From: Candidatus Dichloromethanomonas elyunquensis
Lineage (GTDB): Bacteria; Bacillota; Desulfitobacteriia; Desulfitobacteriales; Syntrophobotulaceae
Direction of reading: 5' to 3'
Assembly (NCBI GenBank): GCA_001515265.1
Contig: LNDB01000011.1
Coordinates: forward strand, 1,848-65,847
Length of the DNA: 64,000 nt
The notes beneath the pieces were generated by a model, which was not told where the DNA came from, did no database searches, and saw only the letters and a list, made by a program, of their open reading frames with translations. Below, piece by piece: positions 1 to 64,000 of this stretch; within the stretch, counting starts at the first letter, position 1; every line of letters begins with the position of its first letter. The translations under genes and the position numbers were made by a program.

Positions 1-103
1 CATTTTTTAGAATCCTGAGATAAGTGTAAAAAAATATCGAAATAATTTCATATAAACAATATAATGGAGTAAAAGCTTCCTTAAAACAAGGGAGGTTACA
101 GCG

Positions 104-2713
104 ATGGATGATAACTTTTATAAGGAAATAATTGAACAATCTCCAATAGGGTATGCCTATCATAAAATCATATGTAAGGATGACGGGACTCCCTGTGATT
201 ATCAGTTTATTGAAGTTAATTCCGCTTTTGGAGACTTTACCGGACTAAAAGGCTCGGAAATTATCGGTAAAATGATTTCCGATATTCTTCATGGTATCGG
301 GGAAGATGAATTTGACTGGATTCAACTTTATGGCAAAATTGCCATTACTGGCGGCAAGAAGGAGTTTGAAGCGTATTCTGAAAATTTAAAAAGGTGGTAT
401 CGTATCGTTGTTTATTCTCCGAAAAAATATTATTTTGTTACTCTTTTTATCAATATTTCTAAACGCAAGCAGATAGAAGAAGAACTGAAGCTAAACCAGA
501 GGCGACTGATGGACATCATAGAGTTTTTACCTGACGCTACGCTGGCTGTGGATCGGGAAAAAAGAGTTATTATTTGGAACAAAGCCATTGAGAAAATGAC
601 AGGTATCCCAGCCGCAGAGATGATAGGCAAAGGGGATTACGCTTACACCATACCCTTTTACGGGAAGAAGCAGCCTCAATTGATGGATCTGATCTTTCAG
701 GAAGACGAAGTGATTAAGACCCGCTACGGGCACTTTCGAAAAGAGAGGGATACGCTGCTCGCAGAAACTTTTTGTCCTGCACTCTATCAAGGTCAGGGTG
801 CCTGGGTTTCCGCCAAAGTATCCCCGTTGCACGATCAAGCGGGGAATGTTATCGGAGCTATTGAAAGTATCCGGGATATTAACGAACAAAAACTGACAGA
901 GGCAGGATTAAGAGCAAAGACTGCTTTTTTAGAAGCACAGGCTAACGCCTCTTTTGACGGGATACTCGTGGTCAACGAAAAAAAGCAAAGAATTCTCACC
1001 AACTGCCGTATAGCAGAACTTTTCGATGTGCCGCAGAACATTCTTGATGATGAAGATGATGCCTTGCTGCTGGCGTATGTTGCAACTTTGAGCAAAAAAA
1101 CGGAACATTTTTTGGACAAAGTGAATTATCTTTATGACCATCCCTCCGAAATAAGCCGTGACGAAATCGAATTGAAAAATGGAATGGTTCTGGACAGATA
1201 CTCTGCACCGGTTGTCGATAACGAAGGGAAATATTACGGCAGGATTTGGACCTTCCATGATATTACGGAACGTAAAAAGTTAGAAACGGCTTTGGCCCAA
1301 GAGAAGAAACTTTTGGAAACAACACTGATATCGGTAGGAGATGGGGTTATTTCAACGGACGATCAGGGAAATATTATGCTTTTAAATCGGGTTGCCGAAT
1401 ATTTAACCGGTTGGACGCAAAGAGAAGCAAAAGGAAAACCGCTCGAAGAAATTTTTAATATTCACGATGAGTTTACCAAAGAAAAGTGTGAAAATATCGT
1501 AGAGAAAGTACTTGTTAGCGGAAAAACCCAAGAATTGGGCAATCATACCGTGTTGATTTCCAAAAACGGTATTGCGCGTCCTATCGAGGATAGTGCCGCC
1601 CCGATCGTACAAGAAGATGGAAAAATAGTCGGAGTGGTTCTCGTCTTTCGGGATTTCACCGAAAAAAAGCAAAAGCAGGATGAAATAAAATTTTTAAGTT
1701 ATCACGACCAGCTTACCGGAGTCTATAACCGGAGATTCTATGAGGAAGAGATTAAAAGACTGGATACAGAAAAAAACCTTCCACTTACTATTGTCATGGG
1801 TGATGTTAACGGCCTAAAACTGATCAATGATTCGTTTGGGCATGCAGCGGGTGATGAATTGCTTAAAAAGGTTGCGGAAGTACTGAAAAAAGGATGCCGT
1901 CCCGGTGACATTATTGCCAGACTGGGGGGGGATGAATTTATTCTTTTGCTGCCGAAGACCGATGCCTTGGAAACGGAAACGATTATCCGGCGGATCAAGG
2001 TCCTGGCAGCAAAGGAGAAGGTTGGAGCCATCGGTATATCCATATCTTTTGGCTATGAAACAAAGAAAAATGCCCAGGAAAATGTTCAAGAGATCTTCAA
2101 AAATACGGAAGACCAAATGTACCGGCATAAGGTCTGGGAGAGCTTGAGCATGAGACGTAAGACAATCGACCTGATTATGAATACACTCTATAAAAAAAGT
2201 AATCGGGAGATGCGGCATTCCAAAAGAGTCGGTGAAATATGCAAAATGATTGCCACCCAGATGAACTTTAATCAAGATGATATCAATCAGATGAGAATTG
2301 CCGGGTTAATGCATGATATCGGGAAAATTGGAATTGACGAGAAGATTCTGAATAAACCCCAAAAATTAAATGAAGATGAGAGGAACGAAATCAAAAGGCA
2401 TGCTGAAATTGGCTATCGGATATTAAGCTTGGTTAACGAATTTTCGCAAATAGCGAGGTTTGTCCTCGAACATCAAGAAAAATGGGACGGAAGAGGATAT
2501 CCGAGAGGCCTCAAAGGGGAAGAAATATCGCTGCAAGCCAGAATCATTGCCGTTGCCGATGCTTATGATGCCATGATGACGGACAGGCCTTACTGTAAAG
2601 CATTAAGTAAAGAAGAAGCGGTACAAGAAATAAGGAGATGCTCCTCGACACAGTTCGATCCCTATATTGTAAAAATATTTCTTGAAAAGTGTGTACTAAA
2701 TAGATGTGAATGA
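104..2713 (+). CDS. Multi-PAS signalling protein with GGDEF diguanylate cyclase and HD-GYP c-di-GMP phosphodiesterase domains
   Basis: 869-aa ORF with a GGGAGG RBS about 9 nt upstream of the ATG. Motifs: RLGGDEFILLL (GGDEF), HDIGKIGI and EKWDGRGYPRGL (HD-GYP). Several PAS-like blocks in the N-terminal ~520 aa. Confidence 0.9.
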   Translation: MDDNFYKEIIEQSPIGYAYHKIICKDDGTPCDYQFIEVNSAFGDFTGLKGSEIIGKMISDILHGIGEDEFDWIQLYGKIAITGGKKEFEAYSENLKRWYRIVVYSPKKYYFVTLFINISKRKQIEEELKLNQRRLMDIIEFLPDATLAVDREKRVIIWNKAIEKMTGIPAAEMIGKGDYAYTIPFYGKKQPQLMDLIFQEDEVIKTRYGHFRKERDTLLAETFCPALYQGQGAWVSAKVSPLHDQAGNVIGAIESIRDINEQKLTEAGLRAKTAFLEAQANASFDGILVVNEKKQRILTNCRIAELFDVPQNILDDEDDALLLAYVATLSKKTEHFLDKVNYLYDHPSEISRDEIELKNGMVLDRYSAPVVDNEGKYYGRIWTFHDITERKKLETALAQEKKLLETTLISVGDGVISTDDQGNIMLLNRVAEYLTGWTQREAKGKPLEEIFNIHDEFTKEKCENIVEKVLVSGKTQELGNHTVLISKNGIARPIEDSAAPIVQEDGKIVGVVLVFRDFTEKKQKQDEIKFLSYHDQLTGVYNRRFYEEEIKRLDTEKNLPLTIVMGDVNGLKLINDSFGHAAGDELLKKVAEVLKKGCRPGDIIARLGGDEFILLLPKTDALETETIIRRIKVLAAKEKVGAIGISISFGYETKKNAQENVQEIFKNTEDQMYRHKVWESLSMRRKTIDLIMNTLYKKSNREMRHSKRVGEICKMIATQMNFNQDDINQMRIAGLMHDIGKIGIDEKILNKPQKLNEDERNEIKRHAEIGYRILSLVNEFSQIARFVLEHQEKWDGRGYPRGLKGEEISLQARIIAVADAYDAMMTDRPYCKALSKEEAVQEIRRCSSTQFDPYIVKIFLEKCVLNRCE

Positions 2714-2752
2714 ATATAAAATTTTATAGATGTGAATGGATATAAAATTTTG
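2701..2752. repeat. Tandem 26-bp direct duplication spanning the stop codon of the GGDEF/HD-GYP gene
   Basis: tagatgtgaatgaatataaaatttta (2701-2726) is followed directly by tagatgtgaatggatataaaattttg (2727-2752), with 2 mismatches. Confidence 0.85.
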
Positions 2753-2779
2753 TTGAAAATATCAATATCATGTTATAAT
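2750..2779 (+). promoter_or_regulatory. Putative sigma-A promoter of the SPFH operon (extended -10)
   Basis: TTGTTG/TTGAAA -35-like at 2750-2758 and TGtTATAAT at 2771-2779, about 60 nt upstream of the ATG at 2840. Confidence 0.4.
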
Positions 2780-2839
2780 TTATATAAAGTTTGTTTAAAG
2801 ATATTTGTGAATAATTTCAAATATAAGGAGTCGAATTCT

Positions 2840-4066
2840 ATGGCTGTAGTTGATGTCGTAAAATATGACGGCACCCCGGATATCCTTGCTTGGAAATTTC
2901 CAAAAGAGGAATTAGGCACATGGACACAGCTTATTGTGAATGAATCACAAGAGGCCGTATTGTTTAAAAGCGGCATCGCGCTGGATGTTTTCGGCAGTGG
3001 CAGGCATACATTGGATACGGCGAATATTCCTTTGCTTAACAAAATAATTAATCTTCCGTTTGGCAATCGTTCGCCTTTTACGGCGGAGGTATGGTACATA
3101 AACAAAGTGTATTCGCTTGATATCAAGTGGGGAACACAGACTCCCGTCCAGCTTCAGGACCCGAAGTTTGGCATATTTATCCCGGTTAGTTCTTACGGAC
3201 AGTTCGGGGTCAGGATTGCAGACGCCAAAAAATTCCTGGTTAAGCTCGTAGGGACATTGAAAATTTTCGACAAAGACAGCATTTCCAGATATTTCCGCGG
3301 ACTTTATCAGACGAAAGTCAAGGATGCGATATCCTCCTACTTAGTGAATGAAAAAATCGGCATTCTGGAAATAAATGCTTCTATCGATAAGCTTTCGGAA
3401 TATTTGAAAGAGCGGATGGAGCCAACCTTGGACGAATATGGGATAGTGCTGATCAATTTTTTTATTAACGGGATCAGCGTACCTGAGGAAGACCCAGGGG
3501 TGATAAAGCTCAAGGAGGCGCTCGCTAAACGTGCGGAAATGAATATTATCGGGTTTAACTACCAGCAAGAGCGTTCTTTCGATACGCTGGAAGGGGCGGC
3601 AAAAAACCCTGGAAGCGCTTCAGCAGGGGTCATGGGGGCAGGTCTTGGGCTCGGAATGGGTGTTGGCCTTGGCGGTGCGGTAGGCGCACAATTTGGAGGT
3701 ATAGCCAAAGAAATAAATGTCAACAGTCCGCTAAAAATTAAGATATGCACGGGATGTGGCGCGGAAATGGATGCGGATAAGCGGTTCTGTGCGGATTGCG
3801 GCTATGATACACAGGATAAAAAAGAAAAACAAAAAAATTACATTATCTGCAGCGCATGTGGAGCGCAGCTTGAACGAAAAATGAAGTTTTGTCCGGAATG
3901 CGGCAAAAAATATACCCCTTGCCCGGAATGTGGTGCCGATTTACCGGAGGATGCAAAAAAATGTAATAGGTGCGGAGTTCAGCTTATCAATAAATGTCCC
4001 CAATGCGGTGCTGTTGTTGGCGAAGGAACAAAGTTCTGTCCTGAATGCGGTGAAAAACTTAAGTGA
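2840..4066 (+). CDS. SPFH/Band-7 family protein (YdjI-like) with four C-terminal zinc ribbons
   Basis: AAGGAG RBS at 2826-2830 and ATG at 2840; the ORF-track start at 2732 is AT-rich with no RBS. The N-terminus MAVVDVVKYDGTPDILAWKFP is typical of COG4260-type SPFH proteins. A Gly-rich linker precedes four CxxC-x10-CxxC units (CTGCG..CADCG, CSACG..CPECG, CPECG..CNRCG, CPQCG..CPECG). Confidence 0.8.
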   Translation: MAVVDVVKYDGTPDILAWKFPKEELGTWTQLIVNESQEAVLFKSGIALDVFGSGRHTLDTANIPLLNKIINLPFGNRSPFTAEVWYINKVYSLDIKWGTQTPVQLQDPKFGIFIPVSSYGQFGVRIADAKKFLVKLVGTLKIFDKDSISRYFRGLYQTKVKDAISSYLVNEKIGILEINASIDKLSEYLKERMEPTLDEYGIVLINFFINGISVPEEDPGVIKLKEALAKRAEMNIIGFNYQQERSFDTLEGAAKNPGSASAGVMGAGLGLGMGVGLGGAVGAQFGGIAKEINVNSPLKIKICTGCGAEMDADKRFCADCGYDTQDKKEKQKNYIICSACGAQLERKMKFCPECGKKYTPCPECGADLPEDAKKCNRCGVQLINKCPQCGAVVGEGTKFCPECGEKLK

Positions 4067-4081
4067 TGGGAGGAAAAAACT

Positions 4082-4786
4082 ATGTCTAGCAGGAGAACAG
4101 TTCCAGCCGCAATTATCGGACTGATTATTGTCTCGGTTACACTGCTTATTTTCTTCGTAGCGGTTACTGAACGACATGCGATACAGTGGGCAGGCCTAGG
4201 CTTTATTATTCTGGCAGAGCTGGTTGGAACCGGAGGAGTTATCTTCTTCAACGAGGAATATTTGCGGAATACATCGGGAGTGATGCTGCGTGCAGGGGGT
4301 TATAGCCTGCTATTCCTATATTTCCTTGCTACGGCTGCGGTTTCTGTTCACTATATATCCGGATACGGCGGCAGCATAAAATGGCTGGTGACGCTAAATC
4401 TTATTATTTTAGCGTTCACCGCGGTAATCATGATCCTAATTTTTGTCAGCAGCAGGCACAATTATGACCAGAACTACGCAGTACTCCGGTCGGTTGCAAT
4501 GATCAAACAGATTTCTGATTCGGTCATGCTTTTAAAAAGCAATATCCAAAACAGCAAATACAGGAACCCGCTTGAAAAAATACATGATGCCCTCAGGTAT
4601 TGTGACAACTCGGTGTATGTTTCGACTGATGATCTGATTAAAATTAAAATTAATTACTTGGAAGAGATATTAGGATCGGAAACAGTTGATAAAGACGAAA
4701 AAGTCAGGGTTATAACCGATGAGATACTCCTGCTTGCCAAAAGAAGAGCAGCTCAAGCCAAGGAGATTAAAGCAGGGGGCATATAA
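4082..4786 (+). CDS. Membrane protein (about 4 TM helices plus a cytoplasmic helical tail), function unknown
   Basis: GGGAGGA RBS just upstream. Hydrophobic segments IIGLIIVSVTLLIFFVAV, GLGFIILAELVGTGGVIFF, YSLLFLYFLATAAVSV and LVTLNLIILAFTAVIMILIFV. Only 15 nt downstream of the SPFH gene. Confidence 0.7.
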   Translation: MSSRRTVPAAIIGLIIVSVTLLIFFVAVTERHAIQWAGLGFIILAELVGTGGVIFFNEEYLRNTSGVMLRAGGYSLLFLYFLATAAVSVHYISGYGGSIKWLVTLNLIILAFTAVIMILIFVSSRHNYDQNYAVLRSVAMIKQISDSVMLLKSNIQNSKYRNPLEKIHDALRYCDNSVYVSTDDLIKIKINYLEEILGSETVDKDEKVRVITDEILLLAKRRAAQAKEIKAGGI

Positions 4787-4802
4787 ATTGGAGGAGAATA
4801 CA

Positions 4803-5399
4803 TTGAAATTCAACCAAAGAAAAGTTACATTTGACTGGATTGTCGGTTTAATCTTCAATATCATTGGCTGGATATTATTGGCATCGATAGCCTCTTCTTT
4901 CATCATGCTATTCAAACTGCCTTCCCCCAAAATAGTATCTTCATTGACACCTTCGATGGCGATAACATTCTTTTTCTTGGTAATTATTTCTTCAATCTTT
5001 TTCAGCAAAGGGCGCATGATGCTGGCGAGGGTCAAGACCTTTAAAATGTATACAGCGATCCTTTCTGTTGATCCGACAAATTCCATTGAACGTATTGCTG
5101 CCAGTACCGAGATTCCCAAGGTAAAATTTATACAATCGAGCAGTTCCGATAAAACTCAATTTGTTCAGGACTGTATTATCAACATGATCAATCATGGCTA
5201 TTTCCCGAAAGGAACTTTTATTGACCCTGAAAAAAAAGCAATTGTCTTCCCTGCGGCTCCGGGGAAAACAACGACCAGCCCGGTTACAGCTGAAGAATAT
5301 ATTACCTTTACCTGTAAAAACTGCGGAGCATCAAATAAAATTGTTAAAAGCTCTGAGAATGAATGCGCCTATTGCGGAACGTTATTTAATTTTGAATAA
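4803..5399 (+). CDS. Membrane protein (2 TM) with a C-terminal zinc ribbon, function unknown
   Basis: GGAGGA at 4790-4795 and an in-frame TTG at 4803. The upstream part of the track ORF overlaps the previous gene. The C-terminus is CKNCG-x13-CAYCG. The start codon is uncertain. Confidence 0.6.
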   Translation: MKFNQRKVTFDWIVGLIFNIIGWILLASIASSFIMLFKLPSPKIVSSLTPSMAITFFFLVIISSIFFSKGRMMLARVKTFKMYTAILSVDPTNSIERIAASTEIPKVKFIQSSSSDKTQFVQDCIINMINHGYFPKGTFIDPEKKAIVFPAAPGKTTTSPVTAEEYITFTCKNCGASNKIVKSSENECAYCGTLFNFE

Positions 5400-5549
5400 T
5401 AGCATTCATTTACGACTTTATCTTGATACAAAGGTATACCTTTAGTTGTTGTTATTTTTTCATGACTGAAGGTATTTTTTTTGCTCAACTATTTATTCAG
5501 GATGCTTAGGGAGTTTTTTCTAAAATAAGAATAAAAGGTGGGAGTTGAC

Positions 5550-6188
5550 ATGCAAGGGAAATCATTTCGAAAAGGATGCTTAATTACAGTAGTAGTTTTT
5601 GCGGCAGTTACCGCATTAATATTTTTTGTCCTGGCTTTTGTTGGAGAAGTTCCTGTAAAAAAGCCCAATATTTACATTTATCCTGAAAAGACGGAAAATA
5701 TTACTGTGAAAGTGAGTCCGAGAGGTGCGATTACAAAGTCAATTCCAAAGTACAAAAACGGCTGGACTGTTTCGGTAGAACCGGATGGTAAAATCGACGG
5801 ACAATTTAATTACTTGTTCTATGAAGCGAATGTGAAATATCCGTTTACGCTGAATAAAGGATGGATAGTAAACAAGTCCGATTTTTCTTCGCAGATGAAT
5901 GTGATTTTACGAGATATAGGTTTGCAAGCTAATGAGATCGAGGATTTTATTTGCTACTGGAGTAAGGAGCTAAAGTGGGATAAGGATAAATACGCAGTTT
6001 ATTTAATTTCCCAGCAAGAAATCAACAAAGCGATACCGCTTGCAATTTCTAAAACTCCCGATTCTTTGCTCAGAGTATATTTTTATTTTAAAGCGACTGA
6101 TAAGGATTTTATTATTGAAAGACCCAGTATTAATACTTTTGAACGTAAAGGGTTTACTGTTGTGGAGTGGGGTGGTATTGGCCAATAA
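5550..6188 (+). CDS. N-terminally membrane-anchored protein, function unknown
   Basis: AAAAGGTGGGAG RBS, then ATG at 5550. Single TM helix (CLITVVVFAAVTALIFFVLAFV) followed by a soluble domain that starts KKPNIYIYPE. Confidence 0.65.
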   Translation: MQGKSFRKGCLITVVVFAAVTALIFFVLAFVGEVPVKKPNIYIYPEKTENITVKVSPRGAITKSIPKYKNGWTVSVEPDGKIDGQFNYLFYEANVKYPFTLNKGWIVNKSDFSSQMNVILRDIGLQANEIEDFICYWSKELKWDKDKYAVYLISQQEINKAIPLAISKTPDSLLRVYFYFKATDKDFIIERPSINTFERKGFTVVEWGGIGQ

Positions 6189-6220
6189 TAATTTCTAAAC
6201 AAAAATAGCAAAGGATGATC

Positions 6221-6901
6221 ATGTTGAGAAAAGCGGTAGTCTTATTATCGGGAGGGATGGACTCCTCAACAGTTTTGTATATAGCCAAGTCCCAGGGTTT
6301 TGAAGTTTATGCTTTATCTTTCAGCTATGGCCAACGCCACGTTAAGGAGCTCGATTCAGCAAAGGCTGTTGCCCGCAAAGCAGGAGTTAAGGAGCATATT
6401 ATTGTTAATACGAACATAAACGCCTGGGGGGGCTCAGCTTTAACAGATAAAGAAATAGAGGTGCCCGAAAGTGATCCCAGTAACAATAAAATCCCGGCAA
6501 CCTATGTTCCTGCGCGGAATATGATATTCTTGTCTCTGGCCGCTTCTTACGCAGAAGCAATCAGTTCCCAAGACATATTTCTCGGTGTCAGTGAGGTTGA
6601 TTACTCAGGGTATGTCGATTGCAGACAGGAATTTATAGCTGCTATGGAACAGGCAATCAATATGGGTACAGTGTGTGCGGTGGAAGAAGGTAAGAAAATT
6701 AAAATACATACACCTTTGGTCCATATGTCTAAATCGGAGGAAATAAAACTTGGGATGAGCTTAGGAGTGGATTACGGGCTTACGTGGACGTGTTACAAGG
6801 GGGGAGAATCATCCTGCGGAACATGTGACAGCTGCATGCTGAGATTAAAGGCATTTAAAGAGGCAGGGTGCCAGGATCCCATAATTTACAAGAAGGATTA
6901 A
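6221..6901 (+). CDS. queC: 7-cyano-7-deazaguanine synthase
   Basis: PP-loop motif [11 protein letters not shown] and C-terminal Zn Cys cluster [18 protein letters not shown] 6215 and ATG 6221 are both possible; 6221 has better RBS spacing. Confidence 0.9.
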
Positions 6902-6936
6902 TACCTTTTGCTTAGTTTTAATTGGAGGTTGAGTGT

Positions 6937-7326
6937 ATGGCATTTGCTACAATAGTTAAAGAGTTTACCTTTGATGCTGCGCATAGACTTGAGGGCCACT
7001 GCGGACATTGTAAAAACATCCATGGGCACACGTATAAACTATTGGTTGGGGTATATGGCGAGATTCAAAATCAACCTGGCAGCACGAATGACGGTATGGT
7101 TTTAGATTTTGACGCGTTGAAACAAGTAGTTAATACTGAGATCATAAACAAATTGGACCATCAATTTATAAACGAGATTTTGCCATTTCAGCCAACAGTG
7201 GAAAACATTGCTGTTTGGATGGTCCGTGTTCTTCGCAGGGCCGGTCTGCAGCTTAAATTTGTAAGGGTGTACGAAACGCCGACTTCTTACGTGGAAATTG
7301 AGGAAAGGGATGTGCCTGTTGAGTAA
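6937..7326 (+). CDS. queD: 6-carboxy-5,6,7,8-tetrahydropterin synthase
   Basis: FDAAHRL..CGHCKNIHGHTYKL motif of the PTPS/QueD family. GGAGG RBS 8 nt before ATG 6937. Confidence 0.9.
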   Translation: MAFATIVKEFTFDAAHRLEGHCGHCKNIHGHTYKLLVGVYGEIQNQPGSTNDGMVLDFDALKQVVNTEIINKLDHQFINEILPFQPTVENIAVWMVRVLRRAGLQLKFVRVYETPTSYVEIEERDVPVE

Positions 7327-7921
7327 TTTATACCCTATCTGTGAAATATTTGACAGCATCCAGGGTGAAGGGATTTGGACAGGTATACCCGCTGTTTTTG
7401 TACGCTTCCATGGCTGCAACCTGAGATGCTGTTGGTGCGATACGAAGGAAACCTGGTCAGGGAAAGCCAAAGAGATGACAACAGAAGAGATTCTTTCGAA
7501 GATCAATCTTGAGCATGTGATTATTACAGGGGGTGAGCCTCTCCTTTATGATTTAACCGAATTGTTTGATCTTCTTCATCAAGAAGGGAAAAAAGTCCAT
7601 GTGGAAACAAACGGAACCCAATTATGGAAAGAGAGTTATCCCCCGGACATTTGGATCACCGTTTCTCCTAAGAAAGAAAGCGGGTATAGTATCCATCCAT
7701 CTCTTCTAGCAAGAGCGGGTGAATACAAATATGTCGTGGATGAAGGATTTAATCCGGATATCATTCCTGAATTTTCTTTGGCTAAGGGAAAGGAAAAGCT
7801 TGTATTTTTATCGCCGGAAAATGTTCGTCCTGAGATGATTCAGAAAGCTTATGAAATAGTATTTCAATATCCATACTGCCGGCTTATGGTTCAAATGCAC
7901 AAATTGATTGGCGTAAAGTGA
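7310..7921 (+). CDS. queE: 7-carboxy-7-deazaguanine synthase (radical SAM)
   Basis: EIFDSIQGEG N-terminal motif and radical-SAM cluster CNLRCCWCDT. Overlaps the queD 3' end. Start is ATG 7310 or TTG 7298. Confidence 0.88.
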   Translation: MCLLSNLYPICEIFDSIQGEGIWTGIPAVFVRFHGCNLRCCWCDTKETWSGKAKEMTTEEILSKINLEHVIITGGEPLLYDLTELFDLLHQEGKKVHVETNGTQLWKESYPPDIWITVSPKKESGYSIHPSLLARAGEYKYVVDEGFNPDIIPEFSLAKGKEKLVFLSPENVRPEMIQKAYEIVFQYPYCRLMVQMHKLIGVK

Positions 7922-8013
7922 CCCCATAACCGGTTACTGTTTCCTTGCATATATTAGCCGGCCCAGGTGGATGTTTTGAACTGATTATATTGAATATAAG
8001 GGGAGTTGATGAC

Positions 8014-9033
8014 ATGAATCTAACGGAGATACGCAGTCAAGCCAAAGTGAAACTAGCCGGGGTCTGCCAGGTCTGCAGAATTTGTGACGGTAAAGCCTGT
8101 GCCGGAAAGGTGCCTGGAATGGGTGGTATCGGCACAGGCAGCAGCTTCAAACATAACGTGGAGGCTCTCGACAGATATTCTTTAAATCTTCGTGTTATCC
8201 ACAAAGTGAATGAACCATGCTTGGAATATAGTCTCTTCGGAAAGAAGTTAAAAATGCCAGTAATGGGTGCTGCCATTGGTGGGGGCACAATAAATTATAA
8301 TGATGCTATAACAGAACATGATTTGAATTCCGCTATCATTGAGGGTTGCTCTGTAGCCGGCAGCATAGGACAGTTGGGAGAGGGCCCATCTTTAGATTAC
8401 TTTCGGGACGGATTGGAGATAATATCCGGAAACAACGGGTGGGGAGTACCCATAATTAAACCGCGGGAGCAGGAAGAAATAATTAAGAGAATAAAAATGG
8501 CGGAAGAAGCAGGTTGCTGTGCGGTCGGGATAGATATAGATGCTGCCGGATTAATCAATATGCGGGCAAACGGACAGCGTGTGGAAGCTAAATCGTTGCA
8601 GCAGTTAGAGGAGTTAACAAAATCCACCTCTTTGCCTGTAATTCTAAAAGGTATCATGACCCCGGATGAAGCGGAGAAAGCCGCCGTATCAGGCGCAAAG
8701 GCCATCGTTGTATCTAATCATGGCGGCAGGGTTCTTGATTGTACCCCTGGTACAGCGGAAGTTCTTCCCGGTATTGCCAATGGGGTGAAAGGAAAAATAA
8801 CAATATTAATAGATGGCGGTATCCGCACGGGTTATGATGTTTTGAAATGTCTGGCTTTGGGAGCAGATGCAACCATGATAGGCCGCCCTCTGGCTCTGGG
8901 CGCTATAGGGGGAGGAACCGGGGGAGTATCGCTCACGCTTGAACAAATCTATCAAGAACTTTTTGTAGCTATGATTATGACGGGAACAGCCGAGGTCACT
9001 ACGGTAGACCCAGCGATTTTATTTTATGATTAA
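8014..9033 (+). CDS. FMN-dependent alpha-hydroxy-acid dehydrogenase/oxidase family protein with an N-terminal Cys cluster
   Basis: VVSNHGGRVLD and IDGGIRTG motifs of the glycolate oxidase/LldD family. N-terminal CQVCRICDGKAC. GGGGAG RBS before ATG 8014. Confidence 0.75.
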   Translation: MNLTEIRSQAKVKLAGVCQVCRICDGKACAGKVPGMGGIGTGSSFKHNVEALDRYSLNLRVIHKVNEPCLEYSLFGKKLKMPVMGAAIGGGTINYNDAITEHDLNSAIIEGCSVAGSIGQLGEGPSLDYFRDGLEIISGNNGWGVPIIKPREQEEIIKRIKMAEEAGCCAVGIDIDAAGLINMRANGQRVEAKSLQQLEELTKSTSLPVILKGIMTPDEAEKAAVSGAKAIVVSNHGGRVLDCTPGTAEVLPGIANGVKGKITILIDGGIRTGYDVLKCLALGADATMIGRPLALGAIGGGTGGVSLTLEQIYQELFVAMIMTGTAEVTTVDPAILFYD

Positions 9034-10235
9034 TTTATCTCATTTTCCGAGTATAAGCTATACTTGTTAGGGGGTATACCTACTGCCTTCTTAAAAACTC
9101 GTGCGAAATAATTGGGATCGTTGTACCCCACCTTTTTTGCTACTTCGCTGATAGTATAGACATTAGCGAGTAGCAATTTTTTTGTTTCTTCTATGCGCAC
9201 TTTTGTTAAATAATTAATAAAACTCATTCCTGTATAGCTCTTAAAACCGTGGCTGAAATAATAAGGATTCAGATGGATGTAACTGGCTACTTCCTCTAGT
9301 GTCAGAGGTTTAAAATAATTCTTGTGAATATACTGCAGGGAGTTTTCAAAGGAGGAAAGGTTTTTCTTTTTGCGGGTGGCAAAAATTTCTCTGCCTATGT
9401 TTTCTACAGTCTTTTCCATGCAGCGGGATAGCTCGTTTGCCGTGTCACACTCAGCCAGGATGCGGATGGTAGTGGCGCTGATATCTGATAATCGCTCTAC
9501 GCTAGCCCCAGTTTCCACCCCTACCTTGATCAGCATGATCGTGATATCAATAAGCCTGGTTTTGATAAAAAGCGGATTGATATTGTTTACGGCGAAACTT
9601 CGAGCCAGCATATCGTGAATAATTTTAAAGGCCTCGTGGGAATTGCCGTTAAGTATTTTCACGGTCAGTTCAGACTCTATTTCCTCAGAAAAAATGTCCA
9701 AGTTCTCAGAATATGGAAAAATTTGCGAGACGTGAATGACCTGTCCGCCTTGAGTGAAGAATTTACGGGAGCATGCACTTTGCGCCTCTTTATAGGACAA
9801 ATGGATATTCAAGATATCATGGTAGGGGCGCCCTACTCCCACCGTTACAGTATACGCTGTTTCTCGCTGTACCCTATTAATAACCAGGGCACCCAGGGCC
9901 AGTCCTTCCTCCAAATCACCTTTGCCTGCTTGTTCAATTCTTACAAGTAGAGCAAAGGTCTCATCGGAGATATTGATGACATAAAGAGGAATTTCCTGGG
10001 TCAGTTGTTCTAGGATAGCAAGAATATTTTGCCTTATTCTTTGTCTTTGCAACTCACTTTTATTTGAAGTCAGTGAGTAGAAATTATCGATAGTGAGTAC
10101 TAAAACGGTGTTAATATTTACATCAATGTGCAGGAGTTTTTTCAAACGTATGACTTCCCTGGCATTACTTATGTTATTAAAAAGTAAATCGCGTAAAAAG
10201 CCGCGTTGGGCATAACTGTATAATGACCTAATCAT
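9030..10235 (-). CDS. AraC-family transcriptional regulator with a large N-terminal sensor region
   Basis: C-terminal double HTH (LTLEEVASYIHLNPYYFSHGFK...ISEVAKKVGYNDPNYFARVFKK). Start placed at the internal ATG (MIRSLYSYAQ), because the longer ORF runs into the upstream urocanase gene. Confidence 0.8.
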   Translation of the reverse strand: MIRSLYSYAQRGFLRDLLFNNISNAREVIRLKKLLHIDVNINTVLVLTIDNFYSLTSNKSELQRQRIRQNILAILEQLTQEIPLYVINISDETFALLVRIEQAGKGDLEEGLALGALVINRVQRETAYTVTVGVGRPYHDILNIHLSYKEAQSACSRKFFTQGGQVIHVSQIFPYSENLDIFSEEIESELTVKILNGNSHEAFKIIHDMLARSFAVNNINPLFIKTRLIDITIMLIKVGVETGASVERLSDISATTIRILAECDTANELSRCMEKTVENIGREIFATRKKKNLSSFENSLQYIHKNYFKPLTLEEVASYIHLNPYYFSHGFKSYTGMSFINYLTKVRIEETKKLLLANVYTISEVAKKVGYNDPNYFARVFKKAVGIPPNKYSLYSENEIN

Positions 10236-11874
10236 AGGATGTACCCTCGTTGCCTGGGATTTTAAACCCTTTCTGCCGTAGGTTCTTTCGCGCGACAGGG
10301 TATCCGGCATCGGCATAGCGGACAATACCCAGCCCAGGATCCCACTTAAGGACAAGGTTAAGCTTCTCCTGTGCCGTTTCGCTTCCGTCAGCGATAATGC
10401 TCATGCCGGAGTGAATGGAGTAGCCAATACCAACACCACCGCCCTGATAGATTCCCACCAGAGTTGCACCGCAACTGGCATTCAGCAGTGCGTTTAACAC
10501 AGGCCAGTCAGCAATGGCATCCGAACCGTCAAGCATTTTCTCTGTTTCCCGATAAGGAGAAGCTACTGAACCCGCATCCATGTGGTCTCGGGTAATGGCA
10601 ATAGGAGCACTTAACTTACCGCTTCTCACCATCTCATTTATTACTTGGCCAAAAAGAGGCCGTTCTTCGAAATTCAGCCAGCATACCCGGGCGGGAAGAC
10701 CGTGAAAGGTGAAACGTTGTTGAACGAACTCGACCCATTCACGAAGTTTTTGGTCATAGGGAAAAAGTTTTAGGATAACGTCATCAGTTTTATAAATATC
10801 TTCTGGATCACCCGACAATGCAATCCAGCGGAAAGGACCGCGCCCTTCGCAGAAGAGGGGTCTTAAATATTTTGTGATAAAGTTAGGGAAGCAGAAAGCA
10901 TCGATCACCCCGGCTTTTTTGGCAGCTCCCCGGATATTGTTGCCGTAATCAAAAACCACAGAACCCTTTTTCATGAAAGAAATCATTGTTTTCAAATGAC
11001 GAGCGAGGGTAATTCTAATTAACTGCTCATAATGTTCCGGGTTGCTTTCTCTGAGAGAGGCTGCTTCTTCTGGTTTCACACCCGTAGGTATATAACTGTT
11101 GTAAACATCGTGAGCAGGGGTCTGATCTGTTACGACATCGGGTTTAATGCTGCGGGTCAGGATTTGTTCATATATATCAGCTGCGTTACCGACCAAACCA
11201 ATGGAGAGAGGTTCTTTTCGTTGAACAAAGTCTTGTATGTAATCGAGAGCTTCATCAAGCGATTCTGCCATAATATCAATCATGCTGGTATGCAGACGTT
11301 TTTTCACGACTTGCTTGTCCACATCCACTACCAAGCAGACCCCCCCGTTGGCTGTGACTGCGATGGGCTGGGCACTGCCCATTTCTCCCAATCCGGAAGT
11401 TAGAATCAGTTTGCCACTCAATGTACCTGCAAAATGCTCCATGGACACTTGTTTAAAGGTCTCCCATGTTCCCTGCATGATGCCTTGAGTGCCTATATAT
11501 GACCAGGAGGCTGCCGTCGATTGGCCAAAGGTCGTAAGATTCTTTTTTGCGAGTTCAAAATAGGTCTCCCAAGTACACCACTTGGGGACAAGCATAGTGC
11601 CAGACATCAAAACCCGGGGTGCCATGCGGTTAGTCAAAAAGATGCCTACCGGTTTACCAGACTGGATTAGTAAGGTTTCATTATCTTCCAGACTGCGAAG
11701 GGCATCTTTTATACGATGTAGCGATTCATAATCGCGGACGGCTCTGCCCGTACCTCCATAGACGATGAATTCATTGGGCAATTTGGCAATATCAGGATCA
11801 AGGCAGTTTTCCAACATGCGCAAGATACCTTCTTGCTGCCATCCTTTGCATCGTAATGTTAGTGAACTGCTCAT
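10228..11874 (-). CDS. Urocanate hydratase family protein, divergent paralog
   Basis: 548 aa, colinear with the hutU copy at 21054. Shares [35 protein letters not shown] and ITRDHMDAGSVASPYRETE. The conserved [13 protein letters not shown] block reads FGQSTAASWSYIG. Confidence 0.85.
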   Translation of the reverse strand: MSSSLTLRCKGWQQEGILRMLENCLDPDIAKLPNEFIVYGGTGRAVRDYESLHRIKDALRSLEDNETLLIQSGKPVGIFLTNRMAPRVLMSGTMLVPKWCTWETYFELAKKNLTTFGQSTAASWSYIGTQGIMQGTWETFKQVSMEHFAGTLSGKLILTSGLGEMGSAQPIAVTANGGVCLVVDVDKQVVKKRLHTSMIDIMAESLDEALDYIQDFVQRKEPLSIGLVGNAADIYEQILTRSIKPDVVTDQTPAHDVYNSYIPTGVKPEEAASLRESNPEHYEQLIRITLARHLKTMISFMKKGSVVFDYGNNIRGAAKKAGVIDAFCFPNFITKYLRPLFCEGRGPFRWIALSGDPEDIYKTDDVILKLFPYDQKLREWVEFVQQRFTFHGLPARVCWLNFEERPLFGQVINEMVRSGKLSAPIAITRDHMDAGSVASPYRETEKMLDGSDAIADWPVLNALLNASCGATLVGIYQGGGVGIGYSIHSGMSIIADGSETAQEKLNLVLKWDPGLGIVRYADAGYPVARKNLRQKGFKIPGNEGTSYD

Positions 11875-11903
11875 TTTGAGTCAACTCCAATCAGCGCGTT
11901 TGT

Positions 11904-11920
11904 GAATACGAAGGGTATTC
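11904..11920. promoter_or_regulatory. Inverted repeat GAATAC-N5-GTATTC in the divergent urocanase promoter region (candidate operator)
   Basis: Perfect 6-bp arms at 11904-11909 and 11915-11920, inside the 188-bp gap between divergently transcribed genes. Confidence 0.25.
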
Positions 11921-12062
11921 AATACTATTATATATTAATATTTTTCTAATAGAGCAAAATAATCCTGTTGCAAGTACTTTTTTTTGCAGATAGTAATTTG
12001 GAATAATAAAATAAGACCATTTTATGTACGGCTGATTTGCAAAAGTTTAAGGGGGATTTGAT

Positions 12063-14090
12063 GTGATAAAGAATTTTGATATTTCCCGCTCGATGACAGT
12101 GAAGTTGGCATGTGAACTGCCGCCTGCTCCTTGCTTTGCTGAGGGTGTTAGAAGGGCACCTGACCGTGGATTCCGGTTAACCCAAGCCCAGACCGAAATA
12201 GCCCTAAAAAACGCGCTTCGTTATCTTCCTGAGGAGCTGCATGACAAAATGGCACCTGAATTTATGGAGGAGCTCTTTACTAGGGGACGGATTTATGCTT
12301 ATCGTTATCGCCCGGAGGGCAGGATTTATGGAAAGCCTATTACGGAATATAAGGGGAACTGTTTAGCCGGCAAAGCCTTTCAGGTTATGATTGACAATAA
12401 CCTGGATTTAGATGTGGCACTTTACCCCTATGAACTGGTTACATATGGGGAAACCGGAAGTGTTTTTCAAAATTGGCTGCAATACCGTTTGATAAAAAAA
12501 TATCTCGAAATTATGACTGATTATCAGACGCTGGTCGTTGAATCCGGACATCCCTTGGGGCTTTTTCCATCCAAGCCGGAATCTCCTCGCGTAATTATCA
12601 CCAATGCCCTGATGGTGGGTATGTTTGATAACCAGTATGACTGGGAGATAGCCGAGCAGATGGGTGTTGCAAACTATGGGCAGATGACTGCCGGCGGCTG
12701 GATGTACATAGGACCGCAAGGAATTGTGCATGGAACCTTCAACACAATCTTAAATGCCGGGCGTCAGAAATTGGCAATTCCTGAGGATCAGGATCTGCGC
12801 GGTTATCTTTTTGTTTCTTCTGGACTCGGCGGAATGAGCGGTGCGCAGCCGAAAGCTGTAGAAATAGCTAATGGCGTTGGTATTATTGCCGAAGTAGACT
12901 ATTCCCGGATTGAGACACGTTATAAGCAGGGCTGGGTAAGCAAGGTTTCATCGAATCGGGACGAAGTTTTCCGTATTGCGTTAGAATATAAACGGAAGAA
13001 AGAGCCGATTTCTATCGCATATCATGGGAATATTGTGGATCTGTTGGAGTATTCAGTAAGTGCAGACATAAAGATTGACTTGCTATCCGACCAGACTTCT
13101 TGTCACGCCCCTTATGAGGGAGGGTATTGTCCGCAGGGTATTTCCTTTGAGGAACGAACACAGATGTTGGCCAATGATCGCGAGAGATTTCGTGGCCTCG
13201 TAGATAGTACTTTACAACGCCATTTCTACTTGATTAAAACTCTGGTGGAAAGAGGCACTTACTTTTTTGACTATGGCAATTCTTTTATGAAAGCAGTTTA
13301 TGATACCGGCGTAAAAGAAATCTCCAAAAATGGCGTAGACGAAAAGGATGGCTTTATTTTTCCGTCCTACGTTGAGGATATTATGGGACCTGAGCTTTTT
13401 GATTATGGATATGGGCCTTTCAGATGGGTTTGTCTTTCCGGGAAGCCTGAAGACCTGACAAAGACAGACAACGCCGCTATGGACTGTATAGATCCAAACA
13501 GACGGGGACAGGATCGTGATAATTATATCTGGATCAGAGATGCTAAAAAAAACAAGCTGGTAGTAGGCACTCAAGCCAGGATTCTATACCAGGATGCTGA
13601 AGGTCGCAAGCGCATCGCTCTAAGATTTAATGAGATGGTGCGTAAAGGAGAAATAGGTCCGGTGATGTTGGGCCGCGACCACCATGATGTCAGCGGAACC
13701 GACTCTCCTTTTCGGGAGACATCGAATATCAAAGACGGCAGTAATGTGATGGCGGACATGTCAGTGCAGTGTTTTGCCGGAAACGCGGCGCGGGGTATGA
13801 GCTTGGTAGCTCTTCATAATGGCGGCGGCGTCGGCATAGGTAAATCCATCAACGGTGGTTTTGGGTTACTGTTGGACGGCACATTGAAAGCAGATGAAAC
13901 GATCCAATCCGCCTTGCTATGGGATGTTATAGGAGGGGTGGCGCGGAGAGCTTGGGCCAGAAATGATCATTCTATCATCACCAGCATGGATTTTAACAAA
14001 AAATATAAAGGGCAGGGTCATATAACCCTTCCTTATTTACCCAGGGAAGGGTTAGTGGATGAACTGGTAAAAAAAGCTTTTCAGAAATAA
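12063..14090 (+). CDS. Urocanate hydratase, long (about 675 aa) form
   Basis: GTG start 7 nt after AAGGGGGA. Carries YGQMTAGGWMYIGPQGIVHGT, GYGPFRWVCLSG, LGRDHHDVSGTDSPFRETSN and HNGGGVGIG. Its length and N-terminal extension match the long eukaryote/Bacteroidetes-type urocanases. Confidence 0.85.
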   Translation: MIKNFDISRSMTVKLACELPPAPCFAEGVRRAPDRGFRLTQAQTEIALKNALRYLPEELHDKMAPEFMEELFTRGRIYAYRYRPEGRIYGKPITEYKGNCLAGKAFQVMIDNNLDLDVALYPYELVTYGETGSVFQNWLQYRLIKKYLEIMTDYQTLVVESGHPLGLFPSKPESPRVIITNALMVGMFDNQYDWEIAEQMGVANYGQMTAGGWMYIGPQGIVHGTFNTILNAGRQKLAIPEDQDLRGYLFVSSGLGGMSGAQPKAVEIANGVGIIAEVDYSRIETRYKQGWVSKVSSNRDEVFRIALEYKRKKEPISIAYHGNIVDLLEYSVSADIKIDLLSDQTSCHAPYEGGYCPQGISFEERTQMLANDRERFRGLVDSTLQRHFYLIKTLVERGTYFFDYGNSFMKAVYDTGVKEISKNGVDEKDGFIFPSYVEDIMGPELFDYGYGPFRWVCLSGKPEDLTKTDNAAMDCIDPNRRGQDRDNYIWIRDAKKNKLVVGTQARILYQDAEGRKRIALRFNEMVRKGEIGPVMLGRDHHDVSGTDSPFRETSNIKDGSNVMADMSVQCFAGNAARGMSLVALHNGGGVGIGKSINGGFGLLLDGTLKADETIQSALLWDVIGGVARRAWARNDHSIITSMDFNKKYKGQGHITLPYLPREGLVDELVKKAFQK

Positions 14091-14110
14091 GCTGATGGCT
14101 GGAAGAGAGG

Positions 14111-15022
14111 ATGCGGAGGATGTCAAAACTTGTTGAGTGTATAATGAATTTCAGCGAAGGCAGGAACACGGAGGTAATAGGGGAACTGGGTGAGACTATA
14201 TCGTCTATACCGGGAGTATTGCTATTGGACCACTCTGCAGATCAGAATCATCATCGCAGTGTGTTTACCTTTGTCGGCACTCCAGAAAAGGCAATAGAAG
14301 CAGCGTTTCAGGCGGCTAAAATTGCGGTAGAACGGATAGATTTGACTAAGCATCAAGGCGAACACCCCAGAATGGGGGCAGTTGATGTCATACCTTTTGT
14401 ACCGATTAAAGAAATGAGCATGGCGGAATGTGTAACCTTATCACGAGAGCTAGGCCAAAGAATTTACGATCAGCTAGGTTTGCCTGTTTTTCTCTATGAG
14501 GAGTCAGCCTCAGCGCCACATCGCAGGAATTTGGCCGATATCCGTCGGGGTGAGTTTGAGGGTATGCCGGAGAAGTTGCTGTTATCTAACTGGAAGCCGG
14601 ATTTCGGTGGCGTAAGTATCCATCCTACGGCGGGGGTAGTGGCCATAGGGGCTCGGATGCCGCTGGTGGCCTATAATATCAATCTGAATACTTCAGACTT
14701 AAACATTGCTAAAGCGATTGCCAAAATTATTCGCGAATCCAGCGGGGGCTTACAATGCGTTAAGTCCATCGGCGTTATGCTGGAGGATCGCAATCTAGTC
14801 CAAGTGTCAATCAATATGACCAACTACGAAACAACGCCGATTTACCGCGTTTTTGAAATGGTTAGGATAGAAGCTCAGCGCTATGGGGTAAGCATCGCCG
14901 GAAGCGAAATAATTGGTCTTACGCCGATGAATGCCCTCATTGATTCAGCCATGTACTACTTGCAGCTGGAAGGCTTTGACTCGTCAAAACAGGTTCTGGA
15001 GAACTATCTCCTGCAAGGATAG
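14111..15022 (+). CDS. Glutamate formimidoyltransferase (FtcD N-terminal type)
   Basis: KLVECIMNFSEGRN N-terminal signature of formiminotransferases; about 300 aa, stand-alone. Confidence 0.88.
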   Translation: MRRMSKLVECIMNFSEGRNTEVIGELGETISSIPGVLLLDHSADQNHHRSVFTFVGTPEKAIEAAFQAAKIAVERIDLTKHQGEHPRMGAVDVIPFVPIKEMSMAECVTLSRELGQRIYDQLGLPVFLYEESASAPHRRNLADIRRGEFEGMPEKLLLSNWKPDFGGVSIHPTAGVVAIGARMPLVAYNINLNTSDLNIAKAIAKIIRESSGGLQCVKSIGVMLEDRNLVQVSINMTNYETTPIYRVFEMVRIEAQRYGVSIAGSEIIGLTPMNALIDSAMYYLQLEGFDSSKQVLENYLLQG

Positions 15023-15048
15023 GAAAGCTCACGAAAGGCGGGATATCC

Positions 15049-16311
15049 ATGCCTGGAAAAATTGATTTACTGGTACGCAATATCGGTTTGCTGGCAACAC
15101 CTCTAGGCAACGAAGCTAAGGGAGGTAAGAAACAAAGTAATATTCTGCTGATACAGAATGCGTATATCGCTGTCTCAGATGGTCGAATTATTAAAGTGGG
15201 TATAGATAATGAATATAATAAAGACATATCCAGTTTTCACACTCGCGTAATCGATGCCAAGCATTCCCTGGTTACACCAGGGTTAGTTGATGCCCACACT
15301 CACTTAATCTTTGCCGGATGGCGGCAGAAAGAGCTTTCCTTAAAGCTGAAAGGATATACCTATCTGGATATCTTAAAGCAGGGCGGAGGAATCCTTAGCA
15401 CAGTGCAGTCTACCCGTAAGGCAAGCCTGGAGGAATTAGTGGAGAACGGGAGTCATGCCCTTGATATTATGCTGGCCCATGGTACTACTACCTGTGAGGT
15501 CAAGAGCGGATATGGTCTAACTGTCGAAGATGAACTTAAATCACTGCAAGCGATACGCGAATTGCATAAAAGCCAGAATGTGGAGCTTGCGGCTACTTTT
15601 ATGGGGGCTCATGCTATACCGGAAGAATTCAAGAATAATAAAAAAGGCTATATAGAACTGATTTGTACCCAGATGATTCCCCAGGTTGCCAAGCAGGGCA
15701 TCGCCGAATTTTGTGATGTTTTTTGTGAAGACAGTGTATTTGACTTAGCAGAATCGCGGCAGATATTGAAATGCGGTAAGTCTTACGGACTCATCCCCAA
15801 AATACATGCCGATGAGATAACGTCGATGGGAGGAGCGCGTATTGCCGGGGAAGTAGCCGCTATCTCCGCTGAACACTTGATTCATGCCGGTGAAGAAGAG
15901 CTGGAAGCCATGTCCCACAGTAACACTATTGCCGTATTACTGCCGGGAACTTCACTTTATCTGGGCGAGGATTTCGCCCAGGCTATGCGTATGAAAGAAC
16001 TAAATATACCCGTAGCTATTGCCACAGACTTCAACCCGGGTTCCTGCCCGACTGAATCTTTACAGCTGCCTATGACGCTGGCCTGTTTAAAATACAAGCT
16101 TTCACCAGAGGAAGTGCTTACTGCGGTAACTCTCAATGCAGCTGCTGCTGTTGCTAGGGCCGAACAGGTGGGAACGATTGAAAAAGGCAAACAGGCAGAT
16201 TTCGTAATCTGGAACGCCCCGGATTTGGAATTCCTTTTCTACCACTATGGTGTTAACCTAGTTAATCAAGTTATCAAGAAAGGCAGAATAGTAGTTGACA
16301 GAAGCTGCTAA
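15049..16311 (+). CDS. hutI: Imidazolonepropionase
   Basis: PGLVDAHTHLIFAGWR, KIHADE and ATDFNPGS motifs of the HutI amidohydrolases; 420 aa. Confidence 0.92.
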   Translation: MPGKIDLLVRNIGLLATPLGNEAKGGKKQSNILLIQNAYIAVSDGRIIKVGIDNEYNKDISSFHTRVIDAKHSLVTPGLVDAHTHLIFAGWRQKELSLKLKGYTYLDILKQGGGILSTVQSTRKASLEELVENGSHALDIMLAHGTTTCEVKSGYGLTVEDELKSLQAIRELHKSQNVELAATFMGAHAIPEEFKNNKKGYIELICTQMIPQVAKQGIAEFCDVFCEDSVFDLAESRQILKCGKSYGLIPKIHADEITSMGGARIAGEVAAISAEHLIHAGEEELEAMSHSNTIAVLLPGTSLYLGEDFAQAMRMKELNIPVAIATDFNPGSCPTESLQLPMTLACLKYKLSPEEVLTAVTLNAAAAVARAEQVGTIEKGKQADFVIWNAPDLEFLFYHYGVNLVNQVIKKGRIVVDRSC

Positions 16312-16425
16312 GAGGAATTTTATATGGCGAAAAAGAAGAAAGGGGGATGAGAACTGAAAGGGAATAAGAACAGATCATATCTGGTTGTTTTCGGTTATTA
16401 TTAGAAAATGAAGAGGGGGAGAAAA

Positions 16426-17679
16426 ATGAAAAAGATTAAAATTATTTCCGCTATTGTAATGCTGATGTTTTTGTTGACTCAAGTATTAGGTTGTAGCGGA
16501 GGCCAAAAGGCTGCTCCTGTTGAAGAGACCATTAGAATAGGAACGATCTTTCCTTTAAGTGGTCCGTCTGCCTTAAATGGACAGGATACTTTTGACGGTG
16601 CCGACATTGCCAGAGAATTGTTTAATGATAAAGGCGGTATCAATGGCAAAAAAGTTGTTTATGTGTCGGCAGACGCGCCTGACGCAAACGCTGCTACCCA
16701 GGAAGCCGATCGTCTGATAAGTAAAGAAAAAGTACCGGTTATTCTCGGGACTCAGTCCAGTTCTCTGGCTTTTGCGGCCAGTGCAGTAGCGGAAAGAAAT
16801 AAGGTCGTTTACTGGGAAGTTGAAGGTATTGCCGATAACATTACCTCCCGTAATTTCAAGTACGTTTTTAGGTCGACCTTCAGCGCATCCAATATGGGTC
16901 TCCAGATGGTGAATTTTGTTAAGGACGTCTACGCTCCTAAAATGGGAAAAACGATTCAAGACCTAAAAATCGCCCTGGTTTATGAAGACGGAGCTTTCGG
17001 GAGCTCCACGGCTAAAACCATTCAGGATTTGTCCAAAGAATTGGGCTTCACCTTTGTTAAGGAAGCCAGTTACAGTGCAAAGTCCAACGAGTTAAACTCA
17101 CTTGTTATTGATCTGAAAGCGAAAAAGCCGGACGTGCTTTTTGCCGCTTCTTATGTTAACGATGCCATTCTTCTTTCTAGAACCTCAGAAGAACTTGGCT
17201 TTAAACCCGGCATAATTATCGGTACCACTGCCGGACATGGAACTCCCGACTATGTCAAAGCTATGGGAGACAAATCCAACGGCGTATTCGCAGCTGGAAT
17301 TCCCAATGCGGTTAATCCGGATAATATGAAACCCGAACAAAAAGACCTTTACAATGAACTGACTAAGCGTTATAAGGCCAAGAGAAATAAAGACATCAGC
17401 GTTAACGTGCTGAATGGTTTCAACGGTGCCTGGATTCTCCTTTCTAAGGTCCTCCCCAATGCTAAGGAAATGACAGCTGACAACATCAGGGATGTTGCCC
17501 TTAATACTACTATGGCTAAAGGTGATACAGTGCTGGGCTATGGGGTCAAATTTGCCGGACCTGATGCTCCCAATTCTGGACAAAACGTGGAAGCCTTTGC
17601 AGGGGTTATGCAATGGCAGGAAGGGAAATTATATACGGTATTTCCTGAAATCATCGCTCTCAAACAACCGAAATTCTAA
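16426..17679 (+). CDS. ABC transporter substrate-binding lipoprotein (LivJ/branched-chain amino-acid family)
   Basis: GGGGGAG RBS before ATG 16426. Signal peptide with lipobox LGCSGG. Type-I periplasmic binding fold sequence (IRIGTIFPLSGP). Confidence 0.85.
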   Translation: MKKIKIISAIVMLMFLLTQVLGCSGGQKAAPVEETIRIGTIFPLSGPSALNGQDTFDGADIARELFNDKGGINGKKVVYVSADAPDANAATQEADRLISKEKVPVILGTQSSSLAFAASAVAERNKVVYWEVEGIADNITSRNFKYVFRSTFSASNMGLQMVNFVKDVYAPKMGKTIQDLKIALVYEDGAFGSSTAKTIQDLSKELGFTFVKEASYSAKSNELNSLVIDLKAKKPDVLFAASYVNDAILLSRTSEELGFKPGIIIGTTAGHGTPDYVKAMGDKSNGVFAAGIPNAVNPDNMKPEQKDLYNELTKRYKAKRNKDISVNVLNGFNGAWILLSKVLPNAKEMTADNIRDVALNTTMAKGDTVLGYGVKFAGPDAPNSGQNVEAFAGVMQWQEGKLYTVFPEIIALKQPKF

Positions 17680-17702
17680 GAAGTAACTGGTAGCAGGTGG
17701 TT

Positions 17703-17731
17703 AAGGAGAAGGGGCCTGTTTCCTTCTCCTT
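17703..17731 (+). promoter_or_regulatory. Perfect 10-bp stem-loop between the binding-protein and permease genes (intra-operon attenuator or RNA stabiliser)
   Basis: AAGGAGAAGG (17703-17712), 9-nt loop, CCTTCTCCTT (17722-17731). No clear T-tract follows. Confidence 0.5.
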
Positions 17732-17757
17732 GCACCGAACTCGGAAGGGGGGGGATA

Positions 17758-18633
17758 ATTATTTCTATCTATCTGCAGCTCGTCCTATCAGGGATTCTTT
17801 TCGGTGGCATTTATGCGCTGGTCAGTATTGGCCTTACCCTCATTATGGGTGTAATGGATATTACCAATTTTGCTCACGGCGAATACTTAATGCTCAGCCT
17901 TTATGCCAGTTTTTGGCTTTTTGAATTTTTTCATATCGACCCTTATCTATCTGTTTTGCTTGTGATACCTTTGATGTTTCTCCTGGGACTCCTGACGGAA
18001 AAGTTTTTAATTAGGCCAACTATCGGGAAACCCATGTTTATTCATATTTTTGTGACTCTCGGTCTATCGGTTATTCTCCAAAACCTTGCTTTACTGCTGT
18101 GGTCAGGAAATTTCCGGACCATTCAGGTACCTTTTGCTACGCATACGATTAATTTTGGTGACATATCTATCAGTACGCCCCGCCTTATTATCTTCATGGT
18201 GACCTTGACAGTGGCATATCTGATTCATCTTTTTCTAAATTATACATGGATGGGTAAGGCCATACGTGCTACCTCGCAAAATCGAAATTCCGCCCAGTTG
18301 ATGGGGATAAACATCAACCGGGTCTTTATGGTTACTTTCGCACTGGGTACAGCCTGCTTAGGGATTGCAGGACCGCTTCTGATGCCTATTTACTACGTTT
18401 ATCCCACTATTGGGTTCCAGTTCGTATTAGTGGCCTTTGTGGCAGTAGTAATGGGTGGACTAGGCAGCGTTAAGGGAGCCGTTCTGGCCAGCATGCTGAT
18501 TGGTATTATTGAAACTTTAAGCGGATATTTCCTTGACCCTGCCATGAAGCAGGCAATTTATTTCTTGCTCTTTATACTTGTATTGATCTTCAAGCCCAGT
18601 GGTATTTTTGGCGAGGAAGGCAAGGTGGTTTAA
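17758..18633 (+). CDS. Branched-chain amino-acid ABC permease (LivH type)
   Basis: The conserved LivH N-terminus IYLQLVLSGILFGGIYALVSIGLTLIMG is in frame upstream of the first ATG (17845). The only candidate starts after the G8 RBS-like run are ATA/ATT/ATT at 17755-17763. Confidence 0.75.
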   Translation: MISIYLQLVLSGILFGGIYALVSIGLTLIMGVMDITNFAHGEYLMLSLYASFWLFEFFHIDPYLSVLLVIPLMFLLGLLTEKFLIRPTIGKPMFIHIFVTLGLSVILQNLALLLWSGNFRTIQVPFATHTINFGDISISTPRLIIFMVTLTVAYLIHLFLNYTWMGKAIRATSQNRNSAQLMGININRVFMVTFALGTACLGIAGPLLMPIYYVYPTIGFQFVLVAFVAVVMGGLGSVKGAVLASMLIGIIETLSGYFLDPAMKQAIYFLLFILVLIFKPSGIFGEEGKVV

Positions 18634-18635
18634 AA

Positions 18636-19619
18636 ATGCTTGAGAAAATTATCAATAACAAGGTCAAGATCATTGCCTTCCTCATTTTTGTGATAGCTCC
18701 TTCCCTGTTATCTAAGGACGATTTCTATGCAGGCATTCTTTTTCAGACCTTGTTGTGGGCGGGAATGTCGGGTACCTGGAACCTGCTGGGTGGTTATGCC
18801 GGTCAGTTTTCCCTTGGGCATGCCGCTTTTTTTGGGATAGGCGCTTATACCAGTTCGTTGCTAGCCAGCGGGCTTCATCTTACACCCTGGTTGGGTATGC
18901 TGGCTGGGGCCAGTTTATCGGCCATGGTGGGGGTTATTCTTGGTGCGATTTGTTTTCGCTTAAGAGGCCACTTTTTCTCTTTAGCTACCTTGGCCTTTGG
19001 ACAGATCGTTTATATTATCGCACTTTCTTGGCGAAGTGTGACTAATGGCTCAGAGGGAGTACTCATCATGTCTTCACCGGGCTGGAGCGAGATGGCCTTT
19101 AACAGTAAAATGGCTTACGTTTATTTGGCCCTAATTTATATGCTGATTGTAGTTGGCGTTTCTTTTTATCTGGACCGTTCGCGGCTTGGTTACTTCCTGG
19201 TGGCATACCGAGAAAATGATGAGGCGGCAAGAGCTATAGGTGTTAACACTTTTCTAGCCCGAGTCATTGTTTCAGGGATCAGTGCTTTTCTGATGGCTGC
19301 CGGTGGGACGCTCTATGCGCAGTATATGTATTATATCGACCCCGACAGTGTTTTATCGATTGCTCTTTCCGTCCAGGCACCGCTCATAGCAATTGTAGGT
19401 GGTCTTGGAGGGGCTTTGGGTCCTGTTTTCGGTTCCTTTTTGATTCTTCCTATGACCCAGATGTTACGGGCTTGGCTAGGCACCTCTTTTTCAGGTCTGC
19501 ATCTGATCATTTACGGAGTGATTCTTATAGTTGTCCTCTTGCTTATTCCAGAAGGGATATTTCCAAAACTTACGGAATATCTGAAAAAAAGGACAGAGAA
19601 GGAGAATTCCAAATGCTGA
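18636..19619 (+). CDS. Branched-chain amino-acid ABC permease (LivM type)
   Basis: WNLLGGYAGQFSLGHAAFFGIGAY motif; 327 aa polytopic protein; starts 3 nt after the livH-type stop. Confidence 0.88.
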   Translation: MLEKIINNKVKIIAFLIFVIAPSLLSKDDFYAGILFQTLLWAGMSGTWNLLGGYAGQFSLGHAAFFGIGAYTSSLLASGLHLTPWLGMLAGASLSAMVGVILGAICFRLRGHFFSLATLAFGQIVYIIALSWRSVTNGSEGVLIMSSPGWSEMAFNSKMAYVYLALIYMLIVVGVSFYLDRSRLGYFLVAYRENDEAARAIGVNTFLARVIVSGISAFLMAAGGTLYAQYMYYIDPDSVLSIALSVQAPLIAIVGGLGGALGPVFGSFLILPMTQMLRAWLGTSFSGLHLIIYGVILIVVLLLIPEGIFPKLTEYLKKRTEKENSKC

Positions 19620-20338
19620 GTGTTAGAGGTATCCACAAAGCTTATGGTGGCCTGCAGGTGCTTACTAATGTGAATATTGAGGCTCCCACCGACAGAATTA
19701 CGGGTTTAATTGGTCCTAACGGTGCAGGGAAAACGACGCTGTTTAATGTTATTACTGGCTTTGTAAAACCCGATTCGGGCTCATTTAGTTTTAACGGACG
19801 TGACTTGACTGGTGTTGCCCCCGAAAAAGTGTGTGTGTATGGCATAGCTAGAACGTTTCAATTGGTCAAGACTTTTAATAATCTCACAGTGGAAAAGAAT
19901 GTAGCTATTGGTGCTCTCTCCCGGGAAAAGACTATTGCTCAGGCTCATAGCAAGGCAAGGGAAATTCTTAATTTCCTCGGAATGAACCACAAGCGAGCTG
20001 CTCTGGCCCGCAACTTAACGCTAAGTGACAGAAAGAGGCTGGAAGTTGCCAGAGCTCTCGCTACCAATCCCAAAATGTTATTGCTGGATGAAGTTATGTG
20101 CGGGTTGAATCCGACTGAAATTAACGGGATGATGGAAGTTATCCGTGCAATACACAGGACGGGCGTTGGCATTCTCTTAATCGAACATATTATGAGTGCT
20201 GTAATGAGTTTGTCTGACCATATTATTGTTCTAAACAACGGACAGAAGTTAACGGAAGGCAATGCTGAAAAAGTGTCTCATGACCCTGCCGTTATCGTAG
20301 CTTACTTGGGGGAGGAATATGCCCGTGCTTATAATTAG
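19613..20338 (+). CDS. ABC transporter ATP-binding protein (LivG type)
   Basis: Walker A GPNGAGKTT and Walker B LLLDEV. ATG 19613 overlaps the permease stop; the longer track ORF from 19472 is an out-of-frame overlap artefact. Confidence 0.88.
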   Translation: MLSVRGIHKAYGGLQVLTNVNIEAPTDRITGLIGPNGAGKTTLFNVITGFVKPDSGSFSFNGRDLTGVAPEKVCVYGIARTFQLVKTFNNLTVEKNVAIGALSREKTIAQAHSKAREILNFLGMNHKRAALARNLTLSDRKRLEVARALATNPKMLLLDEVMCGLNPTEINGMMEVIRAIHRTGVGILLIEHIMSAVMSLSDHIIVLNNGQKLTEGNAEKVSHDPAVIVAYLGEEYARAYN

Positions 20339-21029
20339 AGGATTATCTGCCGGTTATGGAGATATTCAAGTACTCCATGAAGTTAATCTAACCGTAGATA
20401 AGGGTGAATTGATAGCTCTGTTGGGAGCAAATGCCGCGGGAAAAACTACTCTTATTAACTGCATCTCCGGGCTTGTAAAGGAAACCAGCGGCACTATTGA
20501 ATTCGAAGGGGATGCCATCAATGCCTTGACTGCCTATGAACGGGTTAACCGAGGTTTGATTCAGGTCTGTGAAGGACGTAATCTTTTCCCTCTCATGACG
20601 GTAGCTGAAAATCTGCAGCTTGGAGCATATTCCCAGCGTGCTCGTCAGAGGATTAAAGAGAATTTGGAGATGGTTTATAGTTTTCTTCCCATACTTTTTG
20701 AAAGAAGAAAACAAAAAGCAGGGTCGCTAAGTGGCGGACAGCAGCAGATGGTTGCTATCGGCCGCGGGTTGATGGCGGATCCCAAGATCTTGATGCTGGA
20801 CGAACCCTCGCTGGGTTTGGCTCCTGTAATTAGCCAGGCTGTTTTTGAGACAGTCCAAAAGATTAAGGAACAAGGGGTAACGATACTCTTGGTGGAACAG
20901 AATGTAGTAAAAGCTCTGCAGATGGCCAGCAGGGGTTACGTATTGGAGAACGGAAGAATTAATTCCAGCGGGAGTGCCGGTGAACTCCTGGATGATGACG
21001 GCGTTCGCAAAGCCTATATGGGTATTTAA
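20319..21029 (+). CDS. ABC transporter ATP-binding protein (LivF type)
   Basis: Walker A GANAAGKTT, signature LSGGQQQM and Walker B LMLDEPS. Confidence 0.88.
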   Translation: MPVLIIRGLSAGYGDIQVLHEVNLTVDKGELIALLGANAAGKTTLINCISGLVKETSGTIEFEGDAINALTAYERVNRGLIQVCEGRNLFPLMTVAENLQLGAYSQRARQRIKENLEMVYSFLPILFERRKQKAGSLSGGQQQMVAIGRGLMADPKILMLDEPSLGLAPVISQAVFETVQKIKEQGVTILLVEQNVVKALQMASRGYVLENGRINSSGSAGELLDDDGVRKAYMGI

Positions 21030-21053
21030 CGTTTAAAAGGAGGCTCGCATTAA

Positions 21054-22691
21054 ATGTTAGTACAGGCGCCAAGGGGTAGTCAAATTAGCTGTAAAAGCTG
21101 GCAGCAGGAAGCAGCCATGCGAATGTTGATGAATAATCTTGATCCGGAGGTGGCTGAAAAGCCAGAGGAATTAATAGTTTATGGCGGCAGAGGTAAAGCG
21201 GCCCGCAATTGGGATTGTTATAAAGCTATTGTTAAAGCACTCCAGGATTTGGGGAACGATGAAACGTTGCTGATTCAGTCCGGTAAACCCGTGGCTGTCT
21301 TTAAGACTTCAAAAAGCGCTCCCAGGGTGTTAATTGTTAACGCAATGCTTGTACCGGCCTGGGCTAATGCAGAAACCTTTGATGAGTTGGAAAAACTAGG
21401 CCTCACGATGTATGGACAGATGACAGCAGGAAGCTGGATTTATATCGGCTCTCAGGGCACGCTGCAGCATACCTATGAGACTTATGCCACTGTGGGTGAA
21501 AAGTATTTCGGCGGATCCTTAAAAGGAAAGATTGTCTTGACGGCTGGTATGGGGGGTATGGGCGGTGCCCAACCTCTGTCGATCAAAATGAGCGAAGGCG
21601 TAGCTTTGGTAGTAGAGGTTGATCCCGAAAGGATTAAGCGGCGCATCGAGATTGGGTACTGTGACGAGATTTGCTATAACACCGACACAGCGATTGCCTT
21701 GGCTAATAAGGCTGCAGCAGAAGGAAAGCCTCTGGCTATCGGTCTGGTGGGAAACGCAGCCGATGTCTATCCTGAATTAGTGAGCAAAGGCTTTAAACCT
21801 GCGGCCGTTAGTGATCAGACCCCGGCCCACGACCTCCAGCGCTATGTTCCGGCTGATTTAACTCTGGAGCAGGCTACAAAGTTGAGAAATGAGAACCCTC
21901 AGGAATATTCGAAGAAAGCCTTGGAGAGTATCTGTCGTCACGTTCAAGCTATGCTGGATTTCCAGAAACAGGGCATTAAGGTCTTTGATTACGGAAACAA
22001 CATTCGCACTCAGGCTAAGCTGGGAGGGGTCAAGGATTGCTTTAGCATACCAAGTTTTATTGTGGAATTTGTACGTCCTTTATTCTGCCTCGGGAAGGGA
22101 CCTTTTCGCTGGGTAGCACTCTCGGGTGAGGCGGAGGATATTTATAAACTAGATCGCAAGATCCTTGAGGTTTTTCCGGAAGACAAGAAGCTGCACCGCT
22201 GGATTAAACTGGCTGGTGAAATGGTTAAATTCCAGGGCTTACCGGCTCGTATTTGCTGGCTTGGTTATGGAGAAAGAGCTAAATTTGGTCTGGTTATCAA
22301 TGAGATGGTTCGTAAGGGTGAATTAAGGGCACCCATTGTGATTGGCCGAGATCATATGGATACCGGCTCTGTTGCCTCACCCTGCCGTGAAACGGAAGGC
22401 ATGCTTGATGGTTCTGATGCGATTGCCGATTGGCCTATCTTGAATGCCTTGCTGAATTCCATTTCGGGAGCGACCTGGGTATCGGTACATCACGGCGGTG
22501 GGGTTGGCATCGGCTATTCTATTCATGCCGGGCAGGTATTAGTGGCGGATGGTACGGATGAGGCTGCCCAACGTATTGAATGCGTACTTACCAATGACCC
22601 TGGCCTTGGAGTAATCAGGCATGCGGATGCTGGATATCCTTTGGCCCTTGAGGTTATTGAAAAAACTGACTTGAAGGTTCCGCGGTTGTAA
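21054..22691 (+). CDS. hutU: Urocanate hydratase
   Basis: 545 aa carrying the canonical blocks [59 protein letters not shown] and [19 protein letters not shown]. Confidence 0.93.
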
Positions 22692-22708
22692 AAACGGGAG
22701 GTATTACA

Positions 22709-24028
22709 ATGAAGGTAAACGTGAACTGGGGTCAAGATACAATCGCTGTTGACTTGCCGCAGAACTGGCAATACAAGGGAGGCATCAGCAGTCGAAAAAG
22801 GGACGGGCTCAAGGAGGGTTTCGTTTATATCCGCGAATCTTTGGCGAACCCCACAGCAATGCTCCCTCTCAGCAAAAGGGATCTGAGCGGGCAACGTGTG
22901 GTGATTGTCGTGGACGATATCACCCGTCCCACTCCGGTTAAGTTGCTTTTTCCGGAGGTTATGGCAGAACTGCTTAAAGCCGGAGTTAAAAAGAACGAGG
23001 TGAAAGTCCTTTTTGCACTAGGCAATCATCGTCCCATGACCCGGGTAGAAATGCTGGAACGGTTAGGTCTTGACAGTACCGCGGAGTGCAGCCTCCTTAA
23101 TCACCAGTGGGATACTCCTCAAGCCCTGGAAGAAGTAGGCGTGACTGGCGGCGGTCTGAAGGTTACAGTAAATAGAGAATTGATAAAAGCTGATCTAGTT
23201 GTGTTGATTGGAACAATTGAACCGCATCCTATCGCCGGCTTTGGCGGTGGCCTCAAGAATATCATCCCCGGCTGCGCCGGAAGGGAAACCATAGCAGGAA
23301 CACACCTAATAGGCGATGCGGCTATTCGTTTCTCATCTGTTGGTAAAATAGGGGATGAAAGCCTATCCCGGCGACTGTTAGAGGAAGGCGCTTTCATGGT
23401 GCCAACCGAATATTTTTTGGTTAACACAGTACTGACATCTGAGGGTAGGATTGCCGGCGTTTTTTGTGGGCATCCTGTACTGGCTCACCGGCAGGGTTGC
23501 CGACTGGCATTGGAAATATATGGAACAGTGGTGGAACGGAAAGCCGATGTGCTTTTAGCGGAATCAACTCCCATGGATATAGATTTTTGGCAAGGCAGCA
23601 AGGTTTTTAGCAACGGCTCGGGTGGTCTCAAAGAAGGAGGGGTATTAATCGCCTTTCTGCGGTGCAGCCAAGGTATTGGTGATTTGGCCCTTAGCGAGAG
23701 GACCTTTTTACCGCCAGATTTAATGAGGCTGTTTGCTCAGGAATGCGGTGTGGAAAAATTAGTGGATATACGGGAAAAACACTGCGGGGCATTGAAGACG
23801 GAGGAGCGTTTCATGATGGAACTTTTTACTGAATTGTGCCGGCGTCACCATATCTTGGTATACGTACCGACATCTGTTCCCGTTGATATTGGTGAAAAAC
23901 TGGGTTTTTTCGAGTTGTTCCATGATTTGGATAAACTGATGAACAGAGCAGCAATCTTGGCCCCTCGGGAAGCTGTCGTCTATACTTTATCCCACGGTGG
24001 AACTACTTTCGTAAACAGTACACAGTAA
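22709..24028 (+). CDS. LarA-family (nickel-pincer-nucleotide dependent) 2-hydroxyacid racemase/epimerase homolog
   Basis: VVDDITRPTP and GTIEPHPIAGFGGGLKNIIPGCAGRETIAGTH. The blocks that carry the cofactor-tethering Lys and catalytic/Ni His residues in LarA appear conserved; this is alignment from memory, not computed. Confidence 0.75.
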   Translation: MKVNVNWGQDTIAVDLPQNWQYKGGISSRKRDGLKEGFVYIRESLANPTAMLPLSKRDLSGQRVVIVVDDITRPTPVKLLFPEVMAELLKAGVKKNEVKVLFALGNHRPMTRVEMLERLGLDSTAECSLLNHQWDTPQALEEVGVTGGGLKVTVNRELIKADLVVLIGTIEPHPIAGFGGGLKNIIPGCAGRETIAGTHLIGDAAIRFSSVGKIGDESLSRRLLEEGAFMVPTEYFLVNTVLTSEGRIAGVFCGHPVLAHRQGCRLALEIYGTVVERKADVLLAESTPMDIDFWQGSKVFSNGSGGLKEGGVLIAFLRCSQGIGDLALSERTFLPPDLMRLFAQECGVEKLVDIREKHCGALKTEERFMMELFTELCRRHHILVYVPTSVPVDIGEKLGFFELFHDLDKLMNRAAILAPREAVVYTLSHGGTTFVNSTQ

Positions 24029-24046
24029 AAAAGGAGGAAAGTCAAA

Positions 24047-25252
24047 TTGAAGCTTACAGCTAATGAACAGGCGATGCTGGAAGGGAAGTATGGAGCAGGT
24101 GCAGCTCTTGCGATGGAAATTCAGGTGGCTATCGGCGAGTCTTTTGATGCCGAACGAATGGTTGAGATTACCAGAGCACATGTCGCTACGAGCAATCAGG
24201 AGGCTGATACCTGGTTTGCTGAAAAACTTTTACTGGGTGGAGCATACTGCAAAATTCGCCCCACGGTCAATCCTGGGTTTAATTTAAAATATTTCCAGCA
24301 AATTTCTGAAGTGGCTGAAGAAGATGCCAAAATGATGGAGAGAACCCATAATACCTATAAAGGATTGGGAGCGGTTCTCACCTACGATTGTACTCCCTAT
24401 CTGGGCAGCAATATTCCTCATCTTGGAGAGATTATAGCCTTTTCCGAATCCAGTGCCACTCCATATGTAAACGCGGTATGGGGTGCCCGCTCTAACAGAG
24501 AGGCATCTCAGAGCGCACTCTGTGCAGCTATTACCGGAGTAGTCCCGGAATTCGGCCTCCTGCTTGATGAGAACCGCAAGGGTGATATCCTTGTGCGGGT
24601 GGAAGCAGATATGAAGAGTGACTTCGAATACCAGCTCCTTGGTTTTACCGGTAAGAAAATTGGGATTGGCGTTCCGGTCTTTGTCGGGCTGCCTGCCAAA
24701 ATTTCGCCGGAAGCACTGATGAATTTGGGAGCGCAGCTTAATACCTCAGGTGCTTTTGGAATGTACCATATTCCTGGCATCACGCCGGAGGCCCCGACTC
24801 CGGAGGTTGCTTTTGGCGGTAAGAAACCCGTCCGAGAAGTCGTCATCACCAATAAGGATCTGAAAGAGATTTTGGAATACTTCTCGCCTGCTAGTGGTAC
24901 GATTGAATTTGCCCTTCTTGGCTGCCCTCTTCTTACAATCAGCCAGGTGCGGGATATTGCCCTAGTCATTGAGAACAAAAAGCTTAAAGTGCCTATGTTT
25001 GTTCTTGTGAATAGTTTGACTAAAGAACTGGCTAAGCGCATGGGATATCTTGACGCTATCCGGGAAGCAGGAGGTCATCTGGTGGAAGATACCTGCATGG
25101 ATCAGCCTCCGTTCTGGCACAGTTTTAAGGGTAAGGTTGGTGTCACTGAATCTCCCAAATGCGCTTTTTACATGAACAGGCGCGAAATGACATATATAGT
25201 GAGAGATATAGAAACATGTGTAGAGGCCGCTATAAAGGGGGAAGTAAAGTGA
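24047..25252 (+). CDS. Aconitase X (AcnX, DUF521) catalytic/large subunit
   Basis: TTG start 9 nt after AAGGAGGA. The N-terminus MKLTANEQAMLEGKYGAGAALAMEIQV is typical of DUF521 proteins; 401 aa. Confidence 0.75.
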   Translation: MKLTANEQAMLEGKYGAGAALAMEIQVAIGESFDAERMVEITRAHVATSNQEADTWFAEKLLLGGAYCKIRPTVNPGFNLKYFQQISEVAEEDAKMMERTHNTYKGLGAVLTYDCTPYLGSNIPHLGEIIAFSESSATPYVNAVWGARSNREASQSALCAAITGVVPEFGLLLDENRKGDILVRVEADMKSDFEYQLLGFTGKKIGIGVPVFVGLPAKISPEALMNLGAQLNTSGAFGMYHIPGITPEAPTPEVAFGGKKPVREVVITNKDLKEILEYFSPASGTIEFALLGCPLLTISQVRDIALVIENKKLKVPMFVLVNSLTKELAKRMGYLDAIREAGGHLVEDTCMDQPPFWHSFKGKVGVTESPKCAFYMNRREMTYIVRDIETCVEAAIKGEVK

Positions 25253-25674
25253 GTCAAGATCAGAATGTGTTCAAATGTCATAAAATATCGAAGGGGGTTG
25301 CCTCAGGAGAAGCTTTGGTTTCTCAGGATGATATGAATTTCTATATGGTTGAACCTTCTACCGGCATAGTTGTGGACAGGGGCAATTCTATTGAAGGAAG
25401 AAATATTACGGGTACAGTGCTGATCTTTCGGGGAGGGAAGGGCAGCTCGGTGGTTATGGCCGATGGCTTATATCAGTTGACTATGACAAAAAGGGCACCT
25501 CGCGCCATGATCATAAAGAACCCAGAAACAGTTCTGGTTGCCAGTGCAATCGTCATGAAAATTCCGCTGGTGGATCGAGTCGATCCCAAATTTTATGATA
25601 CGGTGCAGGACGGAGACCTTGTGGAAGTCGATGCTAATCAAGGAATCATTACAGTCACCAGGAAGCAGGCATAA
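25249..25674 (+). CDS. Aconitase X swivel-domain small subunit (DUF126)
   Basis: The GTG start overlaps the large-subunit stop (GTGA). KGVASGEALVSQDDMNFY...GGKGSSVV pattern of DUF126 proteins; about 141 aa. Confidence 0.7.
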   Translation: MSQDQNVFKCHKISKGVASGEALVSQDDMNFYMVEPSTGIVVDRGNSIEGRNITGTVLIFRGGKGSSVVMADGLYQLTMTKRAPRAMIIKNPETVLVASAIVMKIPLVDRVDPKFYDTVQDGDLVEVDANQGIITVTRKQA

Positions 25675-25709
25675 TGTCAGGTTATTAATGAAATAAGGGG
25701 GGATATGAC

Positions 25710-27719
25710 ATAGCTAGTAAATATGCTAATCTATTTGAACCCATCAAAATAGGAAAAATGGAAGTTAAGAACAGGATTGCTATGGCACCCATGGGGGTAT
25801 TTGGTTTTGTCACCCAGGACAACTGTTTTAACGAAAGGGCCAAAGACTATTTTGTCGAGCGGGCCAGAGGCGGGGTGGGGCTTATTATTACAGGCCTGGC
25901 CAAGATTGAAAATGAAGTCGAAAAGTTTAAAGCGGGACTTGTTCCCATTACATCAACAAACCCATCCCATTTTATTACTACGGCAGGAGAAATGACGGAG
26001 GCTGTTCATTCCTATGGGACAAAGATATTTCTCCAATTGGGAATAGGCTTTGGTCGCGTCGGCCATCCCAGCAAGTTGGACAACGGACCGGTAGCTCCTT
26101 CCGCTATACCTAATTATTGGGAGACCCGTATTACCTGCAGAGAATTGACTACCCAGGAGGTTGAGCTGCTTGTCACAAAAGCCGGGGAAGCGGCATCAAT
26201 TGCCCGCGAATCCGGTTTTGACGGCGTAGAAATTCATGCTGTCCACGAAGGTTACCTGTTGGATCAGTTTACCATAGCCATGTTCAACCACAGAACCGAT
26301 AAATACGGTGGGGACCTGCGCGGAAGATTAACCCTGCCCATTGAAATACTGCAGGAAATAAAACGCTGCGCCGGACAGGACTACCCGGTCCAGATGAGAC
26401 TTGGCCTCAAAAGCTATATTAAGGACTGGGGCCAAGGCGGACTTCCGGAAGAAGAATTCATGGAAAAGGGACGCGATATAGCCGAAGGACTGGAAGTAGC
26501 CAAAATATTGGAAGCGGCTGGTTATGATTCCCTCAACGCTGACACCGGTTCCTATGATGCTTGGTACTGGGCACATCCGCCGGGATATATGAAACACGGT
26601 TTAAATCTGGGTTTTACAGAAAAGCTTAAAAAGGTGGTCACGATCCCGGTTATTGTAGCAGGCAGGATGGAGCTGCCAGATATGGCAGCGCAGGCTCTTC
26701 AGGATAGTCAGGCTGATATGGTCTCCTTGGGCCGCGGACTCCTATCGGACCCTAACTGGCCAAATAAAGTGGCGTCAGGTGAAATTAACAAGATTAGACC
26801 ATGCCTAGGCTGCCATGATGGATGCATGTGGAGGGGATACAAAGGTAAACCTCTTTCATGCGCAGTTAACCCGTCTTGCGGACGAGAACGGGAATATGCC
26901 CTGCAGAAAGCATCTGTAAGCAAAAAGGTTGCTGTAGTCGGCGGAGGTATGGCCGGAATGGAAGCAGCACGAGTGGCGGCCTCCAGGGGGCATCAGGTCA
27001 CACTCTATGAAAAAAGCCCAAGGTTAGGCGGTCATGTCATTGCTGCTTGTATACCGGAGAACAAGGATGATGAAGCGAGGCTGATAAATTGGTATGAGAA
27101 TGAATTGACTCAGTTAGGTGTCACCATTCAGCTTAATTGCGAAGTGAAGCCCGCTCTGCTTGAGGAACATGGGTATGCTGAAATAATTGTGGCGACAGGT
27201 TCAACAGCAATTATTCCAGCGGTGCCGGGTGTCAAGAAAGAGAATGTGGCCTCCGCTATTGAGATCCTGCTGGGTAAAAAGCAAGCGGGGCGGAGTGTGG
27301 TGATAGTGGGCGGCGGTCTGGTGGGCTGCGAGACTGCATTATGGCTGAAGGCTCAAGGCAAAGAAGTAACTATAGTGGAGATGGCGCCGGAGCTGATGGC
27401 TGCAGGTGCATCAATTCCCCATATGAACCGCATGATGCTGCTGGATATGCTGAAATACCGGCAGGTAAAAATAGTAACAAACACTGCCTTGCTTGAGGTG
27501 CTTGATCAGTCTGCAGTTGTTATCAATAAAGACTTTATGCGTCAGGAAATACCGGTTGATACCGTTATTCTGTCAGTTGGGTATAAAGCGAATCAGCAGT
27601 TGTATCGCGAATTGCCTGTTGAATACCGAGCTAATACGCATGTAATCGGTGATGCCAGAGAGCCAAAGAATATTATGAACGCTATTTGGGATGCATACGA
27701 AATAGCCCGCAACCTCTAA
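25710..27719 (+). CDS. FMN/[4Fe-4S]/FAD enoate-reductase-like oxidoreductase (OYE domain fused to an NAD(P)/FAD domain; 2,4-dienoyl-CoA reductase family)
   Basis: OYE N-terminus LFEPIKIGKMEVKNRIAMAPM, Cys cluster CLGCHDGC..C..C, and GxGxxG motifs VAVVGGGMAGMEAA and VVIVGGGLVGCE. The conserved N-terminus extends upstream of the first ATG (25758), so the start is uncertain. Confidence 0.8.
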   Translation: MASKYANLFEPIKIGKMEVKNRIAMAPMGVFGFVTQDNCFNERAKDYFVERARGGVGLIITGLAKIENEVEKFKAGLVPITSTNPSHFITTAGEMTEAVHSYGTKIFLQLGIGFGRVGHPSKLDNGPVAPSAIPNYWETRITCRELTTQEVELLVTKAGEAASIARESGFDGVEIHAVHEGYLLDQFTIAMFNHRTDKYGGDLRGRLTLPIEILQEIKRCAGQDYPVQMRLGLKSYIKDWGQGGLPEEEFMEKGRDIAEGLEVAKILEAAGYDSLNADTGSYDAWYWAHPPGYMKHGLNLGFTEKLKKVVTIPVIVAGRMELPDMAAQALQDSQADMVSLGRGLLSDPNWPNKVASGEINKIRPCLGCHDGCMWRGYKGKPLSCAVNPSCGREREYALQKASVSKKVAVVGGGMAGMEAARVAASRGHQVTLYEKSPRLGGHVIAACIPENKDDEARLINWYENELTQLGVTIQLNCEVKPALLEEHGYAEIIVATGSTAIIPAVPGVKKENVASAIEILLGKKQAGRSVVIVGGGLVGCETALWLKAQGKEVTIVEMAPELMAAGASIPHMNRMMLLDMLKYRQVKIVTNTALLEVLDQSAVVINKDFMRQEIPVDTVILSVGYKANQQLYRELPVEYRANTHVIGDAREPKNIMNAIWDAYEIARNL

Positions 27720-27804
27720 GATCAAAGTAATTACACAATTTGGCGGAAAAAATTGATGTAGACAGTGCAGGCTGTTTACGTTCCCCAAAGAAAGGATGAG
27801 AATA

Positions 27805-28434
27805 ATGTCACTAACCGAGTATAACCTGAAGGAGTTCATATCCATTCTTGCTTCCAAAGAACCTGCTCCGGGAGGGGGATCGGCGTCTGCTTTAGCTGGG
27901 GCGGTGGGGGCGGCTTTGGCTTTAATGGTCGCCAACTTAACCTTAGGCAAAGAACAGTATATCCATCAGGAGCCGCTGATGCAAAAGATTATTTGGGAAG
28001 CCGGTAATTTACAAAAAGAGTTCATTGAATTAATTGATCTGGATACCGAAGCGTTCAACCAAGTGGGGGCAGTTTTTGAAATGCCGAAGGACAGCGCAGA
28101 GGAGAAGAAAAAAAGGCAGGCTGCCATGCAGAGTGCCCTAAAATATGCTACCATGACGCCCCTGGCCATTATGGAAAAAGCTTTGATGTCCTTACGATTA
28201 ATTGATGAGGCTCTTGGTAAAACCAATCCATCGGCGGAGAGCGATTTTGGGGTAGGCGCGTTGTGTTTAAAAGCCGCAATGCAGGGTGGTTGGCTTAATA
28301 TGAAAATTAACCTAGGTTGTATTAAAGACCAAGAATTTGTGATCAAATACACCAGAGAAGGTGAAAGTATTTTGGTAGAGGGGCTATCTCTAGCCGATAA
28401 AATCTATCGGCAGGTGTTAGAATCGTTAAACTAG
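27805..28434 (+). CDS. Formimidoyltetrahydrofolate cyclodeaminase (FtcD C-terminal type)
   Basis: LKEFISILASKEPAPGGGSASALAGAVGAALALMVANLT signature of the cyclodeaminase/cyclohydrolase family. Confidence 0.88.
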   Translation: MSLTEYNLKEFISILASKEPAPGGGSASALAGAVGAALALMVANLTLGKEQYIHQEPLMQKIIWEAGNLQKEFIELIDLDTEAFNQVGAVFEMPKDSAEEKKKRQAAMQSALKYATMTPLAIMEKALMSLRLIDEALGKTNPSAESDFGVGALCLKAAMQGGWLNMKINLGCIKDQEFVIKYTREGESILVEGLSLADKIYRQVLESLN

Positions 28435-28471
28435 CTGTATATGACACATTCAATAAGGGGTGAGGAACACC

Positions 28472-28909
28472 GTGGGTAAGAAAACGATCATTTTAGGGGT
28501 TATTGGCGCTGACTGTCATGCGGTGGGTAATAAAATCTTAGATTTTATTTTTTCATCTGCCGGTTTTGATGTGATTAATATCGGGGTCTTAAGTACCCAG
28601 GAAGATTTTATTAATGCTGCCATTGAAACCGATGCCCAGGCCATTTTGGTATCTTCTCTTTATGGACATGGGGAAATCGATTGCCGGGGCTTTCGGGAAA
28701 AGTGCCAGGAAACCGGTTTAGATAACATAATCCTCTATGTTGGCGGTAATCTGGTAGTGGGTAAGCATGAATGGACCGATGTGGAAAAGAAGTTTCTCCA
28801 AATGGGCTTTAACCGCGTTTATCCGCCCGGTTGTAATGCCAATGATGCGGTGAAAGACCTGGAGCATGATTTGCTGATACGGGGAAAAAGCAAATGGCGG
28901 GTGATTTAA
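28472..28909 (+). CDS. glmS: Glutamate mutase (methylaspartate mutase) sigma subunit, B12-binding
   Basis: [21 protein letters not shown] carries the DxHxxG base-off B12 motif. The sequence is near-colinear with clostridial GlmS/MutS as recalled. GTG 28472 is the likely start. Confidence 0.9.
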
Positions 28910-30295
28910 GTGCAGTATTTGCTGATCGATTTTGGCAGCACCTTCACGAAGCTAACGGCAGTTGACTTAGCCCATGAGGAAGTGATGGCTGCAGCCAAGT
29001 CACCCTCTACGGTGGGAACCGATATTACTATCGGCTATAATCTGGCCTTAGCCGAATTGGAACATAAATTAAGCGGCATTCCTCATCGATTTGAAGAAAA
29101 GCTAGCCTGCAGCAGTGCTGCCGGCGGCCTGAAAATTATTGCCAGCGGCTTAGTTCCCGAATTAACCGCGGAGGCGGCCAAACGTGCGGCGCTGGGTGCG
29201 GGAGCTCGCATCCTTAATACATATAGTTTTGAATTGGCCCAGGAAGAGATCAAAGAAATAAGAGAAGCAACCCCGGATATTATCCTTTTGGCGGGGGGAA
29301 CCGATGGGGGAAACAAGGACTGCATCCTCGGCAACGCCCGGACCATTGCCGAGGAACTGCCGGATATCCCGGTGATTGTCGCCGGGAATAAGAAAGCCCT
29401 GACGCAAATTGAAGAGATTTTTTTAGCCAAGGGTGTTTTTTATCGGACCAGTGCAAATGTCATGCCGCGTCTAAATGTCTTAAATGTGGAGCCGGTGCGG
29501 GAAACCATTAAGCAGTTGTTTATCGAGAGAATTATTGAAGCTAAAGGTATGAAAAAGGTGGAATCCTTTATCGGTAATGTCTTGATGCCGACACCGGCCG
29601 CTGTTTTGCAGGCCGCCCAGCTTTTAGCCGATGGCACCGACCGGGAGAATGGGCTGGGAGAGGTCATGTTGATTGATATCGGCGGGGCTACTACCGATGT
29701 GCATACCATCTCCAATCCCGATATCACTGCTCCGGGCGCAACCCGGCGAGGCTTGCCGGAACCTTATGCCAAACGTACTGTCGAAGGCGACTTGGGCATG
29801 CGGGTCAGCGCCAGAGCTCTGTGGGAGGTGGCCGGAAGCAAGAGAATCAACAAATTTATACCTGTTATAGCATATGACGCTGAGGAACGCTGCAGTTTTC
29901 TGGCCAATCATGTAACAACGATAGGGGGGAGCCCCGCCGAACGTGAATTTGATCAAGCTTTAGGCTGCACTGCCGCTGAACTGGCTGTGGAGCGGCATGC
30001 GGGGGTGCTGACCAGCCAGTATACACCAACGGGCATCATCTATATCCAGGAAGGGAAAAATTTGCAGGATATAAAGCGGGTCATTGGGACCGGCGGGGTG
30101 TTAATCCATAGCACCAACCCCCGGAGGATCCTGCAAACTGTGCTTATGGATGAAGAAAGCGGAGGGTATTTAAAGCCGGTTGCTTCGGAATTGCTGCTTG
30201 ATCAGGAATATATTCTGTCAGCGATGGGTCTGTTGGCCGTGAAGCACCCTGACAAGGCATTACGAATGATGAAAAAATATCTGAAGAAAGTGTAG
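28910..30295 (+). CDS. glmL: Glutamate mutase accessory/reactivating protein
   Basis: [20 protein letters not shown]-fold N-terminus. It lies between glmS and glmE, as in clostridial operons. Confidence 0.85.
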
Positions 30296-30306
30296 AGCGT
30301 GAAAAT

Positions 30307-31785
30307 ATGAATTTGCAGAATAAGAAGTGGAGTGAAGAAGAGTTTTATCAGATCAGGGAGGAAGTACTGCACCAGTGGGAAACAGGGCAGGATGTCAATA
30401 TGCAGGAAGCCGTTGACTATATGAAAAAGCTCCCGGAACACAAAAATTTCAGCCATAAGCTCAATAAGGCGAAACAGGGGGGAATTACACTGGTGCAGCC
30501 CCGGGCAGGGGTAGCCTTGGTGGAAGAGCATATTGAACTTTTGCGCTATCTGCAAGACGAGGGAGAGGCCGATTTGCTTCCTACCACCATTGACAGCTAT
30601 ACCCGGCAGAATCGCTACCATGAATGTGAAAGAGGAATTGAAGAAAGTAAAAAAGCCAAACACTCCATGCTAAATGGCTTTCCTGTAGTCAATCATGGTG
30701 TGCAAAATTGCCGTCGGGTCCTGGAAGCGTTGGATTTGCCGGTGCAGGCCCGTCATGGCACACCTGATGCCAGGTTATTGTCCGAGATAATTCATGCAGC
30801 CGGCTGGACCTCCAACGAAGGGGGCGGGATTTCCTATAACATCCCCTACGCCAAGAGCGTTAGCCTGGAGAAATCAATCCGAGACTGGCAGTATTGTGAC
30901 CGTTTAGTGGGTTTGTATGAAGAAATGGGAGTGGAGATTAACCGGGAGCCCTTTGGACCGTTAACCGGAACACTGGTTCCGCCCAGCATCTCCAATACCA
31001 TTGCGATTCTAGAGGGATTATTGGCTGCCGAACAGGGTGTCAAAAATATAACTCTGGGTTATGGGCAGAGCGGCAATATTTCGCAGGATGTTGCAGCTGT
31101 GCGGGCTCTGAAAGAACAGGCGGTAGAATATTTTAAGATGGATGGCTATCAGATAAATCTTTCCACCGTTTTCCACCAATGGATGGGCGGTTTCCCCGAA
31201 GATGAATCCAAAGCCTTTGGCATTATTTCCTGGGGTTCAGCTACCGCTGCTTTAGCCGGGGCGACTAAGGTTATCGTAAAAACCCCGCATGAAGCCTTGG
31301 GTATCCCGACAAAGGAAGCCAATGCCCAGGGAATCAAAGCCACCAAGCAGACACTTAACCTCGTTTATGGCCAGCGTATGACGATTTCCCGAGAAATTGA
31401 CCTGGAAATCGAAGTTATCAAAGCGGAAACGAAATGCATACTTGATAAAGTCTGCGAAATGGGGAACGGCGATTATGCCCTTGGGACAGTGCGGGCTTTT
31501 GCAGCAGGAGTCTTGGATATCCCCTTCGCACCGAGCAAATATAATGCGGGCAAGGTTCTCCCGGTCCGTGATTATCAAGGAGCGGTCCGTTATCTGGAAT
31601 ACGGCAGTGTTCCCATCTCTCGCGAATTGATGGATTATAATCGGCAGAAGCTTGATTTACGGGCTAAGGAAGAAAACCGGCCGCTTTGCTTCCAAATGGT
31701 TATTGATGATATATATGCTGTGAGCCGCGGGGCTCTGGTCGGGAGACCGGCTGATTACGCTATGTCGGAGAGGCACATGCAATAG
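30307..31785 (+). CDS. glmE: Glutamate mutase (methylaspartate mutase) epsilon subunit
   Basis: 492 aa. N-terminus [23 protein letters not shown] resembles clostridial GlmE/MutE. Operon position supports the call. Confidence 0.9.
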
Positions 31786-31833
31786 AATGTTTGCTGTTGG
31801 CTTCTCAAGAAAAAGAAGAGGGTGGAGGAAGAC

Positions 31834-33099
31834 ATGAAAATCATTGAGGTAATTTGTTCCCCTGGGCGCACGGGCTTTTTCTTCGATGACCAGCAGGCGA
31901 TTAAAAATGGGGCGGAACATGATGGTTTCAGCTATGTGGGTCAGCCGGTAACCAGCGGCTTTACAGCGATTCGCCAGGCCGGCGAGTCCATCTCAGTCAT
32001 GCTTTTATTAGAGGATGGGCAATTGGCTTTCGGGGACTGTGCCGCAGTGCAGTATTCCGGAACAGGCGGCCGGCATCCGCTTTTTTTGGCCGGTGACTTC
32101 ATTCCGGTCATTGAAGAGCACATTGCCCCGCGGCTGAGGGGGCGGGAGTTGATCAGCTTCACCGATCTTGCCGAAGAAATGGACAATATAACAATTGACG
32201 GGAAGATGCTGCACACAGCCTTGCGCTATGGTATAACTCAGGCTTTGCTGGATGCGGCAGCCAAGGTCAAAAAGGTGACGATGGCGGAGGTAATCCGCGA
32301 TGAATATGACACAGGAGTAGAATTGAAGCCCATCCCGATTTTTACCCAGTCAGGAGATGACCGCTATGATAATGTCGATAAAATGATCATAAAAGGGGCC
32401 GATGTACTGCCCCATGGCTTGATCAATAATATCCCGGAAAAACTGGGAGAAAACGGCGAAAAACTGTTAGAATATGTGGGCTGGCTGTGCAGCCGCATCC
32501 TGGCTCTGCGGACCCGGCCAACGTATCAGCCGGTGCTCCATATTGATGTCTACGGAACAATAGGCTCATTATTCGGCAATGACAACGAAAAAATGGCTCA
32601 TTATCTGAGCCGGCTGGCCGAGGCAGCCCAGCCTTTCCGCCTGCGGATCGAGGGGCCCATGGATATGGAAAACAGAACCGACCAATTGCTGGCGTTAAAA
32701 ATATTGCGGCAGACCCTTAAGCAGAAGAACATCCCGGTAGAAATTGTGGCTGACGAGTGGTGCAACACGTGGGAGGATATAAAGTTATTTGCCGATGAGC
32801 AGGCTGCTGATATGATTCAAATAAAAACGCCGGATTTAGGCGGGATCAACAATATCGTTAAAGCGATACTGTATTGCAAAAAGCAGGGAGTAGGCGCGTA
32901 TTGCGGCGGGACCTGCAATGAAACCGATCGTTCAGCACAAATTTGCACCCATGTAGCCCTGGCCTGCGGCGCCGATCAGTGCCTGGCCAAGCCGGGTATG
33001 GGCGTTGATGAAGGATACATGATTGTTTTTAATGAAATGAACCGGGCCCTAGCTTTAGCGGCGGCGCGAAAACGATACCAAGCTTCCTTGGCAGGATAA
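31834..33099 (+). CDS. mal: Methylaspartate ammonia-lyase
   Basis: MKIIEVICSPGRTGFFFDDQQAIKNGAEHDGF matches the clostridial MAL N-terminus as recalled. Enolase-superfamily C-terminus. Confidence 0.9.
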   Translation: MKIIEVICSPGRTGFFFDDQQAIKNGAEHDGFSYVGQPVTSGFTAIRQAGESISVMLLLEDGQLAFGDCAAVQYSGTGGRHPLFLAGDFIPVIEEHIAPRLRGRELISFTDLAEEMDNITIDGKMLHTALRYGITQALLDAAAKVKKVTMAEVIRDEYDTGVELKPIPIFTQSGDDRYDNVDKMIIKGADVLPHGLINNIPEKLGENGEKLLEYVGWLCSRILALRTRPTYQPVLHIDVYGTIGSLFGNDNEKMAHYLSRLAEAAQPFRLRIEGPMDMENRTDQLLALKILRQTLKQKNIPVEIVADEWCNTWEDIKLFADEQAADMIQIKTPDLGGINNIVKAILYCKKQGVGAYCGGTCNETDRSAQICTHVALACGADQCLAKPGMGVDEGYMIVFNEMNRALALAAARKRYQASLAG

Positions 33100-33139
33100 A
33101 CAGAGAGAGTATTTGAACAGTATCAGGCAGGTGAACTGA

Positions 33140-33409
33140 ATGGATATTAAACACCCGGCAAAAGCCGGCAGCCTGGAATCCAACGATATTTATGTAATGG
33201 TGGAGCCTTCGTCTGAGGAGGGTATTGTGCTGGAGCTGGACAGCATCGTTATGCGGCAGTTTGGACGGCACATTGAGGCTGCCATAAAGGAAACGGTTAC
33301 AAAGCTGGGCATCGATAATATACGCATTGTCGCGAAAGATAGAGGGGCTTTGGATTTTACCATTAAAGCCCGGGTGGAAACCGCTGTCAAGAGAGCGTTA
33401 GAGGAGTGA
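33140..33409 (+). CDS. citD: Citrate/citramalate lyase acyl-carrier (gamma) subunit
   Basis: 89 aa; AGSLESNDIYVMVEP contains the prosthetic-group Ser motif. Confidence 0.88.
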   Translation: MDIKHPAKAGSLESNDIYVMVEPSSEEGIVLELDSIVMRQFGRHIEAAIKETVTKLGIDNIRIVAKDRGALDFTIKARVETAVKRALEE

Positions 33410-33414
33410 GGAGC

Positions 33415-34308
33415 ATGGAAGGATGCCGGCGAAGCATGCTTTTTATGCCGGGCAATAATCCCGGAATGCTGCAAAGCGCGGGCGTTTTTAGTGCAGACAG
33501 CATTATATTCGACCTGGAAGACGGGGTAAGCCTCCAGGAAAAGGACAGCGCCAGGCTGTTATTACGGAATGCCTTGCAAACCTTTGATTATGGCGGCACC
33601 GAGGTGGTTGTGCGGGTTAATAACCTGACGGGCAGTCCTTACGGCCTTGCCGATGTTGAGGTGATAGCTCCGGCTGGTGTGGCAGCAATCATGCTGCCCA
33701 AGGCCACCGAGAAAGAAATAATTCTATTGGACAAAATGCTGGCAGAAATTGAAACAAAGACAGAGAGGACTACCGGAAGCACTAAGATATTTCCTTTAAT
33801 TGAAACGGCCTATGGCTTGATGCATCTTAAGCGGATAATTAGCTCCTCGATTCGAATAGCGGGGGTTTTGTTGGGGGCGGAAGATCTTACCGCCGACCTG
33901 GGTATCAAACGGACCAGGGATGGCGAAGAAATTTTTATGGCCCGCTGTCAGGTGGCTATCGCCTGCCGGGCAGCCGGTATTGACGCTATTGATACGCCCT
34001 TTGCCGATGTGCAGGATCAAGAAGGCCTGATTAAGGACACGCAAAAAGCCAAAGCGTTGGGGCTGACAGGCAAAGCAGCTATTAATCCCCGGCAAATAGG
34101 GCTTATCCATGAGGTTTTTGCCCCCTCTCCTGAGGAAGTACTTTACGCCCGGGAGGTCATCACGGCCATGCAGGAAGCGGAGAAAGAGGGGAAGGGGGTT
34201 TTCTCTCTGCATAATAAAATGATAGACGCACCGATTATCTCTCGGGCTCAGGCTGTTTTGGCGAAAGCCCGGCAGTATGGGTGGAAAGAGGGGGAAAACC
34301 ATGCTTAA
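33415..34308 (+). CDS. citE: Citrate/citramalate lyase beta subunit (citryl/citramalyl-ACP lyase)
   Basis: RRSMLFMPGNNP N-terminus and HpcH/CitE-fold motifs. The start (33406, 33415 or 33436) is uncertain. Confidence 0.85.
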   Translation: MEGCRRSMLFMPGNNPGMLQSAGVFSADSIIFDLEDGVSLQEKDSARLLLRNALQTFDYGGTEVVVRVNNLTGSPYGLADVEVIAPAGVAAIMLPKATEKEIILLDKMLAEIETKTERTTGSTKIFPLIETAYGLMHLKRIISSSIRIAGVLLGAEDLTADLGIKRTRDGEEIFMARCQVAIACRAAGIDAIDTPFADVQDQEGLIKDTQKAKALGLTGKAAINPRQIGLIHEVFAPSPEEVLYAREVITAMQEAEKEGKGVFSLHNKMIDAPIISRAQAVLAKARQYGWKEGENHA

Positions 34309-35836
34309 TGCTGTTAGAAGGGAACTCCCCGAATATATCGAGGGCTATGGCCAGGTTAAAACCTTTCAAGGAGCTAATGTGGAACAGGATAAGCCTGTGC
34401 GTCGCCAGGTCGTCATTGATAAAGATTCTGTCGATGGTAACAAAGTCCTTAGTTCGCTGCAGGAAGCTATGGCCAGATGTGGACTCACCGATGGTATGAC
34501 CATCTCTTTTCATCACCATCTACGCAACGGTGACCATGTTTTAAATATGGTTTTAGAAGAGGCGGCCCGCTTAGGTTTTAAAAATCTTAAAATAGCCGCC
34601 AGTTCCATTTTCCCAGTACACGCGCCTCTGGTCAGGCACATGGAAAACGGTGTGGTAACCGGTCTCTGTACCAACTATATTTCCGGACCTGTGGCAGAAG
34701 CAGTTACCCATGGCTTGCTGCATACGCCATTGGTCATGCATACCCATGGCGGCAGAGCCAGGGCCATTGAAGCCGGAGATCTGTCCGTTGATGTGGCCTT
34801 CCTGGCAGCTCCTTCCTGCGATGCCTGCGGCAATATTAATGGAGTCAACGGTCCGGCCGCCTGCGGATTTCTTGGCTATGCCATCGCCGATGCCCATTAT
34901 GCCCGCAGGGTAGTGGCCATTACCGACAATTTGGTGGAGTATCCTAACTGCCCTGTCGAAATCAGCCAAGAATATGTAGATTATGTGGTGCCTGTGGCTT
35001 CTTTGGGTGATGTGCAGGGAATTATTTCGGGAACGACCATGATTACCCGCGATCCTGTGGGCTTGAGAATTGCCCAGTTTGCCGCGGAGGTTATCGCTGC
35101 TTCCGGTTTGCTGAAGGAAAACTTTTCATTCCAGACCGGCGCAGGGGGCATTTCTTTGGCGGTGGCCGCTTATGTGCGAGAAATGATGAAAAAGCAAAAA
35201 ATTACCGGCAGCTTTGCCTCCGGCGGAATCACCGGTTATCTGGTGGAAATGCTGGAGGAAGGGCTTTTTCGGGCTGTTTTTGATGTGCAGTGCTTTGATT
35301 TGCTGGCAGTCGAATCTCAGCGCCGCAATAGACGGCACCAGGGTATATCGGCCTCGTTTTATGCCAATCCCCATAATAAAGGAGCTGTTGTTAACAATCT
35401 GGATGTGATGATTCTGGGTGCCACGGAAATCGATAAGGATTTCAATGTCAATGTTACCACCGATTCCAACGGTGTATTGATAGGCGGTTCGGGGGGGCAC
35501 AGCGACACTGCAGCCGGAGCTAAGCTGTCTATTGTAGTGACGAAGCTCACGAAAGTCAGGCTGCCCATCATCAGAGATGCCGTCACGACGATTACCACGC
35601 CCGGCGAGACCGTGGACGCTGTTGTCACCGAGCGGGGAATCGCCGTTAATCCCCGCCGTGGGGACCTCCGGCAGCGGCTGGAGCAGGCCGGACTTTTGGT
35701 TATGACGATTGACGAATTGCAGGAAATCGCTCAGGCTATGACCGGGAAACCTGATAGTTTGCCGCCGGGGAGGGATATAGTTGCGGTGGTGGAATACCGG
35801 GACGGTACAGTGATTGATGTGGTTTATAAGGTCTGA
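34301..35836 (+). CDS. citF: Citrate/citramalate lyase alpha subunit (CoA/ACP transferase)
   Basis: About 511 aa. ISFHHHLRNGD motif typical of CitF. Overlaps the citE stop by 8 nt. Confidence 0.88.
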   Translation: MLNAVRRELPEYIEGYGQVKTFQGANVEQDKPVRRQVVIDKDSVDGNKVLSSLQEAMARCGLTDGMTISFHHHLRNGDHVLNMVLEEAARLGFKNLKIAASSIFPVHAPLVRHMENGVVTGLCTNYISGPVAEAVTHGLLHTPLVMHTHGGRARAIEAGDLSVDVAFLAAPSCDACGNINGVNGPAACGFLGYAIADAHYARRVVAITDNLVEYPNCPVEISQEYVDYVVPVASLGDVQGIISGTTMITRDPVGLRIAQFAAEVIAASGLLKENFSFQTGAGGISLAVAAYVREMMKKQKITGSFASGGITGYLVEMLEEGLFRAVFDVQCFDLLAVESQRRNRRHQGISASFYANPHNKGAVVNNLDVMILGATEIDKDFNVNVTTDSNGVLIGGSGGHSDTAAGAKLSIVVTKLTKVRLPIIRDAVTTITTPGETVDAVVTERGIAVNPRRGDLRQRLEQAGLLVMTIDELQEIAQAMTGKPDSLPPGRDIVAVVEYRDGTVIDVVYKV

Positions 35837-35864
35837 CAGCTAATAAAAAAAAGGCGATGGGAAG

Positions 35865-36872
35865 ATGAAGATTTTCGGAATTAATTTAGCCGGCCCCGTC
35901 CGCGAGGAAGTTGAAAGGTTTCTAGCTTCGAACGGGCTCAAGCTGGAAAAGGATGTGGAGTACACCGCTGTTGCAGTATGCCGTGAGGAGATAGTGGGCA
36001 CCTGCTCCTTTGCCGGTAACGTTGTTAAATGCTTTGCCGTGCGGCCTGATTGGCAGGGTGCAGGAATCGCCGCGCAGCTTTTAACCCATATCAGCGATAT
36101 TCTGTTTAGCAAGGGCATTACCGAAACCTTTATTTTCACTAAGCCAGAGAACGGCCAGCTCTTCAGCGGGTTAGGCTATCGCAGTGTGGCGGCAACCCCC
36201 CAGGTGATACTGTTGGAGGGGGGCACGGCCAATATTGGCCGTTATATTAATGAAATGGTGCGGGAGGCCGGGATAAACGGGACTGAAAAGGCGGCCATAG
36301 TTATGAACTGCAATCCCTTTACTCTGGGACATAGATATCTTATAGAAACAGCCGCCCGCGAAAATGAGCAGGTAATTGTTTTTGTGGTGGAAGAGAATCG
36401 TTCCTGTTTTTCTTTCACGCAAAGACTTAATCTGGTGAGGCAAGGGACCGCTGATCTAACCAATGTTATAGTCATTCCCGGCGGCAGGTACATTATTTCA
36501 GCCAACACTTTTCCCACTTATTTTTTAAAGGACCGGCAGATCTCTGTTTACCAGGAGCTGGATGCCCTGATTTTCGCCCGGTATCTGGCTCCGGCCTTTA
36601 ATATTAGAATTCGTTATGTTGGAACAGAACCTCATTGTCAGGTTACCAACAACTATGTGGAAGCCCTGCAAAAGATACTGCCGTCATATGGAGTTAAGGT
36701 ATGTCTGGTTGAGAGGGTCAAAAGCAAGGGTGAATGTATCAGTGCCTCCCGGGTGCGGCAGCTTTATGAGAAATGCCACTGGGAAGAGCTCCGTGATCTG
36801 CTGCCCCCTTGTACATATGACTTTCTGAGAAATTATCCCAATCCGGGGAGCCAAGCAAATCAGGCTGATTAG
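35865..36872 (+). CDS. citC: [Citrate lyase] ligase (acetate:SH-ACP ligase)
   Basis: GNAT-like N-terminus plus a cytidylyltransferase-fold C-terminus with NCNPFTLGHRYLIE. Confidence 0.85.
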   Translation: MKIFGINLAGPVREEVERFLASNGLKLEKDVEYTAVAVCREEIVGTCSFAGNVVKCFAVRPDWQGAGIAAQLLTHISDILFSKGITETFIFTKPENGQLFSGLGYRSVAATPQVILLEGGTANIGRYINEMVREAGINGTEKAAIVMNCNPFTLGHRYLIETAARENEQVIVFVVEENRSCFSFTQRLNLVRQGTADLTNVIVIPGGRYIISANTFPTYFLKDRQISVYQELDALIFARYLAPAFNIRIRYVGTEPHCQVTNNYVEALQKILPSYGVKVCLVERVKSKGECISASRVRQLYEKCHWEELRDLLPPCTYDFLRNYPNPGSQANQAD

Positions 36873-36880
36873 GGAGGAAT

Positions 36881-37393
36881 ATGGTGATGAACAGTATCCT
36901 GAACGATCGGGAGCAAAGATTTAATCAGATCCTGAAAATATCGGGCTATTTTCGTCTCCCGGTCCTGTGCGGACGTACTAATTTTCCCGGTCCTGAGAAA
37001 AATAATGGTTTAACGGAAAAGGCTTTTTTGGCTTTAACGGAAACTATTCAAGCGACTTTCGGAGCAGCAGCGGTCTATCAAAACGAGCTGGGCGGAGCTG
37101 ATGGACAAAGCATCGTCATGGCCTTAGTGTTAGACTCCCTCACGGCAAAAAAGATGGCAGTTAAAATCGAAGAAGATCATCTGCTGGGCCGGATGTTTGA
37201 TATAGATGTGTATGATGAACAAGGATTTCCTTTAGGCCGGGAAGCCTTGCGCAAGAAGCCCCGCAAATGCTTAATCTGTGGTCAGGAGGCCAAATTGTGT
37301 ACGCGAGCCCAGCGTCACAGCGTGGCGGAAGTTCGGCAAGCCATGGCCTTTCTGGTCAAATCTTATGAAGAGAGTAAAAAATACTATGTCTGA
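36881..37393 (+). CDS. citX: Apo-citrate lyase phosphoribosyl-dephospho-CoA transferase
   Basis: 170 aa. Lies between citC and citG. The R-x-FDIDVY region is typical of CitX. Confidence 0.75.
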   Translation: MVMNSILNDREQRFNQILKISGYFRLPVLCGRTNFPGPEKNNGLTEKAFLALTETIQATFGAAAVYQNELGGADGQSIVMALVLDSLTAKKMAVKIEEDHLLGRMFDIDVYDEQGFPLGREALRKKPRKCLICGQEAKLCTRAQRHSVAEVRQAMAFLVKSYEESKKYYV

Positions 37394-38270
37394 TTGTATT
37401 TCTCCCGCCGCCTGGAAAATAGGCGAAGCGGCACTGCGCGGCATGCTCTATGAAGTGGGCTGCTATCCTTCGCCCGGGCTGGTTTCCCCCATCTCCAGCG
37501 GTCTGCACACCGATATGGATTTTTTTACTTTTCTTAACAGCACGGCTGTGCTGGCGCCGGCGATGTATCGCTGCGCCCAAATCGGTCTAGATGAGGAAGA
37601 AAACCTGCTGCCTAAGCTGCGTGTAATCGGACAGCAAACCGAGCGGGAGATGTTTCGGGCTACAAATAAGGTTAACACCCAAAAAGGACTGCTTTTCTTG
37701 GCAGGGATTGTTTGCGCGTCCGCCGGGCAGTGTGTGAGGCAGGGTGAAAAAGTAATCCGCCAGAATATTGTCGGCCATTGCCGGAGAATATGCAAGGGCA
37801 TTGTGGGACAGGAACTGGCAGCCGTTTCAGTTGATGAACAATTAAGCCATGGGCAACGATTGTATAAGGAGTTTGGGGCGCTGGGGGTCAGAGGAGAAAT
37901 AGCTGACGGATTGCCTTCAGTTATTCAAGTCGGGTTGCCATTGTATGAAGAGGCCTTACAAGGCGGACTGACTGCTCGAGAAACCGTGGTCCATTGCCTG
38001 GTGGGGATGATGTCCAGAGTTGAGGATACTACTGTAATGCACCGCTCCGGTTTGGACGGGCATCACAAGATGCGCAAAGCAGGAGCCCGTTTTATCCAAC
38101 TGGGGGGTATGAAAACTGCTTCCGGACAAAAATATCTTACCTTTTTGAAAAGCTTTTTTATCAAAAACAAAATCAGCCCCGGCGGAGCAGCTGATTTAGC
38201 AGCAGTAACTATCATGATATATCATTTAGAAAAGAGTAATTTTTCAGAATTACATTCTAAAAACCGGTAA
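37386..38270 (+). CDS. citG: Triphosphoribosyl-dephospho-CoA synthase
   Basis: About 294 aa. PGLVSP, TNKVNTQKG and ISPGGAADL motifs of the CitG/MdcB family. Overlaps the citX stop by 8 nt. Confidence 0.85.
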   Translation: MSDCISPAAWKIGEAALRGMLYEVGCYPSPGLVSPISSGLHTDMDFFTFLNSTAVLAPAMYRCAQIGLDEEENLLPKLRVIGQQTEREMFRATNKVNTQKGLLFLAGIVCASAGQCVRQGEKVIRQNIVGHCRRICKGIVGQELAAVSVDEQLSHGQRLYKEFGALGVRGEIADGLPSVIQVGLPLYEEALQGGLTARETVVHCLVGMMSRVEDTTVMHRSGLDGHHKMRKAGARFIQLGGMKTASGQKYLTFLKSFFIKNKISPGGAADLAAVTIMIYHLEKSNFSELHSKNR

Positions 38271-38288
38271 AATTTTCAAAATTTTCAG

Positions 38289-38297
38289 TGCTATAAT
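38289..38297 (+). promoter_or_regulatory. Extended -10 promoter element (TGcTATAAT)
   Basis: tgctataat at 38289-38297, about 180 nt upstream of the ogt start. Confidence 0.4.
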
Positions 38298-38475
38298 ATG
38301 TTTAGAGCGAGACGATGAAAACCAAAAGGGATGCCAATCAGCGGGCTGCATGCAAGTGTATTGAAAGTGTCGATCAAGACCCGCAATCCTCGCATCTCTT
38401 GATGAAGCGGACACCGAAGTGCGATGAGGTTCACCTCGCCAAAGCGGGTACAGGAAAAGTAGGGAGGGTAGACCC

Positions 38476-38946
38476 GTGAAAAGTATATGGTATTATAATT
38501 ATCCCATTGGGACAATCGGGATTGCCGAGAATGACGGCGCTATATCCCACGTATTTTTTGGCAGGGACAAAAACCGGGAGGGATTTGAGGTCATCCAAAC
38601 ACCGCTCATTCAAGAAGCGGCTGTTCAGCTTAGCGCGTATTTCACCGGCAAAGGCAGAGAATTCGATTTGCCGTTATCTTTGCAAGGTACGGAGTTTCAG
38701 CAATCCGTATGGAAAGCCTTGCAAACCATAGCCGCAGGTGAAACCAGCAGCTATAAAGAGATTGCCGTCCAGATTGGAAATCCGAAAGCAGGACGCGCTG
38801 TCGGTATGGCGAATCACCGCAATCCAATTGCGATCATTGTTCCCTGTCATCGTGTTGTAGGCGCCGATGGCAGCTTAACCGGCTATGGGGGAGGCCTTCC
38901 GAAGAAGCAATACTTATTGGACTTGGAGAAGCGCTATTATGCCTGA
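38476..38946 (+). CDS. ogt: Methylated-DNA-protein-cysteine methyltransferase
   Basis: Active-site IVPCHRVV. AGGGAGGG RBS before GTG 38476. Confidence 0.9.
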   Translation: MKSIWYYNYPIGTIGIAENDGAISHVFFGRDKNREGFEVIQTPLIQEAAVQLSAYFTGKGREFDLPLSLQGTEFQQSVWKALQTIAAGETSSYKEIAVQIGNPKAGRAVGMANHRNPIAIIVPCHRVVGADGSLTGYGGGLPKKQYLLDLEKRYYA

Positions 38947-39625
38947 ACAGCAGTATTTTGAATATGGAGAGAAAGAAATTGCCTACCTGAAATCCCGCGA
39001 CCCTTTACTTGGCGCTGTGATCGATGAAATTGGACACATAAACCGCGCCGTTATCCCTGATATGTTTATGGCTTTAGTCAATGTCATTGTCGGCCAGCAA
39101 ATATCCGCTAAGGCTCAAGCCACAGTCTGGGCGAGGATGCGGGAACAATTCGTTCCTATGACGCCCGAAACTATAGGGGCAATAACGGCGGAAGAATTGC
39201 AGACTTGCGGAATATCCCTGCGCAAGGCGTTTTATATCAAAGAAATTGCCGATTCAGTCTTAAACGGCAGTTTAGTTTTGGCGTACTTATCAACACTTTC
39301 GGACGAGGAAGTTTGTAATCGCCTCAGTCAAATTAAAGGAATCGGCGTTTGGACAGCCGAAATGCTAATGACCTTTTCCCTGCAGCGCCCGAATGTGATG
39401 AGTTTCGATGATCTGGCAATTCTCCGTGGCTTGCGGATGCTGTATCATCATCGAAAAATTACGCCGGTACTGTTTGCCAAGTACAAACGCCGCTATTCGC
39501 CGTATGCCACGGTAGCAAGTCTCTACCTTTGGGCAATAGCGGGCGGCTCTTGCCCCGGACTTGCAGACTATGCGCCTAAGTCGGAGGCGCAGAAAAAGGC
39601 GGATACCAAAAAGCGGCGAAAATAA
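38939..39625 (+). CDS. alkA: DNA-3-methyladenine glycosylase II (HhH-GPD family)
   Basis: HhH motif IKGIGVWTAEMLMTF followed by the catalytic Asp region SFDDLAILRG. Overlaps ogt by 8 nt. Confidence 0.85.
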   Translation: MPEQQYFEYGEKEIAYLKSRDPLLGAVIDEIGHINRAVIPDMFMALVNVIVGQQISAKAQATVWARMREQFVPMTPETIGAITAEELQTCGISLRKAFYIKEIADSVLNGSLVLAYLSTLSDEEVCNRLSQIKGIGVWTAEMLMTFSLQRPNVMSFDDLAILRGLRMLYHHRKITPVLFAKYKRRYSPYATVASLYLWAIAGGSCPGLADYAPKSEAQKKADTKKRRK

Positions 39626-39761
39626 GCAAACATGAAGAGGTTAGCGTTCTAGTTACTCTCAGATACAAGACGGTTGTATTTCATAACTTAGTTTGTCCGT
39701 TTGGCGTTCTGCAAAGGTTATTCGGTCGATACACGAGACTGTATATTGGGGAGGGAAAAAT

Positions 39762-39950
39762 ATGAAAGCCACAATAAATAAAGATTGCTGTATTGGCTGC
39801 GGAGTTTGTGAAGCTGCATGTCCGGAAGTATTTAAACCTGGTGAAGATGGCACTTATGAGGCGGTCGACCAGCAGATCCCGGAGAGTCTTATGGAATCAG
39901 CCCAGGAGGCCAAGTCTTCTTGCCCGAATGAATGCATTACGATTGAATAA
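39762..39950 (+). CDS. Small single-cluster ferredoxin
   Basis: 62 aa with CIGCGVCEAACP...CP. GGGGAGGG RBS upstream of ATG 39762. Confidence 0.85.
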   Translation: MKATINKDCCIGCGVCEAACPEVFKPGEDGTYEAVDQQIPESLMESAQEAKSSCPNECITIE

Positions 39951-40390
39951 ATAAAAAATCCTAAATCAAAATTTGATGGGCATAAACAGTCTTCTTTACT
40001 CTTAATAGTTTTGGAAGGCTGTTTTCCATTAAGAATGTATTTGTAACATTAGATACCGAAAAATAATGAGTATCTAACTTAACTATAATTCTATGGTGCT
40101 TATCAACTTGTTTAAATTACTTAAATTAATACCTGATCTTCTGATGTAAGGTGGGTTTTAACGACAATTTCATCTACAAAAACCATGTCATATTCTTTTT
40201 TAGCAAAAAGAATTAAAGCATATCCAAAATGGATCGACCTAGTAAAACGGAGTGGTACAAAAATTTATCAATTATTGAAGGAATATTAAAGGTCATTACG
40301 AAATTGAATATATAGGGTCCCTTAATTCCCTGGGTTCCCCTAGCAGACGATAAAGAAGGAAGAACGCAAAAAAAGATCGGAGGGATAATC

Positions 40391-41293
40391 GTGAATTTAG
40401 TAAGCTTAAAATATTTTATCGCGATAACCGAGTACTCAAGTTTTTCTAAGGCAGCAGAACACCTGTACGTTACACAGCCAACCCTTAGTCGCCAAATAGC
40501 TGACCTTGAGAAAGAGTTTGGGGTACAGCTGTTTGAACGTACCAAGCGTTCCATCAGTTTGACCGATGCTGGGCGTATCTTGCTTGACGAGGCTAAGGAA
40601 ATTGTACACCGTTGTGACTGTTTAGCTAAAAAAATAAAAAATACCCAGGAAAACATGATAGGTTCGTTAAATATAGGGTATCAAGGCTTTCTCGATAACC
40701 GATTACTTAGTGACTCGCTCAAGTCACTATCGAAAAAATACCCCCAGCTCAGTATCTCACTTTTTCACTGCAACTTCGCTGAGCTAAACCATTTTCTAAT
40801 GAATGGCAAGTTTGATGTCATATTCACTATAGTAGCAGGTTTGCATACACTGCCTAGAGTAAAGCGGATAAAGGTTGAGAAAAACACGCTACAAATAGTT
40901 GTACCTTCTAATCATCCCTTCGCAATTCAAACCTCCGTTAAGGTAAGTGATCTTGCAGATGAGAATTTTATCATGCTAGAACGGAGTACTTGTCCATTTC
41001 CGACAGACTACGTAGTAGAATTATGTTTGAAAAATGGTTTTTCCCCCAATGTCTCGTGTTACGTACATGATGCGCAGACCTCGTTTTTAATGGTGGGTTC
41101 TGGAAAAGGCATTGCCTTTATGTCCTCACGGGTTTTAGTGCATAACATGGAGGATGTAAAGTTTTTAAGCTTAAAGGATTGTGACCTTGATTTTGACATT
41201 GTAATGGCATTTAAGGAAGAAAACCGAAACCCAGCCATTCCTCTATTCATATCTGAAGTAAAGAATAAAAGTATAGTTGCCATGTACGAATAG
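40391..41293 (+). CDS. LysR-family transcriptional regulator
   Basis: N-terminal HTH LKYFIAITEYSSFSKAAEHLYVTQPTLSRQIADLEKEFGVQLFER; 300 aa. Confidence 0.9.
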   Translation: MNLVSLKYFIAITEYSSFSKAAEHLYVTQPTLSRQIADLEKEFGVQLFERTKRSISLTDAGRILLDEAKEIVHRCDCLAKKIKNTQENMIGSLNIGYQGFLDNRLLSDSLKSLSKKYPQLSISLFHCNFAELNHFLMNGKFDVIFTIVAGLHTLPRVKRIKVEKNTLQIVVPSNHPFAIQTSVKVSDLADENFIMLERSTCPFPTDYVVELCLKNGFSPNVSCYVHDAQTSFLMVGSGKGIAFMSSRVLVHNMEDVKFLSLKDCDLDFDIVMAFKEENRNPAIPLFISEVKNKSIVAMYE

Positions 41294-41299
41294 TAAAAA

Positions 41300-41604
41300 A
41301 GGAAATCCATAAATCGGGTAAGAGGCTGACCGTTATTTGGTTAGCGGACCTCCCACACCACCGTATGTACCGATCGTTAGATAGTGCTTTTGTCAAGATA
41401 GGGCTTTAGGCTGTTCGCCAATAGCCTTTTTCTTGTGTTATCCCACATCCATACTTGTTGTTCCTTAATCCCAAGCTTCTTTAGATTCGTAAAACGCGTG
41501 TGGATTCCATTCCATCGCAGACTGAAGGTATTCACCATCGAGCAAATTGCCATGTGTGGCGAACAACACATAAGCCGAAACAGAAGCTCTGAGTTTATTG
41601 ACAT
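41300..41604 (-). mobile_element. Probable remnant of a group II intron 3' region (C-terminal fragment of the intron-encoded protein)
   Basis: The minus-strand translation LRWNGIHTRFTNLKKLGIKEQQVWMWDNTRKRLLANSLKPYLDKS resembles the conserved C-terminus of bacterial group II intron maturases (..TR..L..LG...Q...W.N.RKG.WR.ANS..L). It is only about 55-75 aa with no intact RT domain. The match is recalled, not searched. Confidence 0.35.
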
Positions 41605-41771
41605 ATAAATTTTCCGAATATCAAATCAGATTCTTATACAATTTAAGCATTTCACAACTCAAAGAAAGGCTGTTACATTCTAAACAGAGGAGCTTAATAA
41701 AAAGTGGTTTGCAGAGCATTTAATGATGAATTTATTGCCTTTACTGACCGCTGGTTATCCTCTAAGAATGA
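41534..41771 (+). repeat. Copy A of a roughly 240-290-bp dispersed direct repeat (promoter/leader-like) upstream of the alpha/beta-fold gene
   Basis: Near-identical to 42825-43117 apart from a roughly 46-bp indel and scattered substitutions. Contains TTGACA (41598-41603). Confidence 0.85.
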
Positions 41772-41906
41772 TTATAGTTGATAAGAATGACGTTGCGAAG
41801 GTTAAATATGTTATAATCGCTGACCGAGTAGTGGCTGAAAACTGGCAAATTGTATGCTGAATAAAACCAAATCTCGTAAAAGATTTAGGAGAGGGAGGAA
41901 TAAAGA

Positions 41907-42704
41907 ATGGATTTGATTGCGAGAAGGACAAGGTTTTGGTTTACAGAATCTGGGGAGGGAGAGCCGGTAATATGTATTCACGGTAATGGCGCTAGCCGTG
42001 TTTCATGGCGTCATTTTGTTCCTGAGGCAAGTAAGAATTTTAGAGTTATTGTATATGAATTAAGGGGAACGGGTGAATCCGAAACAATCGGGAATCCAAG
42101 GCAGACATTTACAATAAAGGATCATGCTGAGGATTTGGCAGCAATAATGGATGTATTGGGTCTTAAAAAAGCTGCAATTGTTGCTCAGGCATTTGGGGCT
42201 TTTATATCTATGCAGTTTGCAGCCTTATATCCTGAAAGAGTTAGTGCTATGGTCGTACATTGTACTTCGGCACGAGTCGAGGGAAAAACTAGGCAAGGAC
42301 TTCCTAAATGGGCAGAAATCGTAGAAAAGGAAGGCAACTTTGATTCATTACTCGATGAAGCGATGGTGCGCTGGTTTACAGATTCATTTAAAAATGCTCA
42401 CCCTGAAGTAGTAGATCTTTATCGAAAAATGTATGCAGCAAATCCGGCGATGGGATATGCTGCGAACTGCCGCGGTATCGTAGAGTATGACATTGTTGAC
42501 CAGTTGCATAAAATTAAATGCCCAACCTTGGTAATTGCCGGAGAATCGGATGCTTCCACACCAGTTAAGGATAGTGAATTGGTAGTCAGCAAAATTCCCA
42601 ACTCAGAATTGGTGCTAGTAAAGGATGCATCACATGCGGTTTCAGAAGAACAACCTGAAGAATTTAATCAATTAACTATTAACTATTTAAAGAAAAATTT
42701 ATAG
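41907..42704 (+). CDS. Alpha/beta-hydrolase-fold protein lacking the nucleophile serine
   Basis: HGNGAS oxyanion region, GESDAST acid region and SHAVSEEQPEEF His region are present. The nucleophile elbow reads AQAFGA instead of GxSxG. Confidence 0.8.
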   Translation: MDLIARRTRFWFTESGEGEPVICIHGNGASRVSWRHFVPEASKNFRVIVYELRGTGESETIGNPRQTFTIKDHAEDLAAIMDVLGLKKAAIVAQAFGAFISMQFAALYPERVSAMVVHCTSARVEGKTRQGLPKWAEIVEKEGNFDSLLDEAMVRWFTDSFKNAHPEVVDLYRKMYAANPAMGYAANCRGIVEYDIVDQLHKIKCPTLVIAGESDASTPVKDSELVVSKIPNSELVLVKDASHAVSEEQPEEFNQLTINYLKKNL

Positions 42705-42824
42705 GTTTTCCGTCAATGGTTGGGGACCCAAAACTATTGTTCCTTAAGTAAGCTAACCGGGGGAATCCGGAGTAAAATTCCCAAATTATGCATCGTATCC
42801 TGAATGGTGGTGATAACGGACTTC

Positions 42825-43117
42825 CACCGTCGAGTAAATTGCTATGTGTGTCGAACAACTCATAAGCCGAAACAGAGGCTCTGTTTTCGGTCTTTTTTAT
42901 ATCTTTTGCTTTGCATTCGACTAATGTGAGTTTATTGACATATAAATTTTCCGAATATTAAATCAGATTCTTATACAATTTAAGCATTTCACAACCTAAA
43001 GAAAGGCTGTTACATTCTAAACAGATGAGCATAAATAAAAAGTGGTTTGCGGAGCATTTAATGAGATGAATTTATGTAAATTGCTTTCACTGACCGCTGG
43101 TTATCCTTTAAGAATGA
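42825..43117 (+). repeat. Copy B of the dispersed direct repeat, upstream of the MFS transporter gene
   Basis: Aligns with 41534-41771. Contains TTGACA (42935-42940) and an extra segment carrying a terminator hairpin. Confidence 0.85.
42867..42898 (+). terminator. Rho-independent terminator after the alpha/beta-fold gene
   Basis: CCGAAACAG-aggct-CTGTTTTCGG followed by TCTTTTTT. Confidence 0.75.
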
Positions 43118-43314
43118 AACGATGACTTAAAAAGCTAACAGTATAGATATACTAGATTTCAAAATTTATTAAAGGGGGGAGGGAGCGGCATATGAAGTTT
43201 ACAGGTGTTGAAGTTATTGAATTTAAAGCAAAGGGAAAGACCTAGATGAAGGCAATCACAGGGAATTTCGGACAAATTATATTAATAGATTAAACTAACA
43301 AGGAGGGTACAAGT

Positions 43315-44676
43315 ATGAGTATTCCTTTAGAACCGGGCAGAGTAAAGACTCCCTGGCGGTTAGAACGGCTACCATCATCGAATTACCTAAAGCTTATTGC
43401 CGCAATTCTGGGATTAGCTTTTTTTCTCGAGGCTATTGATGCTGGCACTATTAGCTATTTTCTCCCGGTGTTTTCAAAAGAGTTTCATCTTATAGGCAAA
43501 GATTTAGGGTGGTTAGGTACTGTCAGTAATGTAGGTGTTGCCATTGGGACTCTGACCTGCGGATTATTCAGTGATATGTTTGGCCGAAAGAAAACTATTA
43601 TTATTTCGATGATTATCTGGGGCGTGGCTGGTTTCTTTCAAGCTTATATAACAACATTAGAACAATTGATTGTGGCTCGTATAATTTTAGGAATTGGCAT
43701 TGGAGCCCAACTTCCTTCGACAGTGACCTTATTATCCGAATTATTGCCATCTAAAATACGCGCCAGGTACCTTGTTACAGTAGTGGCTCTGTATCCATTA
43801 GGTATGGCCGCTGCAGGGATATTGTGTTACTTTTTAATTCCAACCATCGGCTGGCGCGGAGTGGCGATTGTAGAGGCCATTCCGGCTCTGGTCGCCATTC
43901 TCGTTTGGAAACTTACGCCGGAATCTGCGGTTTGGCTGGAAACCAAAGGTAGGTACGCTGAAGCCGATGCCATAATGACGAAAATGGAACAAAGAGTGGA
44001 GAAATACATTAACGCTCCCTTGCCGCAAGTTGTGGTGCCGGCTGAAGCTGAAAGCATCAATAAGGCAGTTACTAAGCTGCCCTTGGGTAAGATGGTCAGT
44101 AAAAAATATATTAAGGCAACTATAATGGTCTTCTTTCTGTGGTCAGCGCCGTTGCTGGCTACAACCGGTTTACAAACCTGGTTTAGTATGATTTTTGTTG
44201 AAAAGGGAATTTCAATAACAAAATCCATCGGTTATGTTTCAATTATGACCTCGGGCGGGGCCTTAGGCGCTTTAGTTGTACCTTTTCTGCTTGGGCGCTA
44301 TGGGCGTAAACTGACAGTTGTTATTTTATCAATTTTCACTTTTATTATTGCTATTCTTTATGGCAGTATAGACATAATATCTTTAATGGTGATCTTAGGT
44401 ATGGCTTATTATCTTGGGACATATGGTATGGGTCAGACAGCTAACACCTATACTACCGAACTATATCCCACCAGCTTGCGTAATACAGCACTAGGCTATG
44501 CCGGCTTTGTCGGCCGCATCGGAGCTATTATTGGTCCTGTAATTCTGGGTTATCTAATTCAAGGATCCGGAGTCCGAGCAGCAGTATATTTTGCCGGAAG
44601 TATGTATATCATATCTGCACTTGCTGCAGTCTTACTTGGGACTGAAACAAAAGGAAAAGTTTTTACAACTGAATAA
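43315..44676 (+). CDS. MFS transporter
   Basis: 453 aa with about 12 TM helices and the motif-A-like sequence SDMFGRKKTIIIS. AAGGAGGG RBS. Confidence 0.88.
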   Translation: MSIPLEPGRVKTPWRLERLPSSNYLKLIAAILGLAFFLEAIDAGTISYFLPVFSKEFHLIGKDLGWLGTVSNVGVAIGTLTCGLFSDMFGRKKTIIISMIIWGVAGFFQAYITTLEQLIVARIILGIGIGAQLPSTVTLLSELLPSKIRARYLVTVVALYPLGMAAAGILCYFLIPTIGWRGVAIVEAIPALVAILVWKLTPESAVWLETKGRYAEADAIMTKMEQRVEKYINAPLPQVVVPAEAESINKAVTKLPLGKMVSKKYIKATIMVFFLWSAPLLATTGLQTWFSMIFVEKGISITKSIGYVSIMTSGGALGALVVPFLLGRYGRKLTVVILSIFTFIIAILYGSIDIISLMVILGMAYYLGTYGMGQTANTYTTELYPTSLRNTALGYAGFVGRIGAIIGPVILGYLIQGSGVRAAVYFAGSMYIISALAAVLLGTETKGKVFTTE

Positions 44677-44901
44677 AGGTTCTGTTATTAGGACTAATTA
44701 CATTTATTCTAGCGCTATCAACTTGGTTACCTAATATCTTGTTTGGTACTTAGCCTGGTTATTACCTAGATTATGTTTCAAGGGAATAAATAAAAAGGGG
44801 GTAATACTTATAACTTCGAAAATCTGTATACTAACCAAAACAATACGAATGAATGGTATTACCCTTAATTAAAAATAAGGATGATATAGGAGTATAAAAT
44901 A

Positions 44902-46233
44902 ATGATATTAATACAAAATGGAAATATCATTACCGGTGATGGGAAAACCATTATCAGAAATAGTTCGGTATTTATTGAAAATGGCATAATAGAAGAGATT
45001 CTGAACCAAAGCCATCCCACATACAGCCGAGCTGACGAAGTAATTGATGCAAATAATGGGTATATCATTCCAGGCCTGATAAACCACCATGCTCATGGAA
45101 TTACCACAGGGCCCTTCTGTCCTCTCGGAGCTAAGCCCGTTACATTGAAAAGAGCCCTTGGTAATCTTGATAGGCATTTGGAATATGGAACTACTAGCAT
45201 ATTGAATCTAGATGGGTTAGCCTCGATCAGTGAGGTCAGATATATTAATAAATTGCATCCAATAAAAATTGATACGGCCACCCAGCATACGGAAAAGAAT
45301 TTTATTCATGCGTCTATCGGGGACGGAGAAGGAATAAGGAAGTATCATAAAGATTTACATATCGAGACTATGGTCAAGCTGGGAGTTCCGGCTATCGGAG
45401 AACTTTTTGCCATGGGACCCATTTATAATATCAAGAAAATAGAAAGTGAAATTGGAACCGTAATAGATATAAGTTATATGGCCGCTATAAAGCAAGCTGT
45501 TTTAGGAAATGGAATGGATGTCAATAGTTATGACAGTAATGCTTTAAGGAAGATATTGGAAAAGAGCGGGCTTGATAAATATGTAGAGCCTGACCAAATG
45601 AAGGATCTAATAATAAGGTTTGTATATGATCCATGGAAGGCAGGTTACGATGCGCTTTGTGAGAGTGCCGAATATGCGATCAAATATGATATACCTGTAA
45701 TTGCCCACAATTCAATTGAGACAGGAGAAAAACTCATTGAGGTAAGCGCTAGATTAGGTAATAAATTGGTAGCATCACATTCAAGTGCAGGTTATGATGA
45801 TGATCCTGAAAAGGCAGTTAGTGTAGCAAGAAAGCTTAAAGCAAACGGCGCATTAATTGATATGTATTCGGGAGACTTTCATGGAGTAAATTCATTTAAG
45901 AACAATTTAAATACTTATTTGACTTTGTTTAAGGAAGGATTAGTGGATATGCTTTCCACTGATTATTGTGCAGGACATTGGGATCCGATGCTAAAGATAA
46001 TGGAAATGCTTGTCAGTAAAGGAATATTGAGTATAGAAAAAGCAGTTGCTCTTGCAACTGGAAATGTGGTAAAGGCTATTCCGAAGTTTGCATATAATTC
46101 CGGGTTGATAGAAGTGAACAAAAATGCGGATATTGTCATACTCGATAAGGATTCGATGTCTAAGGTGGAATATGTATTGATTGACGGAGTAACATGCATT
46201 GAAAAGGGCAAAAGGATATATCGGAAAATATGA
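44902..46233 (+). CDS. Amidohydrolase-superfamily metal-dependent hydrolase
   Basis: PGLINHHAHG metal-binding HxH region near the N-terminus and a C-terminal ADIVILD motif typical of the family. Confidence 0.75.
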   Translation: MILIQNGNIITGDGKTIIRNSSVFIENGIIEEILNQSHPTYSRADEVIDANNGYIIPGLINHHAHGITTGPFCPLGAKPVTLKRALGNLDRHLEYGTTSILNLDGLASISEVRYINKLHPIKIDTATQHTEKNFIHASIGDGEGIRKYHKDLHIETMVKLGVPAIGELFAMGPIYNIKKIESEIGTVIDISYMAAIKQAVLGNGMDVNSYDSNALRKILEKSGLDKYVEPDQMKDLIIRFVYDPWKAGYDALCESAEYAIKYDIPVIAHNSIETGEKLIEVSARLGNKLVASHSSAGYDDDPEKAVSVARKLKANGALIDMYSGDFHGVNSFKNNLNTYLTLFKEGLVDMLSTDYCAGHWDPMLKIMEMLVSKGILSIEKAVALATGNVVKAIPKFAYNSGLIEVNKNADIVILDKDSMSKVEYVLIDGVTCIEKGKRIYRKI

Positions 46234-46356
46234 TAGATACAGATCCTTGTTATGCAATGTTAAGCAGGAAATGCAGAAATAATAAAAAGAGGGATGTGAG
46301 AAAAATGCAACAAATTTAAGATCACATGCTATCATGGATGTTTTGCATAGTCTGTA

Positions 46357-46497
46357 AAAGGCGTAAAGGCAAAAGTAGCGGCTGAATTTGGAGCCAAGCT
46401 GTCGGTCAATGTTATCAATGGATTTGTGCTTACAGAAAAGCTTCAGTGGGATGCCTATAATGAAAACAGGACATTGATTGGCTCACTGAAGGGCTAA
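46357..46497 (+). pseudogene. Internal fragment of a DDE (IS5/IS1182-like) transposase
   Basis: Translation KGVKAKVAAEFGAKLSVNVINGFVLTEKLQWDAYNENRTLIGSLKG* resembles a conserved internal block of IS5-group transposases. It has no start codon and is about 47 aa only. Confidence 0.45.
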
Positions 46498-46589
46498 AAA
46501 GCAAAACACGGATTTTATCCTGAAACATAACTATTCGTTAAGCAAGTCCTGCTTAAATATGAAGCACAAAAAGGAGGCATTATCTTTAT

Positions 46590-46895
46590 ATGGATTTTAT
46601 TGAAATTGATAGCAAAAAAATTGAATTGAATGAGGATGGATTTCTAAAGGAACTGGGTGAATGGAACACTGGAGTTGCAGAGGCAATAAGCCTTCAAGAG
46701 GGGATAGAACTCAGCGAGAAGCATTGGATAGTAATAACTTTTGTCAGGGAGTACTATACAAAATATAACGTACCTCCTATGATGAAGAAAGTATTAAAAT
46801 CGACAGGTTTAAACTTAAAAGAACTATTTTCCAACAACCCTGTCGAGAGTGTAATGAAGATAGCTGGCTTACCAAAACCTACGGGATGTGTTTAG
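46590..46895 (+). CDS. TusE/DsrC-family protein with only the penultimate (CysA) cysteine
   Basis: 101 aa. The C-terminal arm is VMKIAGLPKPTGCV; DsrC has C-KLAGLPKPTGCV, and the CysB position is Met here. Confidence 0.85.
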   Translation: MDFIEIDSKKIELNEDGFLKELGEWNTGVAEAISLQEGIELSEKHWIVITFVREYYTKYNVPPMMKKVLKSTGLNLKELFSNNPVESVMKIAGLPKPTGCV

Positions 46896-46960
46896 AAAAT
46901 GTAAAATTTGTTCATATTCAAATTAATAAATATTTATATAAAAAACAAGGAGGTATAATT

Positions 46961-47362
46961 ATGATTTACGGTAATACAAAAGATGTGCAATCAAGGGAAA
47001 TAAAGTCCTATCCATACAAAGGTAAGAGTATGCCAGTAGGGGGAACGTCTATTCAATGGCTTTCTCAGGTTGGAGACGCCGCTTTGCCGGAGTACGGACT
47101 GAGACTTTTCACTGTAAAACCCGGGGGATTTATCCCCATGCACCAGCATGAATACGCTCAGACTCAAGTCATAATATCGGGCAAAATTCTTACTACTGCT
47201 TATGATAGTAATGGAGGGGTAGTTGAGGAAAAAGAATTCGGCCCAGGAGACTTCTTCTATGTGGAACCAATGGAAATTCATGGTATGAAAAATAATACCA
47301 ATGAAACTGCTACTTTTTTCTGCTGCATTTGCGTTTTGGAAGGCGAATGCGAGGTTTTGTAA
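46961..47362 (+). CDS. Cupin-domain protein (metal-binding motifs intact)
   Basis: AAGGAGG RBS before ATG 46961. GGFIPMHQHEYAQ (G-x5-HxH-x-E) and GDFFYVEPMEIHGMKN cupin motifs. Confidence 0.8.
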   Translation: MIYGNTKDVQSREIKSYPYKGKSMPVGGTSIQWLSQVGDAALPEYGLRLFTVKPGGFIPMHQHEYAQTQVIISGKILTTAYDSNGGVVEEKEFGPGDFFYVEPMEIHGMKNNTNETATFFCCICVLEGECEVL

Positions 47363-47390
47363 ATATTTTAGAAATTTATATTAAGGTATG

Positions 47391-47421
47391 AAGTTAGCTT
47401 CCCTAAAAAAGGAAGCTACTT
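47391..47421 (+). terminator. Stem-loop terminator candidate after the cupin gene
   Basis: AAGTTAGCTTCC-ctaaaaaa-GGAAGCTACTT followed by a short T-rich stretch. Confidence 0.5.
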
Positions 47422-47576
47422 TCATCTCCAAAAAGTCAACAAATTGAACCGAATTCTCGTCTGCATAATATTCGATTAAACTCTGAATCCAAGAGCCTAA
47501 ATTTCATTACTAAGACATCATAAGCCAAAATCGAAAAAGGCCGAGAGACTATATTTTACAAAGGAGGAAATGAATT

Positions 47577-48401
47577 GTGTTTTTTAATATCTACATGATC
47601 TTAGCAGTCTCTTGTTTTATTATTTTTTCAGCATATAAAGCATGGAAATTCGCAAAGATGCCGATTCACAGCCGTCTTGACCTGTACCCTATTCCTAAAG
47701 AGGCCGGAAGGGCTGAATACGGCGGTTCATATTACGAAGAAATTGAATGGTGGAATAAACCCAGAGCCATATCCCACATAGGTGAAATTAAGGATATGCT
47801 GCTGGAAATGCTTTTTATAAAAAAATTATTTGTTAAACAAAAAAGACTATGGTGGGCTTCCTATTCTTTTCACTTGGGGATTTATTTTCTCTTTGGTTGG
47901 ACTCTTTTACTGCTCATTAATTTTGCCTTGCCCTTAGAGTTTATTTCATATATTACTTCTACTGTTGGCATTATGGGCTTTACTTTAGCGTTCATAGGAA
48001 ATTTTCTTTTGTTAATGCGCAGGATTTTTGATTCAACACTTAAGAAATACACAACTCCTCAGGAATTTTTTAATTTAATACTCATTTTATCTGTACTTAT
48101 TACCGGTATTTACGCCTGGACCACCTGTATTTCTCCCCAGCAATTTATAGGACAGCTGCTTTCCTTCAGCACCCTTCAACCAGGAGGTGCTGTAACAGTT
48201 CATTTAATTTTACTTGGTGTCATGTTCATTTATATTCCCTTATGCAAAATGAATCATTACGTTGGAAAATACTTTGCTTTTCATAAAGTCCTTTGGGAAA
48301 ATGAGCCCAATTTACCTGGCAGCAATGTAGAAACAAAACTTATTGAAGCTGCAGTCCATCCTCCCCAGACAAAATGGTCTGCACCTCACATAAGCCAATA
48401 G
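47577..48401 (+). CDS. Polytopic membrane protein, DsrM/HdrE/NarI-like (putative quinol-interacting subunit)
   Basis: 274 aa with about 5-6 TM helices and conserved His in helices (SFHLGIYF, VTVHLILLG, NHYVGKYFAFHK). Sits immediately upstream of a DsrK/HdrD-like gene. The assignment rests on context and topology. Confidence 0.5.
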   Translation: MFFNIYMILAVSCFIIFSAYKAWKFAKMPIHSRLDLYPIPKEAGRAEYGGSYYEEIEWWNKPRAISHIGEIKDMLLEMLFIKKLFVKQKRLWWASYSFHLGIYFLFGWTLLLLINFALPLEFISYITSTVGIMGFTLAFIGNFLLLMRRIFDSTLKKYTTPQEFFNLILILSVLITGIYAWTTCISPQQFIGQLLSFSTLQPGGAVTVHLILLGVMFIYIPLCKMNHYVGKYFAFHKVLWENEPNLPGSNVETKLIEAAVHPPQTKWSAPHISQ

Positions 48402-48418
48402 TACGAGGAGTGATTAAG

Positions 48419-50035
48419 ATGAGTAAACAATTGGATTTGCAGCTTAAAGATATAGATAAAAAGACAGACCGGCTTGTTGAGATTGATTCACTAATGCCGT
48501 TGTCTGCGCCTTATGATAAAGAAGGCATGGAACCTGACTTTGTTAAAGTCAAAGATGCCTGGAAGGAAAAATATTGCACTTCGTTAGATGGTATTATCGG
48601 TGTGGACACTTTGGTACGTCCATCAACTCCTGAAGAAGATAAATTTGTCCATAAATTTATTAATGGCTTAGCTAAATTATTTGCCGACAGCAACAAAAAT
48701 TTTCTCCAGCCGTTAACGCTTACAATGGAATACTGTGTCAAGTGCAACACTTGTTCAGAGGCTTGCCATATTTACAAATCAACAAATCAGAATGAACTTT
48801 ACAGACCAATTTTCCGTTCCGAGGTCCTCCGTAAGATCTACAAGAAATATTTTACTCGTGGCGGCAAACTATTGGGTAAATTTGTCGGTGCTGACATTGA
48901 TATTAACTGGGAAACCATAGCCCGTCTCGGTGAACTAGCTTATCGCTGCAATCTGTGCCGTCGTTGTGCTCAGACCTGCCCTCTTGGCTTAGATAATGGA
49001 ATGTTGACCCGTGAGATCAGAAAGATTTTTAGTCAGGAACTTGGGATTGCCCCTACATTCCTTCATTCCAAAGGTTCTGTGCGACAACTGGAAACGGGAT
49101 CTTCAACAGGAATTACTAAAGCTGCTCTTTTGGATAATCTTGAATTTATGGAAGAGGATATTGAGGAAAAGACCGGCCGTAAAATAAAGATTCCAATAGA
49201 TAAAAAAAGTGCGGATATACTTTTGACCCATAATACCGGGGAATTTATGGCTTGGCCGGAAAATCCTGCCGCTTTTGCCATATTATTTGAAGAAGCCGGG
49301 TTGAACTGGACGTTAAGCAGTTCCATGATGGGTTACGACAATGTTAATTATGGCATCTGGTATGACGATAATATGGCCCAAAAAATAGCACTGCAGCAAT
49401 TTCAAGCAGCAAAAGAACTCGGTGTCAGGCGGATCGTGATCGGAGAATGCGGCCATGCCCATAAAGCTGCCGCTATAAGCGCTGACCGTATGACCTACGG
49501 GGAGAACAAAGTACCTGTAGAAAGCTGCCTGCCAATTTTATGGGAATTGGTAAGAACAAAACGCCTGACTTTTAATCCGGCGAAAAACAATTTCCCGGTT
49601 ACCCTGCATGACCCCTGCAATGTTGTCAGGCAAATGGGAATAGTTCAGCCTCAAAGAAATATAATAAAAACTATTTGCCCGGGGTTTAGGGAAATGACTC
49701 CTCACGGTGTCGACAATTATTGCTGCGGCGGAGGGAGCGGATTTGCCATCATGCAGTCTCTAAACTTTGCTGACTTTAGAAATAAAGTGAGTACCCGAGT
49801 AAAATTTGATCAGATTCTCAGGGCCTTTGGTGATGATGTCGGTAATCGGGATATTGTCAAGTATGTCTGTGCTCCTTGTTCCAACTGCAAAGGTGCTATC
49901 AGGGATATGTTAGCATATTATCAGGCGACAGATAAATTCAATATCCATTATGGCGGCTTAGTTGAACTGATGGTCAATGCCCTCAGTACCATTGATAAAC
50001 CTTACTTGACATTCACGGATGAACTAATGCCGTGA
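48419..50035 (+). CDS. DsrK/HdrD-like Fe-S oxidoreductase with a CCG domain
   Basis: Two ferredoxin motifs (CVKCNTCSEACHIY, CNLCRRCAQTCPLG) and a CCG-type region (HDPCNVVRQ...NYCCGGGSG...CAPCSNCKG). GAGGAG RBS before ATG 48419. Confidence 0.75.
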   Translation: MSKQLDLQLKDIDKKTDRLVEIDSLMPLSAPYDKEGMEPDFVKVKDAWKEKYCTSLDGIIGVDTLVRPSTPEEDKFVHKFINGLAKLFADSNKNFLQPLTLTMEYCVKCNTCSEACHIYKSTNQNELYRPIFRSEVLRKIYKKYFTRGGKLLGKFVGADIDINWETIARLGELAYRCNLCRRCAQTCPLGLDNGMLTREIRKIFSQELGIAPTFLHSKGSVRQLETGSSTGITKAALLDNLEFMEEDIEEKTGRKIKIPIDKKSADILLTHNTGEFMAWPENPAAFAILFEEAGLNWTLSSSMMGYDNVNYGIWYDDNMAQKIALQQFQAAKELGVRRIVIGECGHAHKAAAISADRMTYGENKVPVESCLPILWELVRTKRLTFNPAKNNFPVTLHDPCNVVRQMGIVQPQRNIIKTICPGFREMTPHGVDNYCCGGGSGFAIMQSLNFADFRNKVSTRVKFDQILRAFGDDVGNRDIVKYVCAPCSNCKGAIRDMLAYYQATDKFNIHYGGLVELMVNALSTIDKPYLTFTDELMP

Positions 50036-50093
50036 TGCCATGGATTGCAAGGAACGGAAAAACTTCGAAGAATTCAAATTATAGTCTTCTGAT

Positions 50094-50263
50094 GCGAGTT
50101 GAAAAAAGCCGGTTATGCGAATGCCCTAATAAGCGCTCAGAAGGTATTGGCCAAAGAAAACTTTTCCAACTTCACGCCTCACCCTTTGGTCGTTAAGCTG
50201 ACGTATTCCCATCCTCCAATCAGTCAGCACATTGAAGCGCTTGTTACGAGTTGGCATCCGTAA
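50094..50263 (+). pseudogene. 3' fragment of an M48 (Ste24/HtpX-like) metallopeptidase gene
   Basis: Translation KKAGYANALISAQKVLAKENFSNFTPHPLVVKLTYSHPPISQHIEAL matches the typical M48 C-terminus (..ENLSNLTPHPL...YSHPP..ERI.AL). No upstream catalytic domain is present. Confidence 0.45.
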
Positions 50264-51659
50264 AGATTTTAATCAGTTCCATTTTACTGTTAATATTCAG
50301 CTTCTGGTAAATATTTTTGATATGATATTTTAGGGTGTTCTCACTGATCAATAGTTTTTCGGAAATCGCTTTATAGGTATATCCTTTGCGTAACAGCTTA
50401 ACGATTTCCGTTTCCTTGCCGGTCAATCGTTTGTTGTCTTGAAAAACCGTGAAGGGTTCTTTTTGCTCTTCTGCCTTTACTTCTGATTCAAAAATAAAGG
50501 GATGGCTTTGCAATAAGATTCTGAGCTGCTTTTGGAGAACCGGCAGCAAAATCAGGACACTAAAGATGACAAACAGTGCCAGGATGACTGCATAATATAT
50601 GGCATATGGTGTTAAAAAAATATAATCCCCGACAAAACCGCCTAAAATGATTCCTAATACATTCATGGAGAGCCCCATTCCAAAGATTAGGGCCGGATTA
50701 CGGTAATAATCAAGAAGGTTGCCTAGAATACTCCAAAAAAACAGATCACAAACCCCAAAAGCGCCCAGCATAAGAGTGTCAATCAATAGATAGGTCGCCA
50801 CGGATTTTTGCAGCAGCATAAATGATAAAAAAGAAAGACCAATCATAATCATAGCTACATAGAGAATATAGGCCTTGCTGATCTTTATGGATAAATTACG
50901 CAGGATTAGCAGCGTCACGATATAAGGAACCGCCCAGTAATAGCTGGCCAAAAATTTGTATTCCGCGAAGACTGGATTAACCACGCGGTACATCAGCCCG
51001 GAGTTAATGGTAATCATTACGATAAAAATACTTAAAATTACAAGCGGTTTATAAGCTAATCGCGGGTATTTGGTTAATGGGATACTTATCCTGGTATTTC
51101 CACCGGAATAGCTTTGCAGCCTGAAGGATAGGAAGAAGGATCCAAGAAGTAAGAGCATCTCAAATCCCAAGCCAATATAGGCTGAAAAATTGATGGCCAG
51201 AATGTTGGCCAAAATCATCAAGATGTTGGATAGGATCAGTACATTGGCGGCTGTTTTCAGACGGTCGTCCTTCTGAGTATGGGCCTGAAAGAAAAACCCC
51301 CACCCGGCAACGACCAGACCGGCCGTGTAAGCCATGACTGCCAATACAAGGTACCAAAGCCAGGAAGAATGAAATAAAAAAATAATACTGCCTGCCAGAC
51401 ATAAACCGGCAGATAAGGATAAGACTGTTTTAGCGGCCGGCAGTTTATTAATGATGAAACCGCCGGTTATTAGTCCGGTGAAATGGGCACATAGTGCTGC
51501 CAAATTTAGAAAAGAATAAGACAATGCTTGAGATTCCAATAGAGAAGAAAGAACTTGGCCCTCAAAAGGAAAGGATAATAACCAGCCGAAAAACAAGGAA
51601 AAACTTAGTGTTGAAAATAATTTTTGTTTATTTAATTCCTTGAGTCCCAGTAAAAACAT
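50244..51659 (-). CDS. Membrane-embedded LuxR-family transcriptional regulator
   Basis: About 10-12 TM helices over the first ~390 aa, then the LuxR HTH LTGKETEIVKLLRKGYTYKAISEKLLISENTLKYHIKNIYQKLNI. Confidence 0.85.
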   Translation of the reverse strand: MFLLGLKELNKQKLFSTLSFSLFFGWLLSFPFEGQVLSSLLESQALSYSFLNLAALCAHFTGLITGGFIINKLPAAKTVLSLSAGLCLAGSIIFLFHSSWLWYLVLAVMAYTAGLVVAGWGFFFQAHTQKDDRLKTAANVLILSNILMILANILAINFSAYIGLGFEMLLLLGSFFLSFRLQSYSGGNTRISIPLTKYPRLAYKPLVILSIFIVMITINSGLMYRVVNPVFAEYKFLASYYWAVPYIVTLLILRNLSIKISKAYILYVAMIMIGLSFLSFMLLQKSVATYLLIDTLMLGAFGVCDLFFWSILGNLLDYYRNPALIFGMGLSMNVLGIILGGFVGDYIFLTPYAIYYAVILALFVIFSVLILLPVLQKQLRILLQSHPFIFESEVKAEEQKEPFTVFQDNKRLTGKETEIVKLLRKGYTYKAISEKLLISENTLKYHIKNIYQKLNINSKMELIKIFTDANS

Positions 51660-51784
51660 AACTTTTTCCTCGATCTTCCCCGTTGCATTATTTAATTCTA
51701 CATTTTACACTATTTTTGTAAAGTATAGTAGAGTTTTAAGGATATTAGCGAGGATCTTTGCCTACCTTTCGATAAATGCAATAA

Positions 51785-51804
51785 GGGGTGCTTTTAGACA
51801 CCCC
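51785..51804 (-). terminator. Stem-loop terminator candidate downstream of the minus-strand operon
   Basis: GGGGTG-cttttaga-CACCCC 29 nt past the AIM24-family stop, with T-rich flanks on the minus strand. Confidence 0.5.
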
Positions 51805-51832
51805 GATGACAAATTATGAACTTGCGTTCTTC

Positions 51833-52522
51833 TTAATTGCTGCTACGCTGAACCGGCAGGAAGGGGATAATGGTCTTGGCCAGGTTCATGGCCGGCATGG
51901 TCTGCAGCCAGACGGGTCCTGGTCCCCTGAGTTCAGTGAGGAAGAGTCCTTCGCCGCCGAATAACACATTTTTAAAGCCTTTGGCCATTCTAACTTCCAT
52001 TTGAACATTGGATCCGTGGGCCGCTACGTGTCCTGTATCTACAACCATAACCTCTCCAGGCTGAAGGTTATGCTGAATTGTGCTGCCGTCAATTTCTAAG
52101 AAGGTCTTTCCGGGGCCGGTAATACGCTGCATAATGAAGCCTTCCCCTCCAAATAGACCTGCGCCCATTTTCTGTTTGAAATGGATTTCCAACTGGACGC
52201 TTTTCTCCGCGCATAAAAAGGCTTTCTTCTGGGCGATGATGCTTTCCCCGGATTGGAGATCAAAAGGAATAATACTCCCCGGGAAGGAAGCGGGAAACGA
52301 AATAACCCCTTCCCCATTGCCGCAGGTATAGGTCGTCATAAAAAGGGATTCCCCTGAGAACTTACGGGTAAGACCACCCAGCAAGCCGCCCTCCATATTG
52401 GTGCTCATGCTGATGTTTGAACTCATCCAGCCCATCCCGCCGCTTTCGGTGAAAAGGCTCTCTCCAGGCGAAAGTTTACAAACGACTACCGGCATACTGC
52501 CGCCAAGAATTTCATACTGCAT
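51833..52522 (-). CDS. AIM24/TIGR00266-family protein
   Basis: 229 aa. The N-terminus MQYEILGGSMPVVVCKLSPGESLFTESGGMGWMS is typical of the DUF124/AIM24 family. Confidence 0.7.
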   Translation of the reverse strand: MQYEILGGSMPVVVCKLSPGESLFTESGGMGWMSSNISMSTNMEGGLLGGLTRKFSGESLFMTTYTCGNGEGVISFPASFPGSIIPFDLQSGESIIAQKKAFLCAEKSVQLEIHFKQKMGAGLFGGEGFIMQRITGPGKTFLEIDGSTIQHNLQPGEVMVVDTGHVAAHGSNVQMEVRMAKGFKNVLFGGEGLFLTELRGPGPVWLQTMPAMNLAKTIIPFLPVQRSSN

Positions 52523-52564
52523 ATTGACACCTCTTTCCAGTCATGTAAATGAATATTATTTATT

Positions 52565-53278
52565 TTAAGCCGACAAATCAGACAATGCCGCAGCGGACCA
52601 AGACCAGGCCAGAAGCTCTGTTACCTGGGAAACTCCTACCGGGCGAATACTTAACTGTGATATCGTTGGCAACGTTAGAAAGAATAAAGCCTTTGAGCTT
52701 CCGTAGAAGGTCATGATAAGCGGTTTATCCATCCCCGGACCGGCAACGTTGACCTCAAGAAAAAGGCTATTGCGGGTAAAAGCCTGGGCTAATTCCCATC
52801 CCACAGGGGTGAGCCAGAAGAAGTCGTCCTCCAAAAGAGGAGCTTCTGCCTCCGCGTTCCAGCTTCCGGTGAGGAGACCGTCAGAGTACAGTGATTTAAG
52901 AGCCGGCCACAAGAGCTCCGGGCCTTTCGCTGTGAAAGCGCTTATCTGCCCGGCGGTCACCATAGCTATAACTCCGGCTTCCAGGTATTGAATGAGTATC
53001 TCACCCAGCTGGCGAAGCAGGGTGTACGCATCCTCGTTCAAAGAAAATAATCCCATGTCAGAGGCTGGATAAGGGACCAAGAATCGTCCGGTTTCTTCCT
53101 GCATCTGTTTAATAGCTTCAAATACACTTGCGTAGCGGCGCACTGTGCTGCCACGAGTATCGGAGCTGGAAGTAAAAATGCCATCGGCTGACGTGAAGAA
53201 ACCGGTGGAAAGAGAGCTTTCCGCCTGCCAGCCGGTTATCGACATCATTCTAACCAGATTTCCAGTATTCTCGTTCAT
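52565..53278 (-). CDS. Hypothetical soluble protein (237 aa)
   Basis: Long ORF with no recognisable motif. Its start codon abuts the stop of the upstream 756-aa gene. Confidence 0.6.
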   Translation of the reverse strand: MNENTGNLVRMMSITGWQAESSLSTGFFTSADGIFTSSSDTRGSTVRRYASVFEAIKQMQEETGRFLVPYPASDMGLFSLNEDAYTLLRQLGEILIQYLEAGVIAMVTAGQISAFTAKGPELLWPALKSLYSDGLLTGSWNAEAEAPLLEDDFFWLTPVGWELAQAFTRNSLFLEVNVAGPGMDKPLIMTFYGSSKALFFLTLPTISQLSIRPVGVSQVTELLAWSWSAAALSDLSA

Positions 53279-55549
53279 CTACATGCCTCCTTTTCCATTT
53301 AGTGAATTGAGAATGTTTTGCAGCTGTACCTGCTGGTCGGAGGGTAGACCGGGGACGGTAAGGCGTTGCTGCAAAGCTAGTTTCTGCGCCTCGTTCAGGG
53401 CGTTTTGCATTGCGGGGTCAGACCAATTTTGGACCACAGGTGCTTGTGGGCCTAAGTCGCCGGTAACTCCGTCCATGGCCCTATTGGTCAAGTACTCTAC
53501 CAGTTTGGAGGGGCTGGCGTCATAGCCTAATGTGGCTTTGGTAGCGTATTTGAAAGCTGTATCCCCCAAACCGACTACCGGATTTTTTGTAAGGACGGTT
53601 TTTACCCCTACCTGAATGCCGGATTTGGTTAGTGCTTTGACCGTCGAGTCACCTGCCGCCATATAACCGGCAGTGTAATTGGCAGCATCATTCACCTTGG
53701 AAATTATATTTACACCATTACAGAAATTCTCTTCTCCGGGGGATACACCATACAGATTATATTGTTTTGCCATATCGGTAATCCCGGTATGAATACCCAG
53801 TCCATCAAAGATTTGTTCCCTTTGATCATTGAAAGGTAAAGGCGCCCCATCCATTATTTCCTGGCGCAGGGCGTACTTTTCGTTATACGTTAAGTTTGGT
53901 TTATTGGTATCCTGCAGCATCTGGCTCAAGGCATGATTGATACTATTTTTATCTCCTAAAGTCTGGCCGTTTGCGTTCACGGTCATGTTCTGCACCAATT
54001 TATTCATATCATCATAGGCTTGACTGGTGGGAGCATTCTGGATGATCCAGAGTTTAGTCTGAATATCATCGGTGCTGGACCATAACCCGGCCTGTTTGGC
54101 AGCCATTTCGGCCTGAACAACCTTATTCAGATCAACCTTATTGCTTGTAAACTCCTGCCAGTGCTGATTACGGCTGGCTTCGGTCTGAGCCAAGTCATCG
54201 GGAGTCTTCCAGCCCCATTCTTTGGAATAAACCATGCCCTGCTGTAAAAATGACTGATCCCTGGCGAATTGATCCTTAGACACCCAACCGCCGCCGTCCA
54301 CCTCGGACCAGACCAAACCCTGCTGATTAACCGTGCCATGGGCAGGAGGATAACCGGCTCCGTAAGAAACATCAGGAGTGGGACTCGGAGTAAGAGGTAT
54401 GGCGGGATCAAGGGCAACCCCTCCAAAGGAGCCGGCTAATAATGAACCGACTAAAGCTCCCAATGCCGGAGGTAAACCTATAAGAAAGGCTCTGATGGAT
54501 CCTTCGCTTCTCAGCCAGGAACCAAGGTTCCCCCCGGATTCCACCCAACCGCCGTCATCGGCCAGCGTATTCGCGGGAGTGCACAGAATCAGGATAATAT
54601 TGAGGCCAATATATAGAAAAAGCCAGGAATAGGAAGTTCTGTCTGTTCGGCTTTTTTGGACAAAAGCCAATACAATTGAAAATAAAATAAGCAAATATAT
54701 GCTGTACGGTTTGAAAGGAAGTATGGCAAAAATTACAAATCCAACAGCTATACCACCTAACGCCGCGATAGCGGTATTGCGGTTAAAGTTTCCTGCCGGT
54801 TTGTTTTTATGGAATAAACGGTTCCAATCTGACCATGCCAGCCTGGCGATGGTAAAGAATATACCATCGCTTTGGCTGCTTAAACTCACAACTATAACCA
54901 CGGCCAGCAACAGGCAGGCCAAAGGATTTTTTATTAACAGACTCAGCACAAGGCTTGAAGCGCCAAAGATCAGCATTATTAACAGGCCCAGGTTTCCGGT
55001 CTGTTTAACGGCCTGGATTATAGTTGACGGCACATGCCCAACTTGTCCGAAAAATGAACCGAGCTGTCCTTGTTTTAATTTAGTAAACAAAGATATAACC
55101 AACCAGGACAGGATCATCCAGACAATTGTTCCACCGGCTACTTGCCCTCTCAGGGCTAAAATATTGGATAAAAAAGTAGCTTCCGGAGCAAATCCGCCGT
55201 TGGGACCCACTACTAAAAAAGTATGAATGAGAAGCACCAGCACACCCATTAGGATCATCCGGGGCAAATTTTTAATAAATCCCTTGAGTAAACTTCTTAG
55301 AATTTGGAGAAGAAACTTAGCTAACGTTTCCGGAGATTTCCCGGTGGTGTCCTGGTGGTACATCGTCCAATTCTGTCCGTCCCATTTAAGCCAGCTGCCA
55401 TCCTGATGATTAATCTGCCACCAAACGCCATCCGGAGTTTGCAGCCGAATGTTCTGAGTCTCCTGCACAAACCGGTCATAATTTATAGCTCCCATGCGAA
55501 GCTGAACCTTAAGATGATCATACATCCCTTTAGCTTCTTCGAAAGTCAA
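53279..55549 (-). CDS. Hypothetical polytopic membrane protein (756 aa) with a Trp-rich N-terminal domain and a roughly 370-aa C-terminal soluble domain
   Basis: N-terminus DGVWWQINHQDGSWLKWDGQNWTMY, then about 9-10 TM helices (aa ~95-385), then a hydrophilic Q/N-rich C-terminal domain. 4-nt ATGA overlap with the upstream gene. Confidence 0.65.
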   Translation of the reverse strand: MTFEEAKGMYDHLKVQLRMGAINYDRFVQETQNIRLQTPDGVWWQINHQDGSWLKWDGQNWTMYHQDTTGKSPETLAKFLLQILRSLLKGFIKNLPRMILMGVLVLLIHTFLVVGPNGGFAPEATFLSNILALRGQVAGGTIVWMILSWLVISLFTKLKQGQLGSFFGQVGHVPSTIIQAVKQTGNLGLLIMLIFGASSLVLSLLIKNPLACLLLAVVIVVSLSSQSDGIFFTIARLAWSDWNRLFHKNKPAGNFNRNTAIAALGGIAVGFVIFAILPFKPYSIYLLILFSIVLAFVQKSRTDRTSYSWLFLYIGLNIILILCTPANTLADDGGWVESGGNLGSWLRSEGSIRAFLIGLPPALGALVGSLLAGSFGGVALDPAIPLTPSPTPDVSYGAGYPPAHGTVNQQGLVWSEVDGGGWVSKDQFARDQSFLQQGMVYSKEWGWKTPDDLAQTEASRNQHWQEFTSNKVDLNKVVQAEMAAKQAGLWSSTDDIQTKLWIIQNAPTSQAYDDMNKLVQNMTVNANGQTLGDKNSINHALSQMLQDTNKPNLTYNEKYALRQEIMDGAPLPFNDQREQIFDGLGIHTGITDMAKQYNLYGVSPGEENFCNGVNIISKVNDAANYTAGYMAAGDSTVKALTKSGIQVGVKTVLTKNPVVGLGDTAFKYATKATLGYDASPSKLVEYLTNRAMDGVTGDLGPQAPVVQNWSDPAMQNALNEAQKLALQQRLTVPGLPSDQQVQLQNILNSLNGKGGM

Positions 55550-56583
55550 GGCATTCCCTCCAATCTTTTATATAATTGCTGCACAGCTTCCGGTGAAAGA
55601 CGGTTTAAACCGTCACGGGTACCAATCCAGATATTTCCTTCAGCATCTTCCAGCACCTTTTTTACCTCGGAATTAGCCAAGCCGCTTTTTTCGTTTAAGA
55701 CCAGCTTCTTCCCATCTTTGTATATGGAAACACCGTCATATTCGGACCCCAGCCAATAATAGCCCGGGGTATCCTGAGTAAGAGACCTGACCTTGGCTCC
55801 TGCCAGAACATCCTTTTCATTCAAAACCTGCTTAATCTTCCAAAGTTCACCTTCCTTACTAAGGATGCAGGCTCCGCCTCGATCCAACAACCCCCCTCCT
55901 GCCCAGACCAGTCCTTCCCGGTCTTGATACAAGGTGCTGATATTGTTGTGAGGCAGTCCCTGAGCCACGGAGAAATATTGCCACTTACCGTCTTTGTAAT
56001 AACTTAAACCGCCCTGGGGGGCTATCTTTGATCCGAACCACAAGCCGCCAGCATTGTCTGACAAAATGACGTTAACCATATCAGCCAATAAACCGTCATT
56101 CTTCGTGAGGATTTTTTTTATTCCGTCCCGGTAATAAACCGCCCCTCCCCAGGTGCCGGTCCAAATTCCACCCGCAGAGTCGCTTTCAAGAGTTAAAACC
56201 CTATTATCCGGCAGACCATCGGCAGTGGTTATATTGGTAAACTTATGGCCGTCCCAACATGATAACCCCTGGTCATGTCCGATCCATAGACGTCCCGAGT
56301 TATCCAGAAGAAGAGCCCTGACCGAGTGCAGTTCAGGCTGGGCCGCCAGCTTCTGTAATACTTGGCCGTCACTGCGCCTGATCTGGTAAACTCCTTCCTC
56401 CCCGCCGGCCCACAAAATATCTCCTTGCAGAATCAGTGCGGATACTTCATGGGGAGGACGAATAAGCTGCCAGCCCTTGGGAAGAGGTTGTTTAAAGTTC
56501 TGGCTCAGTAAGTGGCCGCCCAAAGAAAAAATAGCCAAAATAACAAGTACATAAAATGAGATTCTAATTTTGTTCCAATTCAT
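55546..56583 (-). CDS. Membrane-anchored beta-propeller protein (two-component-regulator propeller repeats)
   Basis: N-terminal TM helix ISFYVLVILAIFSLGG, then repeated G-LW-G-..GL blocks (GRLWIGHDQGL, GGIWTGTWGG, GGLWFGSK, GLVWAGG, YYWLGSEYDG, GNIWIGTRDGL). Confidence 0.7.
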   Translation of the reverse strand: MNWNKIRISFYVLVILAIFSLGGHLLSQNFKQPLPKGWQLIRPPHEVSALILQGDILWAGGEEGVYQIRRSDGQVLQKLAAQPELHSVRALLLDNSGRLWIGHDQGLSCWDGHKFTNITTADGLPDNRVLTLESDSAGGIWTGTWGGAVYYRDGIKKILTKNDGLLADMVNVILSDNAGGLWFGSKIAPQGGLSYYKDGKWQYFSVAQGLPHNNISTLYQDREGLVWAGGGLLDRGGACILSKEGELWKIKQVLNEKDVLAGAKVRSLTQDTPGYYWLGSEYDGVSIYKDGKKLVLNEKSGLANSEVKKVLEDAEGNIWIGTRDGLNRLSPEAVQQLYKRLEGMP

Positions 56584-57256
56584 CTTGCCGGTTCAGGACA
56601 CCTCCTTTCATATGCAGAATCCTGTCTGATATTGTCCTGGCCTCTACCGGATCATGAGTCACATAAAGGATGGTTATGTGGTTCTGCTCTGTTATCCTTA
56701 AGATAAATTCCAGAAGTTGTTCTCTGCTGTCACTATCCAGGTTGGACAAAGGTTCATCCATGAGAATACTGCAAGGATAGGGAGCGATAGATCGGGCCAA
56801 CGCCACCCTGCGGGCTTCACCGCCGGAAAGATTAGAAGGATAACGTCCGGCCAGCTTTTCCAGTCCGGTTTCTTCCAACACATCTTTTAAACGTCTGTCA
56901 GCCTCGAATTTCTCCATCTTTTGCAAACCGAAGCGTATATTGTCCGCAACGGTCATATGCGGCCACAGGGCGGGAGACTGGAAAACAAACCCGAGTCGGC
57001 GGCGGTGTGGCTCCAGAATCCATTTTGATGTGCTGACACATTCGCCAAACAGGTTGATACTTCCCTCATCCGGTCCCTCCAACCCCGCTATAATACGCAG
57101 CAATGTGCTTTTACCTATACCCGAGGGGCCTACGATCACAGCGCGCTCCCCCGGCTCGAGGTCTAAATTAAGACCCTGCAGCACTTTTCGGGATCCATAA
57201 CTTTTAGTAATCTGATTGGCCTGAATAGCTTGAATTGCTTTAGTCATCTTCCCCAC
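56564..57256 (-). CDS. ABC transporter ATP-binding protein (FbpC/PotA-like, no C-terminal regulatory domain)
   Basis: Walker A GPSGIGKST, signature LSGGEARRV and Walker B ILMDEPLS. Only 230 aa. Confidence 0.88.
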   Translation of the reverse strand: MGKMTKAIQAIQANQITKSYGSRKVLQGLNLDLEPGERAVIVGPSGIGKSTLLRIIAGLEGPDEGSINLFGECVSTSKWILEPHRRRLGFVFQSPALWPHMTVADNIRFGLQKMEKFEADRRLKDVLEETGLEKLAGRYPSNLSGGEARRVALARSIAPYPCSILMDEPLSNLDSDSREQLLEFILRITEQNHITILYVTHDPVEARTISDRILHMKGGVLNRQDELEQN

Positions 57257-58829
57257 CCCACATGCGCAGTACGGATTTTATAAGAACGAAACCCACCACC
57301 GCTGATATTAATGCAATCAGGAGGCATAGTCCAGCTACCTGATCGGATGAGCCGTAATGCAGATAATTATAAATTTTCAGTGTCAGTGTACCCTGTCCGG
57401 GCGGAACTACCAATAGCGTAGCTCCCAGTTCACCTCCCGTGAGAATAAAAACCAGACTGGCCGCGGCAATGAAACCGGGAGACATCATGGGCAATGTAAT
57501 CTTAAAAAAGGTCTGATGTCCATTCTTCTGTAATATACGGGCTGCTTCCAGATAGACCTTATTTTGCCTGCTTAATTGAGCTTGCAGTATCATCACGGCC
57601 CAAGGACTGAAACGAGACAGAGCCGCCATTACAGTCATCAGAAACGTGCCATAAACGGCCGATGTTTCAGGCCTGTTCCACAAATTTATTAGTCCGATTC
57701 CTATGAGCGGTGCCGGCATAACTAAGGGGAATAAAGCTGGAAGTCCGCCCAGAAAGAAGCGGGATCGTTGATTCAACCAAATAGCCACAGCGTATGCTAA
57801 AGGTAGCGCTGCCGCAGCGGTAATAAACATAATGCCGAAGGTGTAAGCTATTTCTATTTTGGAAGAAGCCAGAGAAACCACAAAACTCTGCCAGGATCCC
57901 ACAAGTTTAAGCAACATCAAAATCGGCACAATGATTTGCAGCACCATCAGTGTCACAGAAATACGTTCGAATAACCTCCATCCGGGCCAACCCCGGAATG
58001 TAGGCAACCATTCTAAGAATCCAAAGCCTGGCTGAACGGACGCTTTCTTCCAGGTCAGACCGGCCGCTCCGGCTATAATTACCGCCAATATCACCAGCGG
58101 TAAAGCCAGTAGTAAAGCCCTTAAAGGATCATTGGTGGCACTAAATTCCGCGAATATTTCCAGAGGATATATATTTACCTGAAACAACGAAGGTACGCTG
58201 TAGTCCATCAGAGTAAGCAGGAAGATAAGCAGTCCTGCTCCGGCTAAAACAGGTGCAGCTAAGGGCAATATCACCTGTTTCATTACCTGACGATCACTTT
58301 GCAGCATATACCCGGCTTTAACCAAATTCTGTTCAACACAGGCCAGGGCCATCAGGGATAATCCCAGAGCAAAAGGTAAAAGGGCCATGGACTGAACCCA
58401 CAGGCTTACTCTCCATCCCTCGACAGGCAGACGCCATCCTGTAAAAAACTCCATAGACTGATTGAAATAATATAAAGCGGATGACCAAGACAAAGCATGT
58501 ATATAAGGAGGAACAGCTACAGTGGCAACGGACCACCACAGGATCGTCCTGCTTAGCCTGCCGGGCCGGCGCAGAAGAGCAAAAGCACCAGTGAAACCAA
58601 TTAGCAGTGTAATAACTGAAACTCCCAGGGAATAAGACACAGTTTTGCTGAGCAGCAGTAGGCGGCGGCCGGATGGTATAATCAACTGCCAAAAATCAGA
58701 GGGTATTTTCTGCGCCTGAACCCATTTTAAGACCAAGCCAATAAGCGGTCCCAAAACAATAACCATAAAGAGTAAGGAGCCAACGCTTATTAAAATCGTT
58801 GACCAGGATATTCTGAACTTATTATTCAT
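57240..58829 (-). CDS. Two-domain ABC transporter permease (FbpB/ThiP type)
   Basis: 529 aa with about 12 TM helices. The duplicated permease architecture is typical of iron(III)/thiamine-family importers. Confidence 0.8.
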   Translation of the reverse strand: MNNKFRISWSTILISVGSLLFMVIVLGPLIGLVLKWVQAQKIPSDFWQLIIPSGRRLLLLSKTVSYSLGVSVITLLIGFTGAFALLRRPGRLSRTILWWSVATVAVPPYIHALSWSSALYYFNQSMEFFTGWRLPVEGWRVSLWVQSMALLPFALGLSLMALACVEQNLVKAGYMLQSDRQVMKQVILPLAAPVLAGAGLLIFLLTLMDYSVPSLFQVNIYPLEIFAEFSATNDPLRALLLALPLVILAVIIAGAAGLTWKKASVQPGFGFLEWLPTFRGWPGWRLFERISVTLMVLQIIVPILMLLKLVGSWQSFVVSLASSKIEIAYTFGIMFITAAAALPLAYAVAIWLNQRSRFFLGGLPALFPLVMPAPLIGIGLINLWNRPETSAVYGTFLMTVMAALSRFSPWAVMILQAQLSRQNKVYLEAARILQKNGHQTFFKITLPMMSPGFIAAASLVFILTGGELGATLLVVPPGQGTLTLKIYNYLHYGSSDQVAGLCLLIALISAVVGFVLIKSVLRMWGGEDD

Positions 58830-58832
58830 GGC

Positions 58833-59849
58833 TTAGCGTACGAATATTTCTTTAAGCTCTTTAGAGCTCAAATTCAACTGATTATAGATTTCCTGAAAGG
58901 TAACGGGCATATTTTTTACTCCTCCGGCGGGCAGCTCCATTTTCTGTTCAGCTACCGGATGCACAGGAATTTGGCTGAAACCGATTTCCACCATATTTTT
59001 TTCAACTTGGGGGCTAAGCAGGTAGTCAAGCAGCTGCTTACCGGTGTCGGGATTCGGTCCGCCCTTGATGAGAGCAATGGTATCCGGGATTACCAGCGTC
59101 CCCATTGAATCCTGATCGGGGAAAATGATCTTAACCGGTTTACCTTTTTCTACAGCATCCCAGGCATCATCGGTATCAGTCAGTCCCGCCGCGAGCTGAC
59201 CCTCGGCGACCATATCACGAACCACTGAATTACCATCGACAACTCTTACCCCAAGTTTATTCACGTTTTCAAAGAAACTCCGGGCTTTTTCCGGACCTAA
59301 GTAAGCATAGAGCGCTGCCGCCTGGTTTAACGTAGTTCCGAAAAGGGGGTAAGCCAAGCCGTAATGGTTTGAGGCCTTGACAGGATCAGCAAAGTCCAGG
59401 ACAGACTCTGGATATTGATCCGGCGTTAACAGATCGGTATTTACCAGAATAACTCTAGCCCGCCCGGCAAAGGCAGTCCAAAAACCTTCAGGATCTTTAT
59501 ATATAGGCGGTATGGACTGGGCTGAAGGTGATGAATAAGTCGTCAAAAGACCTTCGTTTTTCAGCAAGAGGGTCTGAACAAACTCCGAACTCCAGAAAAC
59601 ATCAGCCTGGGGCCGGTTTTTTTCCGTCAGCAGCCTGTTGACCAGTCCGGTTGTCTTCGTGGATTCCACATCATAAACTGCACGAACCTGGATGCCTGTC
59701 GTCTTTTCGAAGTCCTTGAGTATTGGCTCGGCGACCACCTGATCCACCGAGGTGTAAATCACGACTTGCTTAGATGAAGAGCAGCCTGTAGACAATATAA
59801 AACATAGCATCAACAAAAATAGCCCGACTTTTTTCAACATCCCCATCAT
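58833..59849 (-). CDS. ABC transporter substrate-binding lipoprotein (family-1 solute-binding, Fbp/Afu-like)
   Basis: Signal peptide with lipobox LSTGCSS; 338 aa; VVIYTSVD..ADVFWSSE pattern. Confidence 0.78.
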   Translation of the reverse strand: MMGMLKKVGLFLLMLCFILSTGCSSSKQVVIYTSVDQVVAEPILKDFEKTTGIQVRAVYDVESTKTTGLVNRLLTEKNRPQADVFWSSEFVQTLLLKNEGLLTTYSSPSAQSIPPIYKDPEGFWTAFAGRARVILVNTDLLTPDQYPESVLDFADPVKASNHYGLAYPLFGTTLNQAAALYAYLGPEKARSFFENVNKLGVRVVDGNSVVRDMVAEGQLAAGLTDTDDAWDAVEKGKPVKIIFPDQDSMGTLVIPDTIALIKGGPNPDTGKQLLDYLLSPQVEKNMVEIGFSQIPVHPVAEQKMELPAGGVKNMPVTFQEIYNQLNLSSKELKEIFVR

Positions 59850-59880
59850 CCTTTATTTCTATAAATTGTTTTATTTATTT

Positions 59881-60969
59881 CTACTTCACAACAAATTTCG
59901 CAACACCGGATTCCTTGCCGTTTAAGATAAGTGTAGCCTGATAGTTGCCCACCGGCCAGCCGTTGGTGGGGCGGCTCAGACTGAAGCCTACCCGGGCATC
60001 GCCGTTGATCTTTTGGGTCGGTCCATTAATAGACTGGTTCTGCTGGTCAAGGTAAGTCCAGCGAATGTCCACCGCGGTATTGCCTTTGACATTGGTAACC
60101 ATCGCAGAGAAAAAGATTTCCGGGGTATCGGTTTTAAACGTACTGGTAGGATTCTGCAAATTCTGCGCGCTATCCAGACCCAGACCCACACCCATGTCTT
60201 TTATGGCCATTCCCCCGCTCTTTTCAACGGTAAACTGGGCAGTCGTCGTAAAGGCGACAGCGCCGCCCATTAAAAGGCAAAAACATAAAAACCAACACAA
60301 AATAACCACAAAGAAATTACGCCTTGAGTACCAGCGACGCAGAAGGAAGCTCACAACCATAATAGCTCCGTAGACAACCCAACCTAAAGGCTTCGCTCCG
60401 CCTGCGCCAAAAAAGATGGCATAAAATAAGCCAATGAGGATAAATGGAACCCAAAACTTAAAGGCGGATACTTTACCTTTACTATTTGGAGGGTTGTTCG
60501 CGGAACCGTAAGGCGCTGCCCCGCTTGCCTGATAAACGCTTTGATAAACACCGCCCGCTTGTCCGGACTGATTTTGATATCCAGGCTGATTATATTGCGG
60601 AGGCTGATTATACTGTTGTTGAGGTTGTTGATTATATTGAGGTTGTTGATTGTACTGGGGCTGCTGAGGCTGCTGATTATACTGAGGCGATTGCGGCGGT
60701 TGTTGTGGCGGCGGAGGAGGCTGCATTTGCGGTTGGGGCGGTGGTGTTGGTTGAGCCGGCTGGGTGGGTTGTGTATAGCCTTGAGGCCCATAGCCCTGAG
60801 GAGTATAACCCTGGCCGGGAGGCGCTTGGGGCTGGCTGTGTAAAGGTTGGGCAGGCTGATTGACTTGCTGGTTGGGCGGCGGATTCTTTCCTTGAGGGCT
60901 GAAACTTCCAAAAGCCCCGCCAATAACGCCGCCATCTTGATTTTCGGGCTTACGATAATCGTCACTCAT
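59881..60969 (-). CDS. Membrane protein with a roughly 115-aa Pro/Gln/Tyr-rich low-complexity N-terminal region and a C-terminal beta-rich domain
   Basis: GGAGG RBS 9 nt before ATG 60969. Repeats PQYNQQPQQPQYNQQPQYNQQPQQQYNQPPQYNQPGYQNQ. Three hydrophobic helices (aa ~175-250). C-terminal domain ends GNYQATLILNGKESGVAKFVVK. Confidence 0.7.
   Translation of the reverse strand: MSDDYRKPENQDGGVIGGAFGSFSPQGKNPPPNQQVNQPAQPLHSQPQAPPGQGYTPQGYGPQGYTQPTQPAQPTPPPQPQMQPPPPPQQPPQSPQYNQQPQQPQYNQQPQYNQQPQQQYNQPPQYNQPGYQNQSGQAGGVYQSVYQASGAAPYGSANNPPNSKGKVSAFKFWVPFILIGLFYAIFFGAGGAKPLGWVVYGAIMVVSFLLRRWYSRRNFFVVILCWFLCFCLLMGGAVAFTTTAQFTVEKSGGMAIKDMGVGLGLDSAQNLQNPTSTFKTDTPEIFFSAMVTNVKGNTAVDIRWTYLDQQNQSINGPTQKINGDARVGFSLSRPTNGWPVGNYQATLILNGKESGVAKFVVK
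60555..60897 (-). repeat. Imperfect tandem coding repeats (P/Q/Y/N-rich low-complexity region)
   Basis: Plus-strand units such as ctgattatattg / ttgttgattatattgaggttgttgattgtactgg recur, encoding QPQYNQ-type units. Confidence 0.8.
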
Positions 60970-61191
60970 CTTTTTCATCCTCCAAAACATGATTTTGTTG
61001 TTAATTAAAGCTTTATGAATACAAATAAAATGATAGCCGCTACGGCCATAATAAAGAAAATGATACCTGAGGCACGGTCAGCTCACCGTTCCTTTTTCAG
61101 CACAGCCCATATAGACACCTCTCTCATCATGCTGTAATATGAATGATATCAGCTAGCGGCAATGGATATAACACACAAAATATGTAGTCAA

Positions 61192-61230
61192 GAAAAAACA
61201 CCCCACACAAAATGTGTGAGGGTGTTTTTT
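61192..61230. terminator. Bidirectional rho-independent terminator
   Basis: AAAAAACACCCCACACA-aaat-GTGTGAGGGTGTTTTTT, just downstream of the kinase pseudogene 3' end. Confidence 0.8.
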
Positions 61231-61253
61231 GCGTGATAAAGAGCGTTGTTTTA

Positions 61254-62476
61254 TTAGATTGTTTTGGTAATTGTCAGACCAAGACCGAATTTTCCTTTTT
61301 TCCCTTTATAGAATCGTGTAAAAAGGTTTTTTAAGTCCTCGGGATCAAACCCTGGACCGTCATCACTTATCGTTAAAACCAATTGATCGGTTAGAAGGTT
61401 GCTAATATCTACTTTAATGTCTATCTTGCTTTTGGCATAACGGAGGCAATTACTGATAATATTCGTTAGGGCCCTGGATAGTTTTTCTTCATCCCCTATT
61501 AAGAAAACTTTATTTTGGGGGAGTTGAAGGGAAATTTTGATATTCTCCTTATTCGCCAGAATTTTCATCCGTTCAGTTACGTCTTTGACGGCATCACTAA
61601 AATTGACGGATTTAAAAACGTACATTTCTTCATCCGTATCCAGCCTGGACAGATAGAGCAAATCTTCCACCAGTGAACAAAGCCGTTTCGATTCATCGAT
61701 AATAATATCCGTGGCAGTATGATTTTCTTCCACAACTCCGTACTTCAAACCTTCAGCATAACTTTGGATGACCATCAGCGGGGTTCTGAATTCGTGGGAG
61801 GCATTTTGCAAAAATATTTTTTGGGCTTGATCATAAGCTTCTAATTTTTCGGACATCCGGTTTACGTTCTCGGCTAGCTCCTGGATCTCGTTATCTGCCA
61901 CGATATTTACGTTGGAAATGAATTTCCGATCGGCCAGCGAACGGATATGTTCTTTTAAAGAAGTAAGCGGGCGTGAAATCCGCCTTGAGACAGAAGAAGA
62001 GACTGCTAGACTCAGAAGAGCCGTTACCAAGATAATGATTAAAAGAATAAGATTAATCACATTCTTCAAACCGGCTATTTGTTCCAGACTCGTATATAGA
62101 ACAATATAATTAATATTAATTTTGTTTGCAGGGGCAGGAATAAGGATCGCTGCATATTTAGTATGTCCATAATATACGGTAGCTTTTTTTCATTATGATT
62201 ATCACCAGCTGATTTTATTAATTCATTCAAAATGCTGTTCTCCAGTGTTTGACCTTGAGAATCAACCCTATCCGGTTGGACAACATTTAACTTATCATTC
62301 ACTAAAAAAGACTGAGCATTGATCACGGAAATATTCTTATTAAATGAGTTCACAATTTTATGGGAGGCCATAACCAGAGAGCGGTTATCATTCGTCAAAA
62401 AAGTAAAGCTGTCAGCTTGTTTGGAAAACGTATCTTTTGTTGGACCGGCACGGGAAGCCAATTGAGTCATGTCCAA
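61254..62476 (-). pseudogene. Degraded sensor histidine kinase (split into two ORFs and truncated at both ends)
   Basis: ORF 61254-62069 has a TM helix, the H-box ASHEFRTPL, and N/G boxes (SNCLRYA, DDGPGF, GLGL), but stops before the usual C-terminal ~30 aa. ORF 62075-62476 carries the sensor domain in another frame. No response regulator is adjacent. Confidence 0.75.
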
Positions 62477-62560
62477 TCGTCTTTAGCTGGACAAAATGGT
62501 CAAGTTTTAGACGGTTATGATATAGCAGATTGATTTAGATTATAATAAAAGTTAAAGTCT

Positions 62561-62998
62561 TTGATTGCAGGAGCAAAAGCCTTGTTCTTCACTGGAACAG
62601 GGCTTCAGTTTATTCCAAATCTTTATTATGCTTTAGAAATTCAACAGGATGAGCAAATTGCTCAAACGCTTGCCAAATTTGAAGAGGATCATCAAAGACA
62701 TGCCCATCAACTTGCCCAGAGAATCAGCGACCTCGGGGGTCGGCCTAAAGCAAGTACAGGTTATACAGGTATTATGGCTGATATAAATTCAGTGATTAAT
62801 TCCTTCCGGGGGCCGGAGGAGTTTCTAACACAAATATACAACGGGGAAGATAAAGGGATTCATGCTTATGAAGACCGCATTGATGAAATTGATCCGGTAA
62901 GCCAGGAAATTGTAAAACAGATCATGCGTGAAGATCATGAACACCTGAAATGGTTTAAAACGAGGATGGAAAAGGAAAAAGCCGAATATAACCAATAA
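62561..62998 (+). CDS. Ferritin-like four-helix-bundle domain protein (DUF2383-like)
   Basis: EEDHQRHAHQLAQRISDLGGRP and REDHEHLKWF helices. Start uncertain (TTG 62561); the N-terminal helix looks atypical. Confidence 0.5.
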   Translation: MIAGAKALFFTGTGLQFIPNLYYALEIQQDEQIAQTLAKFEEDHQRHAHQLAQRISDLGGRPKASTGYTGIMADINSVINSFRGPEEFLTQIYNGEDKGIHAYEDRIDEIDPVSQEIVKQIMREDHEHLKWFKTRMEKEKAEYNQ

Positions 62999-63189
62999 AA
63001 TGATTTCTTATAGCGAGGGTTTGACTTTGCCAAGTATGACCATGGAATTTAAATAATAGGTATAAGTAAAAACAATCCTGGAATCACTCAAGGAACCTTA
63101 GAACCCTTTTATCAGCATAATTATTATGATATAATAAAATTAATTACATTATATGTAAATGGATTTAGATAAACTGGAGGAACACGTCT

Positions 63190-63486
63190 ATGGCTATGAT
63201 TTATACCATTAATGAAATAAAAAAAATCGCGGGCGAAATCGCCAAAAGTCATGGCGTGGAGAAAATGTTTCTCTTTGGCTCCTACGCCAGGGGGGACGCC
63301 AAACCAGATAGTGACTTGGATTTTCGCATAGATAAAGGTTCTATCCGTGGACTATTTGCGCTCGGCGGATTGTATGCTGATTTAGAGGATGCTTTTAGCG
63401 TACCTGTGGATTTACTCGTCACTGAAAGCCTTGATGAAGCTTTCCGAAAGGAAATCTCATCTGAGGAGGTGCAGATTTACGGATAA
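63190..63486 (+). CDS. MNT-type nucleotidyltransferase antitoxin
   Basis: GSYARGDAKPDSDLDF (GSxxRGxxxxxSDxD) motif; 98 aa. Confidence 0.85.
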   Translation: MAMIYTINEIKKIAGEIAKSHGVEKMFLFGSYARGDAKPDSDLDFRIDKGSIRGLFALGGLYADLEDAFSVPVDLLVTESLDEAFRKEISSEEVQIYG

Positions 63487-63826
63487 AGCTAAAAGAGATC
63501 TAGGTATTATTTCTCGTATACTTTTGTACTGCACAGAGATTGACCAGACTGTTGCCCGCTTTGGCAACAGCTATGAGAATTTTAACTCGGATAAGATCTA
63601 TCGTAATGCCGCCACAATGTGCATCCTGCAAATCGGTGAATTAGCCGGTCGGTTGTCGTCGGACTTTACTGCGGCCAATCCTTCGGTTCCCTGGAGAAGT
63701 ATAAAGGCAATGCGCAATATTGCGGCACATGCTTATGGAAGCATGAGTATTCCGGATATCTGGGATACCATAACCAGTGACATTCCAGCGCTTAAGGAAT
63801 TCTGCCAAGAATTATTAAAAATATAA
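63434..63826 (+). CDS. HepT (DUF86, HEPN) toxin
   Basis: R-x4-H-x-Y motif (RNIAAHAY). Overlaps the MNT gene. The start codon is uncertain (ATG 63434 or a downstream non-ATG). Confidence 0.8.
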   Translation: MKLSERKSHLRRCRFTDKAKRDLGIISRILLYCTEIDQTVARFGNSYENFNSDKIYRNAATMCILQIGELAGRLSSDFTAANPSVPWRSIKAMRNIAAHAYGSMSIPDIWDTITSDIPALKEFCQELLKI

Positions 63827-63929
63827 TATTATTGGAGAGTCTTTTGATTAAACAAAGTGGCAAGTGAATTTATTTGATAATTAAAATTTTGCAAAAAGGC
63901 TATGGATTCTTTTACTGAATAGACTTTCA

Positions 63930-63970
63930 AAAACGGAACGCTGTCATAATTTTTGGCAGCGTTCCGTTTT
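63930..63970. terminator. Bidirectional rho-independent terminator
   Basis: AAAACGGAACGCTG-13 nt-CAGCGTTCCGTTTT with A/T tracts on both sides. Confidence 0.8.
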
Positions 63971-64000
63971 TAGACGAAGAAGGGTTTAGGCGCAAAAAAT

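What the first reader, a model, noticed from the sequence alone, without database searches (positions are those of the whole stretch)
52565..60969. Translationally coupled seven-gene operon joining an Fbp-type ABC importer to a membrane-anchored beta-propeller and two large proteins of unknown function
Gene order on the minus strand is: P/Q/Y-rich membrane protein, solute-binding lipoprotein, 12-TM permease, ATPase, TM-anchored propeller, 756-aa polytopic protein, 237-aa soluble protein.

The junctions are a 31-nt gap, a 3-nt gap, a 17-nt overlap, a 20-nt overlap, a 4-nt ATGA overlap, and direct abutment. This implies one transcript and coupled translation. An AIM24-family gene follows after 42 nt, and a stem-loop terminator comes only after it.

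The 756-aa protein has three parts: a Trp-rich N-terminal module (DGVWWQINHQDGSWLKWDGQNWTMY), about 9-10 TM helices, and a ~370-aa hydrophilic C-terminal domain. I recognise no motif in it or in the 237-aa protein.

Propeller repeats of this type normally occur inside sensor kinases, not as free-standing partners of a transporter. I am not aware of this gene combination having been described.
Basis: partly seen in the sequence, partly recalled or inferred. Interest (0 to 1): 0.65.

Follow-up and report, generated by a model that had tools for sequence, protein, structure and literature searches.

The report
Conserved ABC importer–propeller–membrane protein module
The operon is real, and its five central genes (binding protein, permease, ATPase, membrane-anchored propeller and an unannotated 8-helix membrane protein) recur together in at least nine bacterial phyla, which marks a widespread envelope module that no protein-family library, solved structure or paper I could search accounts for.

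Summary
The 4-nt overlap is TTGA, not ATGA. The ATPase probably starts at an ATG, giving an 8-nt overlap. The membrane protein has 8 TM helices.

The neighbourhood is not a chance juxtaposition. SBP, permease, ATPase, propeller and membrane protein lie together (usually in this order) in about 35 of 63 genome loci seeded with the membrane protein. Searching from the SBP instead, the propeller follows in 27 of 36 informative metagenome loci, and a membrane protein of this architecture follows the propeller in 16 of 20.

The 756-aa protein belongs to a family of about 549 clusters. It has no Pfam, NCBIfam, PDB or Foldseek match. Its N- and C-termini are cytoplasmic, and its invariant residues (HT..PNGGF, A|DDGGWxExGG) face outward. 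Its cytoplasmic tail co-varies with the downstream gene. In this window both the tail and the 237-aa protein are orphans.

The SBP has the FbpA fold, but the iron-binding Tyr-Tyr and His are replaced by invariant Asp, so it is probably not an iron importer. The ATPase lacks the usual regulatory domain.

My best reading, which is inferred, is a transporter-coupled transmembrane sensing and assembly device with swappable cytoplasmic output pairs. Its function is untested.

The parts
59881..60969 (-). First gene. It encodes a P/Q/Y-rich cytoplasmic low-complexity region (about 170 aa), three TM helices and a beta-rich C-terminal domain of about 124 aa predicted to lie outside the cell. It is not conserved in related loci.
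   Evidence: ORF and translation. RBS GGAGGA before the ATG at 60969. TM and positive-inside analysis. No Pfam or NCBIfam hit. No tblastn hit in 66 loci. Other loci often carry zinc-ribbon plus P/Q-rich plus TM proteins at this position.
58833..59849 (-). Solute-binding protein, a probable lipoprotein of the FbpA/PhnS fold family. It has an all-carboxylate site (D36, E89, D227, D228) where FbpA has His/Glu/Tyr-Tyr.
   Evidence: Pfam SBP_bac_6/8/1/11. NCBIfam PhnS and PRK15046 hits fall far below cut-off. PDB FbpA/HitA at E 1e-20 to 1e-30. Invariant columns of 17 orthologues. Orthologues are 42-55% identical across phyla.
57240..58829 (-). Fused double permease of a type I ABC importer (two BPD_transp_1 halves, about 12 TM).
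   Evidence: Pfam PF00528, two stretches. NCBIfam PhnU2/ModB-type partial hits. Syntenic orthologues at 27-46% identity.
56564..57256 (-). ABC ATPase, short form (227-230 aa). It lacks the C-terminal regulatory domain usual in this clade. The likely start is the ATG at 57247.
   Evidence: Pfam ABC_tran E 4e-34. NCBIfam hits cover only positions ~1-215 of ~350-residue models. Orthologue median length is 236 aa. Junction sequence.
55546..56583 (-). Propeller anchored by an N-terminal TM helix (residues 8-26) and built of Reg_prop repeats, predicted to face outside. It has no kinase or other output domain.
   Evidence: Pfam PF07494 E 3e-28. PDB 4A2L/3V9F hybrid two-component sensor domains at E 8e-36 and 9e-27. 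TM prediction. Orthologues directly precede the membrane protein in most loci.
55361..55549 (-). N-terminal cytoplasmic module of the 756-aa protein (residues 1-63): a SHOCT-like helix pair followed by a small Trp-rich beta sheet.
   Evidence: AF2 pLDDT ~95, with H3-18, H24-32 and four strands. An HMM of this module finds it in 19 of 71 family members and in other neighbouring proteins. One such copy hits Pfam DUF1707 'SHOCT-like' at E 2e-4.
54410..55336 (-). Conserved 8-TM core of the 756-aa protein (residues ~72-380). This is the defining domain of an unannotated family.
   Evidence: 549 clusters at E<=1e-3 in 1.84e9 representatives. AF2 pLDDT >90 over most of the core. No PDB or BFVD fold match at E<=1e-3. 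No Pfam or NCBIfam hit.
54527..54562 (-). Invariant outward-facing motif A330|DDGGWVESGGN, just after TM7. The -3/-1 residues fit a signal-peptidase-I site.
   Evidence: In 106 distinct sequences: -1 Ala in 104, -3 Val/Ala in 91, DDGG in 106, E at +7 in 106. Invariant columns. Low-pLDDT loop at 327-330.
53282..54409 (-). Variable cytoplasmic tail of the 756-aa protein (residues 381-756). Only residues ~400-485 recur in a few relatives; the remaining ~270 residues are unique to this contig.
   Evidence: Singleton in tail clustering. phmmer hits cover only tail residues 13-100. AF2 is confident only for residues 400-470. Cytoplasmic location follows from a C-terminal FHA domain in relative L013 and from the even TM count.
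52565..53278 (-). 237-aa soluble orphan protein. It occupies the slot that in relatives holds a partner protein, which usually ends in zinc ribbons or an FHA domain.
   Evidence: Strong RBS and abutment. No homologue in 5.8e9 proteins or in any fetched locus. No relation to partner families by hmmsearch or hhalign, probability 0.2. AF2 pLDDT 32, uninformative.
51833..52522 (-). AIM24/TIGR00266-family protein, a recurrent accessory of the cassette in Clostridia.
   Evidence: Pfam PF01987, 240 bits; TIGR00266, 120 bits against a cut-off of 96.6. AIM24 lies directly upstream of the SBP in L004, L005, L016, L021 and L025 at 54-59% identity. Some of these ORFs also carry a P/Q-rich stretch and a Cys4 zinc-ribbon-type pattern.
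51774..51804 (-). Stem-loop (GGGGTG / CACCCC) with a T-rich tail: the likely operon terminator.
   Evidence: Read directly from the sequence. No comparably strong terminator lies inside the operon.

Best explanation
Shown: this is one operon of probably eight genes. Its five central genes form a widely conserved envelope module:
- a solute-binding protein;
- a fused permease;
- a short ATPase;
- a membrane-anchored outward-facing propeller;
- an 8-TM protein of an unannotated family.

The 8-TM protein has both ends in the cytoplasm. Nearly all its invariant residues lie on two outward-facing loops (HT..PNGGF and A|DDGGWxExGG). It carries small cytoplasmic adaptor modules and a variable cytoplasmic tail that is matched to the gene downstream.

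Inferred mechanism: the module is a transporter-coupled transmembrane sensing and assembly device.
1. Outside the membrane, the propeller and/or the ligand-loaded binding protein contact the conserved acidic loops of the 8-TM protein.
2. The 8-TM protein relays this state to its cytoplasmic tail and the cognate partner. Here these are residues 381-756 and the 237-aa protein.
3. The tail and partner either act on a cellular target or regulate the importer. The importer's ATPase has lost the regulatory domain normally fused to it.

The importer most likely carries a cation or an amino-phosph(on)ate-type solute rather than ferric iron. The iron-binding Tyr-Tyr and His are replaced by invariant Asp.

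More speculative points:
- The 8-TM protein may be cut by signal peptidase I after Ala330. This would leave a short tethered acidic peptide outside the cell.
- The Trp-rich modules may bind the Pro-rich stretches of the first gene's product.
For: Operon structure: overlaps, abutment and RBSs; no comparably strong internal terminator.

Conservation:
- About 35 of 63 genome loci seeded with the TM core carry SBP, permease, ATPase and propeller beside it. They span Bacillota, Chloroflexota, Acidobacteriota, Cyanobacteria, Pseudomonadota, Desulfobacterota, Caldisericota, Planctomycetota and Actinomycetota. The family also occurs in ANME-2 and Methanosarcinaceae archaea.
- Seeding with the SBP instead, 27 of 36 informative loci have the propeller. 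In 16 of 20, a protein of this architecture follows the propeller.

Topology:
- N-terminal zinc ribbons and a SHOCT-like module, and a C-terminal FHA domain in L013, place both ends inside.
- There are 8 TM helices that obey the positive-inside rule.
- The invariant residues map to the outward loops.

Matched output pairs: tail type co-varies with downstream gene type. Zinc-ribbon, FHA, SHOCT-like and GYF modules are shared among the membrane protein, its partners and upstream proteins.

Importer:
- The ATPase lacks a regulatory domain.
- Iron ligands are replaced.

Published context: SHOCT-like domains are proposed to assemble complexes at the inner face of the membrane (PMC11237479).
Against: - No experiment or interaction prediction links the parts. 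Signalling is inferred from architecture alone.
- The tails and partners contain no recognised output domain such as a kinase, cyclase or DNA-binding domain.
- About a quarter of SBP orthologue loci lack the propeller and carry an exported ChrB_C protein or nothing. The importer can therefore work without the rest.
- About a third of membrane-protein loci lack the cassette within 10 kb. Some pair instead with another polytopic protein, 'c9'.
- The window's own tail and 237-aa protein are orphans, so nothing can be said about their activity.
Confidence: 0.4

Rival explanations
1. Scavenging pathway. The 8-TM protein is a membrane enzyme whose outward-facing His/Asn/Asp-Asp/Glu residues form an active or metal site. 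It releases a small head-group or ion from an envelope or environmental polymer held by the propeller. The ABC importer then takes up the product. The cytoplasmic tail and partner only regulate or localise the enzyme.
For: - The invariant polar residues H109, T110, N117, D331, D332 and E337 all face outward.
- Reg_prop propellers of hybrid two-component sensors are ligand-binding domains; this is background knowledge, with the homology shown.
- The SBP is highly conserved (42-55% identity), implying one specific substrate.
- The best NCBIfam hits are 2-aminoethylphosphonate binding proteins, though far below cut-off.
Against: - The fold resembles no known membrane enzyme.
- A purely metabolic role does not explain why the cytoplasmic tail and partner are swapped as matched pairs, or why they carry FHA and zinc-ribbon adaptors.
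- The importer also occurs without the 8-TM protein.
Confidence: 0.2
2. Conflict system. The family is a membrane-anchored polymorphic effector with a constant N-terminal part, a variable C-terminal effector and a cognate protective or regulatory partner downstream. It would serve in defence (abortive infection triggered at the envelope) or inter-bacterial competition. The importer and propeller would act as trigger, receptor or delivery aid.
For: - The architecture is a constant core plus a variable tail plus a co-varying downstream gene.
- Tandem core-partner pairs occur in L009 and L065. Extra core-propeller pairs occur in L035, L037 and L056.
- RHS repeats are fused to the core in L036 and encoded next to a related protein in L098.
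- The window's tail and partner are both orphans, as expected for fast-evolving pairs.
- The operon's GC content is 47-49% against 38-41% in the flanks.
Against: - The tails are cytoplasmic, with no export route.
- No toxin, nuclease or immunity domain appears in about 45 members and partners scanned.
- There are no PADLOC hits beyond the generic ATPase.
- Three tail types cover 42 of 62 proteins and are shared between phyla at low identity. This points to ancient stable pairs rather than an arms race.
- Partners are large and end in zinc ribbons or FHA domains, unlike typical immunity proteins.
Confidence: 0.15
3. Ordinary case. This is a standard ferric-iron (Fbp/Hit/Sfu) ABC importer that happens to sit next to unrelated hypothetical genes.
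For: The SBP's best solved-structure matches are ferric-binding proteins. The fused permease and gene order resemble fbpABC.
Against: - The Fe ligands are absent. FbpA His9 is replaced by invariant D36, and Tyr195/Tyr196 by invariant D227/D228.
- All NCBIfam scores are far below the family cut-offs.
- The neighbours are conserved partners across about nine bacterial phyla, with overlapping reading frames.
Confidence: 0.03

Closest known systems
FbpABC / HitABC / SfuABC ferric-iron ABC importers (and PhnSTUV 2-aminoethylphosphonate importers)
   Same: Same SBP fold family: PDB E 1e-20 to 1e-30, with PhnS the top NCBIfam hit. Same fused 12-TM permease with two BPD_transp_1 halves, and the same SBP-permease-ATPase logic.
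   Different: Iron-ligand positions are occupied by invariant Asp. All scores fall far below the equivalog cut-offs. The ATPase lacks the C-terminal regulatory domain. The importer is translationally coupled to a propeller and an 8-TM protein that these importers do not have.
Periplasmic sensor propellers of Bacteroides hybrid two-component systems (e.g. PDB 4A2L, 3V9F)
   Same: Same Reg_prop repeat propeller, E 8e-36, facing outside and tied to the membrane.
   Different: Here a propeller of only ~320 residues sits on a lone TM anchor. It has no Y_Y_Y domain and no kinase, receiver or DNA-binding output. Any signal must pass through a separate protein.
Transporter-linked sensing (e.g. BceAB-BceS, SBP-dependent sensors such as LuxP-LuxQ and TorT-TorS); named from background knowledge, not tested here
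   Same: The logic proposed here is the same: a transporter or its binding protein reports its state to a separate membrane signal transducer encoded beside it.
   Different: The transducer here is not a histidine kinase. It belongs to an unannotated 8-TM family whose cytoplasmic outputs are variable tails with matched partner proteins.
Polymorphic toxin systems (Rhs, CDI, LXG); named from background knowledge
   Same: A constant N-terminal part, a variable C-terminal part and a co-varying downstream gene, with occasional RHS repeats and tandem pairs.
   Different: The variable part is cytoplasmic. No toxin or immunity domains were detected. There are few, ancient tail types, and partners carry zinc-ribbon or FHA tails.
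SHOCT-like, zinc-ribbon and FHA adaptor proteins of membrane stress systems (PSP partners, PMC11237479; ArnA-type ZnR-FHA proteins, PDB 5A8I)
   Same: Same small cytoplasmic adaptor modules attached to membrane proteins and their partners.
   Different: No PspA, PspC, Toastrack or Band-7 component is present. The adaptors here decorate a different, unannotated core.

Membership tests
Type I (binding-protein-dependent) ABC importer | An SBP, a permease with the BPD_transp_1 fold, and an ABC ATPase with Walker A, signature and Walker B motifs | tested here: met
   Pfam SBP_bac_1/6/8/11, PF00528 (two stretches) and PF00005 at E 4e-34. GPSGIGKST, LSGGE and ILMDEP are visible in the translation.
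FbpA/HitA ferric-iron binding proteins | Fe3+ ligands: His9, Glu57, Tyr195 and Tyr196 (H. influenzae numbering, from background knowledge) | tested here: not met
   Alignments to 6IWF, 7W3W and 8K7N place invariant D227/D228 opposite Tyr-Tyr and invariant D36 opposite His. A Glu (E89) is retained near the Glu57 position.
FbpA/HitA ferric-iron binding proteins | Score above a curated family cut-off | tested here: not met
   No iron-SBP NCBIfam model is among the hits. The sfuA-named thiamine subfamily TIGR01254 scores 21 bits against a 93.4 cut-off. The best hit overall is PhnS PRK15046 at 98.7 against 310.
PhnS 2-aminoethylphosphonate binding proteins | Score above the equivalog cut-off | tested here: not met
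   98.7, 86.9 and 77.7 bits against cut-offs of 310, 395 and 393.
Reg_prop (two-component regulator) propeller | Repeats matching PF07494 above the gathering score | tested here: met
   94.6 bits against 20.4. PDB 4A2L at E 8e-36.
Hybrid two-component sensor (HTCS) | The propeller is fused to HisKA/HATPase, receiver and AraC output domains | tested here: not met
   The 345-aa protein holds only a TM anchor and Reg_prop repeats.
AIM24 / TIGR00266 | Full-length match above the curated cut-offs | tested here: met
   PF01987 at 240.4 bits against 25.7; TIGR00266 at 120.2 against 96.6.
Unannotated 'ADDGGW' 8-TM family (defined here) | A core of about 310 residues with HT..PNGGF and A-DDGGW-x-E-x-GG loops | tested here: met
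   The window protein scores 473 bits against the family profile. All invariant columns are present.
Downstream partner families c5, c10 and c11 (defined here) | Sequence similarity of the 237-aa protein to any of them | tested here: not met
   hmmsearch E>0.6. hhalign probability 0.2. Only the position in the operon is shared.
Polymorphic toxin / immunity pair | A recognised toxin domain, an export signal for the variable part, and a small cognate immunity protein | tested here: not met
   No toxin or immunity Pfam hits. The tail is cytoplasmic. Co-variation of tail and downstream gene is present.
Known anti-phage defence systems (PADLOC 2.0) | A match of any non-generic component | tested here: not met
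   Only generic ABC/AAA ATPase hits appear for the ATPase.
Signal-peptidase-I substrate (internal cleavage after Ala330) | Small residues at -1 and -3 after a hydrophobic helix, no Pro at +1, and experimental cleavage | tested here: inconclusive
   The sequence rule is met in 104 of 106 (-1 Ala) and 91 of 106 (-3 Val/Ala) sequences. Cleavage itself cannot be tested with these tools.

The most novel reading that the evidence does not exclude
The five-gene cassette is a previously unrecognised class of envelope signalling machine.
- An 8-TM protein with a fold unmatched in the PDB is processed by signal peptidase to expose a tethered acidic peptide, DDGGWxExGG.
- Through this peptide it reads the state of a dedicated ABC importer and a free-standing propeller.
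- It passes that state to interchangeable cytoplasmic tail-partner pairs, which are assembled through SHOCT-like, Trp-rich, zinc-ribbon and FHA adaptors.

This would be a modular alternative to two-component signalling, spread by horizontal transfer across bacteria and into archaea.
Probability: 0.25. Interest if true: 0.85.

Novelty: new variant of a known kind. Interest (0 to 1): 0.66.

Why it matters
If this reading holds, it matters in three ways.

1. A family of at least ~550 sequence clusters, present in about nine bacterial phyla and in methane-cycling archaea, would gain its first functional context. It is a membrane protein that always works next to an outward-facing propeller and usually next to one particular ABC importer.

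2. It would show a new way for a binding-protein-dependent importer to be wired to the cytoplasm, through a separate membrane protein with swappable output pairs rather than a regulatory domain on the ATPase.

3. It corrects an annotation that pipelines will propagate as 'iron(III) ABC transporter', because the iron ligands are absent.

The predictions are concrete and cheap to test:
- a cleavage site at Ala330|Asp331;
- an all-carboxylate ligand site in the SBP;
- binding between the tail and its partner;
- contact between the propeller and the outward loops.

Two named hosts that carry the cassette are Zhengella (cultured strains) and Alkalibaculum bacchi (a MAG of a described species).

Tried and rejected
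- Word-index homologue searches found only 3-4 relatives of the 756-aa protein and none of the 237-aa protein. A profile re-search of the same index returned one protein. The exhaustive profile search and the genome scan were what revealed the family.
- Foldseek of the AF2 model against PDB and BFVD found nothing at E<=1e-3. PDB sequence-profile searches of the core and of partner family c5 returned only designed proteins or zinc-ribbon/FHA tails.
- AF2 of the 237-aa orphan without an alignment gave pLDDT 32. I did not fold-search it because the result would be meaningless.
- I tested whether the 237-aa protein is a diverged member of partner families c5, c10 or c11. hmmsearch and hhalign were not significant. 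A co-linear low-confidence alignment exists but I do not rely on it.
- I looked for a riboswitch or leader RNA that would name the ligand. There is no Rfam hit, even at E<=1.
- PADLOC gave no defence-system match.
- Relaxed Pfam scans (E<=10) of the N-terminal module, the tail, the 237-aa protein and the P/Q/Y protein's C-terminal part (TM helices plus beta domain) found nothing usable.
- Literature searches on AIM24/DUF124/TIGR00266, Reg_prop and SHOCT/zinc ribbon found no description of this cassette.
- I considered that the shorter SHOCT-like TM proteins following the propeller in some metagenome loci are split versions of the same core. They share the N-terminal module and an 'A-(A/D)-D-x-C' post-helix motif but are not detected by the core HMM. 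I therefore call them architecturally analogous only.

Full report
**1. Observation**

By mechanical ORF coordinates the junctions are a 31-nt gap, a 3-nt gap, a 17-nt overlap, a 20-nt overlap, a 4-nt overlap, direct abutment, and a 42-nt gap before AIM24.

Reading the junctions gives these corrections:
- The propeller/756-aa overlap is TTGA. The start is a TTG, 6 nt after GGAGGG.
- The ATPase more likely starts at the ATG at 57247, as the contig's own gene call does. This gives an 8-nt ATGACTAA overlap.
- The 237-aa gene has a perfect AAAGGAGG RBS 7 nt upstream and abuts the preceding stop.

A strong terminator closes the upstream kinase gene at 61201-61221. Inside the operon the scan flags only weak short-stem sites, no more numerous than in shuffled sequence. 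A GGGGTG/CACCCC hairpin with a T-rich tail follows AIM24. The transcription unit is therefore probably eight genes.

The window comes from a 71.8-kb contig of JGI metagenome 3300005804.

**2. What the parts are**

Pfam and NCBIfam confirm:
- a family-1-type solute-binding protein;
- a fused permease with two BPD_transp_1 halves;
- an ABC ATPase;
- a Reg_prop propeller behind one N-terminal TM helix;
- an AIM24/TIGR00266 protein.

The P/Q/Y-rich protein, the 756-aa protein and the 237-aa protein match nothing, even at E<=10.

The ATPase is a short form. Its hits to about 350-residue models (PhnT2, UgpC, PotA, MalK, ModC) cover only positions ~1-215, and its orthologues have a median length of 236 aa. 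The C-terminal regulatory domain usual in this clade is therefore missing.

**3. The neighbourhood is conserved, in both directions**

The 756-aa protein has only three relatives in the word-indexed search. Two sit downstream of SBP-permease-ATPase-propeller, one of them in an Anaerolineales genome. The third sits on a short contig that begins inside the propeller gene.

A genome scan with the conserved core returned 63 loci. They come from Clostridia, Chloroflexota, Acidobacteriota, Cyanobacteria, Alphaproteobacteria (cultured Zhengella), Desulfobacterota, Caldisericota/Cryosericum, Planctomycetota and Actinomycetota, plus ANME-2 and Methanosarcinaceae archaea.

In about 35 of these loci, SBP, permease, ATPase and propeller lie beside the membrane-protein gene. 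Usually they are co-linear and overlapping. Identities to the window proteins are:

| Protein | Identity |
|---|---|
| SBP | 42-55% |
| Permease | 27-46% |
| ATPase | 37-53% |
| Propeller | 28-53% |

Several more loci show the propeller and then end.

AIM24 lies directly upstream of the SBP in five Clostridia loci. Some of these ORFs also carry a P/Q-rich stretch and a Cys4 zinc-ribbon-type pattern.

Seeding from the other side, a metagenome scan with an SBP alignment found at least 592 relatives. Among the best 80:
- 27 of 36 loci with enough sequence carry the propeller after the ATPase.
- 16 of 20 with enough sequence after the propeller carry a family member (11) or a shorter protein with the same N-terminal module and an analogous 'A-D-D' post-helix motif (5).

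The remaining importer orthologues stand alone or are followed by an exported ChrB_C protein. So the importer can exist without the rest, but the propeller is almost always followed by this kind of membrane protein.

The P/Q/Y-rich protein and the 237-aa protein have no relatives in any locus.

**4. The membrane protein family**

An exhaustive profile search finds 549 clusters (50% identity) at E<=1e-3, and 158 at E<=1e-30, among 1.84 billion representatives. No Pfam or NCBIfam model covers the core.

AlphaFold2 with a 70-sequence alignment gives pLDDT above 90 for the N-terminal module (residues 1-63) and most of the core (residues 70-280 and 340-375). Foldseek finds no match at E<=1e-3 in the PDB or BFVD.

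Topology:
- Relatives carry zinc ribbons or the SHOCT-like module at the N-terminus, and one (L013) has an FHA domain at the C-terminus. Both ends are therefore cytoplasmic.
- This agrees with eight TM helices and the positive-inside rule.
- Nearly all invariant residues then fall on two outward loops: H109-T110...P116-N117-G-G-F120 after TM1, and A330-D-D-G-G-W-x-E337-x-G-G...W345..S348.G350 after TM7.

In 106 distinct sequences, the residue before DDGG is Ala in 104. Position -3 is Val or Ala in 91, position -2 is bulky, and the preceding 18 or so residues are hydrophobic. This is the signal-peptidase-I rule, so internal processing is a testable possibility, not a result.

**5. Variable tails and matched partners**

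After TM8 the family diverges. Tails range from about 80 to about 1150 residues. BLAST clustering of 62 tails gives three main types and many singletons, and tail type predicts the downstream gene:
- Type 1 goes with a ~330-residue soluble protein (c5) ending in zinc ribbons or FHA.
- Type 2 goes with c11 followed by c10.
- Type 0 goes with short zinc-ribbon, FHA or GYF proteins.
- Type 4 goes with another zinc-ribbon protein.

The window's tail is a singleton, and its downstream gene is the orphan 237-aa protein. Only tail residues ~400-485 (a second Trp-rich element, confident in the model) recur in a few relatives.

The 237-aa protein is not detectably related to c5, c10 or c11. Its single-sequence model is uninformative, with pLDDT 32.

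Small cytoplasmic adaptor modules (zinc ribbon, FHA, SHOCT-like plus Trp-rich sheet, GYF) are shared among the membrane protein, its partners and the proteins upstream of the SBP. A published survey proposes that SHOCT-like domains assemble complexes at the inner face of the membrane (PMC11237479).

Two loci carry tandem core-partner pairs. One member is fused to RHS repeats, and one related protein is followed by an RHS gene.

**6. The importer is not an iron importer by its ligands**

The best solved relatives are FbpA/HitA proteins, at E 1e-20 with the single sequence and 1e-30 with a profile. In the printed alignments, the Tyr-Tyr pair of HitA (NNYYWY) lies opposite D227-D228, and the His of 8K7N (YNAQH) lies opposite D36. 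A Glu (E89) is kept near the Glu57 position. D36, E89, D227 and D228 are invariant in 17 orthologues from different phyla.

NCBIfam ranks 2-aminoethylphosphonate binding proteins first, but at a third or less of their cut-offs.

I infer a cationic or amino-phosph(on)ate ligand. The ligand itself is unknown. No riboswitch precedes the operon.

**7. Mechanism**

Shown:
- a conserved, translationally coupled module;
- an outward conserved face on the 8-TM protein;
- cytoplasmic matched tail-partner pairs;
- an ATPase without its regulatory domain.

Inferred (confidence 0.4): the propeller and/or the loaded SBP engage the outward loops. The 8-TM protein then couples this to its tail and partner, which regulate the importer or a cellular target.

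Rivals:
- a scavenging pathway in which the outward loops are catalytic (0.2);
- a conflict system with polymorphic cytoplasmic effectors (0.15);
- an ordinary iron importer with chance neighbours (0.03), which the data contradict.

The remaining probability is for something not yet imagined.

**8. Comparison and novelty**

The importer is a new member of a known kind. The propeller is a known domain in an unusual free-standing form. The 8-TM family, its partners, and the conserved partnership are not covered by Pfam (2025 copy), NCBIfam (2026), PADLOC, the PDB, or the papers I could search.

I file the whole as a new variant of a known kind: an ABC importer with dedicated accessory membrane components. 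I give a 0.25 chance that it is a distinct class of signalling device.

**9. Limits**

- Neighbourhood counts rest on simple ORF calling and on HMMs built here.
- Many contigs are short.
- Taxon labels are those of the MAG records.
- No interaction, cleavage, ligand or phenotype has been tested.

Noticed in passing
window 61254-62476 (-): The histidine kinase upstream of the operon looks split by a frameshift inside a TM-coding stretch. A 133-aa sensor-like ORF (62075-62476) ends '...LILIILFYIRVWNK'. A 271-aa HAMP-HisKA-HATPase ORF (61254-62069) starts 'MKNVINLILLIIILV' in another frame. This is either a pseudogene or an assembly error.
   Followed up: partly
window 61033-61110 (-): The ~230-nt leader before the first gene holds a 10-codon mini-ORF (MGCAEKGTVS) and a terminator-like hairpin (61033-61049) followed by a T-rich tract. 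This could be an attenuator. There is no Rfam match, even at E<=1.
   Followed up: partly
window 52000-60000 versus 40000-52000 and 62000-64000: The operon is 47-49% GC while its immediate flanks are 36-41%. Another 46-52% block lies at 20-38 kb. The contig is compositionally mosaic, which fits horizontal acquisition of the cassette.
   Followed up: no
window 63190-63826 (+): Two overlapping small ORFs look like a toxin-antitoxin-type pair. The 98-aa ORF carries a minimal nucleotidyltransferase motif (GSYARGD...DSDLD). The 145-aa ORF carries an Rx4H HEPN-type motif (RNIAAH). This was read from the translations only.
   Followed up: no
window 50244-51659 (-) and 48374-50035 (+): A polytopic membrane protein with a C-terminal LuxR/GerE helix-turn-helix lies just downstream of the operon on the same strand. 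Beyond it, on the opposite strand, is a 553-aa Cys-rich ORF that looks like an Fe-S protein (read from the translation only).
   Followed up: no
L036:4444-9018 and L098:10510-13932: RHS-repeat proteins (DUF6531 plus RHS) are fused to the 8-TM core in one genome. In one metagenome locus an RHS gene lies immediately after a related SHOCT-like TM protein.
   Followed up: partly
L105:11264-11755, L131:10933-11421, L142:11265-11759: Propeller-less versions of the same ABC importer (SBP 45-49% identical) carry an exported ChrB_C-domain protein right after the ATPase. A different outward-facing accessory protein thus occupies the same position.
   Followed up: partly
L007, L013, L024, L033, L054, L055, L058, L061-L064: In Chloroflexota, Actinomycetota and an Acidobacteriota locus that lack the ABC cassette, the 8-TM protein is paired with another unannotated polytopic protein ('c9', ~330 aa) that has a small C-terminal beta domain. 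This may be an alternative partner to the importer and propeller.
   Followed up: partly
L110:10709-15310 and L073:13818-17009: Some loci replace the single large protein with three genes: a SHOCT-like protein with 5-6 TM helices, a small 3-TM protein, and a large protein. The large protein starts with a signal-peptide-like helix, then an 'AADDCS..DCE' or 'GAHDCS..DCE' motif and another TM helix. This resembles a split form of the same architecture, but homology was not detectable.
   Followed up: partly
window 59881-60969 (-) and 55361-55549 (-): The first gene's cytoplasmic region is full of QPQY/PPQY-type repeats, while the 756-aa protein has two small Trp-rich beta modules (residues ~35-63 and ~410-450). 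A proline-motif/WW-like pairing between them is conceivable but untested.
   Followed up: no
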